Below, piece by piece: positions 1-64,000 of a stretch of DNA of 64,000 nucleotides. Below the pieces are notes generated by a model. It ran no database searches. It saw only the letters and a program-made list of their open reading frames with translations, and was not told where the DNA came from. Position 1 is the stretch's first letter; the number at the start of each line of letters is the position of its first letter. This DNA comes from an uncultured Rhodospirillales bacterium (lineage in GTDB: Bacteria; Pseudomonadota; Alphaproteobacteria; Reyranellales; Reyranellaceae): positions 8,990 through 72,989 of the forward strand of contig CAMFJT010000003.1 of NCBI GenBank assembly GCA_945957125.1, given 5' to 3'. Both the position numbers and the translations under genes were made by a program.

Positions 1-908
1 TTCACCGCCACGAAGTCGCCCAGCGACATGGTGCCCTCGACCACGCCCTGGCCGGCCATCGCCATGACCGCGACCAGGCCGGCCGAGATGATCGCACCCT
101 GGCCGACATTGAGCAGCGACAGGGTGCGGGTCGAGCGGACCGCCGCGACCTCGTAGCGCCGCCGGCCGACGTCGTAACGCCGCGCCTCGTGCGCCTCGTT
201 GCCGAAATACTTCACCGTCTCGTAGTTGAGCAGGCTGTCGATCGCCTTGGCGTTGGCCTCGGTGTCGGCCTCGTTCATCGAGCGCACGAACTGGATGCGC
301 CATTCCGACAGAACCACCGAGAAGACGACGTAGACGGCGATCACGCCCAGCGTCACCGCGGTGAAGCGCCAGTCGTACAGGCTCCACAGGATGCCGCCGA
401 CCAGCGCGATCTCGATCAGCGTCGGGATGATGTTGAAGGTCGTGAAGCGGATCAGGAATTCCATCCCCTGGGTGCCGCGCTCGATCACCCGGCTGAGGCC
501 GCCGGTCTGGCGCTCGAGATGAAATCGCAGGCTGAGCGCATGGAGATGGTCGAAGACCTCCAGCGCCAGGTTGCGGATGGCCCTTTGCGACACCGGGGAG
601 AACACGGCGTCGCGCACCTCGCCGAACGCCTGCGCCAGCACGCGGGCGAAGCCGTAGGCCAGGATCAGGGCGATCGGCACCGCCACGACCTGGGCCTTTT
701 CGCCCAGCGCATCGACGGCGTCCTTGTAGAGGATCGGCACATAGACGTTGGTGACCTTGGCGAGCACCAACAGCACGCCGGCTGCGACGACACGGGCGCG
801 CAAGGTCCATTCGCCCTTTGGCCACAAATGGCGACCAAGGGTTGCCAGCACGGCCCCCGAACGATCGAGACTGAGGGCGGGAGGACGATCGTTGACCGGG
901 GGCGACAT
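1..908 (-). CDS. ABC exporter, fused permease/ATPase of the Atm1/ABCB7/HMT1 type. Only the N-terminal transmembrane part lies in the window; the gene runs off the left edge.
   Basis: This gene is absent from the supplied ORF track. My own reverse-strand translation from the ATG at 908-906 reads MSPPVNDRPPALSLDRSGAVLATLGRHLWPKGEWTLRARVVAAGVLLVLAKVTNVYVPILYKDAVDAL...LRFHLERQTGGLSRVIERGTQGMEFL...LLNYETVKYFGNEAHEARRYD, with no stop down to position 1. These are typical type-I ABC exporter TMD motifs of the Atm1 family. Confidence 0.75.
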   Translation of the reverse strand, partial: MSPPVNDRPPALSLDRSGAVLATLGRHLWPKGEWTLRARVVAAGVLLVLAKVTNVYVPILYKDAVDALGEKAQVVAVPIALILAYGFARVLAQAFGEVRDAVFSPVSQRAIRNLALEVFDHLHALSLRFHLERQTGGLSRVIERGTQGMEFLIRFTTFNIIPTLIEIALVGGILWSLYDWRFTAVTLGVIAVYVVFSVVLSEWRIQFVRSMNEADTEANAKAIDSLLNYETVKYFGNEAHEARRYDVGRRRYEVAAVRSTRTLSLLNVGQGAIISAGLVAVMAMAGQGVVEGTMSLGDFVAV

Positions 909-1009
909 GAGAATGGCCGTTCGGGCGCTGATGGCAGGTGACGTGGGGGGTGTGCGCCTTCTATCGTGCCGGCCAGCCCAACGTAAGTCCCCTGATGGAG
1001 AACGATTTC

Positions 1010-1804
1010 ATGAGTTTTCGTAGGGCCGTGCTGGGATTGTTCCTGTGTTGCGCCGCGCCCGGCGCCGCGCTGGCCCAACAGGCACGGCAGGTCGACCTCA
1101 GCTACGACATCACCTTCCTGGGCTTCACGGGCTTTCGCATCGACTTCACCGGCACTTTCACCGGCAACCGCTACGATGTGCAGAGCCACACCTTCAAGGA
1201 AGGCATGATGCGCGCGGTGACCGTCCAGTACGACGGGCAGAACCGGGCGTGGGGCGGAATCTCGCCACAAGGCGCCCTGCCGAGCGGCGGCTCGCTTTCG
1301 ATCATGGTCGCCAACAAGCCGCGCACCTGGCTCGTGCACTACGGGCCGGGCGGGACGCTGAAGGAGCAGCACAATCCGGAATGGAAGCCGCAGCCCGACC
1401 AGGTCATCCCCGAGAACCAGCGGACGGGCTCTCTCGATCCGCTGACGGCGGCGATGTCGGTCGGCCTGGCGGGCGACGCGGCATGCGACCGCACCGTCCC
1501 GTCCAACGACGGCAAGCGGCGGATCGACGTCATCCTGCGCAAGGTCGGGGTCGAGCCGATGGCCACTGCCGGCGTGCCCCAGGCCAAGAGCGACATGCTG
1601 GTGTGCGAGATCTACACCAAGCGCATCGCCGGCGAGTTCTTCGACGCCCCCAAGGAAGCCGAGACCGAGCGCGAGCGCCCGATCCGGATCTGGCTCGCGC
1701 GCTTGGACGACACGCCGTTCCGCTATCCGGTCAAGCTGGAGGCCATCACCGGCTTCGGCACAATCCGCGGCCGGCTGCTGAAATTCCAGGAGACGATGAA
1801 GTAG
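1010..1804 (+). CDS. DUF3108-like secreted protein
   Basis: Part of ORF 938..1804. The internal ATG at 1010 gives MSFRRAVLGLFLCCAAPGAALAQQ, a signal peptide. The body (DLSYDITFLGFTGFRIDF...YPVKLEAITGFGTIRGRL) resembles the DUF3108 beta-rich family. An ATG at 995 is an alternative start. Confidence 0.6.
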   Translation: MSFRRAVLGLFLCCAAPGAALAQQARQVDLSYDITFLGFTGFRIDFTGTFTGNRYDVQSHTFKEGMMRAVTVQYDGQNRAWGGISPQGALPSGGSLSIMVANKPRTWLVHYGPGGTLKEQHNPEWKPQPDQVIPENQRTGSLDPLTAAMSVGLAGDAACDRTVPSNDGKRRIDVILRKVGVEPMATAGVPQAKSDMLVCEIYTKRIAGEFFDAPKEAETERERPIRIWLARLDDTPFRYPVKLEAITGFGTIRGRLLKFQETMK

Positions 1805-1814
1805 CCTTGCCGAA

Positions 1815-1865
1815 CGGCGGGCGCGCCACGCCCGCCGCATGAACATGAGCGGGCGGGACGCCCGC
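1815..1865. terminator. Two GC-rich hairpins between convergent genes (candidate bidirectional terminators)
   Basis: The first hairpin is cggcgggcg-cgcca-cgcccgccg (1815-1837). The second is gcgggcg-gga-cgcccgc (1849-1865). They lie between the DUF3108 stop (1804) and the mutase stop (1880). There is no clear U-tract. Confidence 0.4.
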
Positions 1866-1879
1866 GGTCCGGAAAGTGC

Positions 1880-4036
1880 TTAAGCCGCGCGCTTCTGGTT
1901 CTTGCCGCGCAGGATCGACAGGATTTCCGCAGCCGCGGCCGGGATGTTCGTGCCGGGGCCATAGATTGCCGCGACGCCGGCCTTCCTGAGGAAGTCGTAG
2001 TCCTGCGCAGGGATCACGCCGCCGACCACGACCAGCACCTCCGAGCCACCTTGTTTGGCCAGCTCCTCGATGAGCTGCGGCACCAGCGTCTTGTGGCCGG
2101 CTGCCTGGCTCGACACGCCGATCACATGAACGTCGTTCTCGATCGCCGCACGGGCGGCTTCCTGCGGCGTCTGGAACAGCGGGCCGATATCGACGTCGAA
2201 GCCGAGATCGGCGAAGGCCGTGGCGATCACCTTGGCGCCGCGATCGTGCCCGTCCTGGCCCATCTTCACGACCATGAGACGCGGCCGGCGGCCCTCCTCC
2301 TCGGCGAAGGCGGCGATGTCGGTGCGGATGCGCTCGAGGCCGGCATCACCCTCCCATTCGCCGGCATAGACGCCGGAGATCGAGCGGATGGTCGCCTGGT
2401 AGCGGCCATAGACGCCCTCCAGCGCCGACGAGATCTCGCCCACCGTGGCGCGGGCGCGCGTGGCCTCGATCGAGAGGCCGAGAAGATTGCCGGAGCCGTT
2501 GCGCGCGGCCTCGCCCAGCGCCTTCAGCGCGGCGACGCACTTCGCCTCGTCGCGGGTCGCGCGGATCTTGTTGAGGCGGTTCACCTGGGCCTCGCGCACG
2601 ACCACGTTGTCGACGTCGAGAATGTCGATCGGCGGCTCTTCCTTGAGCTGGAACTTGTTCACGCCGACCACGATCTCCTCGCCGCGGTCGATGCGGGCCT
2701 GGCGGCGGGCCGAGGCCTCCTCGATGCGCATCTTGGGCATGCCGGCCTCGACGGCCTTGGTCATGCCGCCCAGCGCCTCGACCTCCTGGATGAGCTTGCG
2801 CGCCTCGGCTACGAGGCTCGCGGTCAGCGATTCGACGTAGTAGCTGCCGGCCAGCGGATCGACGACCTTGGTGACGCCGGTCTCGTGCTGGAGGATCAGC
2901 TGGGTGTTGCGCGCGATGCGGGCCGAGGTCGGCGTGGGCAGGGCGATCGCCTCGTCGAACGAATTGGTGTGCAGCGACTGCGTGCCGCCCAGCACCGCCG
3001 CCATCGCCTCGTAGGCGGTGCGGATCACGTTGTTGTACGGGTCCTTCTCGGTCAGCGACACGCCCGAGGTCTGGCAGTGGGTGCGCAGCGACAGCGAATC
3101 GGCCTTCTTGGGCTCGAACGGCTTGATCAGCTCGGCCCACAGGAAGCGCGCGGCGCGCAGCTTGGCCGCTTCCATGAAGAAGTTCATGCCGATGCAGAAG
3201 AAGAACGACAGGCGCGGCGCGAAGGCGTCGATGTCGAGGCCCTTGGCCTTGGCGGCCCGCACATATTCGAGGCCGTCGGCCAGCGTGAACGCCAGCTCCT
3301 GGACCAGCGTCGAGCCCGCCTCCTGCATGTGATAGCCGGAGATCGAGATCGAGTTGAACTTGGGCATGTAGAGCGCCGTGTGCTCGATGATGTCGGCCAC
3401 GATGCGCATGGAGGGTCCGGGCGGATAGATATAGGTGTTCCGGACCATGAACTCCTTGAGGATGTCGTTCTGGATCGTGCCCGACAGCTTGTCCTGCGGC
3501 ACGCCCTGCTCCTCGGCGGCAACGATGTAGCCCGCGAGCACCGGCAGCACGGCGCCGTTCATGGTCATCGACACGCTCATCTTGTCGAGCGGGATGCCGT
3601 CGAACAGGATCTTCATGTCCTCGACGGAGTCGATCGCCACGCCCGCCTTGCCGACATCGCCCACCACGCGCGGGTGATCGGAATCGTAGCCGCGGTGCGT
3701 GGCGAGATCGAACGCCACCGACAGGCCCATCTGGCCCGCCGCGAGGTTGGCACGGTAGAACTTGTTGCTCTCCTCGGCGGTCGAGAAGCCGGCATACTGG
3801 CGCACCGTCCACGGCCGGCCGGCGTACATCGTCGCCTTCGGCCCGCGCGTGAAAGGCGGGAAGCCGGGCAGCGCGCCCATCGTCTCCAGGTTCTCGAGAT
3901 CGGCCGCCGTATAGAGCGGCTTGACCACGATGCCCTCGGGCGTGGTCCAGTCGAGGGCGGAAAGCGGCTTGTCGCGAAGCTCCTTGGCGGCAAGCTTCTC
4001 CCAGTCGGCGAGGGTCTTCTTCGGGAAATCGGCCAT
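1880..4036 (-). CDS. scpA: Methylmalonyl-CoA mutase, single-chain large subunit with a C-terminal B12-binding domain
   Basis: ORF 1880..4072. Diagnostic stretches include [47 protein letters not shown] and the C-terminal [32 protein letters not shown] (the DxHxxG B12 loop). I chose the start at MADFPKK (4036); 4072 is also possible. Confidence 0.93.
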
Positions 4037-4116
4037 GCCGCTAGATAGCGCAAACAGCGGGCGTTTGCACATGCGGCATCACCCGTCGGGAAGTCCCGCA
4101 GCGACCTTCCCACAGG

Positions 4117-5916
4117 CTAGTCCGCCCGGCGGAGCAGCAGCCAGTGAAGGCGTCCCCCGTCGTCGCCGGCGACGAGCCGGCCATGCCCCAGATAGAGCAA
4201 GGCACAGGGTGAATCGTCGAGATCATGCGCGATGCATCGCCCGGTCATGACATTCCAGACGCGAATCGTCCGGTCGCGGGAGGCCGAGGCAAGCCAGCCT
4301 TCATCGAGCGCGGCGAGGGCGAGAATGCCAGCCTCATGGCCTCGCAGCGTCGTGAGCCGCTTCCTGCTTGCGGGATGCCAAAGCGCGATCTCGGTCAGTT
4401 CCGCGATGGCCAGGGCGTGGTGGGGCAGTCCGACCGGCAGGGGCCAGGCGTTCCTTGCCGCTGTCAGCGAGTGCTTGACCCGCCTGTGCCGGAGATCCCA
4501 GACCCGTACCACGCCGTCCTCGTAGCCGGCGGCCAGGGAGCCATCCCCCATCAGGGCGAGCGCGCACGGATCGCTCTCGCACGTCAGCGCGAACAGCGGC
4601 TCGGGCTCGTCGATGCGCCAGACCTGAATGCCGTGATCCTCCGTCGCGGCGGCGACAGCGTGGTCCTCGGGCATGACGAGCGCGCGGATGGCCGAACCGG
4701 CAACGGGAAGGCGCCGGGCGCGGGCCGGCTCATCCGGCTGCCAGACATGGACGACGCCATCCGGCGTGCCGGACAGCAGGACGTCGTCGCTCGAAACGGC
4801 CAAGCTCGTCGCCCCGATACGACAATGCCGGCCGACCAGCCGTTCCGTTGCCGGCCCGCCCTCGCCATCGGGCGGAGACCACAACGAGATCGCGCCATCG
4901 GAGGTCAGGGAAGCCACGCGCCCATCGCTCAGGCCCGCCAGAGTGACGACGGCAGGCCCCCGCTCGGCAACCCTCTCCACGAGAGCCGGGCCGTCGGCGG
5001 TCCAGATATTGACGATCTCGGCGCTGGCCGAAACCAGGCGGCCGTCGGACAGCACGCACATATGGCGGATCGGGCCGAGATGTCGCCTCAGCCGCACGCA
5101 GGGTTGAAGGCTCGATGCCGGAACGAAGGCGGCGACGCCGCTCTCGAGACCGACGGCAAACCGTCCGCCCGGCAGGCTCGCAAAGGCCAGCGCGGTCTCG
5201 CCGAGGTCCTCGATCCGGCCAACCGCCGTGAGGGACAGGCCCTGCCAGAAGCGCAACTTGCCGTCCTGGTCGGCGGCGACGAGCTGACGGCCGTCGAGAC
5301 AGGCGAGGCCGACGACGGTGTCATGGGTCCATTCGCTGGCCGCGTCCACGCGCGCCGTCGACAGCTCGACGATCCGCAGCACTCCGCGGCCGCAGGCAAC
5401 GGCAATCCGATCCCGGGGCAACATGAGCAGTGCGGTGACCGCATGCTGGACGGTCCGCCCGTCATCGTCGACATCCTCGACCGCCGTCGTGGTCAACGCG
5501 TGAGGGCATTCCTCCGAGATCATATCCCATCGGTAGACCACGCCGTCGCTGTCGCCGATCGCCACCAGGTTGTCGTCCCGGGCGGCGAGCGTCACGAGTT
5601 GGGCCTGCGAGACGGTCAGGCGCGCGAGCTCGGTGAAGCCGGCGGTTTCCCAGAGATGCAGCACGCCACCGTGCGTGCCAATCGCGAGCTGCCCGCCCGC
5701 CAGCAGAGCCATGACCGTCACGGCACTGTCCAGCGGGCCGATCGTTTGCCGAACGCATCGTTCCGCCGTGTCCCAGATGCAGATCGACCCATCCTGGTGC
5801 CCGGTCGCGAAGTCTCCGTTCGGCAAGGGGGCGAGCGACCGGATCCGCGATGGGGCGCGCAACGTCTCCGCATCGAGGATCGAACGGTCGCCAAGGGCGA
5901 GCCAGGTGCGGCTCAT
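4117..5916 (-). CDS. WD40/beta-propeller repeat protein with about 14 blades and no other recognisable domain
   Basis: The 599-aa ORF contains about 14 repeats of roughly 42 aa. They end in GHQDGSICIWD, GTHGGVLHLWE, GDSDGVVYRWD, ADQDGKLRFWQ, LTSDGAISLWS, GTPDGVVHVWQ, GYEDGVVRVWD, ASRDRTIRVWN and similar. No signal peptide is visible. Confidence 0.8.
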   Translation of the reverse strand: MSRTWLALGDRSILDAETLRAPSRIRSLAPLPNGDFATGHQDGSICIWDTAERCVRQTIGPLDSAVTVMALLAGGQLAIGTHGGVLHLWETAGFTELARLTVSQAQLVTLAARDDNLVAIGDSDGVVYRWDMISEECPHALTTTAVEDVDDDGRTVQHAVTALLMLPRDRIAVACGRGVLRIVELSTARVDAASEWTHDTVVGLACLDGRQLVAADQDGKLRFWQGLSLTAVGRIEDLGETALAFASLPGGRFAVGLESGVAAFVPASSLQPCVRLRRHLGPIRHMCVLSDGRLVSASAEIVNIWTADGPALVERVAERGPAVVTLAGLSDGRVASLTSDGAISLWSPPDGEGGPATERLVGRHCRIGATSLAVSSDDVLLSGTPDGVVHVWQPDEPARARRLPVAGSAIRALVMPEDHAVAAATEDHGIQVWRIDEPEPLFALTCESDPCALALMGDGSLAAGYEDGVVRVWDLRHRRVKHSLTAARNAWPLPVGLPHHALAIAELTEIALWHPASRKRLTTLRGHEAGILALAALDEGWLASASRDRTIRVWNVMTGRCIAHDLDDSPCALLYLGHGRLVAGDDGGRLHWLLLRRAD

Positions 5917-6050
5917 CGCTACATCGTCCTTTGCCGCCGGGATGGCGCGGCGGGCATCCTGACGGCCAACCGGCTATCGAGACAAGTCCGGGACGGCGCT
6001 CACGAGCGTGCTGGAAGCGCGGTCCAACGAGGCGTCCGATCGAGAAGCGC

Positions 6051-7262
6051 CTACTCGTTGGCGAGGATCGTGTTGCGCACCAGCGGATAGATCTGGCCGG
6101 CCCAGCGGCGGCCGGCGAAGACGCCGTAATGGCCGACGCCGGCCTGCATGTAGTGCTTCTTGCGGTAGGGCCGCAGGCTGGAGCAGAGGTCGTGCGCGGC
6201 CACGGTCTGGCCGATGGCGCAGATATCGTCCCGCTCACCCTCGATGGTGAACAACGCGGTGCGCCGGATCGCCTTCGGATTGACGCGGCGGCCATTCCAC
6301 TCGAGCTCGCCCTTGGCCAGGAGCCAGGTCTGGAACACTCGCTCGACCGTCTCGAGATAGAACTCGGCGGTCATGTCGAGCACGGCGAAATATTCGTCGT
6401 AGAAGTCCTTGATCGTGCTGGCCTGCTCGGTCTCGCCCTTGGCCAGTGCCTTGTAGAGGTCCATCTGCGCCTTCATGTGCCGCTCGGCATTCATGCTCAT
6501 GAAGGCCGTGAGCTGCAGGAAACCGGGATAGACCCGCCGCGTCGCGCCTGGGTAGCGCAATGGCACCCGGCTGATCAGGTTCTGCTCGAACCACGAGATC
6601 GGCTTGCCGGTGGCCAGCTCGTTGACCTTGGTCGGATTGACCCGCGTGTCGATCGGGCCGGCCATCAGCGTCATGCTGCGCGGCTGGGCCGGATTGTCGT
6701 CCTCGGCCATGATCGCCGCCGCGGCCAGCGCCTGGACGCAGGGTTGGCACACCGCCACGACGTGCGCGCCCGGCCCCATCGCCTCCAGGAAGGTGATCAG
6801 GTGCTGGATGTATTCGTCGAAGCCGAAGCGGCCGTTCCACACGCCGACATCGCGCGCATTGGCCCAATCGGTGATGTAGACATCGTGATCGGGCAGCAGC
6901 ACGCGCACCGTATCGCGCAACAAGGTCGCGAAATGACCGCTGAGCGGGGAGACCAGCAGCACCCGCGGCTGGGGGCCCATGCCTTCCTTCACGAAGCGCA
7001 GAAGCGTGCCGAAAGGAGTCGCCAGCGCCTCCTCTTCATGCACCGGCACCATCTGGTTGCCGCATTTCACCTCAGCGATCCCGAAGGACGGCCGGCGATG
7101 GCTGAGCGCCGCACGGCTCATCATTTCGCACAGCGCGCTGGCCGCCCGCCACCGCTCGGCGCTCGCCTCGCCTCCCAGGGCGAATCCCTGGCCTGCCGCC
7201 GCAGCCCAAATTCGCATCGGCAGCATCACGTCGGCGGCAGTCTGGTACAGGGCGTAGAGCAT
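6051..7262 (-). CDS. phaZ: Intracellular polyhydroxyalkanoate (PHB) depolymerase
   Basis: The 403-aa ORF starts MLYALYQTAADVMLPMR. It contains LLVSPLSGHFATLLRDTV, VAVCQPCV and FLQLTAFMSMNAERH, matching the PhaZ intracellular depolymerase family pattern (TIGR01849-type) as I recall it. Confidence 0.85.
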   Translation of the reverse strand: MLYALYQTAADVMLPMRIWAAAAGQGFALGGEASAERWRAASALCEMMSRAALSHRRPSFGIAEVKCGNQMVPVHEEEALATPFGTLLRFVKEGMGPQPRVLLVSPLSGHFATLLRDTVRVLLPDHDVYITDWANARDVGVWNGRFGFDEYIQHLITFLEAMGPGAHVVAVCQPCVQALAAAAIMAEDDNPAQPRSMTLMAGPIDTRVNPTKVNELATGKPISWFEQNLISRVPLRYPGATRRVYPGFLQLTAFMSMNAERHMKAQMDLYKALAKGETEQASTIKDFYDEYFAVLDMTAEFYLETVERVFQTWLLAKGELEWNGRRVNPKAIRRTALFTIEGERDDICAIGQTVAAHDLCSSLRPYRKKHYMQAGVGHYGVFAGRRWAGQIYPLVRNTILANE

Positions 7263-7300
7263 GAAGGGGCAATCGGCTCGAATTTTGCTTCCCCGCCGAC

Positions 7301-7957
7301 ATGGCCGAGGCTTCTCTTACGATCAGTAGCAAGAACTATTCCTCTTGGTCCCTTCGGGGCTGGTTGCTCTGCAAGATGGCCGGGATCGACTTCACCGAGC
7401 GGCTGGCGCCGCTCGACGATCCGGCGACGCGGGCGGAGCTGCTGCTGCTCTCGCCGTCCTTCCTGGTGCCGTGCCTGGAGCATGGTGCCGTCAAGGTCTG
7501 GGACACGCTGGCGATCGCGGAATATCTGCACGAAACCATGCCCCAGGCGGGCCTTCTGCCCGCCGATATCGCCGCCCGTTCGCATTGCCGCGCGGTGTGC
7601 GGCGAGATGCATTCCGGCTTCGCCAACCTGCGCTCGGCCCTGCCGATGAACCTCAAGGTGCGGCACGACGGCTTCAAGGTCTGGGCCGGCGCCCAGGCCG
7701 ACATCGAGCGGGTGACGACGATCTGGCGCGAGTGCCTCCAGAAGTACAACGGCCCCTACCTGTTCGGCGCGACGCCGACCATGGCCGATGCGATGTACGC
7801 CCCGGTCTGCACCCGCTTCGCCACCTACGACGTGACGCTCGATCCCGCCTCGGCGGCTTATCGCGACCTGATCCTGCGCTGGACGCCGATGGTCGAATGG
7901 ACCGACGCGGCGAAGTCCGAGCCGGAAGAAGTCGAGGAACTCGACGTCGAGTTCTAG
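7301..7957 (+). CDS. Glutathione S-transferase family protein
   Basis: The 218-aa ORF has SKNYSSWSLRGWL near the N-terminus (a thioredoxin-like GST N-domain). It also has the PCLEHGAVKVWDTLAIAEYL motif typical of YfcF/GST-like proteins. Confidence 0.8.
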   Translation: MAEASLTISSKNYSSWSLRGWLLCKMAGIDFTERLAPLDDPATRAELLLLSPSFLVPCLEHGAVKVWDTLAIAEYLHETMPQAGLLPADIAARSHCRAVCGEMHSGFANLRSALPMNLKVRHDGFKVWAGAQADIERVTTIWRECLQKYNGPYLFGATPTMADAMYAPVCTRFATYDVTLDPASAAYRDLILRWTPMVEWTDAAKSEPEEVEELDVEF

Positions 7958-7995
7958 GCGCGGCAAGCTCCGGTCAAGACCAACCGGAGGAAACC

Positions 7996-8970
7996 ATGAC
8001 GATCTCGCGCCGCGGCGCGCTGGCCGGTCTCGGCGCGCTGTCGCTCGCCGGTGGTGCCGGCGCCCAGCAGCCGTTCCCCAGCAAGCCGCTCACCCTGATC
8101 GTTCCCTTCCCGGCCGGCGGCCCGGCCGACATCTTCGGCCGCCAGCTCGCACAAGGCATGTCGGCCAGCCTCGGCAAGCCGGTCGTGGTCGAGAACAAGA
8201 GCGGCGCGGCCGGCGTCACCGGCATGGACGTGGTCGCGAAGGCCGGCACCGACGCGCATGTAATCGGCATTGCCAGCGCCTCGGCCGGCTCGATCATGCA
8301 GACCCTGATGCCGAAAATGCCCTACGATCCTGACAAGGATCTCGCCCCGATCGTTCTGGCGGTGAAGATCCAGGAGGTGATCGCCGTCAACAGCAAGCTC
8401 GGCGTCACCGACTTCAAGGGCCTGCTCGCGCGCCTCAAGGCCGAGCCCGGCAAATGGGGCTGCAGCTCGGCCGGCACCGGCGGCATCACCCATCTCGCCA
8501 TCGAGCTGTTCAAGCGCGAGACCGGCACCGACATCCTGCACGTGCCCTATCGCGGCGCCGCTCCTGCAACCAACGACCTGCTCGCCGGCGTGGTGCAGAT
8601 GACCATTCTCGACGTGCCGGTGCTGCTGCCGCACATCCGCTCCGGCGCGCTGACCGCGCTCGCCGTCACCTCCGACGTGCGCGCACCGCTGCTGCCCGAC
8701 GTGCCGACCGTCCGGGAGCTCGGCTTCCCGAGGATCAATTCCGACAACTGGTACGGCCTGTTCGCCCCGGGCGCGGCCAGCGCCGCAGACCGCGCGCGTC
8801 TCCACGAAGCTGCCACCGCGGCCCTGAAGTCGAAGGAGCTGATCGACGCCTACACCGCCGTCGGCGGCATCGTGGGCGGCGGCTCGCCCGACGAGCTCGC
8901 CGCGTTCCGCCGCGCCGAGGTCGCCAAGTGGGCCGAGGTGATCCGGTTCGCGAACGTGAAGCTGGAATGA
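7996..8970 (+). CDS. Bug/TctC-family tripartite tricarboxylate transporter substrate-binding protein (orphan)
   Basis: The ATG at 7996 follows a GGAGG at 7986-7990. The product starts MTISRRGALAGLGALSLAGGAGAQQ (Tat/Sec signal) and continues KPLTLIVPFPAGGPADI...GTGGITHLA...HVPYRGAAPA. The upstream part of track ORF 7345..8970 is an out-of-frame shadow of the GST gene. Confidence 0.9.
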   Translation: MTISRRGALAGLGALSLAGGAGAQQPFPSKPLTLIVPFPAGGPADIFGRQLAQGMSASLGKPVVVENKSGAAGVTGMDVVAKAGTDAHVIGIASASAGSIMQTLMPKMPYDPDKDLAPIVLAVKIQEVIAVNSKLGVTDFKGLLARLKAEPGKWGCSSAGTGGITHLAIELFKRETGTDILHVPYRGAAPATNDLLAGVVQMTILDVPVLLPHIRSGALTALAVTSDVRAPLLPDVPTVRELGFPRINSDNWYGLFAPGAASAADRARLHEAATAALKSKELIDAYTAVGGIVGGGSPDELAAFRRAEVAKWAEVIRFANVKLE

Positions 8971-8974
8971 TGCC

Positions 8975-9065
8975 CGGGTCGCTGGGAGCGCGGCTCTCCA
9001 GAACCGCTCATGGGGTGGCGAAACTGAAGAAAGAGCGGCTCTGGAGAGCCGCGCTCCCGGCAGGC
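8975..9065. mobile_element. MITE/REP-like palindromic element flanked by an 8-bp direct repeat
   Basis: The arms are ctgggagcgcggctctccagaaccgctc (8982-9009) and gagcggctctggagagccgcgctcccgg (9033-9060). They are inverted copies with 2 mismatches in 28 nt. The motif ATGATGCC occurs immediately outside on both sides (8967-8974 and 9066-9073). The element is intergenic. Confidence 0.6.
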
Positions 9066-9109
9066 ATGATGCCTCGCCCCGTCCTGTTCGACTGAGTCCG
9101 GAGACCGAC

Positions 9110-10057
9110 ATGCTCGATGCTGAAGCCCGCTTCCTGCTCGACCTGATGGAGCAGGCCGTCAAGGAAGGACGGCCCAAGCTGCAGACCCTGCCCTACGCCC
9201 AGGGCCGCGCCGCGGTCGACAAGATGTCGGAGGACAGCGAGGCCGATCCGCCGGAGGTCGCCGAGACGATCGACGGCACCCTGCCCGGACCGGCCGGCGC
9301 GATCCGCTATCGGCGCTATCGCCCGCTGGGTGTCGAGCCTGGCGCGTTGCCGACCCTGATCTACTATCACGGCGGCGGCTTCGTGATCGGCAACATCGAA
9401 ACGCACGATTCGACCTGCCGGCGGCTGGCCAACCGGAGCCGGTGCCAGGTGATCTCGATCGACTACCGGCTGGCGCCCGAGCATCCCTTCCCCGCCTCGA
9501 CCGACGACTCGATCGCCGCCTTCCGCCATATCCGCGACAATGCCGAAGCGTTCGGCGTCGATCCCAAGCGCATCGCCGTGGGCGGCGATTCGGCGGGCGG
9601 CGCAATCTCCGCCGTGGTCTGCCAGGCCTGCCGGCAAAGCGGCGAGGCGATGCCCGCCTTCCAGATGCTGATCTATCCCGCGACCGATTCGCGGCGGCAG
9701 ACCGAATCGCACAAGGCCTTCGGCGACGGCTATTTCCTGACGCAGGAGCTGATCGACTGGTTCTGGAAGGCGTACATCCCGGCCGGCACCGATCTCACCG
9801 ACCTGCGCCTTTCCCCGCTGCTCGCCGCGGATGTCGCCGGCCTGCCGCCCGCCTTCGTGCTGACCGCCGGCTTCGATCCGTTGCGCGACGAGGGCCGTGC
9901 CTACGCCAACCGCCTGATCGATGCCGGCGTGAAGACGACCTACGTGAACTACCCCGGCACGATCCACGGCTTCTTCTCGCTGACCCGGTTCCTCAAGCAG
10001 GGCCTCAAGGCCAACGACGAGGCGGCGATGGTGATGGCGGCGCATTTCGGGACGTGA
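9110..10057 (+). CDS. Alpha/beta hydrolase, hormone-sensitive-lipase-family esterase
   Basis: The 315-aa ORF carries the HGGGF oxyanion motif (IYYHGGGFVIG) and the GDSAGG nucleophile elbow. It also has DPLRDE and HGF for the catalytic Asp and His. Confidence 0.88.
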   Translation: MLDAEARFLLDLMEQAVKEGRPKLQTLPYAQGRAAVDKMSEDSEADPPEVAETIDGTLPGPAGAIRYRRYRPLGVEPGALPTLIYYHGGGFVIGNIETHDSTCRRLANRSRCQVISIDYRLAPEHPFPASTDDSIAAFRHIRDNAEAFGVDPKRIAVGGDSAGGAISAVVCQACRQSGEAMPAFQMLIYPATDSRRQTESHKAFGDGYFLTQELIDWFWKAYIPAGTDLTDLRLSPLLAADVAGLPPAFVLTAGFDPLRDEGRAYANRLIDAGVKTTYVNYPGTIHGFFSLTRFLKQGLKANDEAAMVMAAHFGT

Positions 10058-10058
10058 G

Positions 10059-10097
10059 CTTGCCGGACCGCGGGCGTCCTGCCCGCGGTCCGGCAAG
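10059..10097. terminator. Perfect 17-bp-stem hairpin between convergent genes (candidate bidirectional terminator)
   Basis: The sequence is cttgccggaccgcgggc-gtcct-gcccgcggtccggcaag. It lies exactly between the esterase stop (10057) and the cyclase stop (10100). Confidence 0.55.
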
Positions 10098-10099
10098 AG

Positions 10100-11887
10100 C
10101 TATGCGCTCGGCAGCACGCGCACGAAACCGACCGGATGGTCGAAGCCCTTGAGGCCGACGCTCTCCTCGCGCGTCGGCACGGATACGAGCAGCGGCTTCA
10201 CGGCCGGATCTTCCGCGACGGCGCGGCTCAAGACGATGTCGCCGCCGGTGCTTTGGCCCTGCAGCCGTGCCGCCATGTTCACGGTCGAGCCGAAATAGTC
10301 GAGCCGGTCGTTCAGGCTCACCATCACGCTGGCGCCGACATGCACGCCGAGCTTGATGGCGAGCGCGCGATCGGCGGGGTTGGCGCGGTTGAAGCCCGCG
10401 ATGCGGGCCTGCATATCGAGCGCCGCGCGCACGGCATCGGCGGGATCGCCGAACGAGGCCATCACCGCGTCGCCTATGGTCTTGACCACCGCGCCGTTGT
10501 GATCGCGCACGATCGAACCCAGGAAAGCGAAGTGCTCGCGCACGATGTTGAACGCCACCGCGTCGCCGACCCGCTCGTAGAGCGCCGTCGAGCCGCGCAG
10601 GTCGGTGAACAGCAGTGCGATCTGCCCGACCGCCGCGTCGTCGCCGGGTCTTAAGGTCGCCTCGGCGAACAGGTCGCGGAAGACCTGCAGCGAGACCACC
10701 TCGGTCGCCGTCAGCGCGTCGCGGGTCCATGTCCTGTCCTCGACCAGCGCGGCGAGCTCGAAATCGGCGTCGTTGGCGAAGCTGATCCTGCCGGGTTCGC
10801 CGCCCGCCATCGCCTCGACGCCCGTCGCCGTCACGCGCAGGCCGGGGAAGGCGCCACCGTCATGCTCGATGTCGGCAACAGCGCCGGGATGCAACGTGCG
10901 CAATCGGTATCGCCCCGGCGGCAAGGCGAGGTCGATCGTGCGCCTCTCGCCCGGCGCCAGCAGGAGCTGGACCGGCACGTGCGGCGTGGCCATCGGGCCG
11001 CTGAGGCAGAAACCGCCGGCCATCAGCGGGCGGATCGCCGGCGCGGGTGCAAAGGCAAGCTCGACATTGCGCTCGAAGTCGCGCGCGTAGTCGATGTTGC
11101 AGGAAGGACAGTGCGCGCCGCGCGGCAGCTCGGCCAGCGACGCAACGCTGAGCTTGGGGCCGCGGCAGTTGGTGCACAGCAGCTCCCACTTCATCGACAA
11201 CAGGCCCGCGCTCACGGCGGCGAGGCAAGCCTCGATGGCCGGCCGTTCAGCGACGCCGAACACCCGCGCCAGTCGCTTGGGCCTGAGGTGCGCGAGGTCG
11301 CTCGCCATGCCCCCAAGGACGTAGTCGCTGAGCCGCTGGCCGAGGCCGTTGCCATAGGGGCTGCCGTCGATCGCGGCCGCCAACGTTGCCGCCCGCTCGC
11401 GAGCGCCAAGCGGCAGCTGCGGCGCCGGCATGTCGAACAGGGTCGGCCGCTCGCCACCGATGAAGGCCACGGCCTGCAGCACACGCTTCTCGACCGCGGC
11501 GCCCGCCTGCTCAGCGAGCTTCCTGCCGGACAGCCGGCCGAGGAGCGTGAGCGGCTCCCAGTCGAGCGCGTAGCTCACCCTGCTGCCGTTCCCCTCCAGC
11601 TCGATATCGAAGATCGGCCCGAAGCGGCGGAACGGTCCCCTGGTGAAGACGCGTGCCTGGCGGAAATGACGCTCCAGGATCCACTCGTACGGCTTCTCCT
11701 CCCAGGCCAACGTGAAGCCCGCCGCCCTGCCGCTGCCGCGGCGCAGCACGGTGCCGTTGGGCTGCGGCGTCTCCTCCAGCACGTAAGGCGGCAACCCCAT
11801 AGCCTCGTTGAAGCGACTGGTGTCCGCGAGCACCGGCCACAGCCGGTCGGGCGGCAGGTCGAAATGCCAGGTCCAGGTGCGCCGCAT
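10100..11887 (-). CDS. Class III adenylate/guanylate cyclase with an N-terminal SRPBCC-like domain and a CxxC..CxxC zinc-ribbon-like segment
   Basis: ORF 10100..11926. The C-terminus (IALLFTDLRGSTALYERVGD...VVKTIGDAVMASF...GVHVGASVMV...DYFGSTVNMAARL) is a class III cyclase domain. The mid region has CTNCRGP...CPSCNIDY. I placed the start at MRRTWTWHF (11887); 11926 is possible. Confidence 0.85.
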   Translation of the reverse strand: MRRTWTWHFDLPPDRLWPVLADTSRFNEAMGLPPYVLEETPQPNGTVLRRGSGRAAGFTLAWEEKPYEWILERHFRQARVFTRGPFRRFGPIFDIELEGNGSRVSYALDWEPLTLLGRLSGRKLAEQAGAAVEKRVLQAVAFIGGERPTLFDMPAPQLPLGARERAATLAAAIDGSPYGNGLGQRLSDYVLGGMASDLAHLRPKRLARVFGVAERPAIEACLAAVSAGLLSMKWELLCTNCRGPKLSVASLAELPRGAHCPSCNIDYARDFERNVELAFAPAPAIRPLMAGGFCLSGPMATPHVPVQLLLAPGERRTIDLALPPGRYRLRTLHPGAVADIEHDGGAFPGLRVTATGVEAMAGGEPGRISFANDADFELAALVEDRTWTRDALTATEVVSLQVFRDLFAEATLRPGDDAAVGQIALLFTDLRGSTALYERVGDAVAFNIVREHFAFLGSIVRDHNGAVVKTIGDAVMASFGDPADAVRAALDMQARIAGFNRANPADRALAIKLGVHVGASVMVSLNDRLDYFGSTVNMAARLQGQSTGGDIVLSRAVAEDPAVKPLLVSVPTREESVGLKGFDHPVGFVRVLPSA

Positions 11888-12085
11888 GCGAGTAATACTG
11901 TAGCGCCCTCCCGGCGGATGTCGCACAGCTCATCACAGCCCGGTGAGGTATCGTGGGATGGCCGCTGACGCCGCCCCGGGCACGATAACTGCCGCGCGTC
12001 GGTATAGCTTGCCCCTCCTGTGGCTCATGATCGCCGGACCCACCGGACCGGCGCGCTCAGCACCGCCGTGCGAATTGGCGTCAAC

Positions 12086-12292
12086 ATGGCTTTGCAGATG
12101 ATCGACGCCGCCGGTGGAACCGACGCCGACTACGAGGCGCTGATGGCGCCTGTGTCGCTCCCGCTGATCGAGCGACGCGATGACTGCCTCACGATCGGCG
12201 ACGCATCGAAAGGCGCCGACGTCGAGGTGAAGCTGTTCGAGGCGACGGGAAAACCGGTCTATCGCGCCGTCGCTCAGGTGCCGAGCAGCTGA
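12086..12292 (+). CDS. Small hypothetical protein (68 aa)
   Basis: This is the inner ATG of ORF 12020..12292 (MALQMIDAAGGTDADYEALMAP...). The codon third positions are GC-rich like the real genes, and it is the only ORF in this gap. No family is recognised and no clear RBS is present. Confidence 0.35.
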   Translation: MALQMIDAAGGTDADYEALMAPVSLPLIERRDDCLTIGDASKGADVEVKLFEATGKPVYRAVAQVPSS

Positions 12293-12360
12293 AGCTTCGC
12301 ATCACGGCAATGAGCCAGCAACGCAAGCACGGTCGATCGGCGATACCCTCGTTCTCGCCG

Positions 12361-12873
12361 TCACTGCACGATGACGCCGCAGGCAATCCTATCGCCGGCA
12401 TTGCCGGCCGGGTCGCTCTTGTAGTCGTCGGCCTTGGCGTGGATGACGATCGCCGAGCCGTCGGCGTCGAACACCGAGTTCGGCTGGCCCTTGACCAGCG
12501 AGATGGCGGGGTTGGCGATCTCGACCACGAGCACGCCGCTCGCCGGGACGTGCAGGTTGGGCATGTCGCCGGCATGGGAGCCCTCGGCCGCTTCCATACC
12601 ATGCTTCTTGCTACCCGGGTTGAAATGCCCGCCGGCGCTGGTGAAGGGCGGCTCGCACTTGCCGACGGCGTGGACATGGAAGGCATGCTCGCCTTCGGGG
12701 ATGCCCGTCAGCGACAGCTTGAGGAGCACGCCGTGCGGGGTCTGGACGAGGTCGACGCTGCCGACATCCTTGCCGGCGGCATCCTTCAGCGGTGCCTTCG
12801 CGGTCTGGGCGTATGCGGGCAGCGACACCAGGCAGGCGACGCCCAACGTAGCGATGATTCGGCTGAAACGCAT
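12361..12873 (-). CDS. sodC: Periplasmic Cu/Zn superoxide dismutase
   Basis: The ATG at 12873 is preceded by GGGAGGAA. The product starts MRFSRIIATLGVACLVSLPAYAQ (signal peptide). It contains HAFHVHAVGKC, GGHFNP, HAGDMPNL and DRIACGVI, which are the classic Cu,Zn-SOD ligand motifs. Confidence 0.92.
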   Translation of the reverse strand: MRFSRIIATLGVACLVSLPAYAQTAKAPLKDAAGKDVGSVDLVQTPHGVLLKLSLTGIPEGEHAFHVHAVGKCEPPFTSAGGHFNPGSKKHGMEAAEGSHAGDMPNLHVPASGVLVVEIANPAISLVKGQPNSVFDADGSAIVIHAKADDYKSDPAGNAGDRIACGVIVQ

Positions 12874-12924
12874 CGTTCCTCCCGTATGATATGCGGTCGC
12901 CACCCTACAGGGAGAGACCCCGCC

Positions 12925-13344
12925 ATGACCACGTCCGATATCGCCTACACGCCCATCCTGCCCGAAGGCTGGGCGCGTCCGCGCGGCTTCTCGCATGCCG
13001 TCGTCGCGACCGGCACGAAGAGCGTGCGCATCGCTGGACAGATCGGTCGCGAACCCGCCCAGGCCCACATTCCCACGGGCACGGATGCGGGCACACAATG
13101 GAAGATCGCGCTCACCAACCTCGTGACCGTTCTGAAAGCGGCCGGCGGGCAGCCCACGCATCTCGTGGCGTTGCGCGCCTACGTCACCGACATCGCGGAG
13201 TTCAACGCCGCCGGCGCCGCGATCGGCGCCGCCTGGGGCGCCACGCTCGGCCGGCATTTCCCGGCGATGACGCTGGTGCAGGTCTCGGCCCTGATCGATC
13301 CCAACGCCAAGGTCGAGATCGAGGCCGACGCGATCCTGCCTTGA
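12925..13344 (+). CDS. RidA/YjgF family reactive-intermediate deaminase-like protein
   Basis: The ATG at 12925 gives MTTSDIAYTPILPEGWARPRGFSHAVVA...VRIAGQIG...LRAYVTD...PAMTLVQVSALIDPNAKVEIEADAIL, a typical RidA fold signature. The rest of track ORF 12310..13344 is antisense to sodC. Confidence 0.85.
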   Translation: MTTSDIAYTPILPEGWARPRGFSHAVVATGTKSVRIAGQIGREPAQAHIPTGTDAGTQWKIALTNLVTVLKAAGGQPTHLVALRAYVTDIAEFNAAGAAIGAAWGATLGRHFPAMTLVQVSALIDPNAKVEIEADAILP

Positions 13345-13408
13345 GCCGGTTCCTGGGGCAGCGGCCTCGTCCGCGGGGAGCGCGCCTCCGGGGCCTCCCC
13401 GTACGAGG

Positions 13409-14272
13409 CTATTTCTTCAGCACGTCGGGGACACGATAGAGCGGGAAGCCGTTGAACGGCTTGGATCGCTCGTGGTCCGGCACCTCGTAGAAGTTGGATT
13501 TGGCGTTGTTGTGCAGCCCACCGTCGACCCGCAACTGGATGCCGGTGACGTAGGCGGCCGCTTCGCTCAGCAGATAGACGATGGCGCCGGCGATCTCGGA
13601 CTCCGTGCCGTGGCGCTTGAGCGGCACCTTGCCCTTCACGTTGCGCAGCACGTCGTGCGCCCGTTCGGGATAGCGGTCGAGCCCGGACGAGGCGATGAAG
13701 CCCGGGATCACCGAGTTGACGCGCACGCCGGAATGGGCCCATTCGACCGAGGCCGTATAAGTGAAGTTCGTCTGGCCGGCGCGCGCCGCCCCGCTATGGC
13801 CCATGCCCGGCATGCCGAGCTCGAAATCGGCGCCGACATTCACGATCGCGCCGCCGTTGTCCTCCATGCAGCGGAGGTAGACCTCCTTCGACATCAGGAA
13901 GGTCGCGGTCATGTTGTTGCGGATCACCGCGTTCCAGCCGTTGAGCGAGATGTCCCGGAGCGGTGCCGGGAACTGGCCGCCGGCATTGTTCACCAGCCCG
14001 TCGATCCGGCCGCCCCACCTCATCACACCGTCGACCGCCGCCTTCACCTGGTCTTCCTCGCGCAGGTCGGCGGCGAAGGTGAAGGTGTCGGGATCGCCGA
14101 GTTCCTCCTTCACGCGATCGAGCTTCTCCTGCGTGCGGCCGATCAGCGCCAGCCGCGCACCGAGCGACCGCAGCTCGTGCGCGGTGCAACGGCCGAGTCC
14201 CGAGCCGCCGCCGGTGACGACGATGGTCTGGCCCTCGAACAGGCCGGGCCGGAAGATGGAATGATAATGCAT
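13409..14272 (-). CDS. SDR family oxidoreductase (enoyl/ketoacyl reductase-like)
   Basis: The 287-aa ORF has VVTGGGSGLGR (the TGxxxGxG motif) and NNAGG. The overall length is typical of a classical SDR. Confidence 0.85.
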   Translation of the reverse strand: MHYHSIFRPGLFEGQTIVVTGGGSGLGRCTAHELRSLGARLALIGRTQEKLDRVKEELGDPDTFTFAADLREEDQVKAAVDGVMRWGGRIDGLVNNAGGQFPAPLRDISLNGWNAVIRNNMTATFLMSKEVYLRCMEDNGGAIVNVGADFELGMPGMGHSGAARAGQTNFTYTASVEWAHSGVRVNSVIPGFIASSGLDRYPERAHDVLRNVKGKVPLKRHGTESEIAGAIVYLLSEAAAYVTGIQLRVDGGLHNNAKSNFYEVPDHERSKPFNGFPLYRVPDVLKK

Positions 14273-14320
14273 GGTTCACCGATTCCCTCGCCCTTCGGAG
14301 AGCTTCCGCGCCCGGCAGGA

Positions 14321-15298
14321 CTACTCGATCTTGATGTTGGCCGCCTTCACGACCTCGGCCCATTTGGCCATCTCCGCGCGCAGGAAGGCGGCCAGCTCCT
14401 GAGGCGTCGAGCCGATCGCATCGGCGCCGAGATCGGCGAACTTCGCCTTGATGTCGTCCGCGCGCATGATCTTCGCCATCTCGGCGTGAAGACGCGCGAT
14501 CACCGCCGGCGGCGTGCCGGCCGGGGCGAGCAGCGCGTTCCATTCGGAGATCTCGCAGTCCTTCACGCCGGCTTCGGCCATGGTCGGTACGTCGGGCGCG
14601 GCCGGCGAGCGCTGGGCGCTGGTGACGGCCAGTGCCCGCACGCGGCCGGCGCGAGCTTGCGGCAGCGCCGCCGACATGTTGCCGAAGTAGAACGGCACGT
14701 GCCCCGCCGCCACGTCGGCTACCGCCGGACCGCCGCCCTTGTAGGGCACATGGCCGATATCGGTGCCGGTGCGCAGCTTGAAAAGCTCGGCAGCGAGATG
14801 CTGGGCACTGCCGTTGCCGGAGGAAGCGTAGAAGAGCTTGCCCGGCTGCGCCTTGGCCATCGCCACCAGCTCCGCGACCGTCTTGGCCGGGTGCGACGGC
14901 GTGATCACCAGCAGCTCGGGCACGGTGACCAGCAGCGATACCGGCGCGAAGTCGTCGGGCGTGCGGAACGGCATCTTCGCGAGCAGCGACGGATTGACCG
15001 CATGGGCGAAGGCGCCGATCAGCAGGGTGTGGCCGTCGGGCGACGCCTTGGCGACCGTCTCGTCGCCGATCACGCCACCCGCGCCTGGCTTGTTGTCGAT
15101 CACGACGGTTTCGCCCAGCGCCTCCTGCAGCCGCGGCGCGATCAGCCGGGCCGTGGTGTCGGCGCCGCCGCCCGGCGAATAGGGCACGACGAGCCGAACC
15201 GGCCGGTTCGGAAAGGACTGCGCACGCACGTGCGGCGCGACGATCGAGAGCGCCGCGCCGAGCATGATGTCGCGGCGCGAGGGGGTGGCGAGCCTCAT
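14321..15298 (-). CDS. Bug/TctC-family substrate-binding protein (last gene of the ATGA-chained operon)
   Basis: The 325-aa ORF has a signal peptide (MRLATPSRRDIMLGAALSIVAPHVRAQ) followed by PNRPVRLVVPYSPGGGADT...SGNGSAQHLA...HVPYKGGGPA. Its start overlaps the upstream stop (ATGA, 15295-15298). Confidence 0.9.
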   Translation of the reverse strand: MRLATPSRRDIMLGAALSIVAPHVRAQSFPNRPVRLVVPYSPGGGADTTARLIAPRLQEALGETVVIDNKPGAGGVIGDETVAKASPDGHTLLIGAFAHAVNPSLLAKMPFRTPDDFAPVSLLVTVPELLVITPSHPAKTVAELVAMAKAQPGKLFYASSGNGSAQHLAAELFKLRTGTDIGHVPYKGGGPAVADVAAGHVPFYFGNMSAALPQARAGRVRALAVTSAQRSPAAPDVPTMAEAGVKDCEISEWNALLAPAGTPPAVIARLHAEMAKIMRADDIKAKFADLGADAIGSTPQELAAFLRAEMAKWAEVVKAANIKIE

Positions 15299-15927
15299 GC
15301 CGCCATCGTTCGCCGGCCGAGCTCGCGCTGCAGCCAGCGCATGAGGGCCAGCCCGAGCTGGAGCGGGACGCCGAACAGCACGATGCCGATGGCGAAGACG
15401 ACCAGGCGTTGGCCGAGCGTGGGCAGCAGCGCCGCTTCGCGCAGGATCATCGAAATGCCCTCGGGAACGCCGATTGCCGCCGCCGCGCCCGACGACATCA
15501 CGATGACGAAGAAGGCGCGGGTGACGTTGGGCAGGAACAGCAGCGCCCCGAGCGGCGAACCGCGGCGCAGCTGACGCAGCGCCTCGACGCCGGCGTCGGC
15601 CACATAGGCCGCCGAATAGGGAACCAGGGAAACCGCGACCGTCATGACGCCGGACATCGCGAGCTTGACGCCGAACAGGCTGAGATCACGCAGGACGTTG
15701 AGCAGGAAGAACATCACCACGAAAGTGGGCGCCGCGCGCATCAGCGCGATGATCGTGGCCGACACGCCGACGCCAACCCCGCCGCCACGATCGCGCAGCA
15801 GCGCGAGCGGCAGGCCGATGGCGAGGCCGAGCGCGAGCGCGATGAACGAGATCTCGAAGTTCGTCACCATGGCCGACAGCAGCGTCGGCACGAAGTCGGT
15901 CCACAGCTCGTGCAGGAACGCGCTCAT
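15295..15927 (-). CDS. Polar amino-acid-type ABC transporter permease (HisM/HisQ-like)
   Basis: The inner ATG at 15927 gives MSAFLHELWTDFVPTLLSAMVTNFEISFIALALGLAIG...MRAAPTFVVMFFLLNVL. The protein has 5-6 hydrophobic spans. An ATGA overlap with the upstream gene lies at 15924-15927. Confidence 0.8.
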   Translation of the reverse strand: MSAFLHELWTDFVPTLLSAMVTNFEISFIALALGLAIGLPLALLRDRGGGVGVGVSATIIALMRAAPTFVVMFFLLNVLRDLSLFGVKLAMSGVMTVAVSLVPYSAAYVADAGVEALRQLRRGSPLGALLFLPNVTRAFFVIVMSSGAAAAIGVPEGISMILREAALLPTLGQRLVVFAIGIVLFGVPLQLGLALMRWLQRELGRRTMAA

Positions 15928-17567
15928 GCCCTCACCTCGCCGCGCTCGAGCCAGGCCCGGAGCTTGTTGCACAGCCAGACCACGACCATCACCACAACGG
16001 TATAGAACACCAGCAGCAGGCAATAGGTCGTCACCCGCCCGCTCGAGAACGAGGTGATGTCGGTCAGCGCGCTCAGCAGTTCGGGCGCGCCGATGAAGCT
16101 GGCGATCGGCGTGCCCTTGGCGGCATTGACCAGGAACGACACGATCGAGGTCGCCGAGCGGGCGAGCGCCTGGACGAACAGCCCCATTCCGGAATGGCGG
16201 CCCTCGTGATGCAGGCTGACGACCGCCTCCGACACCGCCTGGCCGGCATTGCTGCCGTTGCTGAGGCCGAGCGCGAGGATCGCGGCGACCAGCGCCACTG
16301 CCGACGAATAGGGGACGATCGCATTGGCGAAGGCGGCGGCGATCACCAGCGTGAGCACGATCGGCGAGGATTGCAGGGTGACGGTGACAAGCCGCGCCGG
16401 CCAGCGCAGCAGCCGGCTCTCCGAGCCTAGCGCGAAGCCGAAGGCGATCGCGAAGCCGAGCGTCGCGGTGAGCGCTCCGGCGATCAGGATCAGCGAATTG
16501 ACGACGCCGTTCACGAACAGCGACAGGGCCGGCATCGTCTTGAACATCGGCAGGGTGACGTCGAGCCCGAAGATCTTCTCGAACCAGTCCTCCAGCTCGT
16601 TTACCCGACCGACGAACGGCGTCGGCTGAAGCGCGGTGTCGAGGGCCGGCAGGATGCAGTCCTTGTTCGTGCTACCGGTGGCGGTGTTGCATTCGGGGCG
16701 CTGCCAGACTTCCCTCTGCTTCTCGAGGAAGGCGGTGCCGATCCGATTCTTGCGGGCGATGTCGAGGAACACGCCGTCGCGGTGGAAGATCTGGCTCACC
16801 AGGTCGAGCGCGCGAGCGAGCTTGTCGCTGCCGGTGCGCGCCACCCCCATGCCCCACGGCACCTGGGCGAAGCCCATTTTCGGCTCGAACTGGGCGGCGA
16901 ATGCCGGATCGGTGAAATAGAAGGCGAAGAAGCTGTCGTCCTGCGCGGCCAGGGTGCAGGTCTCGTCGCGCAGCCGATCGGGCAGCACGCCGGCCTCGTC
17001 GAACAGCATCAGGCGGGTGTTGCGCGAGACCAGCTCGGCGTTCGAGCCGTTGCCCACGCTGACGCAGATCGTGCTGGCGGCGACGTCCTTCCAGTCGCGC
17101 ACGCGCAGCGCCTTGGGCGCGACCAGCACGGTTTCCGATTGATAGTAGTGCGGCCGGATGAAGCGGACCTGCCCGTCGCGCTGGGTATTGTGGCCCATGG
17201 TCGCGATGGCGAAATCGATCCGGTCCTGGGCCAGCAGGGGGATCCGGCTCGCGGCATTGACGCGTACGAAATCGACCTCGACGCCGAGCTTCGACGCGAT
17301 CGCGCGCGACACGTCGGGCTCGTAACCGAGGTGGGTCGTGCCTTCGCGCGTGCCGAACAGCGGATAATACTCGCGGACGCCGGAACGCAGCCGACCGTTG
17401 CACAGGATGCGCTCCAGCCGATCGGACGGGTGCTCGCAATTGGCTTTCGCCTCTTCCACCAACGCGGCGAGCGCGGCGTCGGGCGTCTCGGCCCTGGCCG
17501 GCGCGGACGCCGCCGCCAGCAGGGTGAGGACACAGGCGAGCAGCCCGCCCGGGAAGCGCCACCTCAT
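15924..17567 (-). CDS. Fusion protein: periplasmic family-3 solute-binding domain joined to an ABC permease domain
   Basis: The ATG at 17567 gives MRWRFPGGLLACVLTLLAAASAPARA (signal peptide). A Cys-rich SBP_bac_3-like part of about 330 aa follows (GVREYYPLFG...IDFAIATMGHNTQRD...). It ends in about 200 aa of TM helices (LSLFVNGVVNSLILIAGALTATLGFAIAFGF...). There are ATGA overlaps at both ends. Confidence 0.75.
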   Translation of the reverse strand: MRWRFPGGLLACVLTLLAAASAPARAETPDAALAALVEEAKANCEHPSDRLERILCNGRLRSGVREYYPLFGTREGTTHLGYEPDVSRAIASKLGVEVDFVRVNAASRIPLLAQDRIDFAIATMGHNTQRDGQVRFIRPHYYQSETVLVAPKALRVRDWKDVAASTICVSVGNGSNAELVSRNTRLMLFDEAGVLPDRLRDETCTLAAQDDSFFAFYFTDPAFAAQFEPKMGFAQVPWGMGVARTGSDKLARALDLVSQIFHRDGVFLDIARKNRIGTAFLEKQREVWQRPECNTATGSTNKDCILPALDTALQPTPFVGRVNELEDWFEKIFGLDVTLPMFKTMPALSLFVNGVVNSLILIAGALTATLGFAIAFGFALGSESRLLRWPARLVTVTLQSSPIVLTLVIAAAFANAIVPYSSAVALVAAILALGLSNGSNAGQAVSEAVVSLHHEGRHSGMGLFVQALARSATSIVSFLVNAAKGTPIASFIGAPELLSALTDITSFSSGRVTTYCLLLVFYTVVVMVVVWLCNKLRAWLERGEVRA

Positions 17568-18262
17568 CTTGCCGCCGCTCCGATCTCGACGATGTGCATC
17601 TCGCCGAATGTATAGGGGCCGTAGCGGTGAAGCGACTGCCCGTCTTCCGCCCGCAGCACTTCCGGAGTCATGCGCGAGAGCTTCTCCTCGGCGAGGTAGA
17701 CCAGCACCGTGAGCAGGATCCGGAACGACAGGCCGTGATCGCAGGCGATGGCGCGCGAACGGTCGAGGCCAACGAAAGCGTTGTGCGTGAGCACCGCCCG
17801 CCCGCCCGGCGCGAGGTGGACGGGCAGACCCTCGAGGAAGGGGTCGAGCAGCCAGCGGCCGTCCGCGCCGCCGGAACTCCAGGTCGGCAGCCGGCCGGCG
17901 ACCGGCACCGGCTCCATCGGAAAGTGCGGCAGGTTGGCGACGATCAGATCGAAACGCCGCCCTGCCACCGGCAGCCACATGTCGCCGCGATGGATCTCGA
18001 CCGGAGCCGCCAGCCCGAGGCCGGCGAGCAGGCGGCGGCTGCCGAGGATCGCGTCGGGCTCGATGTCGACGCCGCAGAGGGCTGCCGCGCCCATCGCGCC
18101 GAGCGCGGCCAGCACGATGCCGCTGCCCGAACCGATTTCGAGCACGCGCGCGCCGCGCACGCGATCGCGATCGGCCTGCAGGGCCTGGATCAGGGCGGCG
18201 GTGTATTCGCTGGGGCGGAGCGCCGGGACGATCGGCGGCGGGGCCAGGCTCGTCCCGGTCAT
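17564..18262 (-). CDS. Class I SAM-dependent methyltransferase, HemK/PrmC-like with NLPH in place of NPPY
   Basis: The ATG at 18262 gives MTGTSLAPPPIV...VLEIGSGSGIVLAALG (SAM motif I) and DLIVANLPHFP (motif IV variant). Only the last 232 aa of track ORF 17564..19795 are in a believable frame. An ATGA overlap with the cyclase stop lies at 18259-18262. Confidence 0.75.
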   Translation of the reverse strand: MTGTSLAPPPIVPALRPSEYTAALIQALQADRDRVRGARVLEIGSGSGIVLAALGAMGAAALCGVDIEPDAILGSRRLLAGLGLAAPVEIHRGDMWLPVAGRRFDLIVANLPHFPMEPVPVAGRLPTWSSGGADGRWLLDPFLEGLPVHLAPGGRAVLTHNAFVGLDRSRAIACDHGLSFRILLTVLVYLAEEKLSRMTPEVLRAEDGQSLHRYGPYTFGEMHIVEIGAAAR

Positions 18263-20340
18263 GGCTCGGCCAGCCGCGTCAGCATCACCGCAGCCACCGG
18301 ATCGTCGGGGAACTCCGACAGCACGGCCTGGTAGCGCTCGAGCGCGAGGTCCTTGTCGCGGCGGAGCATCGCCTCGTGCGCAAGGCGCGTCAGCGCGGCG
18401 AGATGGAGCACCCGCGGGCTCGGCTCCAGCTCCTCGCCGGCACCGTAGGCGCCGAGCAGCTCGTAGATCGGGATCAGGCCGCGGCGCCCTTTGACCGCAA
18501 CTTCGTCGATCGGCCGCACGCAGAGCCGGTCGCCCGCCTCCTTGAAGACGGCATGGCTGATACAGATCCGGGTGCGGAACTCCTTGTTGATGCCCTCCAG
18601 CCGTGCCGCGATGTTCACGCCGTCGCCCATCACGGTGTAGCTCATGCGTTCCAGCGAGCCGATGTTGCCCACCAGCACGGCGTCGGAGTGGATGCCGATG
18701 CGCACCCTGAGCGGCCGCGCTCCTTCCTCCCGCCACGACTCGTTCAGCTCGTCCATACCGCGCTGTATCCGCAGGGCCGCGACGCAGGCGCGCCAGGCAT
18801 GGTCCTCGAGCAGGCCGGGCGCGCCCCAGAAGGCCATCACCCCGTCGCCGATGAACTTGTCGATCGTGCCGTGCTCGCCGTTGACCGACCGCGTGACCAG
18901 CTCGAGGTGGCGCGAGACGCGCAGCAGCAGCGTCTGGGTCGGCAGCTCCTCCGACAGCGTCGAGAAGCCTTCGAGATCGGAGAAGAAGATGGTGAGGAAC
19001 CGGCTGTGGCCGCCGAGCTCCATCTTTCGGTCGGTGGCGATCAGATCCTGGACCAGCCCGACCGGCACGAACGCGGCGAACGACTTCACGGCGGCGTCGA
19101 GCGTGTCGATCGCACGCGACAGCACGGCGATCTCGCGGACCTGGCTGCGCACGACCGGCAGCGGTTCGGGATGCAGCTCCTGGATCCGCGCGACCTTTGC
19201 CGCCAGCCGCTCGAGCGGGGCGGATATCGTGCCGGCCATGACGTAGATGATGACCAGCGCCAGCAGCGTCGCCGCCAGGCCGAGAGCCAGCAGGTACTCG
19301 TTGTTGCGATCGAAGGACCCGGTGAAGTCGGCGATCGGCGTGATGACGAAGAGCTGCCACTTCTTGCCGAAGTCGGGCGGCAGCGTGCTGAGGCTGGCGA
19401 GATATTCGCGGCCGCGATGATGGAAAGCGTAGAGCGTCTGGCCACCGCCGCGCGGATGGGCGCTGTAGGCGATCGCCGGCAGCTCGTTCTCGAGCTGGCT
19501 GATGTGCTGCAGATCGACCCGGCCCCTGTCGCTGGTATAGGTCTTGGACAGATCGGACGCGGCCAGCACGCGGCCCTGCTGGTCGAGGACGTAGGTCAGC
19601 GCATTGGGGCTGACCCGGTGCTCGGAGATGTACTCGCTGAGACCGTCGAGCGTGAGGTCGGCCGCCACGGCGCCCTGCACCTCGCCGTCCTTCGAGAAGG
19701 ATTGCGCGACGGTGAAGCCGATCAGGCCCAGGGCCGCGAAGACGTCCGGATCGGTGATGAACAGGCTGTTCGACTGCACAGTCTCGCGAAACCACATCCG
19801 GCTGCGCGGATCGTAGGCGGTCCCGCCCTCTGCCACGCCCACTCCGCGCCCCTGGGCGTCGAGAAACAGGTAGTGGTCGATCACGCTCTCCCCCGGCTTC
19901 GGCTCGATCCAGCGAAAGGCGAAGGCGGTTTCCGGCGGCGGCAGCTTGCCGAAGATCGGAACCTTGGGATCGATCCGCCGCGCCTGGCGGAAGGAGCCGT
20001 CGTTCAGGCCGGCATAGACGCTGACGATCTTCGGGCTGTGCTGGAGGATGGCGTAGAAATACTTGATCGAGCGATTGTCGCGAAAGAAATCCGGCTGCTC
20101 GTCGCCGACCACCGCGGCGGCGCGGACCAGCGACTTGATCGGGTCGAAGATCTGGCGAATGCTGTCGATCGCCTCGTCGCTGAAGCGCTCGATCAGCTCC
20201 TTGCCCTGGACGCGCGCGGTGCGGTCATTCGAGACGTAGTTCAGCGCGATGAGCGCGCCGAGCACAGGTACCGTCAGCAGCACGAAAAGAGTCAGGATGC
20301 TGGGCTTCAGCCTCAGGCTTGGCCTGAAAATTCTCGTCAT
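18259..20340 (-). CDS. Membrane sensor: Cache-like periplasmic domain, HAMP, class III adenylate/guanylate cyclase, short helical tail
   Basis: The 693-aa ORF has an N-terminal TM (ILTLFVLLTVPVLGALIALNYV) and about 280 aa of extracytoplasmic region. A second TM (LLALGLAATLLALVIIYVMAG) and a HAMP-like linker follow. The cyclase core is LTIFFSDLEGFSTLSE...IDKFIGDGVMAFWGAP...IGIHSDAVLVGNIGS...YTVMGDGVNIAARL. Confidence 0.88.
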   Translation of the reverse strand: MTRIFRPSLRLKPSILTLFVLLTVPVLGALIALNYVSNDRTARVQGKELIERFSDEAIDSIRQIFDPIKSLVRAAAVVGDEQPDFFRDNRSIKYFYAILQHSPKIVSVYAGLNDGSFRQARRIDPKVPIFGKLPPPETAFAFRWIEPKPGESVIDHYLFLDAQGRGVGVAEGGTAYDPRSRMWFRETVQSNSLFITDPDVFAALGLIGFTVAQSFSKDGEVQGAVAADLTLDGLSEYISEHRVSPNALTYVLDQQGRVLAASDLSKTYTSDRGRVDLQHISQLENELPAIAYSAHPRGGGQTLYAFHHRGREYLASLSTLPPDFGKKWQLFVITPIADFTGSFDRNNEYLLALGLAATLLALVIIYVMAGTISAPLERLAAKVARIQELHPEPLPVVRSQVREIAVLSRAIDTLDAAVKSFAAFVPVGLVQDLIATDRKMELGGHSRFLTIFFSDLEGFSTLSEELPTQTLLLRVSRHLELVTRSVNGEHGTIDKFIGDGVMAFWGAPGLLEDHAWRACVAALRIQRGMDELNESWREEGARPLRVRIGIHSDAVLVGNIGSLERMSYTVMGDGVNIAARLEGINKEFRTRICISHAVFKEAGDRLCVRPIDEVAVKGRRGLIPIYELLGAYGAGEELEPSPRVLHLAALTRLAHEAMLRRDKDLALERYQAVLSEFPDDPVAAVMLTRLAEP

Positions 20341-20385
20341 GCACCCGCATCGCTCCCCAAAGGCGGATGTTACCGCAGGGATGAA

Positions 20386-21846
20386 TCAAGCGTCCAGTGG
20401 CGGGCGCCGCAGGTGCCAGTCGGTCGCCTGCTGGTAGGCATGGCCGGCGGCGAGGATGGAAGCCTCGTCGAAGGCGCGCGAGACGATCTGGAAGCCCACC
20501 GGCATGCCCTCGCCCGTCATGCCACCGGGCAGCGTCAGCGTCGGATGGCCGCTCATGTCGAACGGCGCGGTGTAGCGCAGACGCCTGGCGACCGTTTCCG
20601 GGTCGCGGCCCGCAGCGGCCAACGCCTCGAGCGACCAGACCGACCGCGGCATGACGGGCACCAGGAGCAGGTCGACCGAGGCGAGCAGCCGGTCGAGCGC
20701 GCCCTTGATCGCGGCGCGCCGCGACTGGAGACGGGCCAGATCGGTGCCGGACAGCCGCCGGCCGGTATCGATCAGCCCGGCGAGAACGCCGCCGTACTCT
20801 GCGGCCCGGGCGGGGTACGTCGCCTCGTGCGCGACGGCGCATTCGACGGCACAGAGCGGTCCCCAGTCGAGCGCGGCCCGATCGAAGCCCGCGGGCAGCG
20901 CCACGTCGAGCATGGTCGCCCCCGCCTTGGCTAGGACCTCGACCGCAGAATCGAGCGCCCGCCGGCCGTCGTCATCGAGGCCGGAAAGATCGGCCGGCCG
21001 CGCGATGCGCTTGCCCCTCACGCCCGCCGCAAGCCCCGCGACACAGTCCGGCACAGGCAGCGAAGCGGCAGTCGGATCGCGATCGTCGGCTCCGGCGATG
21101 GCGCCAAGCACGATGGCGCAGTCGAGCGCGCTGCGCGCCATCGGGCCGATATGGTCGAGCGATTCGGCAAGCGGAAAGACACCGGCACGGCTCACCCTGC
21201 CCCATGTCGGTTTCAGGCCGGTCAGCCCGTTCATCGTGGAGGGAAAGCGGATCGAGCCGCCGGTGTCGGACCCGAGCGAGGCGAAACAGAGGCCGGCCGC
21301 CGTGGCGACACCGGAACCCGAGGAGGACACGCCGGTCCAATACGCCTCGTTCCATGGATTGACCGGCGCGGGAATGGAGGGATGGTGCGCCCCGAACGCG
21401 CCTTCGGTCATCTGCAGCTTGCCGAGGACGACGGCACCGGCCGCCCTGAGTCGGGCCACGACGGTGGCATCCTCGGCCGGCACGTTGCCCCGCCGGATCG
21501 CCATGCCGGCCGCGGTGGTGACACCGGCGGTGTCGCAAAGGTCCTTGACCGCGATCGGCACGCCATGCAGCGGACCGCGCGAACGGCCGGCGGCAGTCTC
21601 GGCATCGCGCGCCGCCGCTTCCGCCAGCGCCGCGTCGCGGGTCACGGTCGCATAGCTTTTCAGCTTGGGATCGAGCCGATCGATACGATCGAGGATGGCA
21701 CCGGTGGTCCCCACCGACGTGAGCGACCGCGCCTTGAGGCGCCGCGCAACCTCGTCGAGCGATAGATAGTGAAGTTCGGCCAACGTGCCCCGCTCCCCCG
21801 AGAGAATGGCTGTCGGCATGTTCGCCGCGATCGGCGCGGCGCTCAA
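20386..21846 (-). CDS. Amidase (amidase-signature family)
   Basis: The 486-aa ORF contains PIAVKDL, GVSSSGSGVATAAG and GSDTGGSIRFPS. These form the Ser-cisSer-Lys amidase signature. Confidence 0.9.
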   Translation of the reverse strand: MSAAPIAANMPTAILSGERGTLAELHYLSLDEVARRLKARSLTSVGTTGAILDRIDRLDPKLKSYATVTRDAALAEAAARDAETAAGRSRGPLHGVPIAVKDLCDTAGVTTAAGMAIRRGNVPAEDATVVARLRAAGAVVLGKLQMTEGAFGAHHPSIPAPVNPWNEAYWTGVSSSGSGVATAAGLCFASLGSDTGGSIRFPSTMNGLTGLKPTWGRVSRAGVFPLAESLDHIGPMARSALDCAIVLGAIAGADDRDPTAASLPVPDCVAGLAAGVRGKRIARPADLSGLDDDGRRALDSAVEVLAKAGATMLDVALPAGFDRAALDWGPLCAVECAVAHEATYPARAAEYGGVLAGLIDTGRRLSGTDLARLQSRRAAIKGALDRLLASVDLLLVPVMPRSVWSLEALAAAGRDPETVARRLRYTAPFDMSGHPTLTLPGGMTGEGMPVGFQIVSRAFDEASILAAGHAYQQATDWHLRRPPLDA

Positions 21847-21917
21847 GGGAGGGAAGGTATAAAAGAGAACGGCGGCGTGAGAGCCACACCGCCGTCGTCA
21901 CCCTGCGGCGGAAGCGT

Positions 21918-22124
21918 TCAGTCGCCCGCCTTGAGGTTCACCGCCGCTGAACGTCCCCGCTCCGTGGCGATCTCGTAGCTGATCTTCTGGCCCTCGTTGA
22001 GGCCGTTCATGCCCGAGCGCTCCACCGCGCTGATATGGACGAAAACGTCCTTGCCGCCTTCCTGCGGCTGGATGAACCCGAAGCCCTTGGTTGCATTGAA
22101 CCACTTCACGGTACCGGTCGGCAT
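21918..22124 (-). CDS. cspA: Cold-shock protein (CspA family)
   Basis: The 68-aa ORF reads [34 protein letters not shown] and carries the RNP1/RNP2 motifs. AAGGAGAGGA lies upstream of the ATG. Confidence 0.95.
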
Positions 22125-22299
22125 CTGATCCTCTCCTTAGCCTTGTAACTCACGAGCACCCTCAACGCGCAGCCGGTGCGCTCGCTGCATCGACCGCGAC
22201 AACTCTAGGAATTTGGTAAATAGCGCGTTGGGGAGTGTCCGCCGCCACTGTGGGCTGGGCCGCCAAAGCCAAGGCCAAGTTCGTGAAGTCGTAGGGCCG

Positions 22300-22328
22300 C
22301 ATATGAGAACGTAACGCCCGCCCGTCAA
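22300..22328 (-). promoter_or_regulatory. Candidate sigma70-type promoter for cspA, giving a leader of about 180-190 nt
   Basis: On the minus strand, TTGACG (22328-22323) is followed by a 17-nt spacer and CATATG (22305-22300). It sits in the only AT-richer stretch of this region, upstream of cspA. The -10 match is weak. Confidence 0.3.
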
Positions 22329-22351
22329 GTTGGTTGCATAAAAATTTGCAT

Positions 22352-23863
22352 TCACATCGTTGCGCCGATCTTCCACGGCTCGAACTCGTCGTCGCCGATA
22401 CCGAGCACCTCGGATTTCGTCTTCTGGCCGGACGCAGTCCTGACGATCAGATCGAATATCCTCTTTCCGTTCTCCTGGATCGTCTCCTCGCCGTCGACGA
22501 TGGCGCCGCAATTGATGTCCATGTCGTCGGTCATCCGCCGATAGAGCGCGCTGTTCGTGGCAAGCTTGAGCGAGGGCGTGGGCTTGCAGCCGAACACCGA
22601 GCCGCGGCCGGTCGTGAAGCACAGCACGTTGGCGCCGCCCGCGACCTGGCCGGTGGCCGACACCGGATCGTAGCCCGGCGAATCCATGTAGACGAAGCCC
22701 TTGGCGGTGATCGGCTGGGCATATTCGTAGACGTCGACCAGGTTGGTCGTGCCGCCCTTCGCGACCGCTCCGAGGGATTTCTCGAGGATGGTGGTGAGGC
22801 CGCCGGCCTTGTTGCCGGGCGACGGGTTGTTGTTCATTTCGCCGCCGGTGCGGGCGCAATGGTCCTCCCACCACTTGATGCGCCTGACGATCTTCTCGCC
22901 GACCTCGCGGCTCACCGCGCGGCGGGTCAGCAGGTGCTCGGCGCCATAGATCTCCGGCGTCTCGGACAGCACGGCCGAGCCGCCGTGGCGGACCAGCAGA
23001 TCGACTGCGGCGCCGAGCGCGGGGTTGGCCGAGATTCCGGAATAGCCGTCCGATCCGCCGCACTGCAGCGCGAGGATGAGGTCGCTCACCGGCAGCGGCT
23101 CACGGGTCACGGCATTGGCTTGCGGCAGCAGCTCGTTCAGGAAACCGACGGCGCGCATCACCGTCTTCGACACGCCACCTTCATCCTGGATTGCCATGGG
23201 AATGAGCTTGGGCCCTTCCTGAAGGCCTTCGGCGTCCATCAGCCCGGAAATCTGATTGGTCTCGCAGCCCAGCCCGAGCACGACGACGGCGGCCATGTTC
23301 GGATGACGGACATAGCCGGCAAGGGTGCGGCGCAGCACATCCATCTCCAGCCCGGAAGCGGCCATGCCGCAGCCGCCACCGTGGGTCAGGGGCACCACGC
23401 CGTCGATGTTCGGATATTGCGCGAGAAGCGGCTCGATCCTCGCGGCGATCATGCGGCTGGTCGCGGCCGAGCAGTTCACCGTGGTGACGATACCGAGATA
23501 GTTGCGCGTGGCGCTGCGGCCGTCGGCGCGGCGATAGCCCATGAAGGTGGCGGGCGGCACGATGAAATCGGTCGGATGGGCGTCTGTGCAGAAGGCATAG
23601 TCGCGCTCGAAGTCGCCCATCACGCAATTGTGCGTGTGGATATGCGTGCCGATGGGCAGATCGTCGGTCGCGAAGCCGATGATCTGGTTGTACTTGCGCA
23701 GCGGCTCGCCCTTTTTCACCGCGCGCGTCAGGATCTTGTGCCCGGGCGGCACGCGGGTCAGCGCGGCGACCCCGTCCTCGACCGTGGTGTTGGGCAGGAT
23801 ATCCATGCGCGCCACGACGACGTTGTCGTTGGGATGCAGGCGGATGGCGATCGGGGCAGGCAT
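22352..23863 (-). CDS. UxaA-family sugar-acid dehydratase (altronate/galactarate dehydratase-like)
   Basis: The inner ATG at 23863 is preceded by GGAGGA. The product starts MPAPIAIRLHPNDNVVVARMDI (N-terminal SAF domain). It continues with GYRRADGRSATRNYLGIVTTVNCSAT and GLGCETN, typical of GarD/UxaA. Confidence 0.88.
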   Translation of the reverse strand: MPAPIAIRLHPNDNVVVARMDILPNTTVEDGVAALTRVPPGHKILTRAVKKGEPLRKYNQIIGFATDDLPIGTHIHTHNCVMGDFERDYAFCTDAHPTDFIVPPATFMGYRRADGRSATRNYLGIVTTVNCSAATSRMIAARIEPLLAQYPNIDGVVPLTHGGGCGMAASGLEMDVLRRTLAGYVRHPNMAAVVVLGLGCETNQISGLMDAEGLQEGPKLIPMAIQDEGGVSKTVMRAVGFLNELLPQANAVTREPLPVSDLILALQCGGSDGYSGISANPALGAAVDLLVRHGGSAVLSETPEIYGAEHLLTRRAVSREVGEKIVRRIKWWEDHCARTGGEMNNNPSPGNKAGGLTTILEKSLGAVAKGGTTNLVDVYEYAQPITAKGFVYMDSPGYDPVSATGQVAGGANVLCFTTGRGSVFGCKPTPSLKLATNSALYRRMTDDMDINCGAIVDGEETIQENGKRIFDLIVRTASGQKTKSEVLGIGDDEFEPWKIGATM

Positions 23864-23891
23864 GCGGTCCTCCAGTTGCTTCTCGATGTTC

Positions 23892-24788
23892 TCAGGCCGC
23901 GCGCGCGGCGCGGATGCCGTCGACTGCGGCGAAGATCCTGCGACACTCGGCTTCATCGAGCGAGCGCAACGGGGCGCGCATGCGGCTCCATGCCAGCGGG
24001 TCATTGCGGCGGTGGCCGACAAGCGCCTTCACGGCCGCAGTCACCGCGAACGGCAGCACGACCTCGATGATCTCGGCGACCCTGGGCTCCTCGATACCGT
24101 TCACCGGGCGCTGCATCAGATCGGGCGCGATGTTGGCGAGCCCGCAGCTCGTACCGGAGGCGCCGAGATTCATGCCTCTGGCGAGCAGGCGCTCGTCGCC
24201 GATCAGGATATGCAGGTCGCCATGATGCTCCAGCAGCGCGCGGGTGTTGTCCCAGTCGCCCGAGGAATCTTTCACGCCCTTCACCTGATGGGGAAAGGCC
24301 TTCTTCAGCCGATCGACCAGCGCGACAGAGAGCCCGACCGAAGTGACCTGCGGAATATGATAGAGGATGACGTTGCTCGCCTTCGGCCCGAGGCCGGTCA
24401 ATACGGCAGCCAGCCAGTCGAACAAGCCTTCGTCGCCCGGATTCTTGAAGTAGAAGGGAGGCGCCAGCAGGAAGCTCGAACAGCCCAGCATCAATCCGGC
24501 GCGGCCTTGCGCGATCGCATCCTCGACCGAAGCGGCCGCGATTCCGACCACGAGCTGTCGGGCAGGATCGACTCCGGCCCCTACCATCGCGCCCAACGCG
24601 CGATTGCGCTCGTTGAGCCCCAGGGAAGCGCCCTCGCCCGTCGTGCCGAAGACCGTGAGGCTGGCGCAGCCGTCGGCCAGCGACTGCAGCCCATGGGCCA
24701 CGAACCGCGGCAGATCGATCGACCGGTCTTCCGCGAACGGCGTGGCAAGGGCGACGGAAAGACCGAAACGGTCTGCTTTGAGCGGCAC
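23892..24788 (-). CDS. Dihydrodipicolinate-synthase-family protein (2-keto-3-deoxy sugar-acid aldolase/dehydratase-like)
   Basis: The GTG at 24788 is preceded by GGGAGGAAATCGA. The product reads (V)PLKADRFGLSVALATPF...FGTTGEGASL...ILYHIPQVT...VKGVKDSSG (Schiff-base Lys context). The upstream part of ORF 23892..25061 runs through an intergenic repeat and is rejected. Confidence 0.8.
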   Translation of the reverse strand: MPLKADRFGLSVALATPFAEDRSIDLPRFVAHGLQSLADGCASLTVFGTTGEGASLGLNERNRALGAMVGAGVDPARQLVVGIAAASVEDAIAQGRAGLMLGCSSFLLAPPFYFKNPGDEGLFDWLAAVLTGLGPKASNVILYHIPQVTSVGLSVALVDRLKKAFPHQVKGVKDSSGDWDNTRALLEHHGDLHILIGDERLLARGMNLGASGTSCGLANIAPDLMQRPVNGIEEPRVAEIIEVVLPFAVTAAVKALVGHRRNDPLAWSRMRAPLRSLDEAECRRIFAAVDGIRAARAA

Positions 24789-24821
24789 TCGATTTCCTCC
24801 CGGCTGTTTCCGGGAGGATAG

Positions 24822-24852
24822 CAAAAAGAAAGCGGGGCGCCCAAGGCGCCCC
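24822..24852 (-). terminator. Rho-independent terminator downstream of the YXWGXW gene
   Basis: On the minus strand the stem is GGGGCGCC-ttg-GGCGCCCC (24852-24834). It is followed by GCTTTCTTTTTGC, a U-rich tail. Confidence 0.65.
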
Positions 24853-24867
24853 GTTCTCGAACGTTCC

Positions 24868-24897
24868 GCTGGGAGCGCGGCTCTCCAGAGCCGCTCA
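24868..24897. repeat. Solo arm of the palindromic element seen at 8975-9065
   Basis: The sequence gctgggagcgcggctctccagagccgctca is identical to the consensus of the two arms at 8982-9009 and 9033-9060. No inverted partner lies nearby. It abuts the stop codon of the 24895..25344 gene. Confidence 0.6.
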
Positions 24898-25344
24898 GCG
24901 CCGATAGGGATTGTACGGATGGTTGTCGTAGGCATTGGGAATGCCGTCGTGATCGCGGTCGCCCCACGGCCGGTTGTCGGCGCGATGCTCGTAGCGATCG
25001 GGGATGCCGTTGCCATTGCGGTCCCACCGGCCGGCCACGTGGTACCAGCCATTCGCACCATGATCCCAGCGATCGGGGACCCACCGGTAGCCGACGCGCT
25101 CGGGCATCCAGCGGCCGGTCGTCCAGATGTGGCGGCCGCCCTCCCAGCGATAGTAGCCGGGCGCCCAGACGTAGCCCGCGCGCGGCGCAGGAATGACCTC
25201 GTAGACCGGCGCCGGCGGCGGCGTGGCGATGACGATATTCAGACCGGCCTGGGCCGCCGCGGGTGTCAGTACGGCCGGGACGACGAGCGCCGACGTGGAG
25301 ATCGCGGCGGCGGCAAGAGCGATGAAAACGGAATGCCTCGACAT
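24895..25344 (-). CDS. Secreted YXWGXW-repeat protein with two DxDxDG-like (thrombospondin-type-3-like) motifs
   Basis: The 149-aa ORF has a strong RBS (GAGGAGG) and a signal peptide (MSRHSVFIALAAAAISTSALVVPAVLTPAAAQA). Its repeats are GYVWAPGYYRWEGGRHIW, GRWMPERVGYRWVPDRW and GWYHVAGRW. The C-terminus has DRNGNGIPDRYE and DRDHDGIPNAYD. Confidence 0.8.
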   Translation of the reverse strand: MSRHSVFIALAAAAISTSALVVPAVLTPAAAQAGLNIVIATPPPAPVYEVIPAPRAGYVWAPGYYRWEGGRHIWTTGRWMPERVGYRWVPDRWDHGANGWYHVAGRWDRNGNGIPDRYEHRADNRPWGDRDHDGIPNAYDNHPYNPYRR

Positions 25345-25476
25345 GACTGGCCTCCTCTGTGCACGGGCTGGTGACGTCCGTGCTGTGGTGTCAAGGAAGG
25401 TACGTTTGCATCGCCGCCGTCGTGCCCTACGCGATTGGGGAATTTGCGCCGGGTCTGCGCCCGGTTTTCGCCACGG

Positions 25477-26340
25477 TCAGCGCGCGACGAGCAGGACGAT
25501 GACGCCGCCCGCGCACGCCACGACACCGAGCAGCCCCAGCAGCGGCAGACGCTCGCCGCGCAGGAAGATCGGGCTGAGCCCGACGGCGAGCAGCGGGAAC
25601 AGGGCGACCAGCGGCGCGACGAGCGTGATCGAGCCGAGTCCGAGCGCGGCATAGAGCAGGAAAGTCGCCGCGCCGTTGAACACGCCGACCAGCGTGAACC
25701 ACATCACGCCGGTCGGGTCGGCAGGGCCGGTCCGCCACGCCCGGCGTCCGACCAGCGCCAGGATCACGACCGTCGACATCGTGTATCCGATCGCCGCCGC
25801 CGCCAGCGGTTCGTGCCAGAGCGCAAGCGCCGCCTTGATCGCCGGCTGGACGGCGCCGCGCACCAGGGCGGCGGAAAGCGGCAGCGCCAGCACCCAGAGC
25901 GGCCATTGCCGCCCACCGCTGCCGCCACGCAACGCCAGCAGGGCAACGCCGCCGATCACCAGGGCCAGCCCGGCGATCTGGCCAGCGCCCGGCCGCTCAC
26001 CGAGGAAGAGCACCGCACCCAGCACGGCGAACAGCGGCGAGACATTGCCGACGGCCGCGGCGACCGCGGGACCGAGCTTCTCGTTGGAGCGCACCGACAG
26101 GATCGACACCAGCACGGGGAAGATGACGCCGACGCCGGCGAAGATCGCCGCGGCCTCGAGATGGATCTGACGGAAATCGACGAAGACCAGCGCGAACAGC
26201 CAGGCGAGGACCGCCGAGCCGCCGATGCTGTAGAGCGGCGAGCGCCACGACGGGACGGTGCGCAATCCGTACTGGATGAGGATCTGCGCGACGGCGAAGC
26301 ACAGCGCGGCGGCCAGCGCCAAAAGGGCTGCCCCGCTCAT
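25477..26340 (-). CDS. DMT superfamily (EamA-like) transporter
   Basis: The 287-aa ORF has about ten hydrophobic helices with a two-fold internal repeat, the usual EamA pattern. Confidence 0.8.
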   Translation of the reverse strand: MSGAALLALAAALCFAVAQILIQYGLRTVPSWRSPLYSIGGSAVLAWLFALVFVDFRQIHLEAAAIFAGVGVIFPVLVSILSVRSNEKLGPAVAAAVGNVSPLFAVLGAVLFLGERPGAGQIAGLALVIGGVALLALRGGSGGRQWPLWVLALPLSAALVRGAVQPAIKAALALWHEPLAAAAIGYTMSTVVILALVGRRAWRTGPADPTGVMWFTLVGVFNGAATFLLYAALGLGSITLVAPLVALFPLLAVGLSPIFLRGERLPLLGLLGVVACAGGVIVLLVAR

Positions 26341-26382
26341 GGGAATCTGCTATTCCCGCCCGCTTCCGCAACCGAGGATACG

Positions 26383-27240
26383 ATGGACACGCTCACCTAC
26401 TGGAACGGCACGTGGCACGAGGGCAACCCCGCGATCCTGGGCCCGCGCGATCACGCCTTCTGGCTGGGCTCCATGGTATTCGACGGCGGCCGCGCCTTCG
26501 AGGGCTGCGGGCCGGACCTCGATCTCCACGCGGAACGGGTGGTTCGCTCCGCGAAGGTGCTGGGGTTGAAGCCGACCAAGACCGCCGCCGAGATCCTGGA
26601 GCTGATGCACGAGGGCATCCGCCGCTTCGGCCCGAATGCCGAGCTCTACGTGCGGCCGATGTTCTGGGCAAACAAGGGCGGGGCGGGCCCGATCTCGGTC
26701 GATCCCGCCTCCACGCAGTTCCTGCTCTGCGTCTATCATTCGCCGATGCGCGCGGGCACGCCGCTGACGCTCGGCCTCTGCCGCACGATCCGCCGGCCGA
26801 CCCCCGAGAGCGCGCCGACGATGGCGAAGGCCTCCTGCCTCTATCCCAACTCCTCGCGCGGCGTGGCAGAGATCCTGGAACGCGGCTTCAACAACGGCGT
26901 CGTGCTCGATTCGGCCGGCAATGTCGCCGAAACCTGCAGCTCCAACATCTTCCTCGCCCGCGACGGCGTGGTGGCGACGCCGGTGCCCAACGGCAGCTTC
27001 CTGGCCGGGATCACGCGCAACCGCACCGTCACCCTGCTGCGCAATGCCGGCGTGCGGGTCGACGAGCGCACCGTGACCATCGCTGACCTCGACAACGCCG
27101 ACGAGATCTTCACCACCGGCAACGCCGGCAAGGTCCAGCCGGTCAGCCGCTACGAGAGCCGCGACCTGCAACCCGGCCCGATCGCCCGCCAGGCCCACGA
27201 GCTCTACATGACCTGGTCGCGGACCCAGCGCGTGATCTGA
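26383..27240 (+). CDS. Class IV (branched-chain amino acid / D-amino acid) aminotransferase
   Basis: The ATG at 26383 gives MDTLTYWNGTWHEG...AFWLGSMVFDGGRAFEG...ELYVRPMFW...AKASCLYPNS...NIFLARDGVVATP...FLAGITR...ADEIFTTGNAGKVQPV. This is the fold-type IV PLP enzyme pattern. Confidence 0.88.
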   Translation: MDTLTYWNGTWHEGNPAILGPRDHAFWLGSMVFDGGRAFEGCGPDLDLHAERVVRSAKVLGLKPTKTAAEILELMHEGIRRFGPNAELYVRPMFWANKGGAGPISVDPASTQFLLCVYHSPMRAGTPLTLGLCRTIRRPTPESAPTMAKASCLYPNSSRGVAEILERGFNNGVVLDSAGNVAETCSSNIFLARDGVVATPVPNGSFLAGITRNRTVTLLRNAGVRVDERTVTIADLDNADEIFTTGNAGKVQPVSRYESRDLQPGPIARQAHELYMTWSRTQRVI

Positions 27241-27599
27241 TGGCTTCCGCGCCTACCGTGACGCTGTGGCGTCCCGTTGGGCCGCAGGAACTTGCCCTGA
27301 TGAGGGAGAGCGGCATGACGGCATTCCCGCCGCGCCTCCCGGAGCAACCGATCTTCTATCCGGTCACGACGGAAGCTTATGCCATCAGGATCGCTCGCGA
27401 TTGGAACGTGCCGGCAAGCGGCTCGGGCTACGTGACGCGCTTCGAGGTAAAGAAGGAATACCTGGATCGGTACGCCCCTCAGACCGCCGGTGGCCGGGAC
27501 TATCAGGAATACTGGATTCCCGCCGAGGAGCTCCCCGCCTTCAACGCCGCCATCGTGGGCGCAATCGAGGTAACGGCCTCGTTTCCAGATCCTGCTTGA
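27240..27599 (+). CDS. Conserved hypothetical protein (119 aa), translationally coupled to the aminotransferase
   Basis: There is a TGATG stop/start overlap at 27238-27242. The sequence is TLWRPVGPQELALMRESGMTAFPPRLPEQPIFYPVTTEAYAIRIARDWN...GYVTRFEV...EYWIPAEELPAFNAAIVG. It looks like a widespread uncharacterised family that I cannot name with certainty. Confidence 0.7.
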   Translation: MASAPTVTLWRPVGPQELALMRESGMTAFPPRLPEQPIFYPVTTEAYAIRIARDWNVPASGSGYVTRFEVKKEYLDRYAPQTAGGRDYQEYWIPAEELPAFNAAIVGAIEVTASFPDPA

Positions 27600-27773
27600 G
27601 GCCGTGTGTGTGCGAAACGCGCTCGTGGCTTCTATCGATCGGATGAATTCCGCTGGGGACGCGTCACTCCAGCGGCGCGCCTCCAGCAGAAGGTCCTCTG
27701 GCATCAAAGGGCACTCGGGATAGGATGACCGGACCGTGCGGAACTCACGGCGGAGAGGGGCGTTTGCCGAACC

Positions 27774-28364
27774 ATGCGCATCCAGGTCGTCCACTGCCAT
27801 CCTCTGGTGACGAGCTACAACCACGCCCTTTATCAGGCGATCGTCGAGACGCTGCGGAAGAACGGCCACGACGTCGTGGCGACCGACCTTTATCGCGAGG
27901 GCTTCCATCCGGCGATGACGGAGCGCGAGCGCGAGACCTACATGCAGGAGACCTATGACCGCAGCGCCGTAGCGGGCTACACCGAGACGCTCAAGTCGGT
28001 CGACGGCCTTATCCTGTGCTTCCCGCACTGGTGGTTCTCGATGCCGGCCGTGCTCAAGGGTTGGGTCGATCGCGTTTGGGGTCCGGGAATCGCATTCGAC
28101 TACGATCCCAAGGACAATCACCTGGAGCCGGCCCTGCGCAACATCAAGCTGTTCGGGGTGGTGACGAGCTACGGTTCGCCTTGGTGGATCGTCAACCTGT
28201 TCGCCGGCAACGCCGGCAAGAACGTCCTGATGCGCGGGATGAAGCCGCTGTGCGCCAAGGACGTTCGTTCGTTCTATCTCGCGCACTACGACATGGACCA
28301 TTCGACGCCGCAGTCCCGCGCAGCGTTCCTCGAGAAGGTGAAGGGCCGGGTGGCGCGCCTTTAG
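27774..28364 (+). CDS. NAD(P)H dehydrogenase (quinone)-like flavodoxin-fold protein (Flavodoxin_2 family)
   Basis: The 196-aa ORF reads MRIQVVHCHPLVTSYNHALYQAI...DGLILCFPHWWFSMPAVLKGWVDRV, a typical NQO/MdaB-like signature. Confidence 0.85.
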   Translation: MRIQVVHCHPLVTSYNHALYQAIVETLRKNGHDVVATDLYREGFHPAMTERERETYMQETYDRSAVAGYTETLKSVDGLILCFPHWWFSMPAVLKGWVDRVWGPGIAFDYDPKDNHLEPALRNIKLFGVVTSYGSPWWIVNLFAGNAGKNVLMRGMKPLCAKDVRSFYLAHYDMDHSTPQSRAAFLEKVKGRVARL

Positions 28365-28478
28365 GAGTGGACACAACTTCGCCACGCCATTTGCCGAGAT
28401 CATGCCCCAATCTGCCTCGTATCGACGGAATGGGAGCACCCCTCGCTCCCGTTTCAGTCAAACGGGGAAGCTTGAATC

Positions 28479-28691
28479 ATGCGCAATACGATCGTCCTTG
28501 CCGCCATCCTGTTGACCGCGACCGCGTGCGGCGACACCTGGGGCCAACGCGCCGTCACCGGCGGTGGCATCGGCGCGGGAACGGGCGCCGTGATCGGCGC
28601 CGTGACCGGCATGGGGCCGCTCACGGGCGCGGTGATCGGCGGTGCGGTCGGCGCGGGCGCGGGCGCCGCCACCACGCCGCGCCGCTATTGA
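28479..28691 (+). CDS. Small glycine-zipper lipoprotein
   Basis: The 70-aa ORF has a lipobox (LLTATAC|G). It then runs GGGIGAGTGAVIGAVTGMGPLTGAVIGGAVGAGAGA, a GxxxG glycine zipper. Confidence 0.7.
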   Translation: MRNTIVLAAILLTATACGDTWGQRAVTGGGIGAGTGAVIGAVTGMGPLTGAVIGGAVGAGAGAATTPRRY

Positions 28692-29959
28692 GGCTTGCGG
28701 CACTCCTTCGCCACCGACGGTACCAGAAGGCGGGCCAGCTTGAGCGCGCCCGCCTCCCGGAAATGGCCGTTGTCGCTGAAATCCTCGGGCGAAAAATCGT
28801 CCGGGCGGATTTCAATATAGGGGTCGCCCAGCGCCGCGGCCTCGGCACGCAGGCGTCGGTTGAACGTATCGAGCAGGGGCCAGACATCCCTGTTGCGCAC
28901 GAACGGCAGCCAGCCGTAGATCCGGTCGTCGTCGAGCACAGCGACATTGAGCACCTGGCCGACCCAGATAGTGCGCACGCCCCGCCCGCGATTGATCATC
29001 GAGATCGAGCGGACGTTGCGCTGGTAGAACGCTTCGAGCACCGGATCGCTTCCGCTCTTCGGCGTTCCTTCGAGCACGGGCGGCCGGATCGTCTCCACCT
29101 CGTTGCTGACGAAGCGGGCAACGAGCGTGAAGAGCGGCGAGATCGAAAGATAGGCGTTGCCGAAGCGGCGGACCCGCAAGCCGTCGATCATCGTGCGCAG
29201 GTGATAGCGCGCATAGCCGGGATCGAGATTCTCGATATGCGCGCTGCGGATGTCGTTCCAGCCTATGTAGTAAAGGGCGCAAGTCGGCTTGACGCCGAAA
29301 CTGTCGGCATAGAATGCCGTCTGCACGAGATGCTCGACCGTGGAGTAGCCGGGGACGCCGTGGTTGATGACGGCGAACCAATCCGGTCCCAGCGCCTGCT
29401 CGAGGCGGTTGGCCCAGGTGTTGGCGTCGCTCACCGAGATGTCATACGTCGCCGACCCGCCGAACACCGCGACGACCGACTTCCGTGAGAGCTCCTCGAC
29501 GGTGTAGTCCCGGCCGCGCGTGCCCGCGCTGCTGTGGCTGATCGTGTTGCCCATGACAGGCACCGAGATCGACGGGATCGGCACGCCCTGCAGCAGAGGA
29601 TGCCATTCGAACCGGACATCCCAATTGTAGTTGGGCGGCATGATGGACTGGAAGGCCATGCCGGCCTTCTGCATCGCCGATGAACCGGCGCCGAGCGCCA
29701 GGTCGATCGCCGCCAAGGCCAATACGGGAACGGCTGCGCGCGGCCATCGTGCGAGGAGAGCGCCCGCAAGGGCCAGCCCCAAGAGATAGACGAAATAGCG
29801 TTCGCGCGGCGTGTAGCGTGTCAGCTCGCCCGACACGGCGCAGAAAAAAGCGAAGAGACAGACTGCGACGAGCAGTGCGCCTGCCGCGAGCACGCACAGC
29901 AGGCGGTCGAAGCGATAGGGCCTTTCGAGGCCGAGGTGTCTCAAGACCCAGGACGGCAT
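28685..29959 (-). CDS. Membrane-anchored SGNH/GDSL-like hydrolase family protein
   Basis: ORF 28685..30040. It has N-terminal TM helices (LLCVLAAGALLVAVCLFAFFCAV; YLLGLALAGALLA). VAVFGGSATYD is block I with Ser, and HGVPGYST and GWNDI follow. I chose the start at MPSWVLRH (29959) because 30040 would overlap the neighbouring PNPOx reading frame. Confidence 0.65.
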   Translation of the reverse strand: MPSWVLRHLGLERPYRFDRLLCVLAAGALLVAVCLFAFFCAVSGELTRYTPRERYFVYLLGLALAGALLARWPRAAVPVLALAAIDLALGAGSSAMQKAGMAFQSIMPPNYNWDVRFEWHPLLQGVPIPSISVPVMGNTISHSSAGTRGRDYTVEELSRKSVVAVFGGSATYDISVSDANTWANRLEQALGPDWFAVINHGVPGYSTVEHLVQTAFYADSFGVKPTCALYYIGWNDIRSAHIENLDPGYARYHLRTMIDGLRVRRFGNAYLSISPLFTLVARFVSNEVETIRPPVLEGTPKSGSDPVLEAFYQRNVRSISMINRGRGVRTIWVGQVLNVAVLDDDRIYGWLPFVRNRDVWPLLDTFNRRLRAEAAALGDPYIEIRPDDFSPEDFSDNGHFREAGALKLARLLVPSVAKECRKPQ

Positions 29960-30011
29960 GACGGCGGACCATGAATGGCCCGCCGCCGTCCTCCGCACAA
30001 GCCCGGCCGTG

Positions 30012-30515
30012 CTATCGGGAATGGAGCTCCCGATGCTCACCCATCTTCGGAGGCACGCCGGTCACCGCCGCCTTCGCCATCTTGAAGAGCTGCACCATCT
30101 TGTTGGTGTCGACATCCCAATAATCGACATGCTCTATGGTAACGGCGACCAGAGCCAGGTCCGGGTCCGTGACGCCGCCGGGAAACCAGGCCTGGACCGC
30201 GGCGTTCTACAGCGCCTTCTTCTTCGCCATGTCGTCGACCAGGCGCGCCCGCCCGGCGACGGAGACGTAGGCATCGCTGCCCGGATCGGCGTAGGCCACG
30301 TTCACGCTGGCATCGCGCGCGATGTCGAGCACCGGCTCGCCGCTGCGCGACATGAAGAACCACAGCACGTTGGCGCGATCCTCGGTCTTGTTCTGCGTCG
30401 TCATCGGGCGGGAATGCATGTAGCCGTCGCTGGCGTGCGCGGTGAACATCGCGAACTTGATGTCTTTGATGAGGTCCCAGAACTTCGTCCAGTCGGCGGC
30501 GGTCTCGGCGGGCAT
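30012..30515 (-). pseudogene. Pyridoxamine-5'-phosphate-oxidase-fold general stress protein 26 family, interrupted by an in-frame TAG
   Basis: Track ORF 30207..30515 ends ...LVDDMAKKKAL*. Reading on in the same frame gives NAAVQAWFPGGVTDPDLALVAVTIEHVDYWDVDTNKMVQLFKMAKAAVTGVPPKMGEHRELHSR* (stop at 30012-30014). This is the normal C-terminal half of the family, and homologues have L-W-N at this point. The change is therefore TGG to TAG, at the middle base 30208. Confidence 0.75.
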
Positions 30516-30584
30516 GGCTTCTCTCCTGTTGAGGTTCGGAGAGGGAACGGCCCGGGAGAACGGCTTGTTCCCTCGCGAGCCGCC

Positions 30585-31310
30585 CTACCAGCTCTCCTTC
30601 CATGGCCGGAGGTCCATCTCGAAGGTCCACGCGCTGCGCCGCTGGCGGTGGAGTTGCCAGTAGCTCTCCGCGATGTCGTCGGGATCGAGGATGGCGTCGG
30701 GGCCGGCATTGTAGCGATCGGGGAAATTCGCCTTGATCCATTCGGTGTCGATCGCGCCGTCGACGATGACGTGCGCGACATGGATGTTCTGCGGCCCCAG
30801 CTCGCGCGCCATCGACTGCGCCAGCGCCCGCACCGCGTGCTTGCCTCCCGCGAAGGCCGAGAAGCCGCGCCCGCCCCTGACGGACGCGGTCGCGCCCGTG
30901 AAGAGCATCGTGCCCCGACCGCGCGGCACCATCGCCCGGGCGGCTTCGCGCGCGGTCAGGAACCCCGCGAAGGCCGTCATCTCCCAGACCTTGCGATAGA
31001 CGCGGCTGGTCGTATCACGAATGTCGAACCGGACGTTGCCGCCGATATTGAACACGAAGACCTCGATCTCGCCGATCTCGGTCTCGATCTGGCGGAACAG
31101 ACTCACGACTTGCTCCTCGTCGCGCGCATCCGAACCGAACGGATGGATCTTGCCGCCCTCGCTCACCACCTGCGCCACGAGGTTCTGCAGCTTGTCGGCA
31201 TGGCGGCGCGTGGCCACCGCGGTGTAGCCCTCGCGCGCGAAACGACGGGCGATGGCACCGCCCGTCGCATCTCCCGCGCCGATCACGACGCAGACCTTGT
31301 CCTTGGCCAT
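30585..31310 (-). CDS. SDR family oxidoreductase
   Basis: The inner ATG at 31310 is preceded by AAGGAGAG. The product starts MAKDKVCVVIGAGDATGGAIARRFAREGY (Rossmann fold). The classical SDR YxxxK region is plausible in FAGGKHAVRALAQSMA. Confidence 0.85.
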   Translation of the reverse strand: MAKDKVCVVIGAGDATGGAIARRFAREGYTAVATRRHADKLQNLVAQVVSEGGKIHPFGSDARDEEQVVSLFRQIETEIGEIEVFVFNIGGNVRFDIRDTTSRVYRKVWEMTAFAGFLTAREAARAMVPRGRGTMLFTGATASVRGGRGFSAFAGGKHAVRALAQSMARELGPQNIHVAHVIVDGAIDTEWIKANFPDRYNAGPDAILDPDDIAESYWQLHRQRRSAWTFEMDLRPWKESW

Positions 31311-31364
31311 GGCTCTCTCCTTCGCGCGCACTGTGGCCGCCCGGGGAGGCTCCCTCAAAGGAGA

Positions 31365-32246
31365 TTAAGTCATGGCCGCGCGAGCCCGCAGCTCGCGGGT
31401 CGTCAGCCCCTGGCCGTCCGGACGCCAGCCCGGCGGGCCGAACATGTAGTTCCATGCCTCGCCCAGGGAGCGTGCGCCGGCCACGTCCTTCGCCATGCCG
31501 ATCCACGGCTCGACGTTGATGCGGATCGGGTTGTAGGTCGTCACCGGCGTCACCAGGCCGTATTCGCACGGCAGGTCGGCACGCTCGGCCACATAGGTGC
31601 CGAACAGACGATCGAAGACGATCAGCACGCCGCCGAAATTGGCGTCGAGATACTCCGGATTGCGGGCATGATGCACGCGATGGGCAGAGGGCGTGTTCAG
31701 CACGTATTCCAGCACGCCCAGCTTGGGGATCCAGTCGGCGTGGATCCAGAACTGGTAGAGCAGGTTCAGGAACAGAGCGCTCAGGATCGTCACCGGCTCG
31801 AAGCCGAGCAACGCCATCGGCGTGAAGAAGATCGTGGCCCCGCTGAACTTACCGAGCCAGCCCAGGCGGTACGCCGCCGCCAGGTTGAACCGATTCGGAG
31901 AGTGATGCACCGAATGGGTGTTCCAGAACCAGCGGACTGTGTGGCTGGCGCGGTGGAACCAGTAATAGAAGAACTCCAGGCTGACGAAGAGCAGCAGCAC
32001 CCCGCCGACCGTGCCGAGGCTGGGCGTGAACAGCCGATGGTCGTAGGCCCAGGCGAAGATGGGCGTGGCGAGGCTGTAAGGGATGAAGGCGAGCAGCCGC
32101 CGCCCCGCGAGGTCGGCCACCGACGTCGCCCACTCCTTCCAGTCGTACCCTTCGGGTCGTGTCCGTGAGAGCCAGAGGCCTTCGATCAGCGCCGCACCCA
32201 GCACCAGGGGCAGCAGGACGAGATAGAGCGTGCCGAGAGCTTCCAT
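31365..32246 (-). CDS. Sterol desaturase / fatty-acid hydroxylase family membrane di-iron oxygenase
   Basis: The inner ATG at 32246 is preceded by AAGGAG. The histidine boxes are HRASH, HSVHH and HRVHH, and there are four or more TM helices. Confidence 0.85.
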   Translation of the reverse strand: MEALGTLYLVLLPLVLGAALIEGLWLSRTRPEGYDWKEWATSVADLAGRRLLAFIPYSLATPIFAWAYDHRLFTPSLGTVGGVLLLFVSLEFFYYWFHRASHTVRWFWNTHSVHHSPNRFNLAAAYRLGWLGKFSGATIFFTPMALLGFEPVTILSALFLNLLYQFWIHADWIPKLGVLEYVLNTPSAHRVHHARNPEYLDANFGGVLIVFDRLFGTYVAERADLPCEYGLVTPVTTYNPIRINVEPWIGMAKDVAGARSLGEAWNYMFGPPGWRPDGQGLTTRELRARAAMT

Positions 32247-32278
32247 GACGGGCTCCTTTCCTTGCGATGCAAGATAGG

Positions 32279-32297
32279 ATATGAGCATTGCTCATAT
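32279..32297. promoter_or_regulatory. Perfect 9-1-9 palindrome, candidate TetR operator
   Basis: The palindrome is ATATGAGCA-T-TGCTCATAT. It sits in the 81-bp divergent intergenic region between the desaturase (start 32246) and the TetR gene (start 32328). Confidence 0.55.
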
Positions 32298-32327
32298 TCT
32301 GATACTCGCCTTCGGAGGGCGCGGCGC

Positions 32328-32960
32328 ATGATCGCGAAGTCCCGTCAACCGGTTGAAACAAAACGCCGAATCCCACGACAGGCCCGTGCAGAGGAGACCG
32401 TGTCGGCCATTCTCGAAGGCGCGGCTCAGGTTCTGGAGGCGGGTGGGGTGGCCGGTTTCACGACCAACGCCGTGGCCGAGCGGGCCGGGGTCAGCATCGG
32501 CACGCTCTATCAGTATTTCTCGGACAAGGGCGCCCTGTTGCATGCCCTCGGCGAGCGCGAGATGCAGCTCACTATCACCAGCGTGGCGAAGGCCCTGCGC
32601 AACGACGACGAAGCGCCGATCGAGGAGCGCGTCCGCGCCGTGGTGCGTGCGATCGTGAACGCTTTCCATGGCCGCCTGCGCGCCCGCAAGGCGGTGGTGC
32701 AGGCGGTTCTGGCACAGGGGCTGGCAATCGAATCGGTGGCGCCCGTCGCCGCCTTCATCGCCGCTGCCGGAGCCACCGCTCACCGCGGCATAGCGCGCCT
32801 CACCCCCGAGCAGCAGTTCGTCGTCTCGCGCGCGCTGATGGGCACGATCCGCGCTGCGCTGCTCGAGGAAGCCTCCTTCTTCAAGAGCCGCGCCTTCGAG
32901 GACGAGCTGGTCAGGCTGGTGCTGTCCTACATCGGAGCGGTTTCCGCCGCCCGCGCGTAG
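32328..32960 (+). CDS. TetR/AcrR family transcriptional regulator
   Basis: The inner ATG at 32328 gives a product with an N-terminal HTH (FTTNAVAERAGVSIGTLYQYFSDKGALL). Confidence 0.88.
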   Translation: MIAKSRQPVETKRRIPRQARAEETVSAILEGAAQVLEAGGVAGFTTNAVAERAGVSIGTLYQYFSDKGALLHALGEREMQLTITSVAKALRNDDEAPIEERVRAVVRAIVNAFHGRLRARKAVVQAVLAQGLAIESVAPVAAFIAAAGATAHRGIARLTPEQQFVVSRALMGTIRAALLEEASFFKSRAFEDELVRLVLSYIGAVSAARA

Positions 32961-32963
32961 ATC

Positions 32964-32992
32964 GCGCCCGCCTCATCGTCACGAGCGGGCGC
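32964..32992 (+). terminator. Hairpin downstream of the TetR gene
   Basis: The hairpin is gcgcccgc-(13 nt)-gcgggcgc and begins 4 nt after the stop. It has no U-tract, so it is weak as an intrinsic terminator. Confidence 0.3.
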
Positions 32993-33232
32993 GCATCATC
33001 AGCGCGAACTGCCGACGGCCGCGGGGCAAGCCGTGTTTTCGGAAGCGCCGATCGCGTTGCCGGAGGATGCCGCCACTCACCAGGCGCTGGAGCCGGTCGT
33101 CCTCTGGGACATCCGTCGGACGATCATCAGACTCCTGCCGGTCTGGCGCCATTTCATGCCTGCCCCCGGCGGCGACATCGAAGCTTCATATGACGGGCGC
33201 AGAGAGAGGTCGCAACAATCACGAGAGCCCCG

Positions 33233-34837
33233 ATGCTGCTGTCCCGTCGTCTCGCGCTCGGCCTTGCCGGCGCCTCAGCCCTGCCGCGCTTCGCCATCGG
33301 CCAGTCGGACAACCGGCCGAGCCTCACCGTCGCCGTGCAGAAGATCTCAACGTCCAACACGCTGGAACCGATGCGCGAGCAGTCGAATGTCGGCCAGCGC
33401 GTCTTCTACACCTTCGCCGAGACGCTGACCGACCATGCCTGGACCGGCGACCTGGCGCTGCGGCCAGGCCTCGCCGAAAGCTTCCGGCGCATCGACGGGC
33501 GCACGCTCGAGCTCACGTTGCGCCCCAACGTGCGCTTTCACAACGGCGACAGCATGACAGCGGAGGACGTGGCCTTCAGCTTCGGGCCGCAGCGCATGTG
33601 GACCGGCAGCTCGGTCGACACGCGCGGCATGTGGACCAACAGCACGCCGGGCCTGGCCAGCAAGGTGCCGCCGCCGGAAGCGCCCAAGATCGCCATGGCC
33701 GCCTATCCCGGCTTCGAGCGCATGGAGATCGTCGACAAGCGCACCGTGCGGTTCGTCAACCGCGTGCCCGACGCCACGCTCGAAGGCCGGCTGACCCGCA
33801 ACACCGGCGTGATCCTGTCCGAGCGCGCCTTCGCCGAGGCGCCGACCTGGCTCGACTGGTCGCGCAAGCCGGTGGGCACCGGCCCCTATCGCATCGTCGA
33901 GTACAAGCCCGACGTCGAGCTCGTCCTCGAGGCGTTCGACGACTATTGGGGCGGCCGGCCGCCGATCAAGCGGCTGCGCTTCGTCGAGGTGCCCGAGGTC
34001 GCCTCGCGCATCAACGGCCTGCGCGCCGGCGACTTCGACTTCGCCTGCGACATGCCGCCGGACCAGATCGCCGCGATCGAATCCAACCCGAAGCTGGAAG
34101 TTGTCGGCGGGCCGATCATGAACATTCGCCTCACCATCTTCGACAAGCACCATCCGGTGCTGAAGGACCCGCGCGTGCGCCGCGCGATGACCCACGCAAT
34201 CGACCGCCAGGCGATCGTCGATGCGCTGTGGGCGGGCCGCACCCGGGTGCCGAAGGGGCTGCAATGGGACTTCTTCGGTCCGATGCTGCTCTCCGACTGG
34301 GCGCCGCCGGCATTCGATCCCGCCGCAGCGAAGCAGCTCCTCAAGGACGCCGGCTACGACGGCGCACCGATCCCCTACCAGATGCTGAACAACTACTACA
34401 CCAACCAGCTCCAGACCGCGCAGATCATGGTCGAGCAGTGGAAGGCGGTCGGCCTCAACGTCGCGATCGAGATGAAGGAGAACTGGGCCCAGATCCTCGG
34501 CCGCTTTCCCGGACGCGGCATCTGCGAGAACTCGAACTCGTCGTGGTTCAACGATCCGGTGGCCTCGCTGTCGGCCTACGCGCCGGGCGGGCAGACCTGG
34601 GAGGCGGGCCAATGGGAGAACGAGGAGATCGTCGGGCTCAACCGCGCGCTGCAGGACAGCACCGACCTCGACAAGCGGCGCACCGACTTCCGCCGCATGT
34701 TGACGATCCTGGAGCGAGAGGACCCCTGCTACAACGTCATCCACCAGAACGCGACGTTCACCGCCAAGCGCCGCGACTACAAATGGCGCCCCGCGCAGTC
34801 CTTCGTCGTCGACTTCCGCGCGAGCAACTGGGGGTGA
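33233..34837 (+). CDS. ABC transporter substrate-binding protein, family 5 (peptide/nickel/opine type), orphan
   Basis: The 534-aa ORF has a signal peptide (MLLSRRLALGLAGASALPRFAIGQ). The family-5 pattern includes LRPNVRFHNGDSMTAEDVAFSF, GTGPYRIVEYKPD and RRAMTHAIDRQAIVDAL. No permease or ATPase genes are adjacent. Confidence 0.85.
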   Translation: MLLSRRLALGLAGASALPRFAIGQSDNRPSLTVAVQKISTSNTLEPMREQSNVGQRVFYTFAETLTDHAWTGDLALRPGLAESFRRIDGRTLELTLRPNVRFHNGDSMTAEDVAFSFGPQRMWTGSSVDTRGMWTNSTPGLASKVPPPEAPKIAMAAYPGFERMEIVDKRTVRFVNRVPDATLEGRLTRNTGVILSERAFAEAPTWLDWSRKPVGTGPYRIVEYKPDVELVLEAFDDYWGGRPPIKRLRFVEVPEVASRINGLRAGDFDFACDMPPDQIAAIESNPKLEVVGGPIMNIRLTIFDKHHPVLKDPRVRRAMTHAIDRQAIVDALWAGRTRVPKGLQWDFFGPMLLSDWAPPAFDPAAAKQLLKDAGYDGAPIPYQMLNNYYTNQLQTAQIMVEQWKAVGLNVAIEMKENWAQILGRFPGRGICENSNSSWFNDPVASLSAYAPGGQTWEAGQWENEEIVGLNRALQDSTDLDKRRTDFRRMLTILEREDPCYNVIHQNATFTAKRRDYKWRPAQSFVVDFRASNWG

Positions 34838-34910
34838 GCATTTTCCTTGGACCGCGAACTTCGATCTCGCTCTCGCTCATGAGCGCACAGGATGCGCGCG
34901 GTCCGATGAG

Positions 34911-35333
34911 TCAGACCGTCTTCCACTGCACGAGCGTGTATCCTTCGTGCGGCTCGAACACGGCTTCGACCTCCGCGCCGATCCTCACCTCCTGATGGGG
35001 ATCGCCCAGCAGATTGCCGAGCATGCGGACATTGCCCGCGTCGGGCAGCTCGACCAGCACGACGATGTAGGGGCCGTGCCCCTTCAACGCCGGATGCACC
35101 GGATGCCACGGCCGCTCCCAGCTGTAGATGCGGCCCTTGCCCGACACCTTGTGCCAGTCCAGGTCGAAGCTCAGGCACTTGTGGCAGATCCATTCCGGTC
35201 CCCACAGGAACGTGCCGCACTTGCGGCAGCGCTGGACCATCAGCTCGCCGCGGCGCGTGGCCTCCCAGTACGGCTTGTCGAGCCCATCGTTCTCCGGCAC
35301 CGGGACCGGCAGGCCGTTCGGCAGGTAGCTCAT
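34911..35333 (-). CDS. Zn-ribbon/OB-fold protein (DUF35 family)
   Basis: The inner ATG at 35333 gives MSYLPNGLPVPVPENDGLDKPYWEATRRGELMVQRCRKCGTFLWGPEWICHKCLS...GKGRIYSW. This is the rubredoxin-like CxxC..CxxC motif plus an OB fold. An ATGA overlap with the upstream gene lies at 35330-35333. Confidence 0.88.
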   Translation of the reverse strand: MSYLPNGLPVPVPENDGLDKPYWEATRRGELMVQRCRKCGTFLWGPEWICHKCLSFDLDWHKVSGKGRIYSWERPWHPVHPALKGHGPYIVVLVELPDAGNVRMLGNLLGDPHQEVRIGAEVEAVFEPHEGYTLVQWKTV

Positions 35334-36511
35334 AGCGTGGCCTCCGAGCCCAGGATCATGCTCGACACCGGCGTCACCATCGGTCCGGCGATCACCAGGG
35401 CGACGTTCGCGTCCTTCACCTGCGCCGTCGACTGGCCGCGCAGCTGGCGCACCGCCTCGACCTGCAGCTCGAGCCCGTGCATGTAGCATTCGGCCAGGTT
35501 GCCACCCGAGGTGTTGAGCGGCAGCTTGCCCGACGGCGCCATCAGGTTCTCCGGCGTGAGGAAATCGTTGGCCTCCTCGGCCGTGAAGAAGCCGTGCTCG
35601 ACCAGGCTCATCAGCACACCGCCGGTGAAGTTCTCGTAGGATTGCACGACATCGACATCGGACGGCTTCACGCGGGCCATGTCGTAGAGCTGCGGCGCCA
35701 CGGTCGTGAAGCTCGACGTGGCGTAGAGCGGCGCATTGTGGACGCGCGCGCCGTTGCGATGTTCCGAACCCTGGGTCGCGCCCAGCAGATAGGCCGGCTT
35801 GTGCCGGAAATCCTTCGCCTCCTCCGCGGGCACGAGGATCAACGCCGCCGCGCCGTCATTCTCCTGGCAGCAGTCGAACAGCCGCCACGGCTCGACGATC
35901 CAGCGGGAGTTGTCGTACGCCTCCTCGGTCAGCGGCCGGCCGTACATCACCGCACGCGGGTTGGATTGCGCGTGATGGTAGGAGGCGAGCGCGATGGCGC
36001 GTTGCGCCGACGGCGCGATGCCGTTGTCGTGCAGGAAGCGCATCGCCCGCATGGCGTAGCGCTGGCCCGGCGAGAACACGCCGTAGGGCGCATTGAACGC
36101 GTTCTCGCCCGAGGCTGTCCCGCCGGGCGCCGCCATGCCGAAGCGCTGGAACTGGCCCTGCGCCAGGGCGCGGAACACCACGACGCAGTTGGCGATGCCG
36201 CACGCCACTGCCGCGGCCGCATTGCCGACGGCGGCCGCCGCGCCTCCACCCCCGCCGCCCCAGTTCATGTTGGAGAAGCGCAAGGCCGGCAGGCCGAGCG
36301 CCGCCGCCAGACGCGACGGGTCGTTGCGGTCGTTGGAGTAGGAGGCGAAGCCGTCGATGCGGCGCGGATCGATGCCGGCATCCTCACAAGCCGCGAGCGT
36401 CGCCTGCAGCGCCAGCTTGAACTCCGACACCGGCGACTTGCCGTGCTTGTAATAGGGCGTCTCGCCGACGCCCACGACGGCGACCTGGCCGCGAAGGGTG
36501 CGCTGGCTCAT
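35330..36511 (-). CDS. Thiolase-fold (SCP-x/Ltp-like) protein lacking the usual nucleophilic cysteine
   Basis: The ATG at 36511 gives MSQRTLRGQVAVVGVGETPYYKHG... and NTSGGNLAECYMHG, both thiolase-like. Where thiolases carry C(A/G)SG, about 17 residues before the Gxx(D/N) turn, this protein reads [33 protein letters not shown]. Only the last 393 aa of track ORF 35330..38032 are real. Confidence 0.8.
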   Translation of the reverse strand: MSQRTLRGQVAVVGVGETPYYKHGKSPVSEFKLALQATLAACEDAGIDPRRIDGFASYSNDRNDPSRLAAALGLPALRFSNMNWGGGGGGAAAAVGNAAAAVACGIANCVVVFRALAQGQFQRFGMAAPGGTASGENAFNAPYGVFSPGQRYAMRAMRFLHDNGIAPSAQRAIALASYHHAQSNPRAVMYGRPLTEEAYDNSRWIVEPWRLFDCCQENDGAAALILVPAEEAKDFRHKPAYLLGATQGSEHRNGARVHNAPLYATSSFTTVAPQLYDMARVKPSDVDVVQSYENFTGGVLMSLVEHGFFTAEEANDFLTPENLMAPSGKLPLNTSGGNLAECYMHGLELQVEAVRQLRGQSTAQVKDANVALVIAGPMVTPVSSMILGSEATL

Positions 36512-37707
36512 GGACGATACTTCGCCGGCACGTCGAGGCCGAGGAAGCGGGCGCAGTTCAGGCCCAGCACCTTGGCGCGTGCGCCGTCGGAAAGCTGCCC
36601 CATGGTGCGCTCGATTGCCTCCGCCGAATGCGGCCAGGTCCCTTCGTGGTGCGGATAGTCGTTCGCCCACATGAAATTGTCGGCGAGATTGTGGCTCTCG
36701 GCGAGATCGAGCCCCGCCTTGTCCTCCTGGAAGGAGGAGAAGCCGTGCATGCGGTAATATTCGCTGGGCAGGTGCTTGAGCTTGGGCCGCACCCAGAAGT
36801 GATGCTTCTTGTAGGCCTCGTCCATCGCCTCCATCAGCCACGGCACCCAGCCGATGCCGGCCTCGATGGTCGCGAAGCGCAGGGTCGGGAAACGCTCGAG
36901 CACGCCGGAGGCGCAGAGGTTGGCCACCGGCTCGATGGTCGGCGACAGCGAATGCGAGACGTAGTTCACCACCGCCCCGCCGTTGCCGCGTGCGGCGCGA
37001 GGATCGCGGCCGGTCGAGACATGAAAGGTGATCGGCAGGTTGGCGTCGGTGATCGCCGCCCACAGCGGATCGAAATGCGGCAGGTTGTAGTTCACATGGC
37101 CGCTGTCGTGCGCGCCCCACACCGGCTTGCACGGCAGGGTCAGGCACTTGAAGCCGAGCTTCGCCAGCCGCTGGACCTCGGCGATCGAGCCTTCGAGGTC
37201 GGCGGTGGCGAGCGAGCCCGCGGGAATCATGCGATCCTGGTGGGTGCCGAACTGTTCCCACGCCCAGTCGTTCCACACCCGGCACTGCGCCATCGCGAAC
37301 TGCGGATCGGGCGTCGCCCACATCGCGAGGCCCTTGTTGGGAAAGATCAGCTCGACGTCGATGCCGTCGAGATCGTGATCGGCCAGCCGGCCGAGCGGAT
37401 CGGCGCCCGCCTTGTTGCGCGCCTGGTCCTCGCCCTCGAGCGTCGATAGCCGCAGCCGGTCGGGTCGATGGCCCTCGCTCACCCGCCACTGCACGCCGTC
37501 CTTGTCGGTGATGACCCGCGGCAGGCGGTCCTTGTACTTCGCCTCGATCCGCTCGACCCACAGGTTGGCCGGCTCGTTGGCGTGGCCGTCGGCGGAGACC
37601 ATGAAATACTTCCTGGCGGCATCCGGCCGCGCGCTGCGCGACCAGCCGGTGGCGCCGGGAGATTCGAGGCGCCAGCGGTTGGGCTCGTTGACGACGATAT
37701 GGTTCAT
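36508..37707 (-). CDS. Amidohydrolase_2 family metal-dependent hydrolase/decarboxylase (ACMSD/LigW-like)
   Basis: The ATG at 37707 is preceded by GGAGGAAGC. The product reads MNHIVVNEPNRW...YFMVSADGHANEP (metal-binding His), ITFHVSTG and MWANDYPHHEGTW. There are ATGA overlaps at both ends (37704-37707 and 36508-36511). Confidence 0.8.
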   Translation of the reverse strand: MNHIVVNEPNRWRLESPGATGWSRSARPDAARKYFMVSADGHANEPANLWVERIEAKYKDRLPRVITDKDGVQWRVSEGHRPDRLRLSTLEGEDQARNKAGADPLGRLADHDLDGIDVELIFPNKGLAMWATPDPQFAMAQCRVWNDWAWEQFGTHQDRMIPAGSLATADLEGSIAEVQRLAKLGFKCLTLPCKPVWGAHDSGHVNYNLPHFDPLWAAITDANLPITFHVSTGRDPRAARGNGGAVVNYVSHSLSPTIEPVANLCASGVLERFPTLRFATIEAGIGWVPWLMEAMDEAYKKHHFWVRPKLKHLPSEYYRMHGFSSFQEDKAGLDLAESHNLADNFMWANDYPHHEGTWPHSAEAIERTMGQLSDGARAKVLGLNCARFLGLDVPAKYRP

Positions 37708-38177
37708 CGCTTCCTCCGTTTCGACGGTTGCTCGGCCGCTGCTTGCGGCTCTTCCATTTCCCGTTCGAGCGTCTGCAGCACGCGCTCGCAAGTCTCGAGG
37801 TCCACCAACGGCACGCCGGCGAGCAGCCGCTTCTGGAAGTCGTTGCCGATCCGGGCGGCCCGGACCGCAAGCTCGCGGCCGGATTTGGTGAGGTGGATGC
37901 CCCGCGCGCGACGATCGCTCTCGTCCTCGCGGCGCGCGATGAAGCCGCGCCGTTCGAGATTGTCGAGCAGGCGAACCAACGAGGGGCCCTCGATCGACAT
38001 CGCGGTCGCGAGCTCCTTCTGGCGCACGCCATCGCCCAGCGAACGGACGTACATCAACGGACGCCATGTCGCCTCGGTCAGCCCGATCAGCCGCATCTCG
38101 GCATCGACCGCCTGGCGCATGCGCCGCGCGATACGGGCCACGAGGAATCCGAATTCGGTGTGCCGATCGCCAGTCAT
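37704..38177 (-). CDS. MarR family transcriptional regulator
   Basis: The 157-aa ORF has a winged-helix segment (LGDGVRQKELATAMSIEGPSLVRLLDNLERRGFIARREDESDRRARGIHLT). Confidence 0.88.
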   Translation of the reverse strand: MTGDRHTEFGFLVARIARRMRQAVDAEMRLIGLTEATWRPLMYVRSLGDGVRQKELATAMSIEGPSLVRLLDNLERRGFIARREDESDRRARGIHLTKSGRELAVRAARIGNDFQKRLLAGVPLVDLETCERVLQTLEREMEEPQAAAEQPSKRRKR

Positions 38178-38198
38178 CCCAAAAAGATAGGACGCTAC

Positions 38199-40439
38199 TT
38201 ATCTATTCGGCAAGCCCCGGATCGCCCGCCACACCCGCTCGGGTGAGCAGGGCATGTCGATGTGGGTGACGCCGAATTCGGCAAGTGCGTCGACCACCGC
38301 GTTCACGATCACCCCGAGCGCCGGCGTGATGCCGCCCTCCCCGCCGCCGCGCATGCCGAGGGGATGCGTCGTCGACGGCACCTCGGACAGCGCCGTGACG
38401 AAGCGCGGGAAATCGTCGGCGTGAGGCATGGCGTAGTCCATGAACGAGCCCGACAGGAGCTGGCCGTCGCCGTCGTAGACCATGCGCTCCATCAGCGCCT
38501 GCCCCGCCCCCTGCGCGATGCCGCCGTGCGTCTGGCCGTGCAGGATCAGCGGGTTCACCGCGCGGCCGACATCGTCGATGGTGGTGTAGCGGTCGAGCCG
38601 CACGACGCCGGTCTCGGCATCGATCTCGACCTCGCAGACATGCCACCCGTACGGATAGGCGCCGACCCGGCTGTCGACCTCGCCGGCATCGGCGATCGGG
38701 CCATGCCGCGCGGCGAGCTCGACGAGAGTCACACCGCGGTCCGTGCCCTTCACGGTGAACCGGCCGTCGGCGAAGGCGATGTCGGCTTCGCTCGCCTCGA
38801 GCTGCGCAGCCGCGAGCACCGTGCCCTTGGCGACGATGCCCTGCGCGGCCTTGTGGATGGTCGTGCCGGCCTGGCGCATCGAGCGGCCGGAATGCGAGCC
38901 GCCGCCCACCCCGAGGCGGTCGCTGTCGCTGCTCTCGACCGTGACGCTCCGAGCCGGAATACCGAGCCACTCCTCGACGAGCTGCGCGAAGCTCGTGGCA
39001 TGGCCCTGTCCGGCCGACAGCGTGCCAATCAGCACCTCGACCGTGCCATCGGCGCGCACCGTCACCTCCGCCCGCTCCTGCGGCGCACCGCTCTGCGATT
39101 CGATGTAGCCGCCGAGCCCGAGGCCGCGCCTCAGCCCGCGCGCAGCCGACTCCTCCTGCCGCGCGGCAAAGCCGTTCCAGTCGGCGAGCTTCAACACCGC
39201 GTCGAACGTGCCGGCATAGTCGCCGCTGTCGTAAGTCACGCCGAAGGCGTTGCGATAGGGCGTCGAGCGGATCAGGTTGCGGCGGCGCAGCTCGACCCGA
39301 TCGAAACCGTGCTCGCGCGCAGCCATGTCGATCAGCCGCTCGATCACGAACATGGTTTCGGGCCGGCCGGCGCTGCGATAGGGCGCGGTCGATTGCGTGT
39401 TGCTCAGCACCGCGCGCGCCCGCGCCGTCGCCGGCATGTCGTAGACGCTGGTCATGAGCTGTGTGCCCTTGGTCAGCGGGATGTAGGAAGCGGTATAGGC
39501 TCCGACATTGCTGATCGCCGTCGCATGCAGGCCGACGAACCGGCCGTCGGCCGATAGCGCCAGCTCCGATTCGACCCGCAGGTCGCGGCCGGCGTAATCG
39601 CTGGCAAACGCCTCGCCGCGCTCGCAGGTCCATTTGACGGGCCGGTCGACCTTCTTCGCCGCCCAGGCGACCAGCACGAACTCGGGATAGAGGTAGTTGC
39701 GCGTGCCGAAGTTGCCGCCGGTCTCGCGCGCGACGACGCGCACCTGCTCCGGCTCCAGCCCGAGGATGTACGCCAGCTCCTTCTTCGGACGCACGACCGC
39801 GCCGCCACCGGCGTAGAGCGTGTAGCGGCCGGTTTCCGCCGCGTATTCCCCCAGGGCCGCGCGCGGCTCCATCGGCACGCCAGCGATGCGCTGGATGTCG
39901 GTCTCGATCCGCACGATGTATTCTGCTTCGGCAAAACCGTCGCGCGTCGCCCGCGGGTTGCCGACCCGGGCATCGACCGCGATATCGGTCATCGGCGGCA
40001 GGCCCTCGTACGCCACGTCGATGACTTCCGCGGCGTCCTTGGCCTGGGCCACGGTCCCGGCGACGACGAAGGCGACGGCCTCGCCCACGAAGCGCACGCT
40101 GTCCGTCGCCAGGACCATCGGCCGCTCGAGCAGGTGCGGCGAGCCGTCGAGATTGTCGAGCCGGATGTCGGGCGGGCTCATCGCCTGCGGCATGTGCGGG
40201 ATCGGCTTCAGCCCCTCGGCCAGGACGTCGGCGCCGGTCAGGACCAGCAGCACGCCGGGCATCTTCCGCGCCGCCTCGGCATCGACCGAGACGAGGCGCG
40301 CGTGGGCGTGCGTCGAGCGCAGCACGACTCCGTGCGCCTGGCCGGGAAGCGTGAAGTCGTCGGAGTAGCAGCCGCCCCCGGTCAGCAGCCGCGCATCCTC
40401 CAGCCGCGGCAGGGACGCGCCGATGCCGTTGGCAGCCAT
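38199..40439 (-). CDS. Xanthine dehydrogenase/aldehyde oxidase-family molybdopterin-binding large subunit (CoxL form-II-like)
   Basis: The 746-aa ORF reads MAANGIGASLPRLEDARLLTGGGCYSDD... and GGNFGTR. The active-site loop is STAPYRSAGRPE, compared with AYRGAGR in form-II CoxL-like proteins. GGGEGGITPAL lies near the C-terminus. No FeS (CoxS) or FAD (CoxM) subunit genes are adjacent. Confidence 0.88.
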   Translation of the reverse strand: MAANGIGASLPRLEDARLLTGGGCYSDDFTLPGQAHGVVLRSTHAHARLVSVDAEAARKMPGVLLVLTGADVLAEGLKPIPHMPQAMSPPDIRLDNLDGSPHLLERPMVLATDSVRFVGEAVAFVVAGTVAQAKDAAEVIDVAYEGLPPMTDIAVDARVGNPRATRDGFAEAEYIVRIETDIQRIAGVPMEPRAALGEYAAETGRYTLYAGGGAVVRPKKELAYILGLEPEQVRVVARETGGNFGTRNYLYPEFVLVAWAAKKVDRPVKWTCERGEAFASDYAGRDLRVESELALSADGRFVGLHATAISNVGAYTASYIPLTKGTQLMTSVYDMPATARARAVLSNTQSTAPYRSAGRPETMFVIERLIDMAAREHGFDRVELRRRNLIRSTPYRNAFGVTYDSGDYAGTFDAVLKLADWNGFAARQEESAARGLRRGLGLGGYIESQSGAPQERAEVTVRADGTVEVLIGTLSAGQGHATSFAQLVEEWLGIPARSVTVESSDSDRLGVGGGSHSGRSMRQAGTTIHKAAQGIVAKGTVLAAAQLEASEADIAFADGRFTVKGTDRGVTLVELAARHGPIADAGEVDSRVGAYPYGWHVCEVEIDAETGVVRLDRYTTIDDVGRAVNPLILHGQTHGGIAQGAGQALMERMVYDGDGQLLSGSFMDYAMPHADDFPRFVTALSEVPSTTHPLGMRGGGEGGITPALGVIVNAVVDALAEFGVTHIDMPCSPERVWRAIRGLPNR

Positions 40440-40442
40440 GCG

Positions 40443-41021
40443 CTACAGCGCCGTCGGCAACGGAACGTTCAGCATCAGCCCGAGCTCGGTCCGCAAATCG
40501 CAGCTCACGCGGCCGTGCACCTTGCCCTGCTTGTCGAAATAGCGGCCGCTCGGCGCGGTCGGGAACGGGCCTTCGTGCCAGACATCGGCGTGGAGATAGA
40601 TGCCGAAGCTGCCGTCCGACCAGAAGGCGACGAACTTCTCCGGCGCGGGATCCTCGCCGGGCGGGCCGGCCGGCACGACGAACGGCCGCCCGTCGACCGG
40701 CCAGAAGAACTGCCCGCCGTCAGGATGGTAGTTGACGTGCCAGAGATGGACGTGGCCCGGCGCAGTGCGGTAGCCGAGCACGTAATCGCCGCCGACCGCC
40801 GCGTTGACGCCGCGCAATTCGTCGCCCTGCCATTCGCAGGCGAAGATGCCCTCGGTCGTGCCGCCCTCGTCGCCGGTGCCGGGATCGAGCCGGCGATGGC
40901 CCTTCACCGGCCAGGGCACGATGTGCACCTTGTGGGTCTTCGGATCGTGCACGATCTCACCAAAGCCCTTGAGGCTTTCGGGCGTGGCGCGCAGCAGCGG
41001 AACGTCGATAAGGCGTGTCAT
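40443..41021 (-). CDS. Ureidoglycolate lyase (AllA)-family cupin protein
   Basis: ORF 40443..41039. The ATG at 41021 gives MTRLIDVPLLRATPESLKGFGEIVHD, the usual N-terminus of the family. The beta-rich cupin body includes HVNYHPDGGQFFWP. The stop is 3 nt from the CoxL-like start. Confidence 0.7.
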   Translation of the reverse strand: MTRLIDVPLLRATPESLKGFGEIVHDPKTHKVHIVPWPVKGHRRLDPGTGDEGGTTEGIFACEWQGDELRGVNAAVGGDYVLGYRTAPGHVHLWHVNYHPDGGQFFWPVDGRPFVVPAGPPGEDPAPEKFVAFWSDGSFGIYLHADVWHEGPFPTAPSGRYFDKQGKVHGRVSCDLRTELGLMLNVPLPTAL

Positions 41022-41039
41022 CGCGATAGCTTGCAGCAA

Positions 41040-41801
41040 TCACCGCGGCCCGCAAAGCGGGATCGTCTCGTCTATCGCGGAGTCGAGCACGAGGTCGTCC
41101 CATGACGAGAGCAGCCACAGCGCATCGACCTGCCAGCGCAGGATCGGCCGATCCCACCAGCGCTCGATCAGCGCGGCGAGCGCCGCGGCTTCATGCGCAT
41201 CGAGATCGTCCATCAGGTTGTACAGGCCGACCAGATAGAGATCGGTCTCACGCCGGCCGGCCAGGCGCTGGACCCGCTTGAGCTGATTCTCGCCGTCGCG
41301 CTTCTCGGGGTAGACGCGCAAATAGAGCCGACCGTGATTGACGTTGCCGGAGAACAGGCCTCTCAGCTCCAGCGTGATCGGCCCGATCGCCGCCAGCGCG
41401 GCACGATCGAGCGCCTGCGGTGGGCCGCACAGCGTCGCATGGAGCTTGCCGCGCCGGCGCCGCACGATGTCCCAGGCGATCTTGGCGGCGAACGGCGCGG
41501 CTCTCAGCTCCGCCTCGAGCAGATGCTCGACATCCGGCACGGGTACCACCAGCGAGAGCGCCTTGGCGTGCCGGCCCCTGTCGTACGACGTACCCGGCCG
41601 CGCGGCGATCGCCCTCGGATGATGCGGCGCGACGAGCGGCAGGTGGGCGAGCCGATAAGCCTCGTCCAGGGCGAAGCCTGCACCCGGCGCGAAGCGCGTC
41701 CGGCTCGCCCGGTAGCCGAGCTCGTCGTCGTCACAGAGCAGGATGTTGCCCCGCCAGGCGATAGCGCCAGATTCCCATCGGCGGGAAATTCCGCCATTCA
41801 C
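41040..41801 (-). CDS. Hypothetical protein, possibly a degenerate 2H-phosphoesterase-like fold; start codon uncertain
   Basis: Frame 41040..41939 is open, but its only ATGs before residue 246 are at residues 1 and 7, deep inside the upstream methyltransferase gene. The GTG at 41801 is the best candidate I see. The sequence has LSLVVPVPDVEHLLEAEL...KLHATLCGP (one HxTx motif) ...ITLELRGLF...RLYLRV. The codon bias looks genuine. Confidence 0.5.
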   Translation of the reverse strand: MNGGISRRWESGAIAWRGNILLCDDDELGYRASRTRFAPGAGFALDEAYRLAHLPLVAPHHPRAIAARPGTSYDRGRHAKALSLVVPVPDVEHLLEAELRAAPFAAKIAWDIVRRRRGKLHATLCGPPQALDRAALAAIGPITLELRGLFSGNVNHGRLYLRVYPEKRDGENQLKRVQRLAGRRETDLYLVGLYNLMDDLDAHEAAALAALIERWWDRPILRWQVDALWLLSSWDDLVLDSAIDETIPLCGPR

Positions 41802-42342
41802 GTCCGACGAAAGTCGCTTCGAGTGCCAGCCTCGTGCGCTTGGGATCGACCGGCGGACGAAAGCCGTAGGTGTACTGGATGATCGCGCCGCCGGCGGGCA
41901 TCGCCGCGAACGCCGCCGCATAGCATCGCCCGGCGGCACCGGCCGGTATCGCCCTCATCGGCAGGCCGCTGACCACGGCGGAGACCGAAGAGAGTCCCGC
42001 ATCGCGCAACACCGTGCCGACATCCAGGGCGTCGCCCCGCAACACCTGCAGACCGGGAAACCGCCGCTCCAGCGCACGGCACAGCTCGGCGTCCCGTTCG
42101 ACGGCAACGACGCGTTCGGTCCAGGAACGGTTCTCGACCAGGGCCTGGGTGACCGCCCCGGTGCCGGCGCCCAGCTCGAGGATCGGCCCGGCGCCGGGAA
42201 TGGCCGCGCCGAACGCGGCCTGCGCGAGACGGCGGGCGGTCGCCCCGCTGCTCGGGAACGGCAGGCCGACACCCACGGGATCCCTCAGCCAGCCTCGGAC
42301 GAACGGCAGGGGATTGGATAGCGGTCGCTCGTCGATGCTCAT
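41731..42342 (-). CDS. Class I SAM-dependent methyltransferase (small phospholipid/rRNA-adenine N-methyltransferase-like family)
   Basis: The 203-aa ORF has PILELGAGTGAVTQAL (motif I), VVAVERD and VVSGLPM. This resembles the PmtA-type/ErmE-like small methyltransferases as I recall them. Confidence 0.7.
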   Translation of the reverse strand: MSIDERPLSNPLPFVRGWLRDPVGVGLPFPSSGATARRLAQAAFGAAIPGAGPILELGAGTGAVTQALVENRSWTERVVAVERDAELCRALERRFPGLQVLRGDALDVGTVLRDAGLSSVSAVVSGLPMRAIPAGAAGRCYAAAFAAMPAGGAIIQYTYGFRPPVDPKRTRLALEATFVGREWRNFPPMGIWRYRLAGQHPAL

Positions 42343-42422
42343 GTCGCCACCGAGGCCTCGGGATTGTGCCGTCTTCTACGGGCTGGCGGGACAGGGGTTG
42401 CACGCCACGGGCAGCCTCCGGA

Positions 42423-44024
42423 TCAGGCCGCCTGGCCGAGATCTTCGCCGGCAAGGGCGCGATCGATCAGCCGCACGACGTTGTCGCGGCCGTACAGCTT
42501 GATGAACGCGCCCATGCGCGGCCCCTGCGTACTGCCCAGCAGCACTTCGTAAAGCGTCGAGAACCATTGCCGCAGCTCTTCCTTGGCGAAGTGCCGCTTG
42601 CCGGTCTCGTAGACCTCGTTCTGGATGAACTCCGCGCTTTCGCCGTCGGGAATCCGGCGCAGCGTCTCGGCCAGGTCCTGCAGCGCCGCGCGCTCCTTGC
42701 CGACCGGCAAGCGGAACGTCTTCGAGCTCTTCACGAAGTCCTGGTAATACGCCACGGCGCCCTGCAGCAGGCGGTCGAGATAAGGCGCGCTCTGCGGCGT
42801 CGCTCCCGGCACGTAGCGGCGCAGGTACTGCCACAGCACGTCCTTGTCGTCGGTGTGCGCCACGCTTGCGAGGTTCAGCAGCATGCCGAAGCTCACGCCG
42901 CTGGCATGGTGATCGACCGCCTCGCCGTCATGGATATGCCAGGCGGGATTCTCGAGCGCCTTCGCCGGCTCCTCCTTGGGCAGCTTCTCGACGGCCGCGA
43001 GATAGTCGTCGATCGCGCGCGGGATCACGTCGAAATAGAGCCGCTTCGCACGCCGCGGCTGCTGCTGCATGTAAAGCGCCAGTGATTCGGGCGGCGCATA
43101 GCGCAGCCAGTCTTCGACCGAGAGCCCGTTGCCCTTGGACTTGGAGATCTTCTTGCCCTCCTCATCGAGGAACAGCTCGTAGTTGAAGCCCTCCGGAGGC
43201 CGGCCGCCCAGGATCTTCACGATCTTCGCCGACAGCTCGGCCGAGGGAATCAGATCCTTGCCGTACATCTCGTAGTCGACGTCGAGCGCGAACCAGCGGC
43301 CGGCCCAGTCGGCCTTCCACTGCAGCTTGACGTTGCCGCCGGTGACCGGCGTCTCGACCAACGAGCCGTCCTCGTCGCGATAGACGATCGTGCCGGCATC
43401 GACATCGGTCTCGATCACCGGCACCTGCAGCACGCGGCCCGTCTTGGGCGAGATCGGCAGGAAGATCGAATAGCTGGCGCGCCGCTCCGGTCCGAGGGTC
43501 GGCAGCATCACCGCCTGCACCTCCTCGTAGTGCTGCAACATCGTCAGCAGCATCCTGTCGAAGCGGCCCGACTTGTACCAGTCGGTCGCCGACTGGAACT
43601 CGTACTCGAAGCCGAAGGAATCGAGGAACGCCCGCAGCCGCGCATTGTTGGCCGCGCCGAACGAGGGGTGCTCGTTGCTGAACGGATCGGGCACTGCGGT
43701 CAGCGGCTTGCCGAGATGGGCTGCCAGCATCTCCTTGTTCGGCACGTTGTCGGGCACCTTGCGCAGCCCGTCCATGTCGTCGGAGAAGCAGAACAGCCGC
43801 GTCGGCACGTCGCTCAGCCGCTGGAAGGCGCGGCGTACCATGGTCGTGCGCACGACCTCGCCGAAGGTGCCGATATGCGGCAGGCCGGACGGCCCGTAGC
43901 CGGTCTCGAGCAGCACATAGCCTTTCGCCGGCGCCTTGCCGCCGGTGCGGGCGACCAACTTGCGGGCTTCTTCGAATGGCCACGCGCGGGCGGCCTCGGC
44001 AAGGGAACGATCGATCTGGGACAT
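42423..44024 (-). CDS. lysK: Lysine--tRNA ligase, class I
   Basis: The 533-aa ORF has [16 protein letters not shown] (the HIGH-type motif) and KISKSKGNG (KMSKS-type). Its architecture is that of class I LysRS, known in alphaproteobacteria. Confidence 0.93.
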
Positions 44025-44102
44025 GGCCTACTAAAGCTCGGGAACCGGGAAAATTAGGTCATTTGCCGACGCAACGCCACCGCACCAGACTGCGCGTCAG
44101 GC

Positions 44103-45233
44103 ATGAATAAATCTCCCCTCTCGCTCGCGCTCGGCGGAATGCTGGCGATGGCCGCCGGGCTCGGCATCGGACGCTTCGTCTATACCCCGATCCTGCCGCC
44201 GATGGTCGAGGCGCTGGGACTGAGCAACAGCCAGGCCGGGCTCATCGCCTCGGCCAATTTCGTCGGCTATCTCCTGGGCGCGCTGCTGGCCGCCGTACGG
44301 CTACCGGGCTCGCGCCGGGCCTGGCTGACGGGCGCGCTGGCGGCGAATGCAACGGGACTCGCGGCGATGGCGCTGACGACCTCGCTGCCGGCCTTCCTGC
44401 TGCTGCGACTGGGCGGCGGCATCGCCAGTGCGATCACCCTGATCTTCGCCTCGGCGCTGGTGCTCGATCGCCTTGCGGCAGCCGGGCAAGGCCGCCTCGG
44501 CGCCATTCATTTCGCCGGCGTGGGCGTCGGTATCGCCCTATCGGCAGCCCTGGTGGCGATGCTGCACGACTGGCGCACGATGTGGCTCGCCAGCAGCGCC
44601 CTTGCCCTCGCCGCCGGCGCCGCCGTGCTGCTGCTCGTGCCGCCCGACAGGCCGGGCTCGCAGATCCGGACGATCGGCCCCCGCGCACCCCTGCCGCGCG
44701 GCTTCCTGCCGCTCGCGCTGGCGTACGGGCTGTTCGGCTTCGGCTACATCATCACCGCCACCTTCATCGTCGCCATGGTGCGCGGCAATCCCGAGATTGC
44801 CGGCCTCGAGCCCTATATCTGGGTGATGTTCGGGATCAGCGCCGCGCCTTCCGTGGCCCTCTGGACCGCGCTCGCCGCCCGCTGGGGCATCCGCCGCACC
44901 TTCGCCATCGTCGCCTTCATCGAGGCGCTGGGCGTTGCCGTTTCCGCCTTGTGGCTCACGGCAGCCAGTGTCGTGGCCACCGCGGTGCTGGTCGGCGGCA
45001 CGCTGATGGGGCTGACGGCTCTGGGGGTCATGGGCGCGCGCGAAGGCGGCGGCGACCCGCGCGGACGGATCGCGCTGATGACGGCGGCATTCGGCACCGG
45101 CCAGATCGTCGGCCCCAGCTTCGCCGGCTATCTTTACGACCTGACCGGCAGCCTCACCGGCCCGTCATGGGCCGCCGTCACCGCGCTGGTCGTAGCTGGA
45201 CTGCTCAGCTTCTTCCGGTCGGCGAGAGGGTGA
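44103..45233 (+). CDS. MFS transporter (YbfB/YjiJ-like)
   Basis: The 376-aa ORF has about 12 TM helices. GIGRFVYTPILPPM near the N-terminus is typical of the YbfB/YjiJ subgroup. Confidence 0.8.
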   Translation: MNKSPLSLALGGMLAMAAGLGIGRFVYTPILPPMVEALGLSNSQAGLIASANFVGYLLGALLAAVRLPGSRRAWLTGALAANATGLAAMALTTSLPAFLLLRLGGGIASAITLIFASALVLDRLAAAGQGRLGAIHFAGVGVGIALSAALVAMLHDWRTMWLASSALALAAGAAVLLLVPPDRPGSQIRTIGPRAPLPRGFLPLALAYGLFGFGYIITATFIVAMVRGNPEIAGLEPYIWVMFGISAAPSVALWTALAARWGIRRTFAIVAFIEALGVAVSALWLTAASVVATAVLVGGTLMGLTALGVMGAREGGGDPRGRIALMTAAFGTGQIVGPSFAGYLYDLTGSLTGPSWAAVTALVVAGLLSFFRSARG

Positions 45234-45240
45234 CGCACCC

Positions 45241-46398
45241 TCAACTCCGCCCGAGCACCGCAAGCGCTGCTTTCGCGGCACGCTGGCCCGACATGTTTGC
45301 GCCTGCCACGCCGCCGGCCGGATCGGTCGCCTCACCGGCGAACAGGACCCGCTCGTCGTGCGGGGTGGCGAGCGCCAGCCGAGCCTGCACGGGGCCGTCG
45401 GTCCAGGCGCCGCGCGCGAGGGGATCCTGCCCCCACCGGGTCGAGGTGCCGCGCAGGAACGCCGTCCGCACCTCCCGGCCGAACAGCTCGGTCAGCGCCG
45501 ATACCGCGCCGGCGGTCGCCGCCATCGGTCCATTGGCTTCGAGCTGTTGCGCCTCCTCATCACGATAGGACAATACCGCCGCCTCCTGTCCGCGCGGCCG
45601 CAGCAGCGCCTCGATCACCGTACCCGTCGCCGTCCAGGCCACCAGCCGGGCGTCGTCCGGTACGTCCAGCACCCGGCGCGAGAAGGTGACGAACGTCTTG
45701 GCCGCCTGGACCATGGGCAGCGATTCGACCGCTGCCTGCTGTTCCGGTCGCAGCCCCGGAGCGAAGGCGAGACCGCCGGCCGCCAGCACGCCTGTCGGAA
45801 CCGTGACGATCGCGGCCCGCGCGGTGATCTCTCCGCCCCCGGTCAGCAACCGTACCCGCGATCCGGTCGAGTCGATCCCGGTGACGCGGATGCCGACACG
45901 CACCGGTATCCTCGCCTCCGTAACCGGCAGGACGGCCAGCGGAGCGAACGGCACGCGGCGCAACAGCTCGGCGACCGCGAGCTTCTCGAGCGGGTCGTTG
46001 CCATGGATCGCCAGCCGCGGATCCACCCCGGGCAGCTGCGTGCGAAGCTTCTCCAGCGTGCGCTCCAGCTCGGCCGAGACCTGATCGTAGCGGGCGTATT
46101 CCTCGCGGGTCAGCTCGCGGCCGTCGATTACCAGGGCGGGCGGACCGGATTGCGGCCGGGTCGGCGCTCCTTCGTCGAACGGCAGGCCGATGCTGGTGTT
46201 CGTGAAGACCCGCCCGCCGGTCCGCTCGCGCGCCTCGAGCACGACGACGTTCTTGCGCGCCCCGATCAGGGCATGGGCCGCAGCGAAGCCCGCCACGCCG
46301 GCGCCGACGACGGCGACGTCGACGTCGGCCGCACGGGCGGGATGGACGGCGGCGGCCGCCAGGGCGCCGGACAGTAAGGAACGTCGGCCGAGCCTCAT
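45241..46398 (-). CDS. Tat-exported FAD-dependent amine oxidase family oxidoreductase
   Basis: The inner ATG at 46398 gives MRLGRRSLLSGALAAAAVHPARA (twin-arginine signal). It is followed by VAVVGAGVAGFAAAHAL...VVLEARERTGGRV (the GxGxxG + E..R.GGR dinucleotide fold) and a C-terminal FAGEAT. Confidence 0.85.
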   Translation of the reverse strand: MRLGRRSLLSGALAAAAVHPARAADVDVAVVGAGVAGFAAAHALIGARKNVVVLEARERTGGRVFTNTSIGLPFDEGAPTRPQSGPPALVIDGRELTREEYARYDQVSAELERTLEKLRTQLPGVDPRLAIHGNDPLEKLAVAELLRRVPFAPLAVLPVTEARIPVRVGIRVTGIDSTGSRVRLLTGGGEITARAAIVTVPTGVLAAGGLAFAPGLRPEQQAAVESLPMVQAAKTFVTFSRRVLDVPDDARLVAWTATGTVIEALLRPRGQEAAVLSYRDEEAQQLEANGPMAATAGAVSALTELFGREVRTAFLRGTSTRWGQDPLARGAWTDGPVQARLALATPHDERVLFAGEATDPAGGVAGANMSGQRAAKAALAVLGRS

Positions 46399-46506
46399 TC
46401 TCGCACGATTGTATGCTATCGGGGCTGTCGATGTTCGATCTTCGTGCGCGGCCTCCGTTCGGCCCGCCCCACCCTCGCGTCGCAGAGACCAGGTGAGGCA
46501 GCCGTG

Positions 46507-49311
46507 ATGACGCCCTCCCTTCTCGCCACGGCGCGCGGCGCGCTGTGGCTGAGCGCGGACGGCGAAATCGAGCGCCTGTCCGGGCCCGATGCGGCCCTGC
46601 GGGCTGCGGGCACGCTGCCGCTGGTCGTCCATGCGCCGGCGACCGCGGCGCGGCTCGGTCTCGACTCGCTGGCGGCCCGGGACCTGCTGGAACTCTATGC
46701 CTTCGTTCGGCCAGGCAGCTTCTGCCTTCCGACGCCGCGCGGGCTGGCCGCCGCGCTCGATATCGCCGGCAACGACGAGCTGACCCTGCTGCCGCGCATC
46801 GGGGACGCCCTGATCGACGCGCTCGAGGACATGGCGGCCCTCGCCTCGCCCGAGATGAAGAGCACGGCGGCCGCCATGGCCCGTGGCCGTTGGGCTTGGG
46901 GTAGCGAGGTGCTGGCGGCGCTGGGCCTCGATCAAATCGGGAGCGGGCAGGCGACGAGTGGTCCGCGCCCGACGTTCCGGCCCGGAGCCGGCCTCGACAT
47001 CTGGAAGAGCCTGCCCGCCTGGGAGGATCCACCGCCCTCACCGCCGCCGCGCAGCCTGCCGATCGAGCCACGCGAGGCCCGCCTGCGGCTCGCGCAGATG
47101 ATCTCCGCCGGCCCCAACCTGGCCGAGGCCCGTCCGACGCAGAGCGATTTCGCCTCCGCCGCCAGCGAGGCATTTGCTCCGCGTGAAGCGGAGGACAAGC
47201 CCCGGGTCGTGCTGGTCGAAGCCGGCACCGGTGTGGGCAAGACGATGGGCTATGTCGCGCCCGCGAGCCTGTGGGCGGAGAGGAACGGCGCGCCGGTCTG
47301 GATCGCCACCTACACCCGCAACCTGCAACGCCAGATCGACAACGAGCTCGACCGGCTGCACCGCGATTCCGCCGTGAAGCGGCGCAGGGTGGTGATCCGC
47401 AAGGGCCGCGAGAACTATCTCTGCCTGCTGAACTTCCAGGAAGCGGCGATGCGCACCGGGCTGATGCCCGAGAACGCCGTCGGCCTCGGCCTGCTGGCGC
47501 GCTGGGCGCTGGCCAGCCGCGACGGCGACATGATCGGCGGCGACCTGCCGGCCTGGCTGATCGACCTGATCGGCCGCAACCGAATTACGCGTCTGGCCGA
47601 CCGGCGCGGCGAATGCATCTACTCGGCCTGCGAGCACTATCGGAAGTGCTTCGTCGAGCGCACCATCCGCCGCGCCCGGCAGGCCGACATCGTCATCGCC
47701 AACCACGCGCTGGTGATGGTGCAGGCCGCGATGGGCGGCCTCGACGACGCCACGCGGCCGCTGCGCTACGTGTTCGACGAGGGTCACCACCTGTTCGATG
47801 CCGCCGACGGCGCCTTCGCCGCACACCTGAGCGGCGTCGAAACGAGCGACCTGCGGCGCTGGATCCTCGGTGCGGAAGGGCGGCGCGGCAGCCGTGCCCG
47901 AGGCCTGGAGCGCCGGGTCACCGACCTGCTGGGCGAGGACGTCGAGGCACAGAATGCACTACGCCGTTTGCTCGACCTCACGCACCGCCTTCCCTCGCCC
48001 AACTGGCAGACGCGGTTGGCCGACGGCACGGTGATGGGGCCGGCGGAAGAATTCCTCGCCCTCGTGCGCCTCCAGGTCCGCGCCCGCGCCACCGGCGACG
48101 ACCAGGGCTTCGGCATGCAGTGCGACATCCGCCCGCTCAACCCCGGCCTGACCGAGGCGGCGGACCAGCTCGCCGCGCTGTTCGAGCAGATGCTGCTGCC
48201 GGTGCACCGGCTCAAGCAGGCCCTCAAGGCCAAGCTGGAGAGCGAATCCGACAAGCTCGACTCCGCTCAACGCGGCCGCATCGAAGGCGTGATGCGTTCG
48301 CTCACCAACCGCTGCGAGCTGACCCTCGCGGCCTGGCGCGCCATGCTGCGCGGCCTGCACGACGAGCCGGACCCCGCGTTCGTCGACTGGTTCGCGGTTG
48401 AGCGCAGCCAGGCGCGCGAGACCGATGTCGGCATGTTCCGCCACTATCTCGATCCGACCGAGCCGTTCGTGAACGCGGTGATCAAGCCCGCGCATGGCGC
48501 CGTGATCACGTCGGCAACACTGCGCGACAGCCTCGGCGCTCCCCAGCCGGCGAACGACGATCCCGAGCCGCGCGGTCCTTCGGAAGCGCCCGCCTCGTGG
48601 TTCGCCGCCGAGGCGCGCACCGGCACCCGCCACCTCCTCGCTCCGGCCACGCGCGCGGCGATGGCCTCGCCGTTCGACTACGCCGGCGCCACACGGGTCC
48701 TCGTCGTCAAGGACGTGCGCCGCGACGACGCCGACCAGGTCGCCGCTGCCTATCGCGAGCTGTTCCTCGCATCGGGCGGCGGTGCGCTCGGCCTGTTCAC
48801 CGCGATCGGCCGGCTGCGCGCCGTGCAGCAGCGCATCGCCCGGCCGCTCGAGGATGCCGGCCTGCCGCTCTACGCCCAGCATGTCGGCGGCATGGATGCG
48901 GCCACCCTGGTCGACATCTTCCGCGCCGAGGAGCATTCCTGCCTGCTCGGCACCGACGCGGTGCGCGACGGCGTCGACGTGCCGGGCCGATCGCTGCGGC
49001 TGATCGTGTTCGATCGCGTGCCCTGGCCGCGCCCCGACATCCTGCACCGCGCACGCAAGGCGGCGTGGAAAGCGGCCGGCGCAGGCGCGACCGCCTACGA
49101 CGACATGCTGGCGCGGCTGCGGCTCAAGCAGGCCTATGGCCGCCTGATCCGCCGCGCCGACGACCGTGGCGTGTTCGTGATGCTCGACTCGCGCCTGCCG
49201 TCGCGACTGCTCGGCGCCTTCCCCGCGGGCGTCGTCGTCGAGCGGACCGGTCTCGCCGAAGCCATCGCGGCCGTGCGGCAGTTCCTCGGCGAGCCGGGTA
49301 CATCTACCTGA
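46507..49311 (+). CDS. DinG/Rad3-family ATP-dependent DNA helicase with a 4-Cys Fe-S insertion
   Basis: ORF 46444..49311. It has VEAGTGVGKT (Walker A) and a Cys cluster (NYLCLLNF...GECIYSACEHYRKCF). VFDEGHHLFD is the DEAH-type box, and GTDAVRDGVDVPG is a C-terminal helicase motif. I placed the start at 46507 (MTPSLL), but it is uncertain. Confidence 0.85.
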   Translation: MTPSLLATARGALWLSADGEIERLSGPDAALRAAGTLPLVVHAPATAARLGLDSLAARDLLELYAFVRPGSFCLPTPRGLAAALDIAGNDELTLLPRIGDALIDALEDMAALASPEMKSTAAAMARGRWAWGSEVLAALGLDQIGSGQATSGPRPTFRPGAGLDIWKSLPAWEDPPPSPPPRSLPIEPREARLRLAQMISAGPNLAEARPTQSDFASAASEAFAPREAEDKPRVVLVEAGTGVGKTMGYVAPASLWAERNGAPVWIATYTRNLQRQIDNELDRLHRDSAVKRRRVVIRKGRENYLCLLNFQEAAMRTGLMPENAVGLGLLARWALASRDGDMIGGDLPAWLIDLIGRNRITRLADRRGECIYSACEHYRKCFVERTIRRARQADIVIANHALVMVQAAMGGLDDATRPLRYVFDEGHHLFDAADGAFAAHLSGVETSDLRRWILGAEGRRGSRARGLERRVTDLLGEDVEAQNALRRLLDLTHRLPSPNWQTRLADGTVMGPAEEFLALVRLQVRARATGDDQGFGMQCDIRPLNPGLTEAADQLAALFEQMLLPVHRLKQALKAKLESESDKLDSAQRGRIEGVMRSLTNRCELTLAAWRAMLRGLHDEPDPAFVDWFAVERSQARETDVGMFRHYLDPTEPFVNAVIKPAHGAVITSATLRDSLGAPQPANDDPEPRGPSEAPASWFAAEARTGTRHLLAPATRAAMASPFDYAGATRVLVVKDVRRDDADQVAAAYRELFLASGGGALGLFTAIGRLRAVQQRIARPLEDAGLPLYAQHVGGMDAATLVDIFRAEEHSCLLGTDAVRDGVDVPGRSLRLIVFDRVPWPRPDILHRARKAAWKAAGAGATAYDDMLARLRLKQAYGRLIRRADDRGVFVMLDSRLPSRLLGAFPAGVVVERTGLAEAIAAVRQFLGEPGTST

Positions 49312-49360
49312 CCCCAATCCTTCACCGGCCCGCAACGCAGATGCGCCACCGTAGCGAACG

Positions 49361-49858
49361 GTGTCCTCGTCGAACGCGATCGTCTATCTCCTGAGCTTCT
49401 GGCACTACGCCCTCTACTGGCGGACGTTCACGTTCGGCACGGCGGACTTCGGTGCCTTCAAGCGCAAGGCCATCGTCCTGAAGGCGATATCGGTCGGCGC
49501 CCTCGCGCTCGTCTACCTGCGCTTCCCGCTCGACCCCGTCTCGCTGGCCGTCATCGCCGTCGGCGTCTTCCTGAACGCGCGCGCCGCGGCGGTGCTGGGC
49601 ATCGACCGGACCTACTACGGCCACGAGGTCGCGGGACTTCCTCCGAAGCGCATCGCCGCCTTCCCCTATTCGCTGACCGCTCATCCGATGATCGTCGGCA
49701 ATGTCGCCGCCTTCGGCGGCACGCTGATCAACGACGGCTTTCGCGAGCAGTGGTGGCCGCTCGCGGCCCTTCATGTGGCGGCCAACGTCGGACTTCTGGT
49801 CATGGAGCGGGCCGGCCCGCAGCGCCGCCACTCCGGCCGCAACGAGGAGAGCCCGTGA
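49361..49858 (+). CDS. Small integral-membrane methyltransferase-like protein (PEMT/ICMT family)
   Basis: The gene uses a GTG start and encodes 165 aa with 4-5 TM helices. The C-terminal FPYSLTAHPMIVGNV resembles the R-HP-x-Y-x-G SAM-binding motif of the phospholipid/isoprenylcysteine methyltransferase family. Confidence 0.6.
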   Translation: MSSSNAIVYLLSFWHYALYWRTFTFGTADFGAFKRKAIVLKAISVGALALVYLRFPLDPVSLAVIAVGVFLNARAAAVLGIDRTYYGHEVAGLPPKRIAAFPYSLTAHPMIVGNVAAFGGTLINDGFREQWWPLAALHVAANVGLLVMERAGPQRRHSGRNEESP

Positions 49859-50691
49859 GCACCATCCTGACAGGCGCCGAACCGCAGGTTCGTCCGGCGC
49901 AGCATTTTCCTGCAACGATCGGCCGGTTCGACGATCCCGCCGACCGCGCCGCGATCGACGGGCTGGCCCGGTGGGTCGAGGACCGCTATCGCGCCGAGCT
50001 GCAGCAGCGGCCGTCCAAGCACGTCTACGTCCGCACCCTGCCCGGCGCGACGATCGCGCAGGTCGACCGCCTGCGCGACAGCCCGGTCGTCCGCGACGCG
50101 ATCGTGCGGCAGGTCCGGGCCGGGAGCGTCATCGCGCCGATGAAGCACACCGACGAGCTCTATCTCTCGCACTACAACAAGGACGGCGGCGGCGATCAGG
50201 GCCTGTTCGACAAGCACTACGACGGCAACCTGCGCTTCCTGTCGTCAAGCGTCGTCGTGCGCGCCCTGATCTACCTGCAATCCGACGCGACCTACACAGT
50301 GGTGTTCGGCGACAGCGGCGTGCGCAAGGCCTTCGGCTCCTACGAGTTCGGCCTGCTCGACTTCCATCGCGAGCTGCACTGGGTCGAGGGCGCATACGAC
50401 CCCACCGACCGCCAGCGCATCCTGCTGAAGTGCAACTACCTGGTGACCTCGCCCGACGCCACCGTGACCGAATGGGCTGCGCTCGCCGCCAACACCGCCG
50501 TGTTCTACGTCGTGAAGTCGGCGATGGAATATTCAAAGAGCCCGCGCACGCTACCGCAACGCGCCGTCGGCCTGCTGTGCAACCTGTTCCGGCGGCTCAA
50601 CATCGTCCACCCGCTGATCCCGCTCGCCATCGTCGCCGCATCGACCGCCGCTCTCGTCTGGGCAATCGTCCGCACCGTCGCTGTCCTGTAA
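49855..50691 (+). CDS. Hypothetical protein with a candidate HxD...H...R metal/2-oxoglutarate triad and a C-terminal TM anchor
   Basis: The GTG at 49855 overlaps the upstream stop (GTGA) and is preceded by GAGGAGA. The product is 278 aa. It has DKHYDGN (H121-x-D123), DFHRELHWVEG (H171/H175) and DRQRILLK. The C-terminus IVHPLIPLAIVAASTAALVWAIV is hydrophobic. I cannot assign a family. Confidence 0.6.
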   Translation: MSTILTGAEPQVRPAQHFPATIGRFDDPADRAAIDGLARWVEDRYRAELQQRPSKHVYVRTLPGATIAQVDRLRDSPVVRDAIVRQVRAGSVIAPMKHTDELYLSHYNKDGGGDQGLFDKHYDGNLRFLSSSVVVRALIYLQSDATYTVVFGDSGVRKAFGSYEFGLLDFHRELHWVEGAYDPTDRQRILLKCNYLVTSPDATVTEWAALAANTAVFYVVKSAMEYSKSPRTLPQRAVGLLCNLFRRLNIVHPLIPLAIVAASTAALVWAIVRTVAVL

Positions 50692-50755
50692 CCGCGGCGC
50701 GATATCGAGGTCACTGGCGTGAAACGATCGTCTCCTCTCAGCAAGGACCGCGCGC

Positions 50756-51406
50756 ATGAATGGCTTTCTCGATGAACTGAAAGTGCAACGTTGGGACGAT
50801 CATCGCTACTACCATCACAGCAAGGTCAATCAGGCGCTCCACTTCCTGAGCGCGACGAGCTTCCTGGTCGCCTACGTCATCGCCTTCTCCGACCCCGCGA
50901 TGGCCGCGCTGATCGGCTGGCTGGTGGCGATGACCAGCCGCCAGATCGGCCACCTCGTCTTCGAGCCGCGCGGCTACGATGTGGTCAACCAGGCGACCGA
51001 CGCTTACAAGGAAGAGATCAAGGTCGGCTACAACATCAAGCGCAAGCTGGTGCTGCTGGCGCTATGGGCTGCGTCGCCTCTGCTGCTGGTCGCGGATCCG
51101 ACCCTGCTCGGGATGTTCGCGCCGCATGCCGGGTCGGCCGAGTTCATCACCCATGTCGGAGAGCTCTGGCTGGCGGTCGGGCTCGGCGGCATCGCCTTCC
51201 GCTCGGTGCAGCTCTTCATCCTGAAGGACGTGCGCACGGGCCTGGTCTGGGCGACCAAGATCGCCACCGATCCGTTCCACGACATCAAGCTCTACCATCG
51301 CGCGCCGCTCGAGCTGCTGCGGCGCCAGCGCATCGAGATCGAGGACGCGCTGGGCGAGGAGATCGCCGAACCGGCGCCGGTCGAGGCCTCGAAGCCGGGC
51401 CTCTAG
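50756..51406 (+). CDS. Membrane protein, Mpo1/DUF962-like
   Basis: The 216-aa ORF has RYYHHSKVNQALHFLSATSF, fitting the H-x4-N-x3-H N-terminal motif of the DUF962/Mpo1 family. Three to four TM helices follow. The assignment is tentative. Confidence 0.55.
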   Translation: MNGFLDELKVQRWDDHRYYHHSKVNQALHFLSATSFLVAYVIAFSDPAMAALIGWLVAMTSRQIGHLVFEPRGYDVVNQATDAYKEEIKVGYNIKRKLVLLALWAASPLLLVADPTLLGMFAPHAGSAEFITHVGELWLAVGLGGIAFRSVQLFILKDVRTGLVWATKIATDPFHDIKLYHRAPLELLRRQRIEIEDALGEEIAEPAPVEASKPGL

Positions 51407-51443
51407 AACGATCATCCGGACCGCGAACCTCCGGCTCGCGTGA

Positions 51444-53153
51444 TCACGAGCGAGCCGGCAGCTCGCGGTCCGGAAGGGCATGAGGACGCGCTCCCAGCGA
51501 GGGCAAGGCCCGCCCCAGCATCTCGCGCAGGATCCGGCGCTTTACGGCCCGGTCGGTGGCGAGGGTGCCGGTCTCGAACCAGCCGTCGCCGCGCATCGCC
51601 TCGGCCGCGGCGAGGAAGCGCTCGATCACGGCCTCGAAATCGGCCTCGCCGAAATTGAGGCTGAACACCAGCCGGCCGGTGCCGACCCAGCTCAGCGCCA
51701 GGCCTGCTTGCTTGAGGTAGTATTGGAACATCCAGTTGTAGCGCGACGGCGCCGTGTAGCAGACGGTCCAGATCGACGAGAGGGCCGCGACCCGCAGCGG
51801 CAGGTCACGCTCGGCCAGCCGACGATTGAGCATGGCGGTACGCCGTTCCCAGGTGGCGTCGAGGTCGCGATAGAGCGCCGTCATCTCCGCGCCGTCGAGA
51901 TGGCGCAGGAACTCGTTCATCGCTGCCATGACGTAGGGATGCGAATTGAACGTCCCGCGCGCGAAGCAGATGTCGGCCGGGCGATCGTGGCGGAAGCGTT
52001 TCATCAGCCGGTGCGGGCCGCAGACCACACCGATCGGATAGCCGCCGCCGACGGTCTTGCCATAGGTCACCATGTCGGCCTGGACGCCGAAATATTCCTG
52101 CGCGCCGCCGCGCCCGAGCCGAAAGCCGACGAAGACCTCGTCGAAGATCAGCACGATGCCGCGGGCGGTGCAGACCTCCCGCAGCGCCTTCAGCCAAGCC
52201 GAATAGGCGGCCCGATCGACGCTACGGTCCGGCCGGCTGTGGACCAGCGTCGAATCGGCCGGTGCCCCGAGGTTGGGATGCATGGCCTGGCAGGGGTTCA
52301 CCAGCACGCAGGCAATGTCGCGGCGGGTGCGCAGCACCGCCAGGGTACGTTCCGACATGTCGGCCAAGGTGTAGGTGTCGTGCGCCGGCACTGGATTGCC
52401 GACGCCGGGCTGCACGTCACCCCACCAGCCATGATAGGCGCCGCAGAAGCGCACGAGATGCGAGCGCCTGGTGTGATAGCGCGCCAGCCGCACGGCCTGC
52501 ATGACCGCCTCGGTGCCCGACATATGGAACGAGACCTCGTCCTTGCCCGAGATCTCCGCCAGCCGAGCGGCATTGTCGGCAACCAGGGACGGATAGGCAC
52601 CAAGCACCGGCCCGAGCGCCGCGACACGCTCGGTGCCGCGCGCCATGCAGTCCTTGTAGAAGTCGTAGCCGAGCAGGTTGACGCCGTAGGAGCCGGTGAG
52701 GTCGTACCGTGCCGTGCCGTCGAGGTCGGTGACCCGCACGCCGCCCGACGAGGTGATGAACGATCCGGCCGGCAATTGCCGCTGCACGCGCGGGCCGAAC
52801 TGGAAGGGGACGCGATAGCTCTCGGTGAATTGCAGATCGGAGATGTGCAGCGCGGCCTCGGCGGTCTGTCCGATCGTGCGCGCGCCGGCCGTCCGGATCT
52901 CGCTCGACAGCCGCTCGAACGCTGCCCGGCGCCGGGAGGCGATCTCGGCACCGGCGTCATCGGCGGAGAAGAACGCCGCATCGTCGTAGGCGTAGCGCGG
53001 CACCAGCGCCGCTATCCGGCGCGAGAGGCGTGCGTGCCCCGCGAGCGAGCGATGCTTGGCCCGGGACAGGGCAAGCCGCGCCTTCAGCTTCGGTCCGACC
53101 AATGCCACCAGCGCCCCTGCCGCCACCAGGGTCGCGATCGTTCCCGTCGTCAT
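51444..53153 (-). CDS. Class III (GSA-aminomutase-like) PLP aminotransferase with an N-terminal TM anchor and an extension of about 130 aa
   Basis: The inner ATG at 53153 is preceded by AAGGAAG. The product starts MTTGTIATLVAAGALVALVGPKL (TM). It contains VSFHMSGTEAVMQAVRLAR, LIFDEVFVGFR and MVTYGKTVGGGYPIG (PLP-Lys context, as in GK(I/T)xGGGxPxG of HemL-like enzymes). Confidence 0.8.
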   Translation of the reverse strand: MTTGTIATLVAAGALVALVGPKLKARLALSRAKHRSLAGHARLSRRIAALVPRYAYDDAAFFSADDAGAEIASRRRAAFERLSSEIRTAGARTIGQTAEAALHISDLQFTESYRVPFQFGPRVQRQLPAGSFITSSGGVRVTDLDGTARYDLTGSYGVNLLGYDFYKDCMARGTERVAALGPVLGAYPSLVADNAARLAEISGKDEVSFHMSGTEAVMQAVRLARYHTRRSHLVRFCGAYHGWWGDVQPGVGNPVPAHDTYTLADMSERTLAVLRTRRDIACVLVNPCQAMHPNLGAPADSTLVHSRPDRSVDRAAYSAWLKALREVCTARGIVLIFDEVFVGFRLGRGGAQEYFGVQADMVTYGKTVGGGYPIGVVCGPHRLMKRFRHDRPADICFARGTFNSHPYVMAAMNEFLRHLDGAEMTALYRDLDATWERRTAMLNRRLAERDLPLRVAALSSIWTVCYTAPSRYNWMFQYYLKQAGLALSWVGTGRLVFSLNFGEADFEAVIERFLAAAEAMRGDGWFETGTLATDRAVKRRILREMLGRALPSLGARPHALPDRELPARS

Positions 53154-53218
53154 CGGCGCTTCCTTTCCACCAAGCCGGGCGAAGCGCACGGCACGACCGC
53201 GCACGGGAGCGTCGCGAC

Positions 53219-54097
53219 ATGAGCCTGCGTTCGGAACTGCTGAAGATCCTCCACCAGGAGGACATCAACTTCCTGTTGACCAACCGGATCCCCAGGCGCC
53301 TCGCGACGCAATGGATGGGCTGGTTCAGCAAGATCGAGAATCCCACGGTCGCCCGGGCAGCGATCGCGGTATGGCGCCTGTTCGCCGATCTCGACCTCGG
53401 CGACGCCAAGCGGCAATCGTTCGGCAGCCTGCACGCCTGCTTCACGCGCGAGCTCAAGCCCGGCGCACGCGCGGTCGACCCCGATCCGCGGCTGCTCACC
53501 AGCCCGTGCGACGCCATCGTCGGCGCCTGCGGGACGATCCGCGGCGCCGAGCTGCTGCAAGCCAAGGGCTTTCCCTACACGCTGCAGGACCTGCTGGCCG
53601 ATCCGGCGCTGGTAAAGGCCTATCGCGACGGCACCTACGCCACGCTGCGCCTCACGTCGAGCATGTACCATCGCTTCCATGCGCCCCATGACGCCACGAT
53701 CGAGCGCGTGACCTACATCTCGGGCGACACCTGGAACGTCAATCCGATCGCGCTCGCGCGCGTGGAGCGGCTGTTCTGCAGGAACGAGCGCGCGGTGATC
53801 CGTGCGCGGCTCGCCGGCAGCGATCATCTCGTCACGATGGTGCCGGTGGCGGCGATCCTGGTCGCCAGCATCCGCCTGCATTTCCTCGATGTGACCATGA
53901 GCATGAACTATCGTGGCGCCGCCGAGATCGATTGCAGCGCGAGAGTGGGTAAGGGCGAGGAGCTCGGCTGGTTCGAGCATGGTTCGACGATCATCCTCTT
54001 CGCGCCGCCCGGCTTCCGTCTCTGCGACGACATCGTGCAGGGCGCTGTCATCCGCATGGGCACGGCACTCATGCACCTGCCAGCCACGGCCGTGTGA
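53219..54097 (+). CDS. Phosphatidylserine decarboxylase-family (pyruvoyl-dependent) protein
   Basis: The ATG at 53219 gives a 292-aa product. It reads MSLRSELLKILHQEDINFLLTNRIPRR...LRLTSSMYHRFHAP...NERAV...GWFEHGSTIILF, including the G-S-T self-cleavage motif. Confidence 0.82.
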   Translation: MSLRSELLKILHQEDINFLLTNRIPRRLATQWMGWFSKIENPTVARAAIAVWRLFADLDLGDAKRQSFGSLHACFTRELKPGARAVDPDPRLLTSPCDAIVGACGTIRGAELLQAKGFPYTLQDLLADPALVKAYRDGTYATLRLTSSMYHRFHAPHDATIERVTYISGDTWNVNPIALARVERLFCRNERAVIRARLAGSDHLVTMVPVAAILVASIRLHFLDVTMSMNYRGAAEIDCSARVGKGEELGWFEHGSTIILFAPPGFRLCDDIVQGAVIRMGTALMHLPATAV

Positions 54098-54202
54098 ACC
54101 GTCCGGACCGGCGGCTCGATCGGATATCCTCGCTTGCGGGCAGGCATCCTTTCCGTTTGGATCGAACCCGTTGCGGAACCATGATCCCGGCATGTCAACG
54201 GA

Positions 54203-55105
54203 GTGACAAACGCCCCCTTCCTCCCTCGGCGCGGGAGACCGGCCGTGTCGCGCTTCGCGGGGCTGGTCCGCGGTGGACGCGGAGCCTATCGTCGCGGCGT
54301 GCAGCTTGTCTCGAGATTGGCCATCTGTGCGGCGATCGGAACTTCCGGCGCCGCTTCCGTCGCCCGCGCCGAGGAATCGGCGGACCGCTGGAACGCGCCG
54401 TTCGGCGGTCAGTGGCATGCCGCCTTCACGTTCGCGTCGGACTATGCCCAGAACGGCATCTCCAACACCCAGCTCGGGCCTGCCTTCCAGGCCTCGCTCG
54501 ACTACCGGTCGCCCAACCTGCTGCCCAAGGGAGCACCGCCCCTCTGGTTCTATGGCTATGTCTTCGGCAGCAACGTCAGCTTCACCAATGCCGGCAGCGG
54601 CGCGGAGATCGATCTGGCGGGAGGGCTGAAGATGCGGCTGCTGCAGGACAGGCTCGGCCTGCAGCTCGGCTATATCCGCTATCTGTTTCCTGCTTTTCCC
54701 GCGAGCCTCGGCTTCGAGTACGGCGAGGTCGAGCTCAAGCTCGACTACGATTTCGGCCCCGTCGCCGTCGGCGGCCGGCTGCGCTACAGCGCCAACGGGA
54801 TGGGCGGCATCGGCCAGAGCTGGAACAAGCGCGCGCTGGTTTCCGCGCCGCTGTCTTTCTCCAGGCTGCCGTTCGACGCGTCCATGAAGCTCTACGGCTC
54901 GCTCGGCGACTTCTGGGGCGAGAAGCCCGAGGCCGTCGGCCTGCCGGCGAACGACTATCTCTACTGGCAGATCGGGCTGGTGATCTCGGTGTGGGGGCTG
55001 GACGCCACCCTGGCCTATACCGACACCAGCATCACTCAGGAAGGTTGCGGCTACACGCGCCTCTGCGAAGGGCGGGCCTTCTTTTCGGTGACGAAGGTAT
55101 TTTGA
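54203..55105 (+). CDS. TorF-family putative outer-membrane porin
   Basis: The 300-aa ORF probably starts at the GTG at 54299, which gives VQLVSRLAICAAIGTSGAASVARA as a signal peptide. Alternating beta-strand patterns are present (FTFASDYAQNGISNT, YGYVFGSNVSF, GEVELKLDYDFG). The C-terminal FFSVTKVF ends in Phe. Confidence 0.65.
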   Translation: MTNAPFLPRRGRPAVSRFAGLVRGGRGAYRRGVQLVSRLAICAAIGTSGAASVARAEESADRWNAPFGGQWHAAFTFASDYAQNGISNTQLGPAFQASLDYRSPNLLPKGAPPLWFYGYVFGSNVSFTNAGSGAEIDLAGGLKMRLLQDRLGLQLGYIRYLFPAFPASLGFEYGEVELKLDYDFGPVAVGGRLRYSANGMGGIGQSWNKRALVSAPLSFSRLPFDASMKLYGSLGDFWGEKPEAVGLPANDYLYWQIGLVISVWGLDATLAYTDTSITQEGCGYTRLCEGRAFFSVTKVF

Positions 55106-55117
55106 CGCCGGGCACGC

Positions 55118-56167
55118 TCACCTGAAGGCCGGGATGACCTCCTCGCAGAGCAGGCGGAGGGCGGTCATGACCTTTGCGTGCGGGATGCGACTGCCGGGGT
55201 TGAGCTCGGCAAGGATGCCGTCGAGACCCAGCTCTTCCTCGAGCTGTTTCAGCCGTGCGATGACCTTGGTTGGCGTTCCGACGATCATGCGCTCGCGCAA
55301 CACCTCCTCGTAGTCGATCGTCTGCATGCGCGCCCCGCGCTCGGCCCGATTCTCGATGGCGCGGGCGCTGGCGAGGGTTGCCGAGGCAGCGAGATTGGCA
55401 CCGATCGTGCGCAGCAGGTGGAGGATGCTCTCGCGCGGCTCCTCCCGTGCGTCCTCCTCACTGCCGGCGACATAGACCGGCACGCGGAGATAGACCGCGC
55501 CGCGGCCGGGATGGCCTGCCTTGCGCCACGCGTCGCGGAAGGTCCGTACGTGCGGCGCCAGCTCGGAGAGATTGCCGATGCGCGCCGCCACGAAGATCGG
55601 ATGGCCCATCGTGCCCATTTCCTCGTAGGTGTCGGGGCTCGCCGCGGCGACGCGGATCTCGGGCCACGGTTGCTGCAGCGGACGCGGCGCAAGGCGGACG
55701 TTCTCGTAGGTGAAGTACTTTCCGGCGTGACTGAAGCGCTCCTCGCTGAAGGCACGCTTGACGATCACCAGCGTCTCGCTGAAGCGCTCGCGGCTTTCGC
55801 CGTAGTCGACGCCGTAGGTCTTGTAGGTATGGGCGAAGCCCGAGCGGCCGACGCCGAAGATCAACCGCCCCTTGCTGAGCTGGTCGACGGTGGCGATCTC
55901 CTCGGCGAGGCGCAGCGGATGGCAGAGCGGCAGGACCTGCACCGCGGTGCCGATCTTCATGCGCGCGGTGCGCGCGGCGATCGCGGTGGCCAGCAGCAGA
56001 GGCGCCGCGAGCACCGAACGCTCGGGATTGAAGTGCAGCTCCGCGAGCCACATCGCGTCCAGACCCAGGCGCTCGGCCTCATCGACCTGGGCCAGCGAAT
56101 CGGCGAAGGCCGATGCATCGCTCGCGCCGGGCAGGCGCTGAAACTCGTGGAACATCCCGAATTCCAT
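55118..56167 (-). CDS. LLM-class (luciferase-like) flavin-dependent oxidoreductase
   Basis: The inner ATG at 56167 is preceded by GGAGGAAGC. The product reads MEFGMFHEFQ...LGLDAMWLAELHF...GRLIFGVGRSG, the typical bacterial luciferase-family pattern. Confidence 0.85.
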   Translation of the reverse strand: MEFGMFHEFQRLPGASDASAFADSLAQVDEAERLGLDAMWLAELHFNPERSVLAAPLLLATAIAARTARMKIGTAVQVLPLCHPLRLAEEIATVDQLSKGRLIFGVGRSGFAHTYKTYGVDYGESRERFSETLVIVKRAFSEERFSHAGKYFTYENVRLAPRPLQQPWPEIRVAAASPDTYEEMGTMGHPIFVAARIGNLSELAPHVRTFRDAWRKAGHPGRGAVYLRVPVYVAGSEEDAREEPRESILHLLRTIGANLAASATLASARAIENRAERGARMQTIDYEEVLRERMIVGTPTKVIARLKQLEEELGLDGILAELNPGSRIPHAKVMTALRLLCEEVIPAFR

Positions 56168-56266
56168 TTTGCTTCCTCCACGGGAAAGCATAGCCGGCTT
56201 TGGACATCGCCGCGCGAGCCGTTAAGCTACACACCAAATGAAAAAGCACAGGAGGCAAACGTTCAA

Positions 56267-57265
56267 ATGTCCCCGAGCCCGGCAACCCACGGTTCCATTC
56301 CTCGCCGCCGCGCCCTTGCGCTTGTGGCCGCTCCGTTCCTCGCGTCAGGGGTCGCCCGCGCGAGCGACGATTGGCCGAGCAAGCCGGTGCGCTACATCAA
56401 CGTCTTCCCGCCCGGCGGACCGACCGACACGCTGTCGCGCATCGTCTGCGCGGAGCTGAGCGAGCTGACCGGCCAGCAGTTCATCGTCGAGAACAAGGCC
56501 GGTTCGGGCGGCAACATCGGCAGCGACGCGATCGCCAAGTCGGCGCCCGACGGCTACACGATCGGCCTTTACACCATCGCCTCGCAGTCGATCGCGCCGA
56601 CGCTCTATGCGAAGCTGGCGTTCGACGTGGAGAAGGACTTCACGGCGATCGCCATGCTGTGGTCGGTGCCCAACATGCTGATGGTGCGGCTCGACCTGCC
56701 GGTGAAGTCCGTTCCGGAGTTGATCGCGCTGGGCAAGGCGCAGCCGGGCAAGCTCTCCTTCGCCTCCTCGGGCGCCGGCACCACACCGCACATCAGCGGC
56801 GAGATGTTCAAGCAGATGACCGGCGTCAACCTGCTGCACGTGCCCTACAAGGGCAGCGCACCGGCCTACCAGGACCTGCTCGCGGGCCAGGTCGACATGA
56901 TGTGGGACAACATCCCGGGGCCGCTCGGGCTGATGCGCGGCGGCAAGGTGCGCGGCGTGGCGGTGACGTCGAGGGAGCGGCATCCGGCGGCGCCGGAGGT
57001 GCCGACCATGGCGGAGACATTGGCCGGTTTCGAGATCACCTCGTGGGGCGGCTTGTGCGGGCCGGCCGGCCTCCCCCCGGCGATGGTCGAGAAGTGCGCC
57101 GCGCTGGCGCAGAAGGCACTGGAGAGCCCGAAAGTGAAAGCGGCCTTCGCACAGCAGGGGGCGACGGCGTTCTGGATGAACCCGAAGGACACCGCCGCCC
57201 ATCGCGCCTCCGACGAGCGCAAGCTCGCGCCGGTGATCAAGGCCTCGGGCGCGAAGGTCGAGTGA
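56267..57265 (+). CDS. Bug/TctC-family substrate-binding protein (orphan)
   Basis: The ATG at 56267 follows a GGAGG at 56251-56255. The product has a Tat-like signal (IPRRRALALVAAPFLASGVARA). It continues KPVRYINVFPPGGPTDT...SGAGTTPHIS...HVPYKGSAPA. Confidence 0.9.
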   Translation: MSPSPATHGSIPRRRALALVAAPFLASGVARASDDWPSKPVRYINVFPPGGPTDTLSRIVCAELSELTGQQFIVENKAGSGGNIGSDAIAKSAPDGYTIGLYTIASQSIAPTLYAKLAFDVEKDFTAIAMLWSVPNMLMVRLDLPVKSVPELIALGKAQPGKLSFASSGAGTTPHISGEMFKQMTGVNLLHVPYKGSAPAYQDLLAGQVDMMWDNIPGPLGLMRGGKVRGVAVTSRERHPAAPEVPTMAETLAGFEITSWGGLCGPAGLPPAMVEKCAALAQKALESPKVKAAFAQQGATAFWMNPKDTAAHRASDERKLAPVIKASGAKVE

Positions 57266-57329
57266 CCCTGCTCGTCGGCCCGCGCGCATCCGGCGCGCAG
57301 GCCGATGAGCAGGCCGATGAGCAGGAAGA

Positions 57330-58049
57330 TCAGCTTCCGCTGCGCTTCACAGGCTTCCAGCGGCGCGCCTCGCGCTCGCCTTCCTCGACCTGGGCACGGC
57401 TGATCTTCTTGGCGAGCTCGTCGCGCGAGCGCTTGGCACGGTCGAACAGCTCCTGCTCGTATTCGCCGTCATCGACGGCGGCGAGCGAATACCACTTGTA
57501 CGCCTGGACCACGTCCTTGGGCACGCCCTTGCCGAGCTCGAACAGCGTGCCGAGGGCCAGCATGGCCGAGGCGTCGCCCTGCTCGGCCGACTTGTTGAAC
57601 CAGCCGGCCGCCGCGTTGAAATCGACCGGCGTGCCGCTGCCTTCCATCGACATGAAGCCGAGCCCGACCTGGGCGAGCGCATTGCCGCGCGATGCGCCGA
57701 GCGCGTACCACTTGGCAGCCTGGTTGGGATCGCGCGGGCCACCCTCGCCGATCCAGTACATCGAACCGAGGCGCGCTGCCGCCGCCGCGTCGCCCTGCTC
57801 CGCCGCCTTCTTGTACCATTCCGCTGCCTTGCTGGCATCTCTCGGCAGGCCCTTGCCGCGGTGATACATGTTGCCGATCGTTTCCTGCGCCTGCGCATTG
57901 CCGTCCTTCTCCGCCAGCGGCATCAGCAGCTCGACCGCCTTGTCGAAGTTCCTCGCATTGTAGGCGGCGATGCCGTCCTCCAGTGGCCCCGCCATCGCCG
58001 GCAGGGCCGCAGCAAGGAGAAGAAGCGACAGCGAAATCGACAGGCGCAT
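57330..58049 (-). CDS. Secreted Sel1-repeat (SLR/TPR-like) protein
   Basis: The inner ATG at 58049 gives MRLSISLSLLLLAAALPAMA (signal peptide). Five Sel1-type repeats follow (AQETIGNMYHRGKGLPRD...AAEWYKKAAEQGDA...). Confidence 0.85.
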   Translation of the reverse strand: MRLSISLSLLLLAAALPAMAGPLEDGIAAYNARNFDKAVELLMPLAEKDGNAQAQETIGNMYHRGKGLPRDASKAAEWYKKAAEQGDAAAAARLGSMYWIGEGGPRDPNQAAKWYALGASRGNALAQVGLGFMSMEGSGTPVDFNAAAGWFNKSAEQGDASAMLALGTLFELGKGVPKDVVQAYKWYSLAAVDDGEYEQELFDRAKRSRDELAKKISRAQVEEGEREARRWKPVKRSGS

Positions 58050-58119
58050 GAGCCGACTCCAGGAGATGCACGACGCGGGCGAAGCGTTATCCTCATGCCC
58101 GAAAAGAGGTCCTCCCGGA

Positions 58120-59211
58120 ATGCGCAAAACTGTCCTCGTCGCCGGTGCCACCGGTCTCGTCGGCTATGCCTGCCTGAAGCAGCTTGCCGCCCAGCCCGAG
58201 TGCGAGGTGATCGCCCTGTCGCGGCGACGGCCCGACAACACGTTCGGCGCCCGCTGGCATCCGCTCGACCTCGCCGACCGCGCGGCCTGCGCGGCCCTGG
58301 CACCACAGCTCGCCGGGGTGACGCACCTCGTCTATGCCGCTCTCCACGAACAGCCGGGTCTCGTCGCCGGCTGGCGCGAGGACGAACAGATCGCGCGCAA
58401 CGAGGCGATGCTGAGGAACCTGTTCGAGCCGCTCGAGCAGGTGGCACGGGGCCTGCGCCACGTCGCCCTGCTCCAGGGTACCAAGGCCTACGGCGTGCAT
58501 GTCCGGCCCTTGCAGGTGCCGGCGCGCGAGAACCGCTCGGAGATGCACGAGCAGCCCAACTTCTACTGGAACCAGGAGCGCTTCATCCGGTCGCGTCAAC
58601 CGGGCAAGGCCTGGCGCTGGACGATCCTGCGGCCGGTGCTGATCGTGGGCGATTCGGTGGGCAGCGCGATGAACGTGATCCCCGCGCTCGGTGTCTATGC
58701 CGCCCTGATGAGACGCGACGGCAAGGCCGCGCTCGACTATCCCGGCGGCGTCGGCCGCGTGGCGCAGGCGGTCGACGCCGACCTGCTGGCGCGCGCCATC
58801 GCGTGGTCCGGCGACTCGGAGAAGGCGGCGAATGAAATCTTCAACGTCACCAACGGCGACGTGTTCGTATGGCCCAACGTGTGGCCCGCGATCGCCGATG
58901 CTCTGGGCATGGCGCCGGGGACGCACCGGCCGCTGGCGCTCGACAGGGAGATTCGTCCGCGCGAATCGGAATGGGCCGCGACTCGCGCGCAATATGGGCT
59001 GGCTTCGGGCACGCTGAAGGAGTTCGTCGGCCTGTCGTTCGAGTATGCCGACTACACGATGGGATACGGCCGCACCGAGCCCGGACCGCCTGCGCTGGTC
59101 TCGACCATCAAGCTGATGCAGGCGGGCTTCACGGAGGTGATGGACACCGAGGCGATGTTCGCCAAGGCCTTCACCGAGATGCAGGCCAAGAAGCTGCTGC
59201 CGCCGCGGTGA
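58120..59211 (+). CDS. Extended-SDR NAD-dependent epimerase/reductase family protein (5-beta-reductase-like)
   Basis: The inner ATG at 58120 gives MRKTVLVAGATGLVGYA (GxxGxxG). The 363-aa length and the NFYWNQE and WTILRP motifs resemble the PRISE/atypical SDR group. Confidence 0.75.
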   Translation: MRKTVLVAGATGLVGYACLKQLAAQPECEVIALSRRRPDNTFGARWHPLDLADRAACAALAPQLAGVTHLVYAALHEQPGLVAGWREDEQIARNEAMLRNLFEPLEQVARGLRHVALLQGTKAYGVHVRPLQVPARENRSEMHEQPNFYWNQERFIRSRQPGKAWRWTILRPVLIVGDSVGSAMNVIPALGVYAALMRRDGKAALDYPGGVGRVAQAVDADLLARAIAWSGDSEKAANEIFNVTNGDVFVWPNVWPAIADALGMAPGTHRPLALDREIRPRESEWAATRAQYGLASGTLKEFVGLSFEYADYTMGYGRTEPGPPALVSTIKLMQAGFTEVMDTEAMFAKAFTEMQAKKLLPPR

Positions 59212-59220
59212 CACGTCTTT

Positions 59221-59258
59221 CGCTGGGGGCGCGCCACTGGAGTGGCGCGCCCCCAGCG
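59221..59258. repeat. Perfect 38-nt palindrome (18-bp arms) directly after the SDR gene; candidate terminator or REP-like site
   Basis: The sequence is cgctgggggcgcgccact-gg-agtggcgcgcccccagcg and begins 10 nt after the stop at 59211. No U-tract follows. Confidence 0.5.
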
Positions 59259-59409
59259 GAAGACCATTCTGCGATGGGTGGACGGGCCCGGCGGGCGATC
59301 GTTTTTCGACTGCTCCGGCCGGACCCGCCCAACGCCCCCTCGTAGGCCGCGAATTCGACGAGGGGGAGGATAAGGTTGCGGACCCGCCGCCCGCCAGCTT
59401 CGCTTGGTA

Positions 59410-60276
59410 TCAATTGTTGTAGCCGAGCGTGCCGCGACCGGCGGTAAGGAACGCCGCGCGAACATGCTCGGCGAGGTCGCGAGCCGCCGGGCCGGGAGTC
59501 GGTGGCGCATAGAGGTTGATCTGGAACTCGGGCAACGCAGGCAGCCGGGCTTCGCGGCCGAGGATCGCGAACCGCTCCGGCACCGATGAACGCAGCAACG
59601 GCGCTACGGCCAGGCCGGCCTCGATCGCGGCATGAACCGGCTCCAGCCGGCTCACCTCGCAGACCGCCCGCCAGTCACGCCGTGCCTTGCCCAGCGCCTC
59701 GATCGCGACCGGCCGGAACAGGCAGGTCGGCGCCCCGAGAGAAACCGGCAGCGGGTCCTTGAGATGCGCATCGCCGCCCGGCATGCCGACCCACACCAGC
59801 CGGTCCGTGCGCAGGGTCTCGCCATGCCGGCCGCACTCGGTTTCGGTGGTGAGCGCGAGATCCACTCCTCCGGAGCGGAGCTGGCGGCGCACCACCGCGG
59901 AGTCCTCGCATACCAGGCTGACCCGCACGCGCGGCTGGGCTTTGGCGAAGCGGCGCAGGATGCCCGGCACGAAGCTGCCGATGATGTCGTAAGGCACGCC
60001 GAGCCGGACCTCGCCCTCGAATTCAGGCCGCCGCATGGTCGACAGCAGATCGTCCGCCTGGATCACCAGCCGCCGCGCCTGCGCCAGCAGCCGTTCGCCC
60101 GCCGGTGCCAGCGCCAGCCGGCGGCCGACGCGCTCGAACAGGCGGCAGCCGAGCAGCTCCTCCAGCCGCTTGACCTGCTGGCTGGCCGCGGCCTGGCTCA
60201 TGTTCAGCGCCGCCGCGGCGGGCGTGACGCCACCGCCGTCGACCACGGCAAGGAAGGTGCGGAGAAGGTCTATCAT
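59410..60276 (-). CDS. LysR family transcriptional regulator
   Basis: The ATG at 60276 gives MIDLLRTFLAVVDGGGVTPAAAALNMSQAAASQQVKRLEELLGCRLFER (LysR HTH). Track ORF 59410..60288 begins at a TTG four codons upstream. Confidence 0.88.
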   Translation of the reverse strand: MIDLLRTFLAVVDGGGVTPAAAALNMSQAAASQQVKRLEELLGCRLFERVGRRLALAPAGERLLAQARRLVIQADDLLSTMRRPEFEGEVRLGVPYDIIGSFVPGILRRFAKAQPRVRVSLVCEDSAVVRRQLRSGGVDLALTTETECGRHGETLRTDRLVWVGMPGGDAHLKDPLPVSLGAPTCLFRPVAIEALGKARRDWRAVCEVSRLEPVHAAIEAGLAVAPLLRSSVPERFAILGREARLPALPEFQINLYAPPTPGPAARDLAEHVRAAFLTAGRGTLGYNN

Positions 60277-60296
60277 AAGAAAATCCAAACTATATA

Positions 60297-60312
60297 ATCG
60301 AAATTATTCGAT
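60297..60312. promoter_or_regulatory. Dyad ATCGAA-ATTA-TTCGAT in the AT-rich LysR/dapA-like divergent intergenic region (candidate LTTR site)
   Basis: The dyad is read directly from the sequence. It is the only strongly AT-rich stretch for several kb and lies between divergent starts at 60276 and 60347. Confidence 0.4.
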
Positions 60313-60346
60313 ATTCTTATACGATGGATCACGCCATCCTGCCACC

Positions 60347-61231
60347 ATGAGCACACGGATCTCTGGCCTCTGGCTTCCCCTGGTAACGCCGTTCAAGGAT
60401 GGCGCGGTCGACTACGCGAGCTACGAACGGCTGGTGGCGCACTACGTCGCCGCCGGCGTCGACGGGCTGTTTCCGCTCGGCACGACCGGCGAATCGCCCG
60501 CGCTGGACGCGACGGAGATCGAGGCGCTGGTCGAGCGTACGCTCGCTGTCGCGGCCGGCCGCGTGCCGGTCTTCGTCGGCGTCGGCGGCAATGCCACGCA
60601 CAATGTGACCAAGGCGTTGAAGCGGCTGGAGCGGCTGCCGTTCGAGGGCATCGTCTCGGTCTGCCCTTACTACAACCGCCCGAGCCAGGACGGCCTCATC
60701 GCGCATTTCCGCGCCGTCGCCTCGGCGACCGATCGGGCCGTGGTGATCTACAACATTCCCTACCGGACGGCGGTGAACCTATCGAACGATTCGCTGCTCG
60801 AGCTCGCCGAGGTTCCCAATATCGTCGGCGTGAAGGACAGCTCCGGCAGCCTCGCCCAGTCGCTCGAGCTGCTGGCGCGCAAGCCCGCCGGCTTTTCCGT
60901 CCTGACCGGCGAGGATGCGCTCTATTTCACCATGATGGCCAACGGCGCCGATGGCGGCATCCTGGCGGCGAGCCATATCCTGACCGAGCGCTTCGTCGAG
61001 GTCGGTCGACGGTTCGCCGCCAACGACCTGGCTGGCGCCCGCGCCGCCTGGTCGCCGCTCGCCTCGTTCGTGCCGCTGCTGTTCGCCGAGGCCAACCCGA
61101 TGCCGATCAAGCACCTTCTGTGGCGGCAGGGCCTGATCGCCTCGCCGGAATGCCGACTGCCGCTGACCAGGATCTCCGACGGCCTCGCGCGGCGGCTCGA
61201 CGAGCTGCTGGTCGAGCGCCGCGCCGCGTGA
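60347..61231 (+). CDS. dapA: 4-hydroxy-tetrahydrodipicolinate synthase family protein (DapA-like)
   Basis: The ATG at 60347 gives MSTRISGLWLPLVTPFKDGAVDY...GLFPLGTTGESPAL...VIYNIPYRT...IVGVKDSSG, the DapA/NAL family signature. Whether it is the biosynthetic enzyme or a LysR-controlled catabolic paralogue cannot be told from the sequence. Confidence 0.8.
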   Translation: MSTRISGLWLPLVTPFKDGAVDYASYERLVAHYVAAGVDGLFPLGTTGESPALDATEIEALVERTLAVAAGRVPVFVGVGGNATHNVTKALKRLERLPFEGIVSVCPYYNRPSQDGLIAHFRAVASATDRAVVIYNIPYRTAVNLSNDSLLELAEVPNIVGVKDSSGSLAQSLELLARKPAGFSVLTGEDALYFTMMANGADGGILAASHILTERFVEVGRRFAANDLAGARAAWSPLASFVPLLFAEANPMPIKHLLWRQGLIASPECRLPLTRISDGLARRLDELLVERRAA

Positions 61232-61240
61232 CCGATCCGA

Positions 61241-61663
61241 TCAGGTGCGCGCTTTCAGCAGATCCCTGATCTCGGTCAGCAGCTCCTGCTCCTTGGTCGG
61301 CGGGGCGGGCGGCGGCGGCGCCTCCGCCTCCTGCTTGAACAGGGTGTTCATGCCCTTGACCACCAGGAACAGCACCCAGGCGATGATGATGAAGTTCACC
61401 GCCACGGTGAGGAACTGGCCGTAGCCCAGGGTGGCTCCGGCCTTCTTCGCGGCATCGTAGGTCGGCGCCTGGCTGGCGGCCGTCGTGAGACCGAAGAAGT
61501 AGTTGCTGAAGTCGAGCCCGCCGAAGATGCGGCCGATGATCGGCATGATGACGTCGGCCACCAGCGAGTCGACGATCTTGCCGAAGGCGGCGCCGATGAT
61601 CACGCCGATGGCGAGATCCACGACGTTGCCGCGCAGCGCGAACTTCTTGAACTCCTGCAGCAT
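61241..61663 (-). CDS. mscL: Large-conductance mechanosensitive channel
   Basis: The 140-aa ORF reads [41 protein letters not shown], the canonical MscL N-terminus. Confidence 0.95.
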
Positions 61664-61678
61664 GAATCCTCCGTCGCT

Positions 61679-62617
61679 TCAGGTGACGCGAAGCCAGACC
61701 AGCAAAGCAGATACCGTCACCACTGAAAAGCCGGTCGTCAGCAGGACCGAGGCGGTGTTCTGCTCGACCTGGATCTCGAACTGCTTGGCCAGCACGAAGG
61801 CATTGGCCGCCGTCGGCAAGGAGGCCATCAGGAGCGCCACCTTGCCCGGCACCGACGCCGGGTCGACGAAGAAGGGCAGCACGCAGGCCGCGAGCAGCGG
61901 CTGCAGCAGCAGCTTGATGACGGTGGCGAGCCCCGCTTCGGCCAGGCCCGACCGTACCGACTTGTCGGACAGGAAGAGCCCGATGGCGAACAGCGCGCAA
62001 GGCGCGGCGGCGGCGCCCAGCAGGTCCATCCATTTCTCGACCGGCGTGGGCAGCGGCAGTGCCAGCCCGGACCAGGCGATGCCGGCGGCGATCGAGACCG
62101 GCAGCGGGTTGCGCGCCACGTTCCACGCCGCATTGAAGAAGGTCAGGATCGGCCCCTGCCCCGCCGCGACCTCGAGCTCGATCAGCATGACGCCGAACAC
62201 CATGGCGATCACAGCAGTCACGATCACCGTCAGCATGGCCGGCGGCAAGCCGGCCTCGCCGAACGCCGCCAGGCAGAGCGGCACGCCCATGTAGCCGACA
62301 TTGCCCCACGACGCCGCGATGCCCTGCAGGCTCATCTTGGCCAGGCCGCCGCGCACCGCGATCCGCGTCGAGAGCATGCCGACGAGGAAGGTCGCCATCA
62401 CGACGATCCCGAACCCGGCCATCAGCGACGGATCGAGCACCGTGTCGACCGGCGTCCGCGCCAGGGTGCCGAAGAACAGCACCGGCAAGGCGAAATAGCT
62501 GACGAAGGCATTGAGCGCGGCAGTCGCCTCGCCCCCCAGGATCCGCCACTTCCCGGCCAGGAAACCGGTCAGGATCACCCCGAAGATCGGCAGAGCGACG
62601 TTGAAGATGGCCTGCAT
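61679..62617 (-). CDS. AEC (auxin efflux carrier) family transporter
   Basis: The 312-aa ORF has about 10 TM helices. MQAIFNVALPIFGVILTGFLAG is the typical N-terminus of the family. Confidence 0.82.
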   Translation of the reverse strand: MQAIFNVALPIFGVILTGFLAGKWRILGGEATAALNAFVSYFALPVLFFGTLARTPVDTVLDPSLMAGFGIVVMATFLVGMLSTRIAVRGGLAKMSLQGIAASWGNVGYMGVPLCLAAFGEAGLPPAMLTVIVTAVIAMVFGVMLIELEVAAGQGPILTFFNAAWNVARNPLPVSIAAGIAWSGLALPLPTPVEKWMDLLGAAAAPCALFAIGLFLSDKSVRSGLAEAGLATVIKLLLQPLLAACVLPFFVDPASVPGKVALLMASLPTAANAFVLAKQFEIQVEQNTASVLLTTGFSVVTVSALLVWLRVT

Positions 62618-62646
62618 GACCGATGATCCACCAAGATATTAAGAAT

Positions 62647-62676
62647 TTGACATAAACTCCCGAAACAACATAATAT
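62647..62676 (+). promoter_or_regulatory. Candidate sigma70 promoter for the 62732 gene
   Basis: TTGACA (62647-62652) is followed by a 16-nt spacer and CATAAT (62669-62674). It lies in an AT-rich divergent intergenic region. Confidence 0.45.
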
Positions 62677-62731
62677 TTTCCTCTGAAATTGATGCCGCAT
62701 CGCTCCCCCGCGAGCGGCGCAGGAGATATCG

Positions 62732-63082
62732 ATGCGCCTGTTGATCGCCTCCGTCGCGGCCCTTGCCGCCGTCGCGTTCGCCGCCCCGTCATTCGCCCAG
62801 GAAGCGACGACGCCCACCCCCGCTCCCGTGGCCAAGCCCAAGCCGGGCACGTCGGCCTACTGCAACACCCTGAAGAGCTCCACCTCGAAGTCGTCGTGCC
62901 TCAAGCGCGTGCATGCGAGCGCCAAGAGCCCGTCCTCGCACAAGGCCAAGGCCAAGAAGGTCGCCGACCCGGCCAAGACCGATACGTCGGCCCAGTACGT
63001 GCCGCCCGCGGCTACCCCTGCCCAGGCGCCTTCGACGTCGCAGACGGTCGCCGTTCCGCCGCTGCCTCAGAAGACGATCTGA
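62732..63082 (+). CDS. Secreted low-complexity Pro/Ala/Ser/Lys-rich protein
   Basis: The 116-aa ORF has a signal peptide (MRLLIASVAALAAVAFAAPSFA). The mature part is PTPAPVAKPKPGTSAYCNTLKSSTSKSSC... with two Cys. No family is recognised. Confidence 0.6.
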   Translation: MRLLIASVAALAAVAFAAPSFAQEATTPTPAPVAKPKPGTSAYCNTLKSSTSKSSCLKRVHASAKSPSSHKAKAKKVADPAKTDTSAQYVPPAATPAQAPSTSQTVAVPPLPQKTI

Positions 63083-63114
63083 CGTAGTCTGGCTCTCCCG
63101 ACCGGGAGGGCGAC

Positions 63115-63978
63115 GTGACTCATTCTGCAGCATTGATTTCGACCGACGAGCTGGCGCGCCGGATGGGCGCGCATGGCCTGCGGATCTTCGACTGCACGAC
63201 CTATCTGCGGCCACGGCCAGAGGGCGGCTACAGGGCCGAGAGCGGACGAGCCAATTACGACAAGGGGCACATCCCCGGCGCAGGCTATCTCGATCTCGGC
63301 GCCGAACTCTCCGACCCTGCCTCCGATCTCCGCTTCACGCTTCCACCGCTCGAGGCGCTGACCCGCGCCTTTGCGGCAAAGGGCATCGGCCACGGCACCT
63401 TCGTCGTGCTCTACAGCCATGCCTCGCCGGTCTGGGCGACGCGCATCTGGTGGATGCTGCGCGCCGTCGGCTTCGACGACGCGGCGATCCTCGATGGCGG
63501 CCTCGACAAATGGAAGGCGGAAGGACGCCCGCTCGCGACGGAGGCCACCGCCTATCCTCCCGCGACGCTCACGCTGCGCGGCCGGCCCGAGCTCTTCGTC
63601 GACAAGAACGACATCAAGGCAGCGATCGGCCGGAACGACACACTGACCCTGAACGCGCTCAGCCACGAGCAGCATACCGGCAACGGCGGCGTGACCTATG
63701 GGCGTCCCGGACGGATTGCCGGCTCGTCCTGCGTGCCGGCGGCCAGCCTGTTCGGTGCCGACAAGACGCTGAGGCCTATCGCCGAGCTGCGGCAGGCGTT
63801 CGAGGGCGTCGGCACGGCGCCCGACAAGCGCGTGCTGGTCTATTGCGGCGGCGGCATCGCGGCATCCCTCGATGCGTTCGTGTTGACGGCGGTCCTCGGC
63901 CACAAGAAGGTCGCGGTCTACGACAACTCCATGCAGGAATGGTCCAATGACCCGAGCCTGCCGATGGAAACCGGCTGA
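63115..63978 (+). CDS. Rhodanese-domain sulfurtransferase (thiosulfate/3-mercaptopyruvate sulfurtransferase-like)
   Basis: The GTG start follows GGGAGGG. The 287-aa product has two rhodanese domains (GHIPGAGYLD...) and a catalytic loop YCGGGIAAS. Confidence 0.85.
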   Translation: MTHSAALISTDELARRMGAHGLRIFDCTTYLRPRPEGGYRAESGRANYDKGHIPGAGYLDLGAELSDPASDLRFTLPPLEALTRAFAAKGIGHGTFVVLYSHASPVWATRIWWMLRAVGFDDAAILDGGLDKWKAEGRPLATEATAYPPATLTLRGRPELFVDKNDIKAAIGRNDTLTLNALSHEQHTGNGGVTYGRPGRIAGSSCVPAASLFGADKTLRPIAELRQAFEGVGTAPDKRVLVYCGGGIAASLDAFVLTAVLGHKKVAVYDNSMQEWSNDPSLPMETG

Positions 63979-64000
63979 GAGAGGGAACGAAAGATGGCTG

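Follow-up and report, generated by a model that had tools for sequence, protein, structure and literature searches.

The polar-amino-acid (PAAT) type I ABC importers, among them some whose binding domains are fused, such as HisJQMP, Art(QN)2 (PDB 4YMS) and GlnPQ of Lactococcus, share with the locus described here a family-3 amino-acid binding domain, an SBP tethered N-terminally to a five-helix membrane domain (TMD), and a second TMD gene directly after. Transporter folds can also act as signalling inputs, and transporter homologues serve as sensors in the case of UhpC and yeast Ssy1/Snf3. Transporter homologues are likewise reused as sensors or co-sensors in BceAB-BceS type modules (PMC3023708), and receptors with the S-component fold have interchangeable outputs including PP2C/SpoIIE and MCP domains (PMC11109136). 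A further group, reviewed in PMC8050422, comprises SBP-dependent receptors and sensors with an SBP domain (BctC-BctE, LuxP-LuxQ, ChiS-CBP, BvgS and CdgH). In these, a periplasmic binding module tells a transmembrane signalling enzyme whether ligand is bound, and the SBP touches or is fused to the sensor's own periplasmic domain; BctC, a TctC-family protein, is a documented co-sensor, and the terms searched in that review gave no example of an SBP-dependent adenylate cyclase. Our literature searches turned up neither a type I importer TMD pair that lacks NBDs nor a case with its own methyltransferase, and no description of a methyltransferase/SBP::TMD/TMD module.

The window, i.e. the whole 64 kb stretch of DNA that was analysed, contains such a module. 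All five ORFs of the original prediction were verified on the minus strand (20340-14321) with the ends given there, as was the ATGA stop/start overlap at each of the four junctions (Table 1). The claim that this chain implies obligatory co-translation was an overreading, because such overlaps are frequent in the window and are not conserved in relatives. The window has a GC content of 68%, and ATGA-type overlaps are common in it. Since well-supported ORFs are joined by NTGA stop/start overlaps at 12 places there, with a second run of three at 35330/36508/37704, the chain is the mark of an ordinary tight operon. In relatives, the methyltransferase-fusion and cyclase-methyltransferase junctions lie anywhere between -59 and +40 nt (larger overlaps hinge on start-codon calls), and the fusion/TMD2 junction alone is nearly always overlapping (1-8 nt in the relatives examined).

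Table 1. Features of the locus and its flanks, in coordinates of the window.
Feature	Position	Strand	Basis
Amidase gene, flank, 45 bp upstream	20386..21846	-	Pfam Amidase E=1.7e-101
Terminator-like hairpin upstream of amidase	21868-21896
Membrane sensor adenylate cyclase, 693 aa	18259..20340	-	Pfam, catalytic motifs, CyaB likeness
ATGA stop/start overlap, cyclase/methyltransferase	18259..18262	-	Read from sequence
SAM-dependent methyltransferase, cytoplasmic, 232 aa, HemK2/Mtq2-like ('type I' partner)	17564..18262	-	NCBIfam, AF2, Foldseek
Methyltransferase motif I, LEIGSGSG	18119-18142
Methyltransferase motif IV, NLPH, residues 110-113	17924-17935
Methyltransferase W-SGG-DGR segment	17855-17881
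ATGA overlap, methyltransferase/SBP::TMD fusion	17564..17567	-	Read from sequence
SBP_bac_3::TMD fusion, 547 aa	15924..17567	-	Pfam, AF2, family alignment
Shortened TM3-TM4 cytoplasmic loop of TMD1, HHEGRHSGMGLFVQALARS	16155..16211	-	EAA coupling loop position in canonical relatives
ATGA overlap, SBP::TMD fusion/TMD2	15924..15927	-	Read from sequence
TMD2, second membrane domain, 210 aa, divergent PAAT-type permease homologue	15295..15927	-	Sub-threshold matches, position directly after the fusion gene
20-residue deletion in TMD2 removing EAA coupling loop, RQLRRGSPLGALLF|LPN	15526..15576	-	Anchor spans
ATGA overlap, TMD2/TctC	15295..15298	-	Read from sequence
TctC/Bug-family periplasmic binding protein, 325 aa, Tat-like signal	14321..15298	-	Pfam TctC 258 bits
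Short-chain dehydrogenase gene, flank, 48 bp downstream	13409..14272	-	Pfam adh_short

The fusion protein consists of a signal peptide, a Cys-rich N-extension, an amino-acid-type binding domain (~60-290), a linker in which two cysteines (C293/C304) are invariant, and a five-helix PAAT-type membrane domain (345-546). The predicted joining of a family-3 SBP to a permease domain thus holds: the protein matches Pfam SBP_bac_3 (E=2e-19), and its C-terminal membrane domain has no match to Pfam BPD_transp_1. In the AF2 model (pLDDT 89.6), the SBP portion overlays ArgBP/GlnBP-type proteins at a target-normalised TM of ~0.87. In the family alignment R130 is conserved in at least 90% of members and D210 is invariant; by eye, these were assigned as putative ligands of the alpha-carboxylate and the alpha-amino group, respectively. 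The TM helices of the module are well conserved in the same alignment, as would equally be expected of a working channel. TMD2 has no Pfam family match and gave sub-threshold hits to TIGR01726 (33.3 vs 42.2 bits) and to ArtQ of 4YMS (E=0.005). By sequence, the fusion and TMD2 clearly descend from a PAAT type I ABC importer, namely from an unfused SBP-TMD-TMD-ATPase subfamily.

Unlike in PAAT importers, the EAA coupling loops, which are the NBD docking sites, are missing from both TMDs as judged by anchor spans. The TMD1 loop is shortened and degenerate: its anchor-to-anchor span is 47 residues against 59 in ATPase-linked relatives, it contains no EAA-x3-G motif, and it forms a single short helix (461-470) in the AF2 model. 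With the same anchors, the span is 41-50 across the module family (111 TMD1 sequences) against 59 in canonical proteins. The TMD2 span is 38 residues here and, as the median, in 103 other class A TMD2s (25-38 in the cyclase clade, n=84; 38 in all other type I members, n=5; 35-38 in type II, n=14); P0218/L174 and every canonical class B TMD2 have 58. Nearly all of the 104 family members measured have the same 20-residue deletion. The nearest canonical relatives keep the EAA loop and an adjacent ATPase; P0218, the one fused member with the loop kept, also keeps a BPD_transp_1 match and has no methyltransferase gene upstream.

A motif scan of the whole window returned no ORF with Walker A...LSGGQ...DE. 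Within +/-10 kb, an ABC ATPase motif was found at none of the 24 distant class A loci and at 6 of 85 close loci, never adjacent to the module (the nearest is a LivG/LivF-type pair in L031), as against 29 of 39 canonical unfused relatives with the motif directly after the TMDs. Judged within this range, the module family has lost its ATPase gene, and the lack of a cognate ATPase is a conserved feature rather than a gap of the window. These data bear on whether the locus encodes a conventional PAAT importer relying on an ATPase encoded in a different operon, with the cyclase, methyltransferase and TctC as unrelated passengers. Both the SBP and the TMDs fold like parts of an importer, ATPases are shared by some sugar importers, and the inspection for ATPases covered +/-10 kb. 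However, the EAA loops of both TMDs are deleted or degenerate family-wide and intact in ATPase-bearing relatives, more than 100 loci have no adjacent ATPase whereas most canonical relatives do, the cyclase and methyltransferase stay with the pair across different flanks, and one member is fused to PP2C (see below); we consider such an importer very improbable. The suggestion of an ATPase-sharing transporter under cNMP control is likewise disfavoured, because both TMDs have lost their ATPase-docking loops.

Gene-neighbourhood conservation was examined in the 80 best-matching loci of 232 genome matches, from Reyranella, Enhydrobacter, Nisaea, Stellaceae and MAGs labelled Acetobacterales/Burkholderiales. 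Among these best 80 of 232, the cyclase and methyltransferase were in place at 68/68 loci whose upstream flank measured 3 kb or more, and TMD2 directly followed the fusion gene at 76/76 loci with enough downstream flank. The genes are syntenic across genera; the unit conserved in this lineage, however, is not five genes but four, namely the cyclase, the HemK2/Mtq2-like methyltransferase, the SBP_bac_3::TMD fusion and the second TMD, and TctC is facultative. Among informative related loci, the TctC orthologue lies after TMD2 in 9, in the amidase/cyclase gap in 4 and is absent in 42; TctC is an accessory, lineage-variable operon passenger. It is full-length and, in contrast to TctABC, forms a translational chain in this genome with a membrane pair that is not of the TTT type, an arrangement not conserved in relatives. 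The predicted absence of TctA/TctB beside it was borne out, and the window holds two more orphan TctC paralogues that also have no such neighbour; the same is true of most TctC genes in expanded genomes, where orphans are commonplace (PMC5812351, PMC5994714). The flanking genes lie outside the conserved module: seven related loci lack both the amidase and the short-chain dehydrogenase and still carry the four-gene core, the dehydrogenase being missing at loci with different flanks. The amidase gene is possibly co-transcribed with the operon, and no terminator-like site was found between TctC and the dehydrogenase gene.

In distant members (25-45% identity), the order methyltransferase-SBP::TMD-TMD is mostly kept, and no other part of the module is conserved so widely. 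The gene immediately upstream of the SBP::TMD and TMD pair is usually a class I methyltransferase, except in L171 and L091, which have no adjacent one. The enzyme here was predicted to be HemK-like; it is a class I methyltransferase, but nearer to HemK2/Mtq2 than to bacterial HemK/PrmC in both NCBIfam models (PRK14968 and TIGR00537, all under their cut-offs) and Foldseek, where its AF2 model (pLDDT 85.4) best matches N6AMT1/KMT9/HemK2-TRMT112 (target-normalised TM ~0.8, 23% identity). Motif I is common to these enzymes, as is a W-xGG-xGR segment after motif IV by comparison with the human sequence. Motif IV is indeed the predicted NLPH, not the NPPY of HemK2/Mtq2/N6AMT1, and VANLPHFPM is invariant in 30 homologues. 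The enzyme also differs in an extra C-terminal beta-hairpin (AF2 model), in its membrane-module context with no Trm112 gene near it at this locus, and in being replaced in other lineages by an unrelated Methyltransf_23-type enzyme (type II; BLASTP E=0.45 between the two class I families). Type II enzymes weakly match amine/alpha-N-methylating enzymes, e.g. the daptide methyltransferase and EgtD.

Two readings give the methyltransferase a central role. It might occupy the cytoplasmic side of the TMD dimer in place of the NBDs and be switched by extracellular ligand, with methylation of the cyclase, PP2C or another protein as output. This would suit the tight packing or overlap of the methyltransferase and fusion genes in every class A locus with a methyltransferase, the loss of the docking loops, the SAM-binding motifs and invariant NLPH, which suggest an active enzyme, and the usual need of HemK2/Mtq2-type enzymes for a protein partner, Trm112, seen in structures and not encoded here. 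The support is positional, however; no methyltransferase-TMD fusion occurs in ~150 representatives inspected, the gene lies upstream and not where the lost ATPase gene stood, two unrelated families would both need to dock on the same surface, and no demethylase is present for reversal, so that this reading appears decidedly improbable. ATP-independent uptake is unlikely too, if slightly less so. The TMD pair would then be a gated path for SBP-delivered ligand, which the co-translated methyltransferase would N-methylate and trap (SAM-driven group translocation or facilitated diffusion), while the cyclase and PP2C would do no more than sense that compound under shared regulation. A methyltransferase gene immediately upstream in most lineages, drawn from two unrelated class I families, is expected if the chemical step matters rather than a specific protein contact; type II matches and the resemblance of type I to amide/amine N-methyltransferases point the same way, as do modules standing alone or beside PKS/NRPS and the conserved TM helices and putative ligand residues. 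On the other hand, HemK2/Mtq2-type enzymes modify protein Gln/Lys and are not known to act on free amino acids, two members lack an adjacent methyltransferase, the in-chain GAF-PP2C fusion and repeated HAMP-transducer neighbours are left unexplained, and we know of no ABC-type TMD that works without an NBD.

The cyclase comprises a TM helix, a periplasmic dCache_1 domain (~138-332; E=1.1e-14), a second TM helix, a HAMP-like linker (~367-411; 16.9 bits, below the cut-off of 25), a class IIIb domain (449-621; Guanylate_cyc E=9.8e-16) and a helical tail of ~60 aa. Each of the six catalytic residues expected of class III is in place (D455, K495, D499, T569, N576 and R580), and the catalytic domain aligns in all catalytic motifs with the closest solved structure, the class IIIb adenylate cyclase CyaB of P. 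aeruginosa (3R5G, E=1.1e-30). By these motifs, the cyclase has an intact catalytic site and resembles CyaB; it differs from CyaB in its dCache and HAMP-like linker input and its constant linkage to the methyltransferase/TMD module. That linkage is constant in this lineage, but it is lineage-specific, since other lineages have PP2C outputs or no transducer. HAMP-SpoIIE/PP2C genes directly follow the module in L093, L096 and L102; they share the HAMP and PP2C layout of P. aeruginosa SiaA with a match far under its cut-off (53.7 vs 700 bits). P0208 is a single SBP-TMD-GAF-PP2C chain with a methyltransferase upstream. The cyclase's sensor domain has no detectable homology to those of the HAMP-PP2C proteins (BLASTP E>0.2; hhalign probability 3%). 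No transducer gene is nearby in L172, which adjoins PKS/NRPS, L175/L176 and L099-L103, which implies that the module also has a role independent of such a partner.

The loss of the ATPase and of the docking loops, the methyltransferase gene upstream and the cAMP sensor in the operon make a receptor likelier than a pump, and signalling fits better than plain uptake, as first proposed. Our reading, tentative but with a chance not far below even, is that a disabled ABC importer has been turned into a receptor at this locus, one that feeds interchangeable signalling outputs. Such a receptor would differ from described transporter-derived sensors, which use ATPase-keeping type VII ABC exporters, ECF S-components or MFS/APC folds, and from SBP-dependent receptors in that its SBP is tethered to transporter-derived TMDs kept as a heterodimer. 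TctC would be an add-on, perhaps delivering another ligand to the sensor, perhaps just part of the neighbouring set of catabolic genes. The methyltransferase would bind SAM, most likely acting at the cytoplasmic face of the complex; a possible role is to set or tune signalling by N-methylation of an amide or amine in a protein of the module or in the transducer. An amino-acid-like ligand would close the tethered binding domain, which would then dock on the TMD heterodimer; since ATP could no longer drive transport, a partner would read out the resulting conformational change instead. Here the partner would be the cyclase, putatively contacted via its transmembrane or periplasmic dCache part, in which case the ligand would change cAMP synthesis.

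The five genes of the operon, which encode a cyclase, a methyltransferase, a fusion of an SBP_bac_3 binding domain with a membrane domain (SBP::TMD, whose membrane part is TMD1), a second membrane domain (TMD2) and a TctC protein, lie consecutively on the minus strand with ATGA at all four junctions, exactly as in the original prediction. The predicted domain assignments agreed with Pfam and NCBIfam, except that the HAMP match of the cyclase was sub-threshold and neither TMD was matched by the Pfam family BPD_transp_1. The proposal that the ATGA chain argues for obligatory co-translation of the five proteins was not supported. The 64-kb window (65-72% GC) contains 12 NTGA overlaps between well-supported ORFs, and the overlaps of the operon are not strictly conserved in relatives. 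An unrelated operon (thiolase-like, Amidohydro_2) carries another run of three consecutive ATGA stop/start overlaps, which shows chains of this kind to be commonplace in the genome. The five-gene chain can be read only as the sign of a tight operon. An amidase gene preceded by a strong terminator-like hairpin was located 45 bp upstream of the cyclase gene, and an SDR gene was located 48 bp downstream of the TctC gene with no terminator-like site found between them; the transcription unit may thus extend from the amidase gene through the SDR gene. No RNA element (Rfam), sigma-70-like promoter or meaningful repeat was found.

Coordinates of the operon and of related features in the window and in relatives' loci (L numbers denote contigs of relatives)
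Feature	Sequence	Position	Strand	Remark
Cyclase ORF	Window	20340-18259	-	693 aa
Methyltransferase ORF	Window	18262-17564	-	232 aa
SBP::TMD fusion ORF	Window	17567-15924	-	547 aa
TMD2 ORF	Window	15927-15295	-	210 aa
TctC ORF	Window	15298-14321	-	325 aa
Terminator-like hairpin	Window	21868-21896	-	13-bp stem; directly upstream of amidase
ATGA overlaps, unrelated operon	Window	35330-35333, 36508-36511, 37704-37707	-	
Second class III cyclase gene	Window	10100-11926	-	DUF5939 + Guanylate_cyc
Orphan TctC/Bug paralogue	Window	7999-8967	+	ca. 41% identity to operon TctC
Orphan TctC/Bug paralogue	Window	56294-57262	+	ca. 41% identity to operon TctC
Periplasmic Cys pairs of fusion protein	Window	17436-17438 ... 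16656-16658		C44/C56, C168/C204, C293/C304
ORF after TMD pair	L170	2585-3157		190 aa
P0208	L169	2307-5333		1008 aa
Module	L087	3521-6834		
PKS/NRPS megasynthase	L172	11410-19011		2533 aa
Extra SBP_bac_3 gene	L093	10227-11270		
Extra SBP_bac_3 gene	L096	12041-13075		
Extra SBP_bac_3 gene	L099	7855-9138		
Extra SBP_bac_3 gene	L100	583-1893		
Extra SBP_bac_3 gene	L103	7640-9097		
Extra SBP_bac_3 gene	L172	7538-8332		
Extra SBP_bac_3 gene	L174	4108-5004		

Hundreds of close homologues of the fusion protein, named Reyranella or Enhydrobacter, were found. One genome per species was scanned using an alignment (A2) as the query, another alignment of 24 diverse members (A1) being too divergent for that use; a relative was detected in 232 genomes, and the best 80 loci of these were analysed. 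Among these 80, the cyclase and methyltransferase genes preceded the fusion gene in all 68 loci whose upstream DNA covers 3 kb or more, and TMD2 followed it in 76 of 76 loci with downstream flank. Seven loci, from Stellaceae, Nisaea and MAGs labelled Burkholderiales or Betaproteobacteria, are without both the amidase and the SDR flanks and are instead flanked by genes including those for LivGF ATPases, GntR/LysR regulators and an NtrY-like kinase; all seven retained the four genes in the same order. The neighbourhood conservation sought for the five genes was therefore observed for the first four, whereas the TctC orthologue was placed after TMD2 in nine related loci, in the amidase-cyclase interval in four and was missing in 42. 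The conserved unit in this lineage is four genes, with TctC outside it.

The TctC protein is a full-length member of its family (PF03401, 258.4 bits). It had been noted to be without TctA and TctB, the membrane subunits of tripartite tricarboxylate transporters (TTT), and neither was found beside the operon gene, whose neighbours are TMD2 and SDR. With this gene, the 64-kb window contains three TctC orphans. The two others adjoin catabolic genes (esterase, luciferase-like monooxygenase), and the ORFs tested beside them gave no match to TctA/TctB. Where the Bug/TctC families of a genome are expanded, an orphan TctC is the usual condition (PMC5812351, PMC5994714). Because of this and of its variable placement or absence, TctC is regarded as an accessory passenger of the operon.

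The binding domain of the fusion protein was assigned to SBP_bac_3 by Pfam (E = 2e-19). An AF2 model of the fusion protein (pLDDT 89.6) consists of a closed amino-acid-type binding domain, which superposes on ArgBP/GlnBP-type proteins (target-normalised TM ca. 0.87), and five long membrane helices, of which TM3 and TM4 are separated by just a single short helix (461-470). In the binding domain, R130 (conserved at 90% or more) and D210 (invariant) were assigned by eye as putative ligand-contact residues. The fusion protein also has three conserved periplasmic Cys pairs; C168, C204, C293 and C304 are invariant in all 24 diverse members, as are C44 and C56 across the clade having the type I methyltransferase described below. 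The pairs suggest that the N-extension, the binding domain and the linker between SBP and TMD each contain a structural disulfide. The two TMDs scored 33.3 and 18.2 bits with TIGR01726 against a cut-off of 42.2. TMD2 matched ArtQ (4YMS) with E = 0.005, and no match to TMD1 was obtained by phmmer against PDB sequences. Despite the sub-threshold family models, homology of the TMDs to ATPase-linked relatives was clear in a multiple alignment. The SBP::TMD and TMD pair descends from a PAAT importer.

An exhaustive profile search gave about 100 clusters (50% identity) at E < 1e-30, which include full-length SBP::TMD fusions down to ca. 25% identity. A metagenome scan seeded with distant family members yielded the fused family (class A), with the gene order methyltransferase, SBP::TMD, TMD, and the nearest unfused relatives (class B), with the canonical order SBP, TMD, TMD, ATPase. 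An ATPase motif was located directly downstream of the TMDs in 29 of 39 class B loci, and an ABC ATPase motif was found in none of 24 distant class A loci. As had been predicted for the permeases, no cognate ATPase was detected: no ORF with Walker A, LSGGQ and Walker B occurs anywhere in the 64-kb window, and no ABC ATPase adjoins the module (methyltransferase, SBP::TMD and TMD2) in 109 related loci. Locus L031 has ABC ATPase genes ahead of the module, but their products were rejected as a partner, being of the LivG/LivF type, which belongs to another transporter class.

The EAA loop is the established NBD docking site in type I importers. In a multiple alignment, this loop was intact in the class B TMDs ('EAAEsLGfsr.q....i.LP'), and the coupling-loop motif (EAA-x3-G-x9-I-x-LP) was absent from both TMDs of the window. 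The EAA region was placed from the multiple alignment with ATPase-linked relatives, since the HMMER local alignment of TMD2 with ArtQ misplaced it, and spans were counted between fixed anchors, class A being too divergent for global alignment to a canonical-TMD HMM. Class A TMD2 is without 20 residues exactly at the EAA loop (anchor span 38 versus 58); the span was 25-38 (median 38) in 84 cyclase-clade loci, 38 in all five other loci with the type I methyltransferase and 35-38 (median 38) in 14 loci with type II. Class A TMD1 is 9-18 residues shorter at the EAA region, and the motif is absent. The sole fused member with an EAA loop, P0218, also keeps a BPD_transp_1 match and has no methyltransferase upstream. 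The module has thus lost both the ATPase and the coupling loops. The combined loss argues that the module does not borrow an ATPase, and we consider it very improbable that it is a conventional importer energised by a remote one.

In an NJ tree of the TMDs, class A did not form one clade, and type II class A was nearer to class B than to type I. This tree was distrusted because of its long branches and paralogue rooting. Against it, the identical 20-residue deletion in nearly all class A TMD2 sequences argues for a single origin of class A. The conflict reflects either long-branch attraction or convergent loss, with ATPase and coupling loop disappearing on two separate occasions.

The slot just upstream of the fusion gene (METHYLTRANSFERASE) is filled by two unrelated class I methyltransferase families. 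Type I occurs in the window, the cyclase clade, L172 and L175/L176, and type II in L087-L103 and L169. Type I is HemK2/Mtq2-like, with intact SAM-binding motifs (motif I LEIGSGSG). Its motif IV is NLPH and not (N/D)PPY, as had been read from the window sequence, and VANLPHFPM/NLPH is invariant in 30 homologues. The best Foldseek matches of its AF2 model (pLDDT 85.4) were N6AMT1/KMT9/HemK2-TRMT112 complexes, and the best NCBIfam models for the window enzyme were of the archaeal/eukaryotic HemK2/MTQ2 type, at sub-threshold level (PRK14968.1-1, 69.1 against a cut-off of 242; TIGR00537, 61.1 against 87; TIGR03534, 42.9 against 199). Because all the curated cut-offs and the NPPY motif were missed, type I was not filed as a release-factor methyltransferase. 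The genes of the operon include no evident Trm112-like one. A conserved 'NAGQ' where TM3 ends on the cytoplasmic side was considered as a GGQ-like substrate of the HemK2-like enzyme and was discarded, its Gln being unconserved below ca. 45% identity. Type II is a Methyltransf_23-type enzyme of ca. 270 aa with the N-terminus 'YY.SG.YD.RYP', and its weak matches are amine-methylating enzymes. Homology between the two types was rejected (BLASTP E = 0.45), the alignment sharing only the region of SAM-binding motif I. An adjacent methyltransferase gene is absent in two members, L171 and L091. In L170 (P0145 lineage), the ORF after the TMD pair gave a weak Methyltransf_25 match (E = 0.006); the methyltransferase may be downstream instead of upstream in this locus, where the contig start hides the upstream region.

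The core of methyltransferase, SBP::TMD and TMD is conserved. It is conceivable, though doubtful, that a SAM-dependent methyltransferase took over the role of the ATP-binding cassette as partner, on the cytoplasmic side, of a type I importer core, with two unrelated families recruited. In that case, ligand binding would lead to protein methylation by a transmembrane ligand-gated methyltransferase or, alternatively, SAM would drive ligand capture, that is, group translocation by methylation. Methylation-coupled, ATP-independent uptake as the function of the module seems to us unlikely, and we see a slim chance that a ligand-gated methyltransferase is its primary output. The CheR family was not among the Pfam matches of either methyltransferase type, and no CheB or MCP domain was found in the operon, which in this respect differs from chemoreceptors with CheR/CheB adaptation. 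L091 was the sole locus in which an MCP gene, in convergent orientation, was detected.

The window cyclase contains dCache_1 and Guanylate_cyc (E = 9.8e-16) domains and has six catalytic residues: D455/D499 for metal, K495/T569 for substrate and N576/R580 for the transition state. These residues aligned with those of the active CyaB (3R5G; E = 1.1e-30), and the enzyme is thus a predicted class IIIb adenylate cyclase whose output would be cAMP. Another class III cyclase gene is located 2.4 kb past the downstream end of the cluster; its product shares only ca. 30% identity with the operon cyclase over the catalytic domain. In three distant class A loci (L093, L096 and L102), the module is directly followed by a gene for a membrane HAMP-SpoIIE/PP2C protein of ca. 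650 aa, which is SiaA-like at sub-threshold level. In P0208, SBP_bac_3, a class A TMD, GAF and a PP2C phosphatase form one chain, and the start of its gene is overlapped by the type II methyltransferase gene. A divergent gene for a cNMP-binding protein is present upstream at this locus. Relatedness of the cyclase sensor domain to the HAMP-PP2C sensor domains was considered, and homology was undetected. The outputs combined with the module are thus of three kinds, namely a class III cyclase, a HAMP-PP2C protein and a fused GAF-PP2C. In this lineage, the module is obligately linked to the cyclase, whose catalytic residues are intact, and PP2C is linked or fused elsewhere.

On balance, we tentatively favour, at a little under an even chance, the reading that the module is a transporter-derived receptor in which a change in the TMDs is passed to a co-encoded transducer. 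The tethered binding domain would signal an amino-acid-like ligand to the TMD heterodimer, whose conformational change would be relayed to the transducer, altering cAMP synthesis in the case of the window, and the methyltransferase would work on the cytoplasmic side. No transducer gene was found near the module in L172, L175/L176, L099-L103 and L087. In L172, the order is SBP, methyltransferase, module and then a megasynthase gene, and the L087 module is directly upstream of a T6SS VgrG/spike-tip pair; these two contexts are not obviously explained by either signalling or transport. Free-standing extra SBP_bac_3 genes are often present beside the fused module, several of them unusually long (344-485 aa), and ligand input may not be confined to the tethered binding domain.

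PAAT importers with fused binding domains have ancestry and fold in common with the module but keep the ATPase and the EAA loop. The closest known systems include BceAB-BceS, a transporter-coupled sensor (PMC3023708), and the S-component-fold receptors, which are transporter-derived sensors (PMC11109136). SBP-dependent receptors, including LuxPQ and the TctC-family BctC-BctE (PMC8050422), are also close; in the module, SBP and sensor are tied through gene linkage. In the full-text literature searched, nothing was found that describes a type I importer core without NBDs, a methyltransferase partner of such a core or its link to a cyclase or PP2C. A transporter turned receptor, which the module may be, is of a kind already known, and there is a modest possibility that the methyltransferase coupling makes the module something more unusual. 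Public annotations name 'polar amino acid transport system substrate-binding protein' and 'release factor glutamine methyltransferase', both of which are probably wrong.

ABC importers are defined by their ATPase. This widespread family, which counts hundreds of members from Alphaproteobacteria of soil and freshwater as well as from elsewhere, has retained its binding domain together with the two TMDs but neither the ATPase nor its docking loops, and an importer core can accordingly serve another purpose. Cultured carriers (Enhydrobacter aerosaccus ATCC 27094, Reyranella soli NBRC 108950 and Nisaea nitritireducens DSM 19540) open the role of the module to direct testing. That a methyltransferase from one or other of two unrelated families accompanies the module almost constantly may hint at a so far undescribed link of ligand binding outside the cell with methyl transfer inside. 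If the module is a receptor, it would represent a new type of input for cAMP and PP2C/partner-switch signalling and, as a type I importer turned sensor, would be without precedent in the literature examined.

Follow-up and report, generated by a model that had tools for sequence, protein, structure and literature searches.

The MarR-headed cassette and its upstream element

Four open reading frames lie on the minus strand of the window (the whole 64,000-nucleotide stretch that was analysed), joined by three ATGA stop/start overlaps. The first gene of the unit encodes a MarR-family transcription regulator (37704..38177, 157 aa). It is followed by an amidohydrolase_2 protein, predicted to be a PtmU3-type amidohydrolase-related dinuclear oxygenase (ARO) and a proposed acyl-CoA beta-C-H hydroxylase (36508..37707, 399 aa), a Cys-less thiolase-fold protein that is a candidate Ltp2-type retro-aldolase (35330..36511, 393 aa), and a stand-alone DUF35 protein with a Cys4 zinc ribbon and an OB fold, the presumed partner of the aldolase (34911..35333, 140 aa). 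An earlier reading of the letters alone (the sequence-only reading) had described this unit, and our ORF check of the window found every gene where it had been placed. Among 24 sampled genomes of the genus, orthologues of the oxygenase and the aldolase occur in an identical set of 12, and the four genes stand in unchanged order in 12 of the 24 despite differing flanks, which argues that the arrangement is not due to chance. In other lineages the last three genes are also seen in the order aldolase-DUF35-oxygenase.

The cassette itself contains no CoA ligase, CoA transferase, reductase or ferredoxin, and it encodes no hydratase. As the sequence-only reading had remarked, genes for a CoA ligase, MaoC hydratase or acyl-CoA dehydrogenase are likewise absent from the ten neighbouring frames scanned across the 28.7-44 kb part of the window, and no steroid, terpene synthase, PKS or NRPS genes were found in the neighbouring frames scanned.

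The regulator matches Pfam MarR_2 (1e-11) and MarR (4e-11); its nearest NCBIfam model is SlyA, with a score below that model's cut-off. It is the least conserved of the four proteins, at 64-76% identity among the genus copies compared. Directly upstream of the marR ATG lies a 37-nt element (38178..38214, minus strand), which overlaps the final codons of the upstream molybdenum-enzyme gene and can be aligned in all 12 cassette copies compared; the sequence farther upstream is unrelated. It contains a -35-like TTGCCG (38213-38208) and a -10-like TATCTT (38189-38184), which together match the consensus at 8 of 12 positions in the window and 9 of 12 in most relatives; a consensus scan with a 9/12 threshold reported no promoter. 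The -10-like hexamer ends 6 nt ahead of the ATG, which suggests that the marR mRNA is leaderless. From the alignment of the 12 copies we infer that the element is a promoter/operator travelling with the cassette, and, judged by these comparisons, the cassette moves as a unit with its own conserved upstream element. Control by MarR, as originally suggested, is plausible.

A Cys-less thiolase-fold protein and its presumed DUF35 partner

The thiolase-like protein matches Pfam Thiolase_C_1 with an E-value of 1e-27, and Thiolase_N with just 1e-3, below the Pfam cut-off. The sequence-only reading held that a glycine run occupies the place of the nucleophilic cysteine, and alignment bears this out. 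The 26-residue segment in question is present, with W84 followed by a six-Gly run (G85-G90); in a HMMER alignment the nucleophilic Cys of a true thiolase (7YVY) falls on G86, and every other gap placement within this low-complexity stretch puts the nucleophile on a Gly as well (e.g., G88). The second thiolase Cys, that of the HDCF motif, is missing too, the protein here reading YENF with Asn at the Cys position. C104 and C109, which had been named as possible occupants of the nucleophile position, lie at least 14 residues downstream of the Gly run and align to non-catalytic positions of TcLtp2. Nor did homologues with a canonical Cys turn up in this context: the orthologues found beside related oxygenases all keep the Gly run.

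The best solved match of the thiolase-like protein is TcLtp2 (6OK1_A; E 9e-76, 258 bits), a component of the TcLtp2-ChsH2(DUF35) steroid C3 side-chain aldolase of Thermomonospora curvata, and the likeness to Cys-less retro-aldolases proposed earlier extends to the two catalytic tyrosines. Y292-E-N-F corresponds to Y294-D-H-F of TcLtp2, such that the Tyr is kept, Asp becomes Glu and the oxyanion-hole His296 becomes Asn, and Y343 in A-E-C-Y-M-H-G aligns with Y344 in G-E-A-Y-I-H-G. No orthologue of at least 58% identity examined over those columns departs from the Gly run or from either Tyr motif, and the Y343 equivalent is also kept in two pairs at about 35-44% identity; some related aldolase/DUF35 pairs read YDHF or YEHF. 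The CtSal-CtShy(DUF35) bile-acid C5 side-chain aldolase of Comamonas testosteroni (9MYR) similarly has a Gly in place of the nucleophilic Cys and a DUF35 partner, but CtSal uses Tyr302/Cys304 (YDCY) and a Gln at the second-Tyr position; the catalytic pattern here is that of Ltp2, and CtSal scores only 114 bits. Against PRK07855, the NCBIfam model closest to Ltp2, the protein scores 359 bits with a cut-off of 469. With this score and no steroid context near the cassette, we class the protein as functionally akin to Ltp2 and not as its orthologue. The alignments relate the Cys-less protein to the Ltp2-type retro-aldolases and support reading it as a probable aldolase.

The DUF35 protein (Pfam zf-ChsH2 and OB_ChsH2_C, with zinc-ribbon cysteines C36, C39, C50 and C53) is translationally coupled downstream of the thiolase-like gene, and adjoins it in nearly all orthologous loci read on that side. 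Among solved structures it most resembles ChsH2(DUF35) (6OK1_B, E 6e-16) and the DUF35 domain of CtShy (9MYR_B), in line with the pairing first noted from gene order; the TcLtp2-ChsH2(DUF35) complex is therefore the best solved match for both proteins, and we presume that the DUF35 protein is a structural partner of the aldolase. The two systems differ in other respects. In that of TcLtp2 the DUF35 forms the C-terminal part of a MaoC hydratase, which makes the hydroxyl, whereas here it is a separate small protein and the partner that would make the hydroxyl is a putative oxygenase; His296 is replaced by Asn, and there are no steroid-catabolic genes nearby.

A predicted amidohydrolase-related dinuclear oxygenase

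The 399-aa protein belongs to Pfam PF04909 (Amidohydro_2; E 3.7e-26, residues 96-391). Its best solved match is PtmU3 from the platensimycin/platencin pathway of Streptomyces platensis (6OMP, one of the structures 6OMP-6OMR; E 1.8e-64, 221 bits, residues 33-370), followed by DitZ, SfbO-type proteins and AibH2, and in comparison with PtmU3 it has a conserved extra N-terminal segment of about 32 residues. AROs are defined by a D-x-H motif carried by the first beta strand, which supplies site-1 ligands, and a C-terminal D-x-P-H-x-D/E motif with about 200 residues or more ahead of it, which supplies those of site 2 (PMC13154177); according to the same authors no characterised PF04909 hydrolase or decarboxylase has either motif, and PtmU3 has the Glu variant of the second. 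Here the motifs read D40-G-H42, aligned with D-S-H of PtmU3, and D350-Y-P-H-H-E355. H42 is invariant and D40 nearly so among 20 relatives; D350, P352 and H353 are invariant in the family alignment, as are the further metal ligands H229 and E282, which align with a His and a Glu of PtmU3. The family alignment conserves all seven ligands of the dinuclear site, with D40 nearly invariant; the ligands of AibH2 are listed in PMC7782822. The protein is 89-93% identical across the genus.

From both signature motifs, the H229/E282 ligands and the PtmU3 match, the protein is predicted to be a member of the amidohydrolase-related dinuclear oxygenases, two-metal enzymes that use O2. It shares with PtmU3 and other AROs (DitZ, SfbO, AibH2) the TIM-barrel fold of PF04909 and an acyl-CoA gene context, and it lacks a neighbouring Rieske ferredoxin, which the ARO authors describe as the norm in the high-potential (diiron) group. 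The metal-preference position within D-x-H is Ser in PtmU3 but Gly here, and with this Gly and the His within D-x-P-H-x-E the published metal-preference rule does not apply to this protein. The sequence-only reading had taken the partner of the thiolase-like protein for an ACMSD/LigW-type enzyme; a decarboxylase or hydratase identity of this kind was rejected on the two motifs and the PtmU3 match (E 2e-64).

Partner exchange and a proposed oxygenase/retro-aldolase route

We propose that the cassette is a self-contained, MarR-controlled unit of a Reyranella-like bacterium, in which the ARO makes a beta-hydroxyacyl-CoA that the aldolase/DUF35 pair then cleaves; we consider this probable, if by no means assured. 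The unit would cut a C-C bond of an acyl-CoA whose ordinary beta-oxidation is blocked. In the first step the oxygenase, with O2 and an electron donor, would hydroxylate the beta-C-H of the acyl-CoA, as its closest characterised relative does: PtmU3 is a beta-hydroxylase accepting CoA-ligated substrates (PMC7782822), which prepares the retro-aldol cleavage of the A-ring in platensimycin biosynthesis (PMC13599519). This would replace the dehydrogenase and hydratase, and be required where full substitution of the alpha-carbon, or some other feature, hinders the site. In the second step, suggested by homology and the conserved catalytic residues, the Cys-less protein, held by DUF35, would carry out retro-aldol cleavage between C-alpha and C-beta. 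Y292 would serve as the base for the beta-hydroxyl and Y343 as the acid for the enolate, and the products would be a shorter acyl-CoA plus an aldehyde or ketone. Acting at the conserved element, which overlaps the promoter of its own gene, MarR would keep the unit repressed until it binds a ligand, perhaps the acid or the corresponding CoA ester, and CoA activation would be supplied by genes elsewhere in the genome. The aromatic or keto-acid substrate originally envisaged found no support; acyl-CoA thioesters are what the gene neighbourhoods and the nearest characterised relatives suggest, and we speculate that alpha-quaternary or alicyclic acids, of terpenoid or neo-acid type, fit best.

This model predicts that the hydroxyl-installing partner should be swappable, and the partner exchange observed fits. 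We compared 16 orthologous aldolase/DUF35 loci (at least 58% identity), taken from phylum and class samples drawn evenly: seven have the ARO of this cassette as neighbour, three a Rieske (LigXa_C) oxygenase, two a luciferase-like monooxygenase, one an enoyl-CoA hydratase and one a MaoC hydratase. One locus, L107, is a Rieske-reductase-CoA-transferase-aldolase-DUF35 operon without a hydratase, and more distant aldolase pairs occur in P450-DUF35-aldolase-aldehyde dehydrogenase operons. From the side of the oxygenase, the aldolase pair lies within 8 kb in 8 of 27 ARO orthologues (at least 50% identity, with adequate flanks), which indicates that the oxygenase can do without the aldolase beside it; the surroundings of related AROs abound in acyl-CoA genes, with enoyl-CoA hydratase at 24 loci, acyl-CoA dehydrogenase at 21, CoA-transferase III at 7 and AMP-ligase at 5. 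Two Streptomyces loci carry orthologues of PtmU3 (about 65-70% identity by eye, E 4e-132 to 6OMP), and the thiolase/DUF35 pair close to them retains its nucleophilic Cys; the PtmU3 precedent itself therefore comes without an Ltp2-type aldolase, in contrast to the direct coupling to a Cys-less aldolase seen here.

The adjacency of oxygenase and aldolase cannot establish that they act consecutively on shared intermediates. Both could serve one pathway at non-consecutive steps, with the ARO modifying the substrate elsewhere (by remote hydroxylation, demethylation or oxidative decarboxylation, possibly of the free acid) and a hydratase encoded elsewhere making the beta-hydroxyacyl-CoA. The aldolase pair is absent within 8 kb at 19 of the 27 ARO loci, and characterised AROs take diverse substrates, some of them acting on free acids; DitZ, for instance, was studied with dehydroabietic acid. 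The LigXa-type Rieske and P450 families that replace the ARO include O-demethylases, and the genome, we assume, encodes many enoyl-CoA hydratases. Yet the aldolase needs a beta-hydroxyl and neither the cassette nor the L107 operon contains a hydratase, the nearest characterised relative of the oxygenase hydroxylates the beta position of CoA esters, and the appearance of a hydratase as partner in some loci points to one shared role. We regard such a division of labour as unlikely.

An anabolic use, either in the aldol-condensation direction or in secondary-metabolite tailoring, would suit the reversibility of aldolases and the biosynthetic cluster in which PtmU3 resides, but it seems improbable for a stand-alone cassette with a MarR repressor and none of the biosynthetic genes sought nearby; at related loci the genes are mainly those for beta-oxidation-type enzymes, transporters and aldehyde dehydrogenase, and the DNA occurs in activated-sludge and other metagenomes. 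More improbable still is a partnership, on an aromatic or keto-acid substrate, between the aldolase and a non-oxidative decarboxylase of LigW/ACMSD type or a hydratase of LigJ type. A LigJ-type hydratase supplying the aldolase would be sensible chemistry, and the protein belongs to PF04909 and has weak matches to LigW (E 2e-12), ACMSD (E 6e-5) and gamma-resorcylate decarboxylase (overall range 2e-12 to 1e-4), but the dinuclear-oxygenase matches are better by 50 orders of magnitude, and the seven conserved ligands and the two motifs reportedly foreign to such enzymes (PMC13154177) argue for an ARO. We give least credence to a surviving thiolase or acyltransferase using another residue as nucleophile. 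BbsAB benzoylsuccinyl-CoA thiolase, PhlABC and the archaeal thiolase/HMG-CoA synthase/DUF35 complex also pair a thiolase-fold gene with an adjacent stand-alone DUF35 gene, and cysteines are available here at positions 42, 104, 109, 214, 215 and 342; those systems, however, keep the catalytic Cys for thiolysis, Claisen chemistry or acyl transfer, and their similarity is 1e-18 or worse (BbsB E 1e-18, PhlC E 2e-14), far weaker than that of TcLtp2, while this protein has Gly or Asn at both canonical positions and its orthologues conserve the Gly run and the two Tyr.

The proposed sequence of oxygenase and retro-aldolase has a chemical analogue in the (-)-Ambrox catabolism proposed for Sphingomonas and in platensimycin A-ring cleavage, where a CoA ester is hydroxylated at a hindered beta C-H beside a quaternary alpha-carbon and then cleaved by retro-aldol reaction (PMC13599519). 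The Ambrox route postulates a monooxygenase and an aldolase without assigned genes, whereas the present case starts from the genes. In the literature searched we found no paper describing this cassette and no genes assigned to a bypass of this kind. If the proposal is right, the cassette would represent a way around blocked fatty-acid-type breakdown.

Products of the cassette genes

Pfam searches of the window assign the four genes, all on the minus strand, to a MarR regulator (37704-38177), an amidohydrolase_2 family protein (36508-37707), a thiolase-like protein (35330-36511), in which only the C-terminal thiolase domain scores above threshold, and a DUF35 protein (34911-35333). The gene order and the ATGA stop/start overlaps claimed in the sequence-only reading were found at each junction, with exact coordinates. 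Neither an enzyme for CoA activation nor an electron donor is encoded in the cassette.

The same reading had described the second protein as an ACMSD/LigW-type amidohydrolase, and this assignment is contradicted. Its top matches among solved structures are the amidohydrolase-related dinuclear oxygenases (AROs), namely PtmU3 (6OMP, E 1.8e-64), DitZ, four SfbO-type proteins and AibH2, whereas LigW, gamma-resorcylate decarboxylase and ACMSD match it only at E 2e-12 to 1e-4. The group that defined the AROs recognises them by two motifs, D-x-H at the N-terminal and D-x-P-H-x-D/E at the C-terminal end, and reports both to be missing from the PF04909 hydrolases and decarboxylases characterised so far (PMC13154177). 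The window protein carries both, as D40-G-H42 and D350-Y-P-H-H-E355, the latter sharing with PtmU3 the variant that ends in Glu, and the remaining ligands, H229 and E282, are invariant in an alignment of 20 diverse relatives. With Gly at the variable position of D-x-H and His at that of P-H-x-E, the protein does not fit cleanly into the published rule separating Fe2 from Mn/Fe enzymes. Residues 1-32 (N-x-W-R-L-E-x-P-G...W) form an N-terminal extension that is conserved in closer relatives (48-60% identity) but absent from PtmU3 and the more distant AROs; this segment of about 32 residues might serve in docking.

For the thiolase-like protein, the proposal that Gly replaces the nucleophilic Cys is upheld. 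The segment W84-G85-G90-A91-A94 is confirmed, and a HMMER alignment places G86 opposite the Cys of an archaeal thiolase (7YVY); the Gly stretch is low in complexity and the gap may shift, but every plausible placement, from G86 to G88, is Gly. The two cysteines that might have occupied this position, C104 and C109, lie at least 14 residues downstream, opposite non-catalytic positions of the steroid side-chain aldolase TcLtp2, and the second catalytic Cys of SCP-x thiolases (in HDCF) is also absent, the window protein having YENF instead. TcLtp2 is itself the top solved-structure match (6OK1_A, E 9e-76, 258 bits), with the bile-acid aldolase CtSal (114 bits), BbsB (E 1e-18) and PhlC far behind, while the DUF35 protein, which keeps its Cys4 zinc ribbon, has as its top solved match the ChsH2(DUF35) partner in the same crystal structure (E 6e-16). 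In the published account of TcLtp2 (PMC12329534), Gly stands at the nucleophile position, Tyr294 of a YDHF motif acts as base and Tyr344 as acid. By alignment these tyrosines correspond to Y292 (in YENF) and Y343 (in AECYMHG) of the window protein, in which the oxyanion-hole residue His296 is replaced by Asn.

The window protein scores under the cut-off of PRK07855, its nearest NCBIfam model, and no steroid genes are found near the cassette; we have therefore filed it as a putative aldolase that would work like Ltp2 without being an Ltp2 orthologue. Neither of the two outcomes that the sequence-only reading named as fatal to the aldolase idea was observed: no Cys aligns with the nucleophile, and, as to homologues with a canonical Cys in the same operon context, the Gly run is kept in every thiolase-like gene of at least 44% identity adjoining a related oxygenase, where the segment was read. 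The Tyr-x-x-Phe motif is kept in all such genes, and the second Tyr in all those read over that column.

Conservation, flanks and expression

Orthologues of the aldolase and the oxygenase are confined to an identical 12 of the 24 sampled genomes of the genus. Across seven genomes, for each of which 18-20 kb was read, the order MarR-oxygenase-aldolase-DUF35 is constant and the flanks vary. Outside Reyranellaceae the enzyme trio has a second order, with the oxygenase last rather than first. The molybdenum-enzyme, solute-binding protein and TetR/hydroxylase genes next to it in the window do not belong to the unit, since they are missing from other copies of the cassette. Just upstream in the window (38199-41039) lies a gene for a large subunit of the xanthine dehydrogenase family (MoCoBD domains), preceded by a ureidoglycolate-lyase-like cupin and without adjoining small or FAD subunits; this large subunit is missing from most other cassette copies.

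In two Reyranella genomes (loci L014 and L018) the cassette abuts a convergent operon encoding enoyl-CoA hydratase, two family-I CoA-transferase subunits, acyl-CoA dehydrogenase, a GntR regulator and a TctC receptor. This operon might provide CoA activation in those genomes; in the window it is not linked to the cassette. Two relatives, at L015 10605-11480 and L024 8001-10395, show an oxygenase hit truncated to residues 106-398 or an aldolase split into two overlapping hits, possibly through frameshifts or assembly errors.

The 37 nt directly 5' of the marR ATG (window 38178-38214) align in all 12 cassette copies compared, and the sequence further upstream is unrelated between copies. This element contains a -35-like TTGCCG/A and a -10-like TATCTT, and is a putative promoter, judged by its conservation and by hexamers that match the sigma-70 consensus at only 8-9 of 12 positions; a consensus promoter scan of the element returned no sigma-70 site at the scan's stricter threshold. 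Since the -10-like box ends 6 nt before the ATG within a conserved element, its placement suggests that the marR mRNA is leaderless and marR autoregulated. In the window, the element also contains the stop codon of the xanthine-dehydrogenase-family gene.

In two metatranscriptome runs on activated sludge, both of a single study, the oxygenase, aldolase and DUF35 genes are covered by short contigs that are 90-97% alike; marR has none. These contigs come from related strains, perhaps include DNA and give no transcript start, and so are a weak sign of cassette transcription. Metagenomes of activated sludge, fish gut and synthetic communities, drawn from three studies, contain DNA near-identical to window 34800-38300 (0.7-0.99 of sampled words).

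Partners of the oxygenase and of the aldolase

Seen from the oxygenase side, in a survey of 80 loci from species-representative genomes, orthologues at 50-73% identity are spread over Alpha-, Gamma- and 'Delta'-proteobacteria, Binatia, Acidimicrobiia and Dehalococcoidia. A Cys-less aldolase and DUF35 lie within 8 kb of eight of the 27 orthologues that have flanks of 4 kb or more in each direction, and of one of 33 AROs below 50% identity. The commonest neighbours are enoyl-CoA hydratase (24 loci), acyl-CoA dehydrogenase (21), SDR (21) and luciferase-like monooxygenase (18), followed by CoA-transferase III (7), AMP-ligase (5) and P450 (5), all minimum figures given that gene calling was incomplete on several lower-GC loci. 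The oxygenase thus sits in an acyl-CoA setting, yet has no fixed link with the aldolase.

The aldolase, for its part, shows partner exchange. Evenly drawn samples of 400 Pseudomonadota, 6 of which had a match, and of 400 Alphaproteobacteria, 19 of which did, together gave 16 orthologous loci outside the genus at 58% identity or more. WGGGGGG is present in all members where the segment was examined, and DUF35 adjoins the aldolase in nearly all, where that side was read. The next gene, however, varies: it is an ARO in seven loci, a Rieske oxygenase with a LigXa_C domain in three, a luciferase-like monooxygenase in two, an enoyl-CoA hydratase and a MaoC-type hydratase in one each, and unclear in two. 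Therefore the aldolase/DUF35 pair is the constant element, and each identified variable partner could install a hydroxyl. A reductase or ferredoxin gene stands beside two of the three Rieske genes, and CoA-transferase III is close in two loci and farther off in the third (L109). Among more distant pairs (43-46% identity) there are operons of P450, DUF35, aldolase and aldehyde dehydrogenase.

The individual loci differ in detail. L107 (5760-11003) is a Rieske and aldolase/DUF35 operon that includes an FNR-type reductase and CoA-transferase III; in L108 (9343-14397) CoA-transferase III adjoins the Rieske gene, and in L109 (8900-12840) there is a small [2Fe-2S] ferredoxin. All three loci belong to other Pseudomonadota, and an ARO is absent from each. 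The P450 operons, L111 (7913-12191) and L144 (6393-10606), each encode a Cys-less thiolase-like protein, in L111 with the second Tyr changed to Phe, and their aldehyde dehydrogenase would fit an aldehyde product of the aldolase. A 17-kb stretch at L145 (3182-15688) holds five thiolase-like genes, four with DUF35 adjoining, together with CoA-transferases and an AMP-ligase.

A proposed hydroxylation and retro-aldol route

Carbons that are hindered or fully substituted bring beta-oxidation to a halt, and such carbons are frequent in terpenoids, in resin and naphthenic acids and in branched synthetic acids. In the model we propose, the oxygenase, or another partner, would install a beta-hydroxyl on a CoA ester, after which the Ltp2-type aldolase/DUF35 pair would cleave the C-C bond. 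This would also account for the absence of a hydratase from the compact operons. Gene adjacency cannot prove that two steps are consecutive, and the oxygenase could instead act elsewhere on the molecule; we consider this unlikely. Exchange among partners able to install a hydroxyl is what the hydroxylase-then-aldolase model predicts.

The chemistry has a precedent in platensimycin biosynthesis. PtmU3 is described as a beta-hydroxylase accepting CoA-ligated diterpenoid substrates (PMC7782822), and its hydroxylation of the hindered C5-H prepares the retro-aldol opening of ring A (PMC13599519). The sequence of CoA ester, hindered beta C-H hydroxylation and retro-aldol cleavage is already published for this pathway. 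The same logic was deduced from metabolites in (-)-Ambrox degradation, for which a monooxygenase and an aldolase were postulated without genes (PMC13599519).

We rejected the possibility that the cassette is already contained in the PtmU3 gene cluster. Two loci from Streptomyces carry a PtmU3 orthologue (E 4e-132 to 6OMP) and, close to it, a thiolase/DUF35 pair that retains the NGCATAG nucleophile motif; the precedent is therefore itself without an Ltp2-type aldolase. These loci (L079 and L081, about 3258-14204) also encode an SDR, a GNAT-fused ADP-forming CoA ligase, a luciferase-like monooxygenase, a 4HBT thioesterase and acyl-CoA dehydrogenases; such a set probably serves platensimycin-like tailoring or degradation.

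In the searchable literature we found no catabolic genes assigned to a beta-hydroxylation/retro-aldol route, and full-text searches returned no paper linking an ARO with an Ltp2-type aldolase/DUF35 pair. Both enzyme families are already described; what the window adds is the minimal MarR-controlled form, a perfect co-occurrence across the genus sample, a conserved promoter-like element and the exchange of oxygenase class around the same aldolase. We tentatively suggest, as a reading with a little less than an even chance of being correct, that Ltp2-type aldolase/DUF35 pairs are the constant core of a widespread modular C-C cleavage of CoA esters inaccessible to beta-oxidation, the beta-hydroxyl coming from whichever ARO (as here), Rieske oxygenase, P450, flavin monooxygenase or hydratase suits the substrate. 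The ARO form would then represent the missing genes of ring opening by way of CoA ester, hindered C-H hydroxylation and retro-aldol cleavage, and may also act on alpha-quaternary pollutants of activated sludge.

With three enzymes and a regulator, easily expressed and tightly conserved, the cassette is a minimal candidate for such a route. This reading would mend the routine misannotation of its members as "amidohydrolase" and "acetyl-CoA acetyltransferase" and offer a C-H hydroxylase/aldolase pair for biocatalysis. It would also extend Ltp2-type aldolases beyond steroids, and the large ARO superfamily would gain a testable catabolic role.
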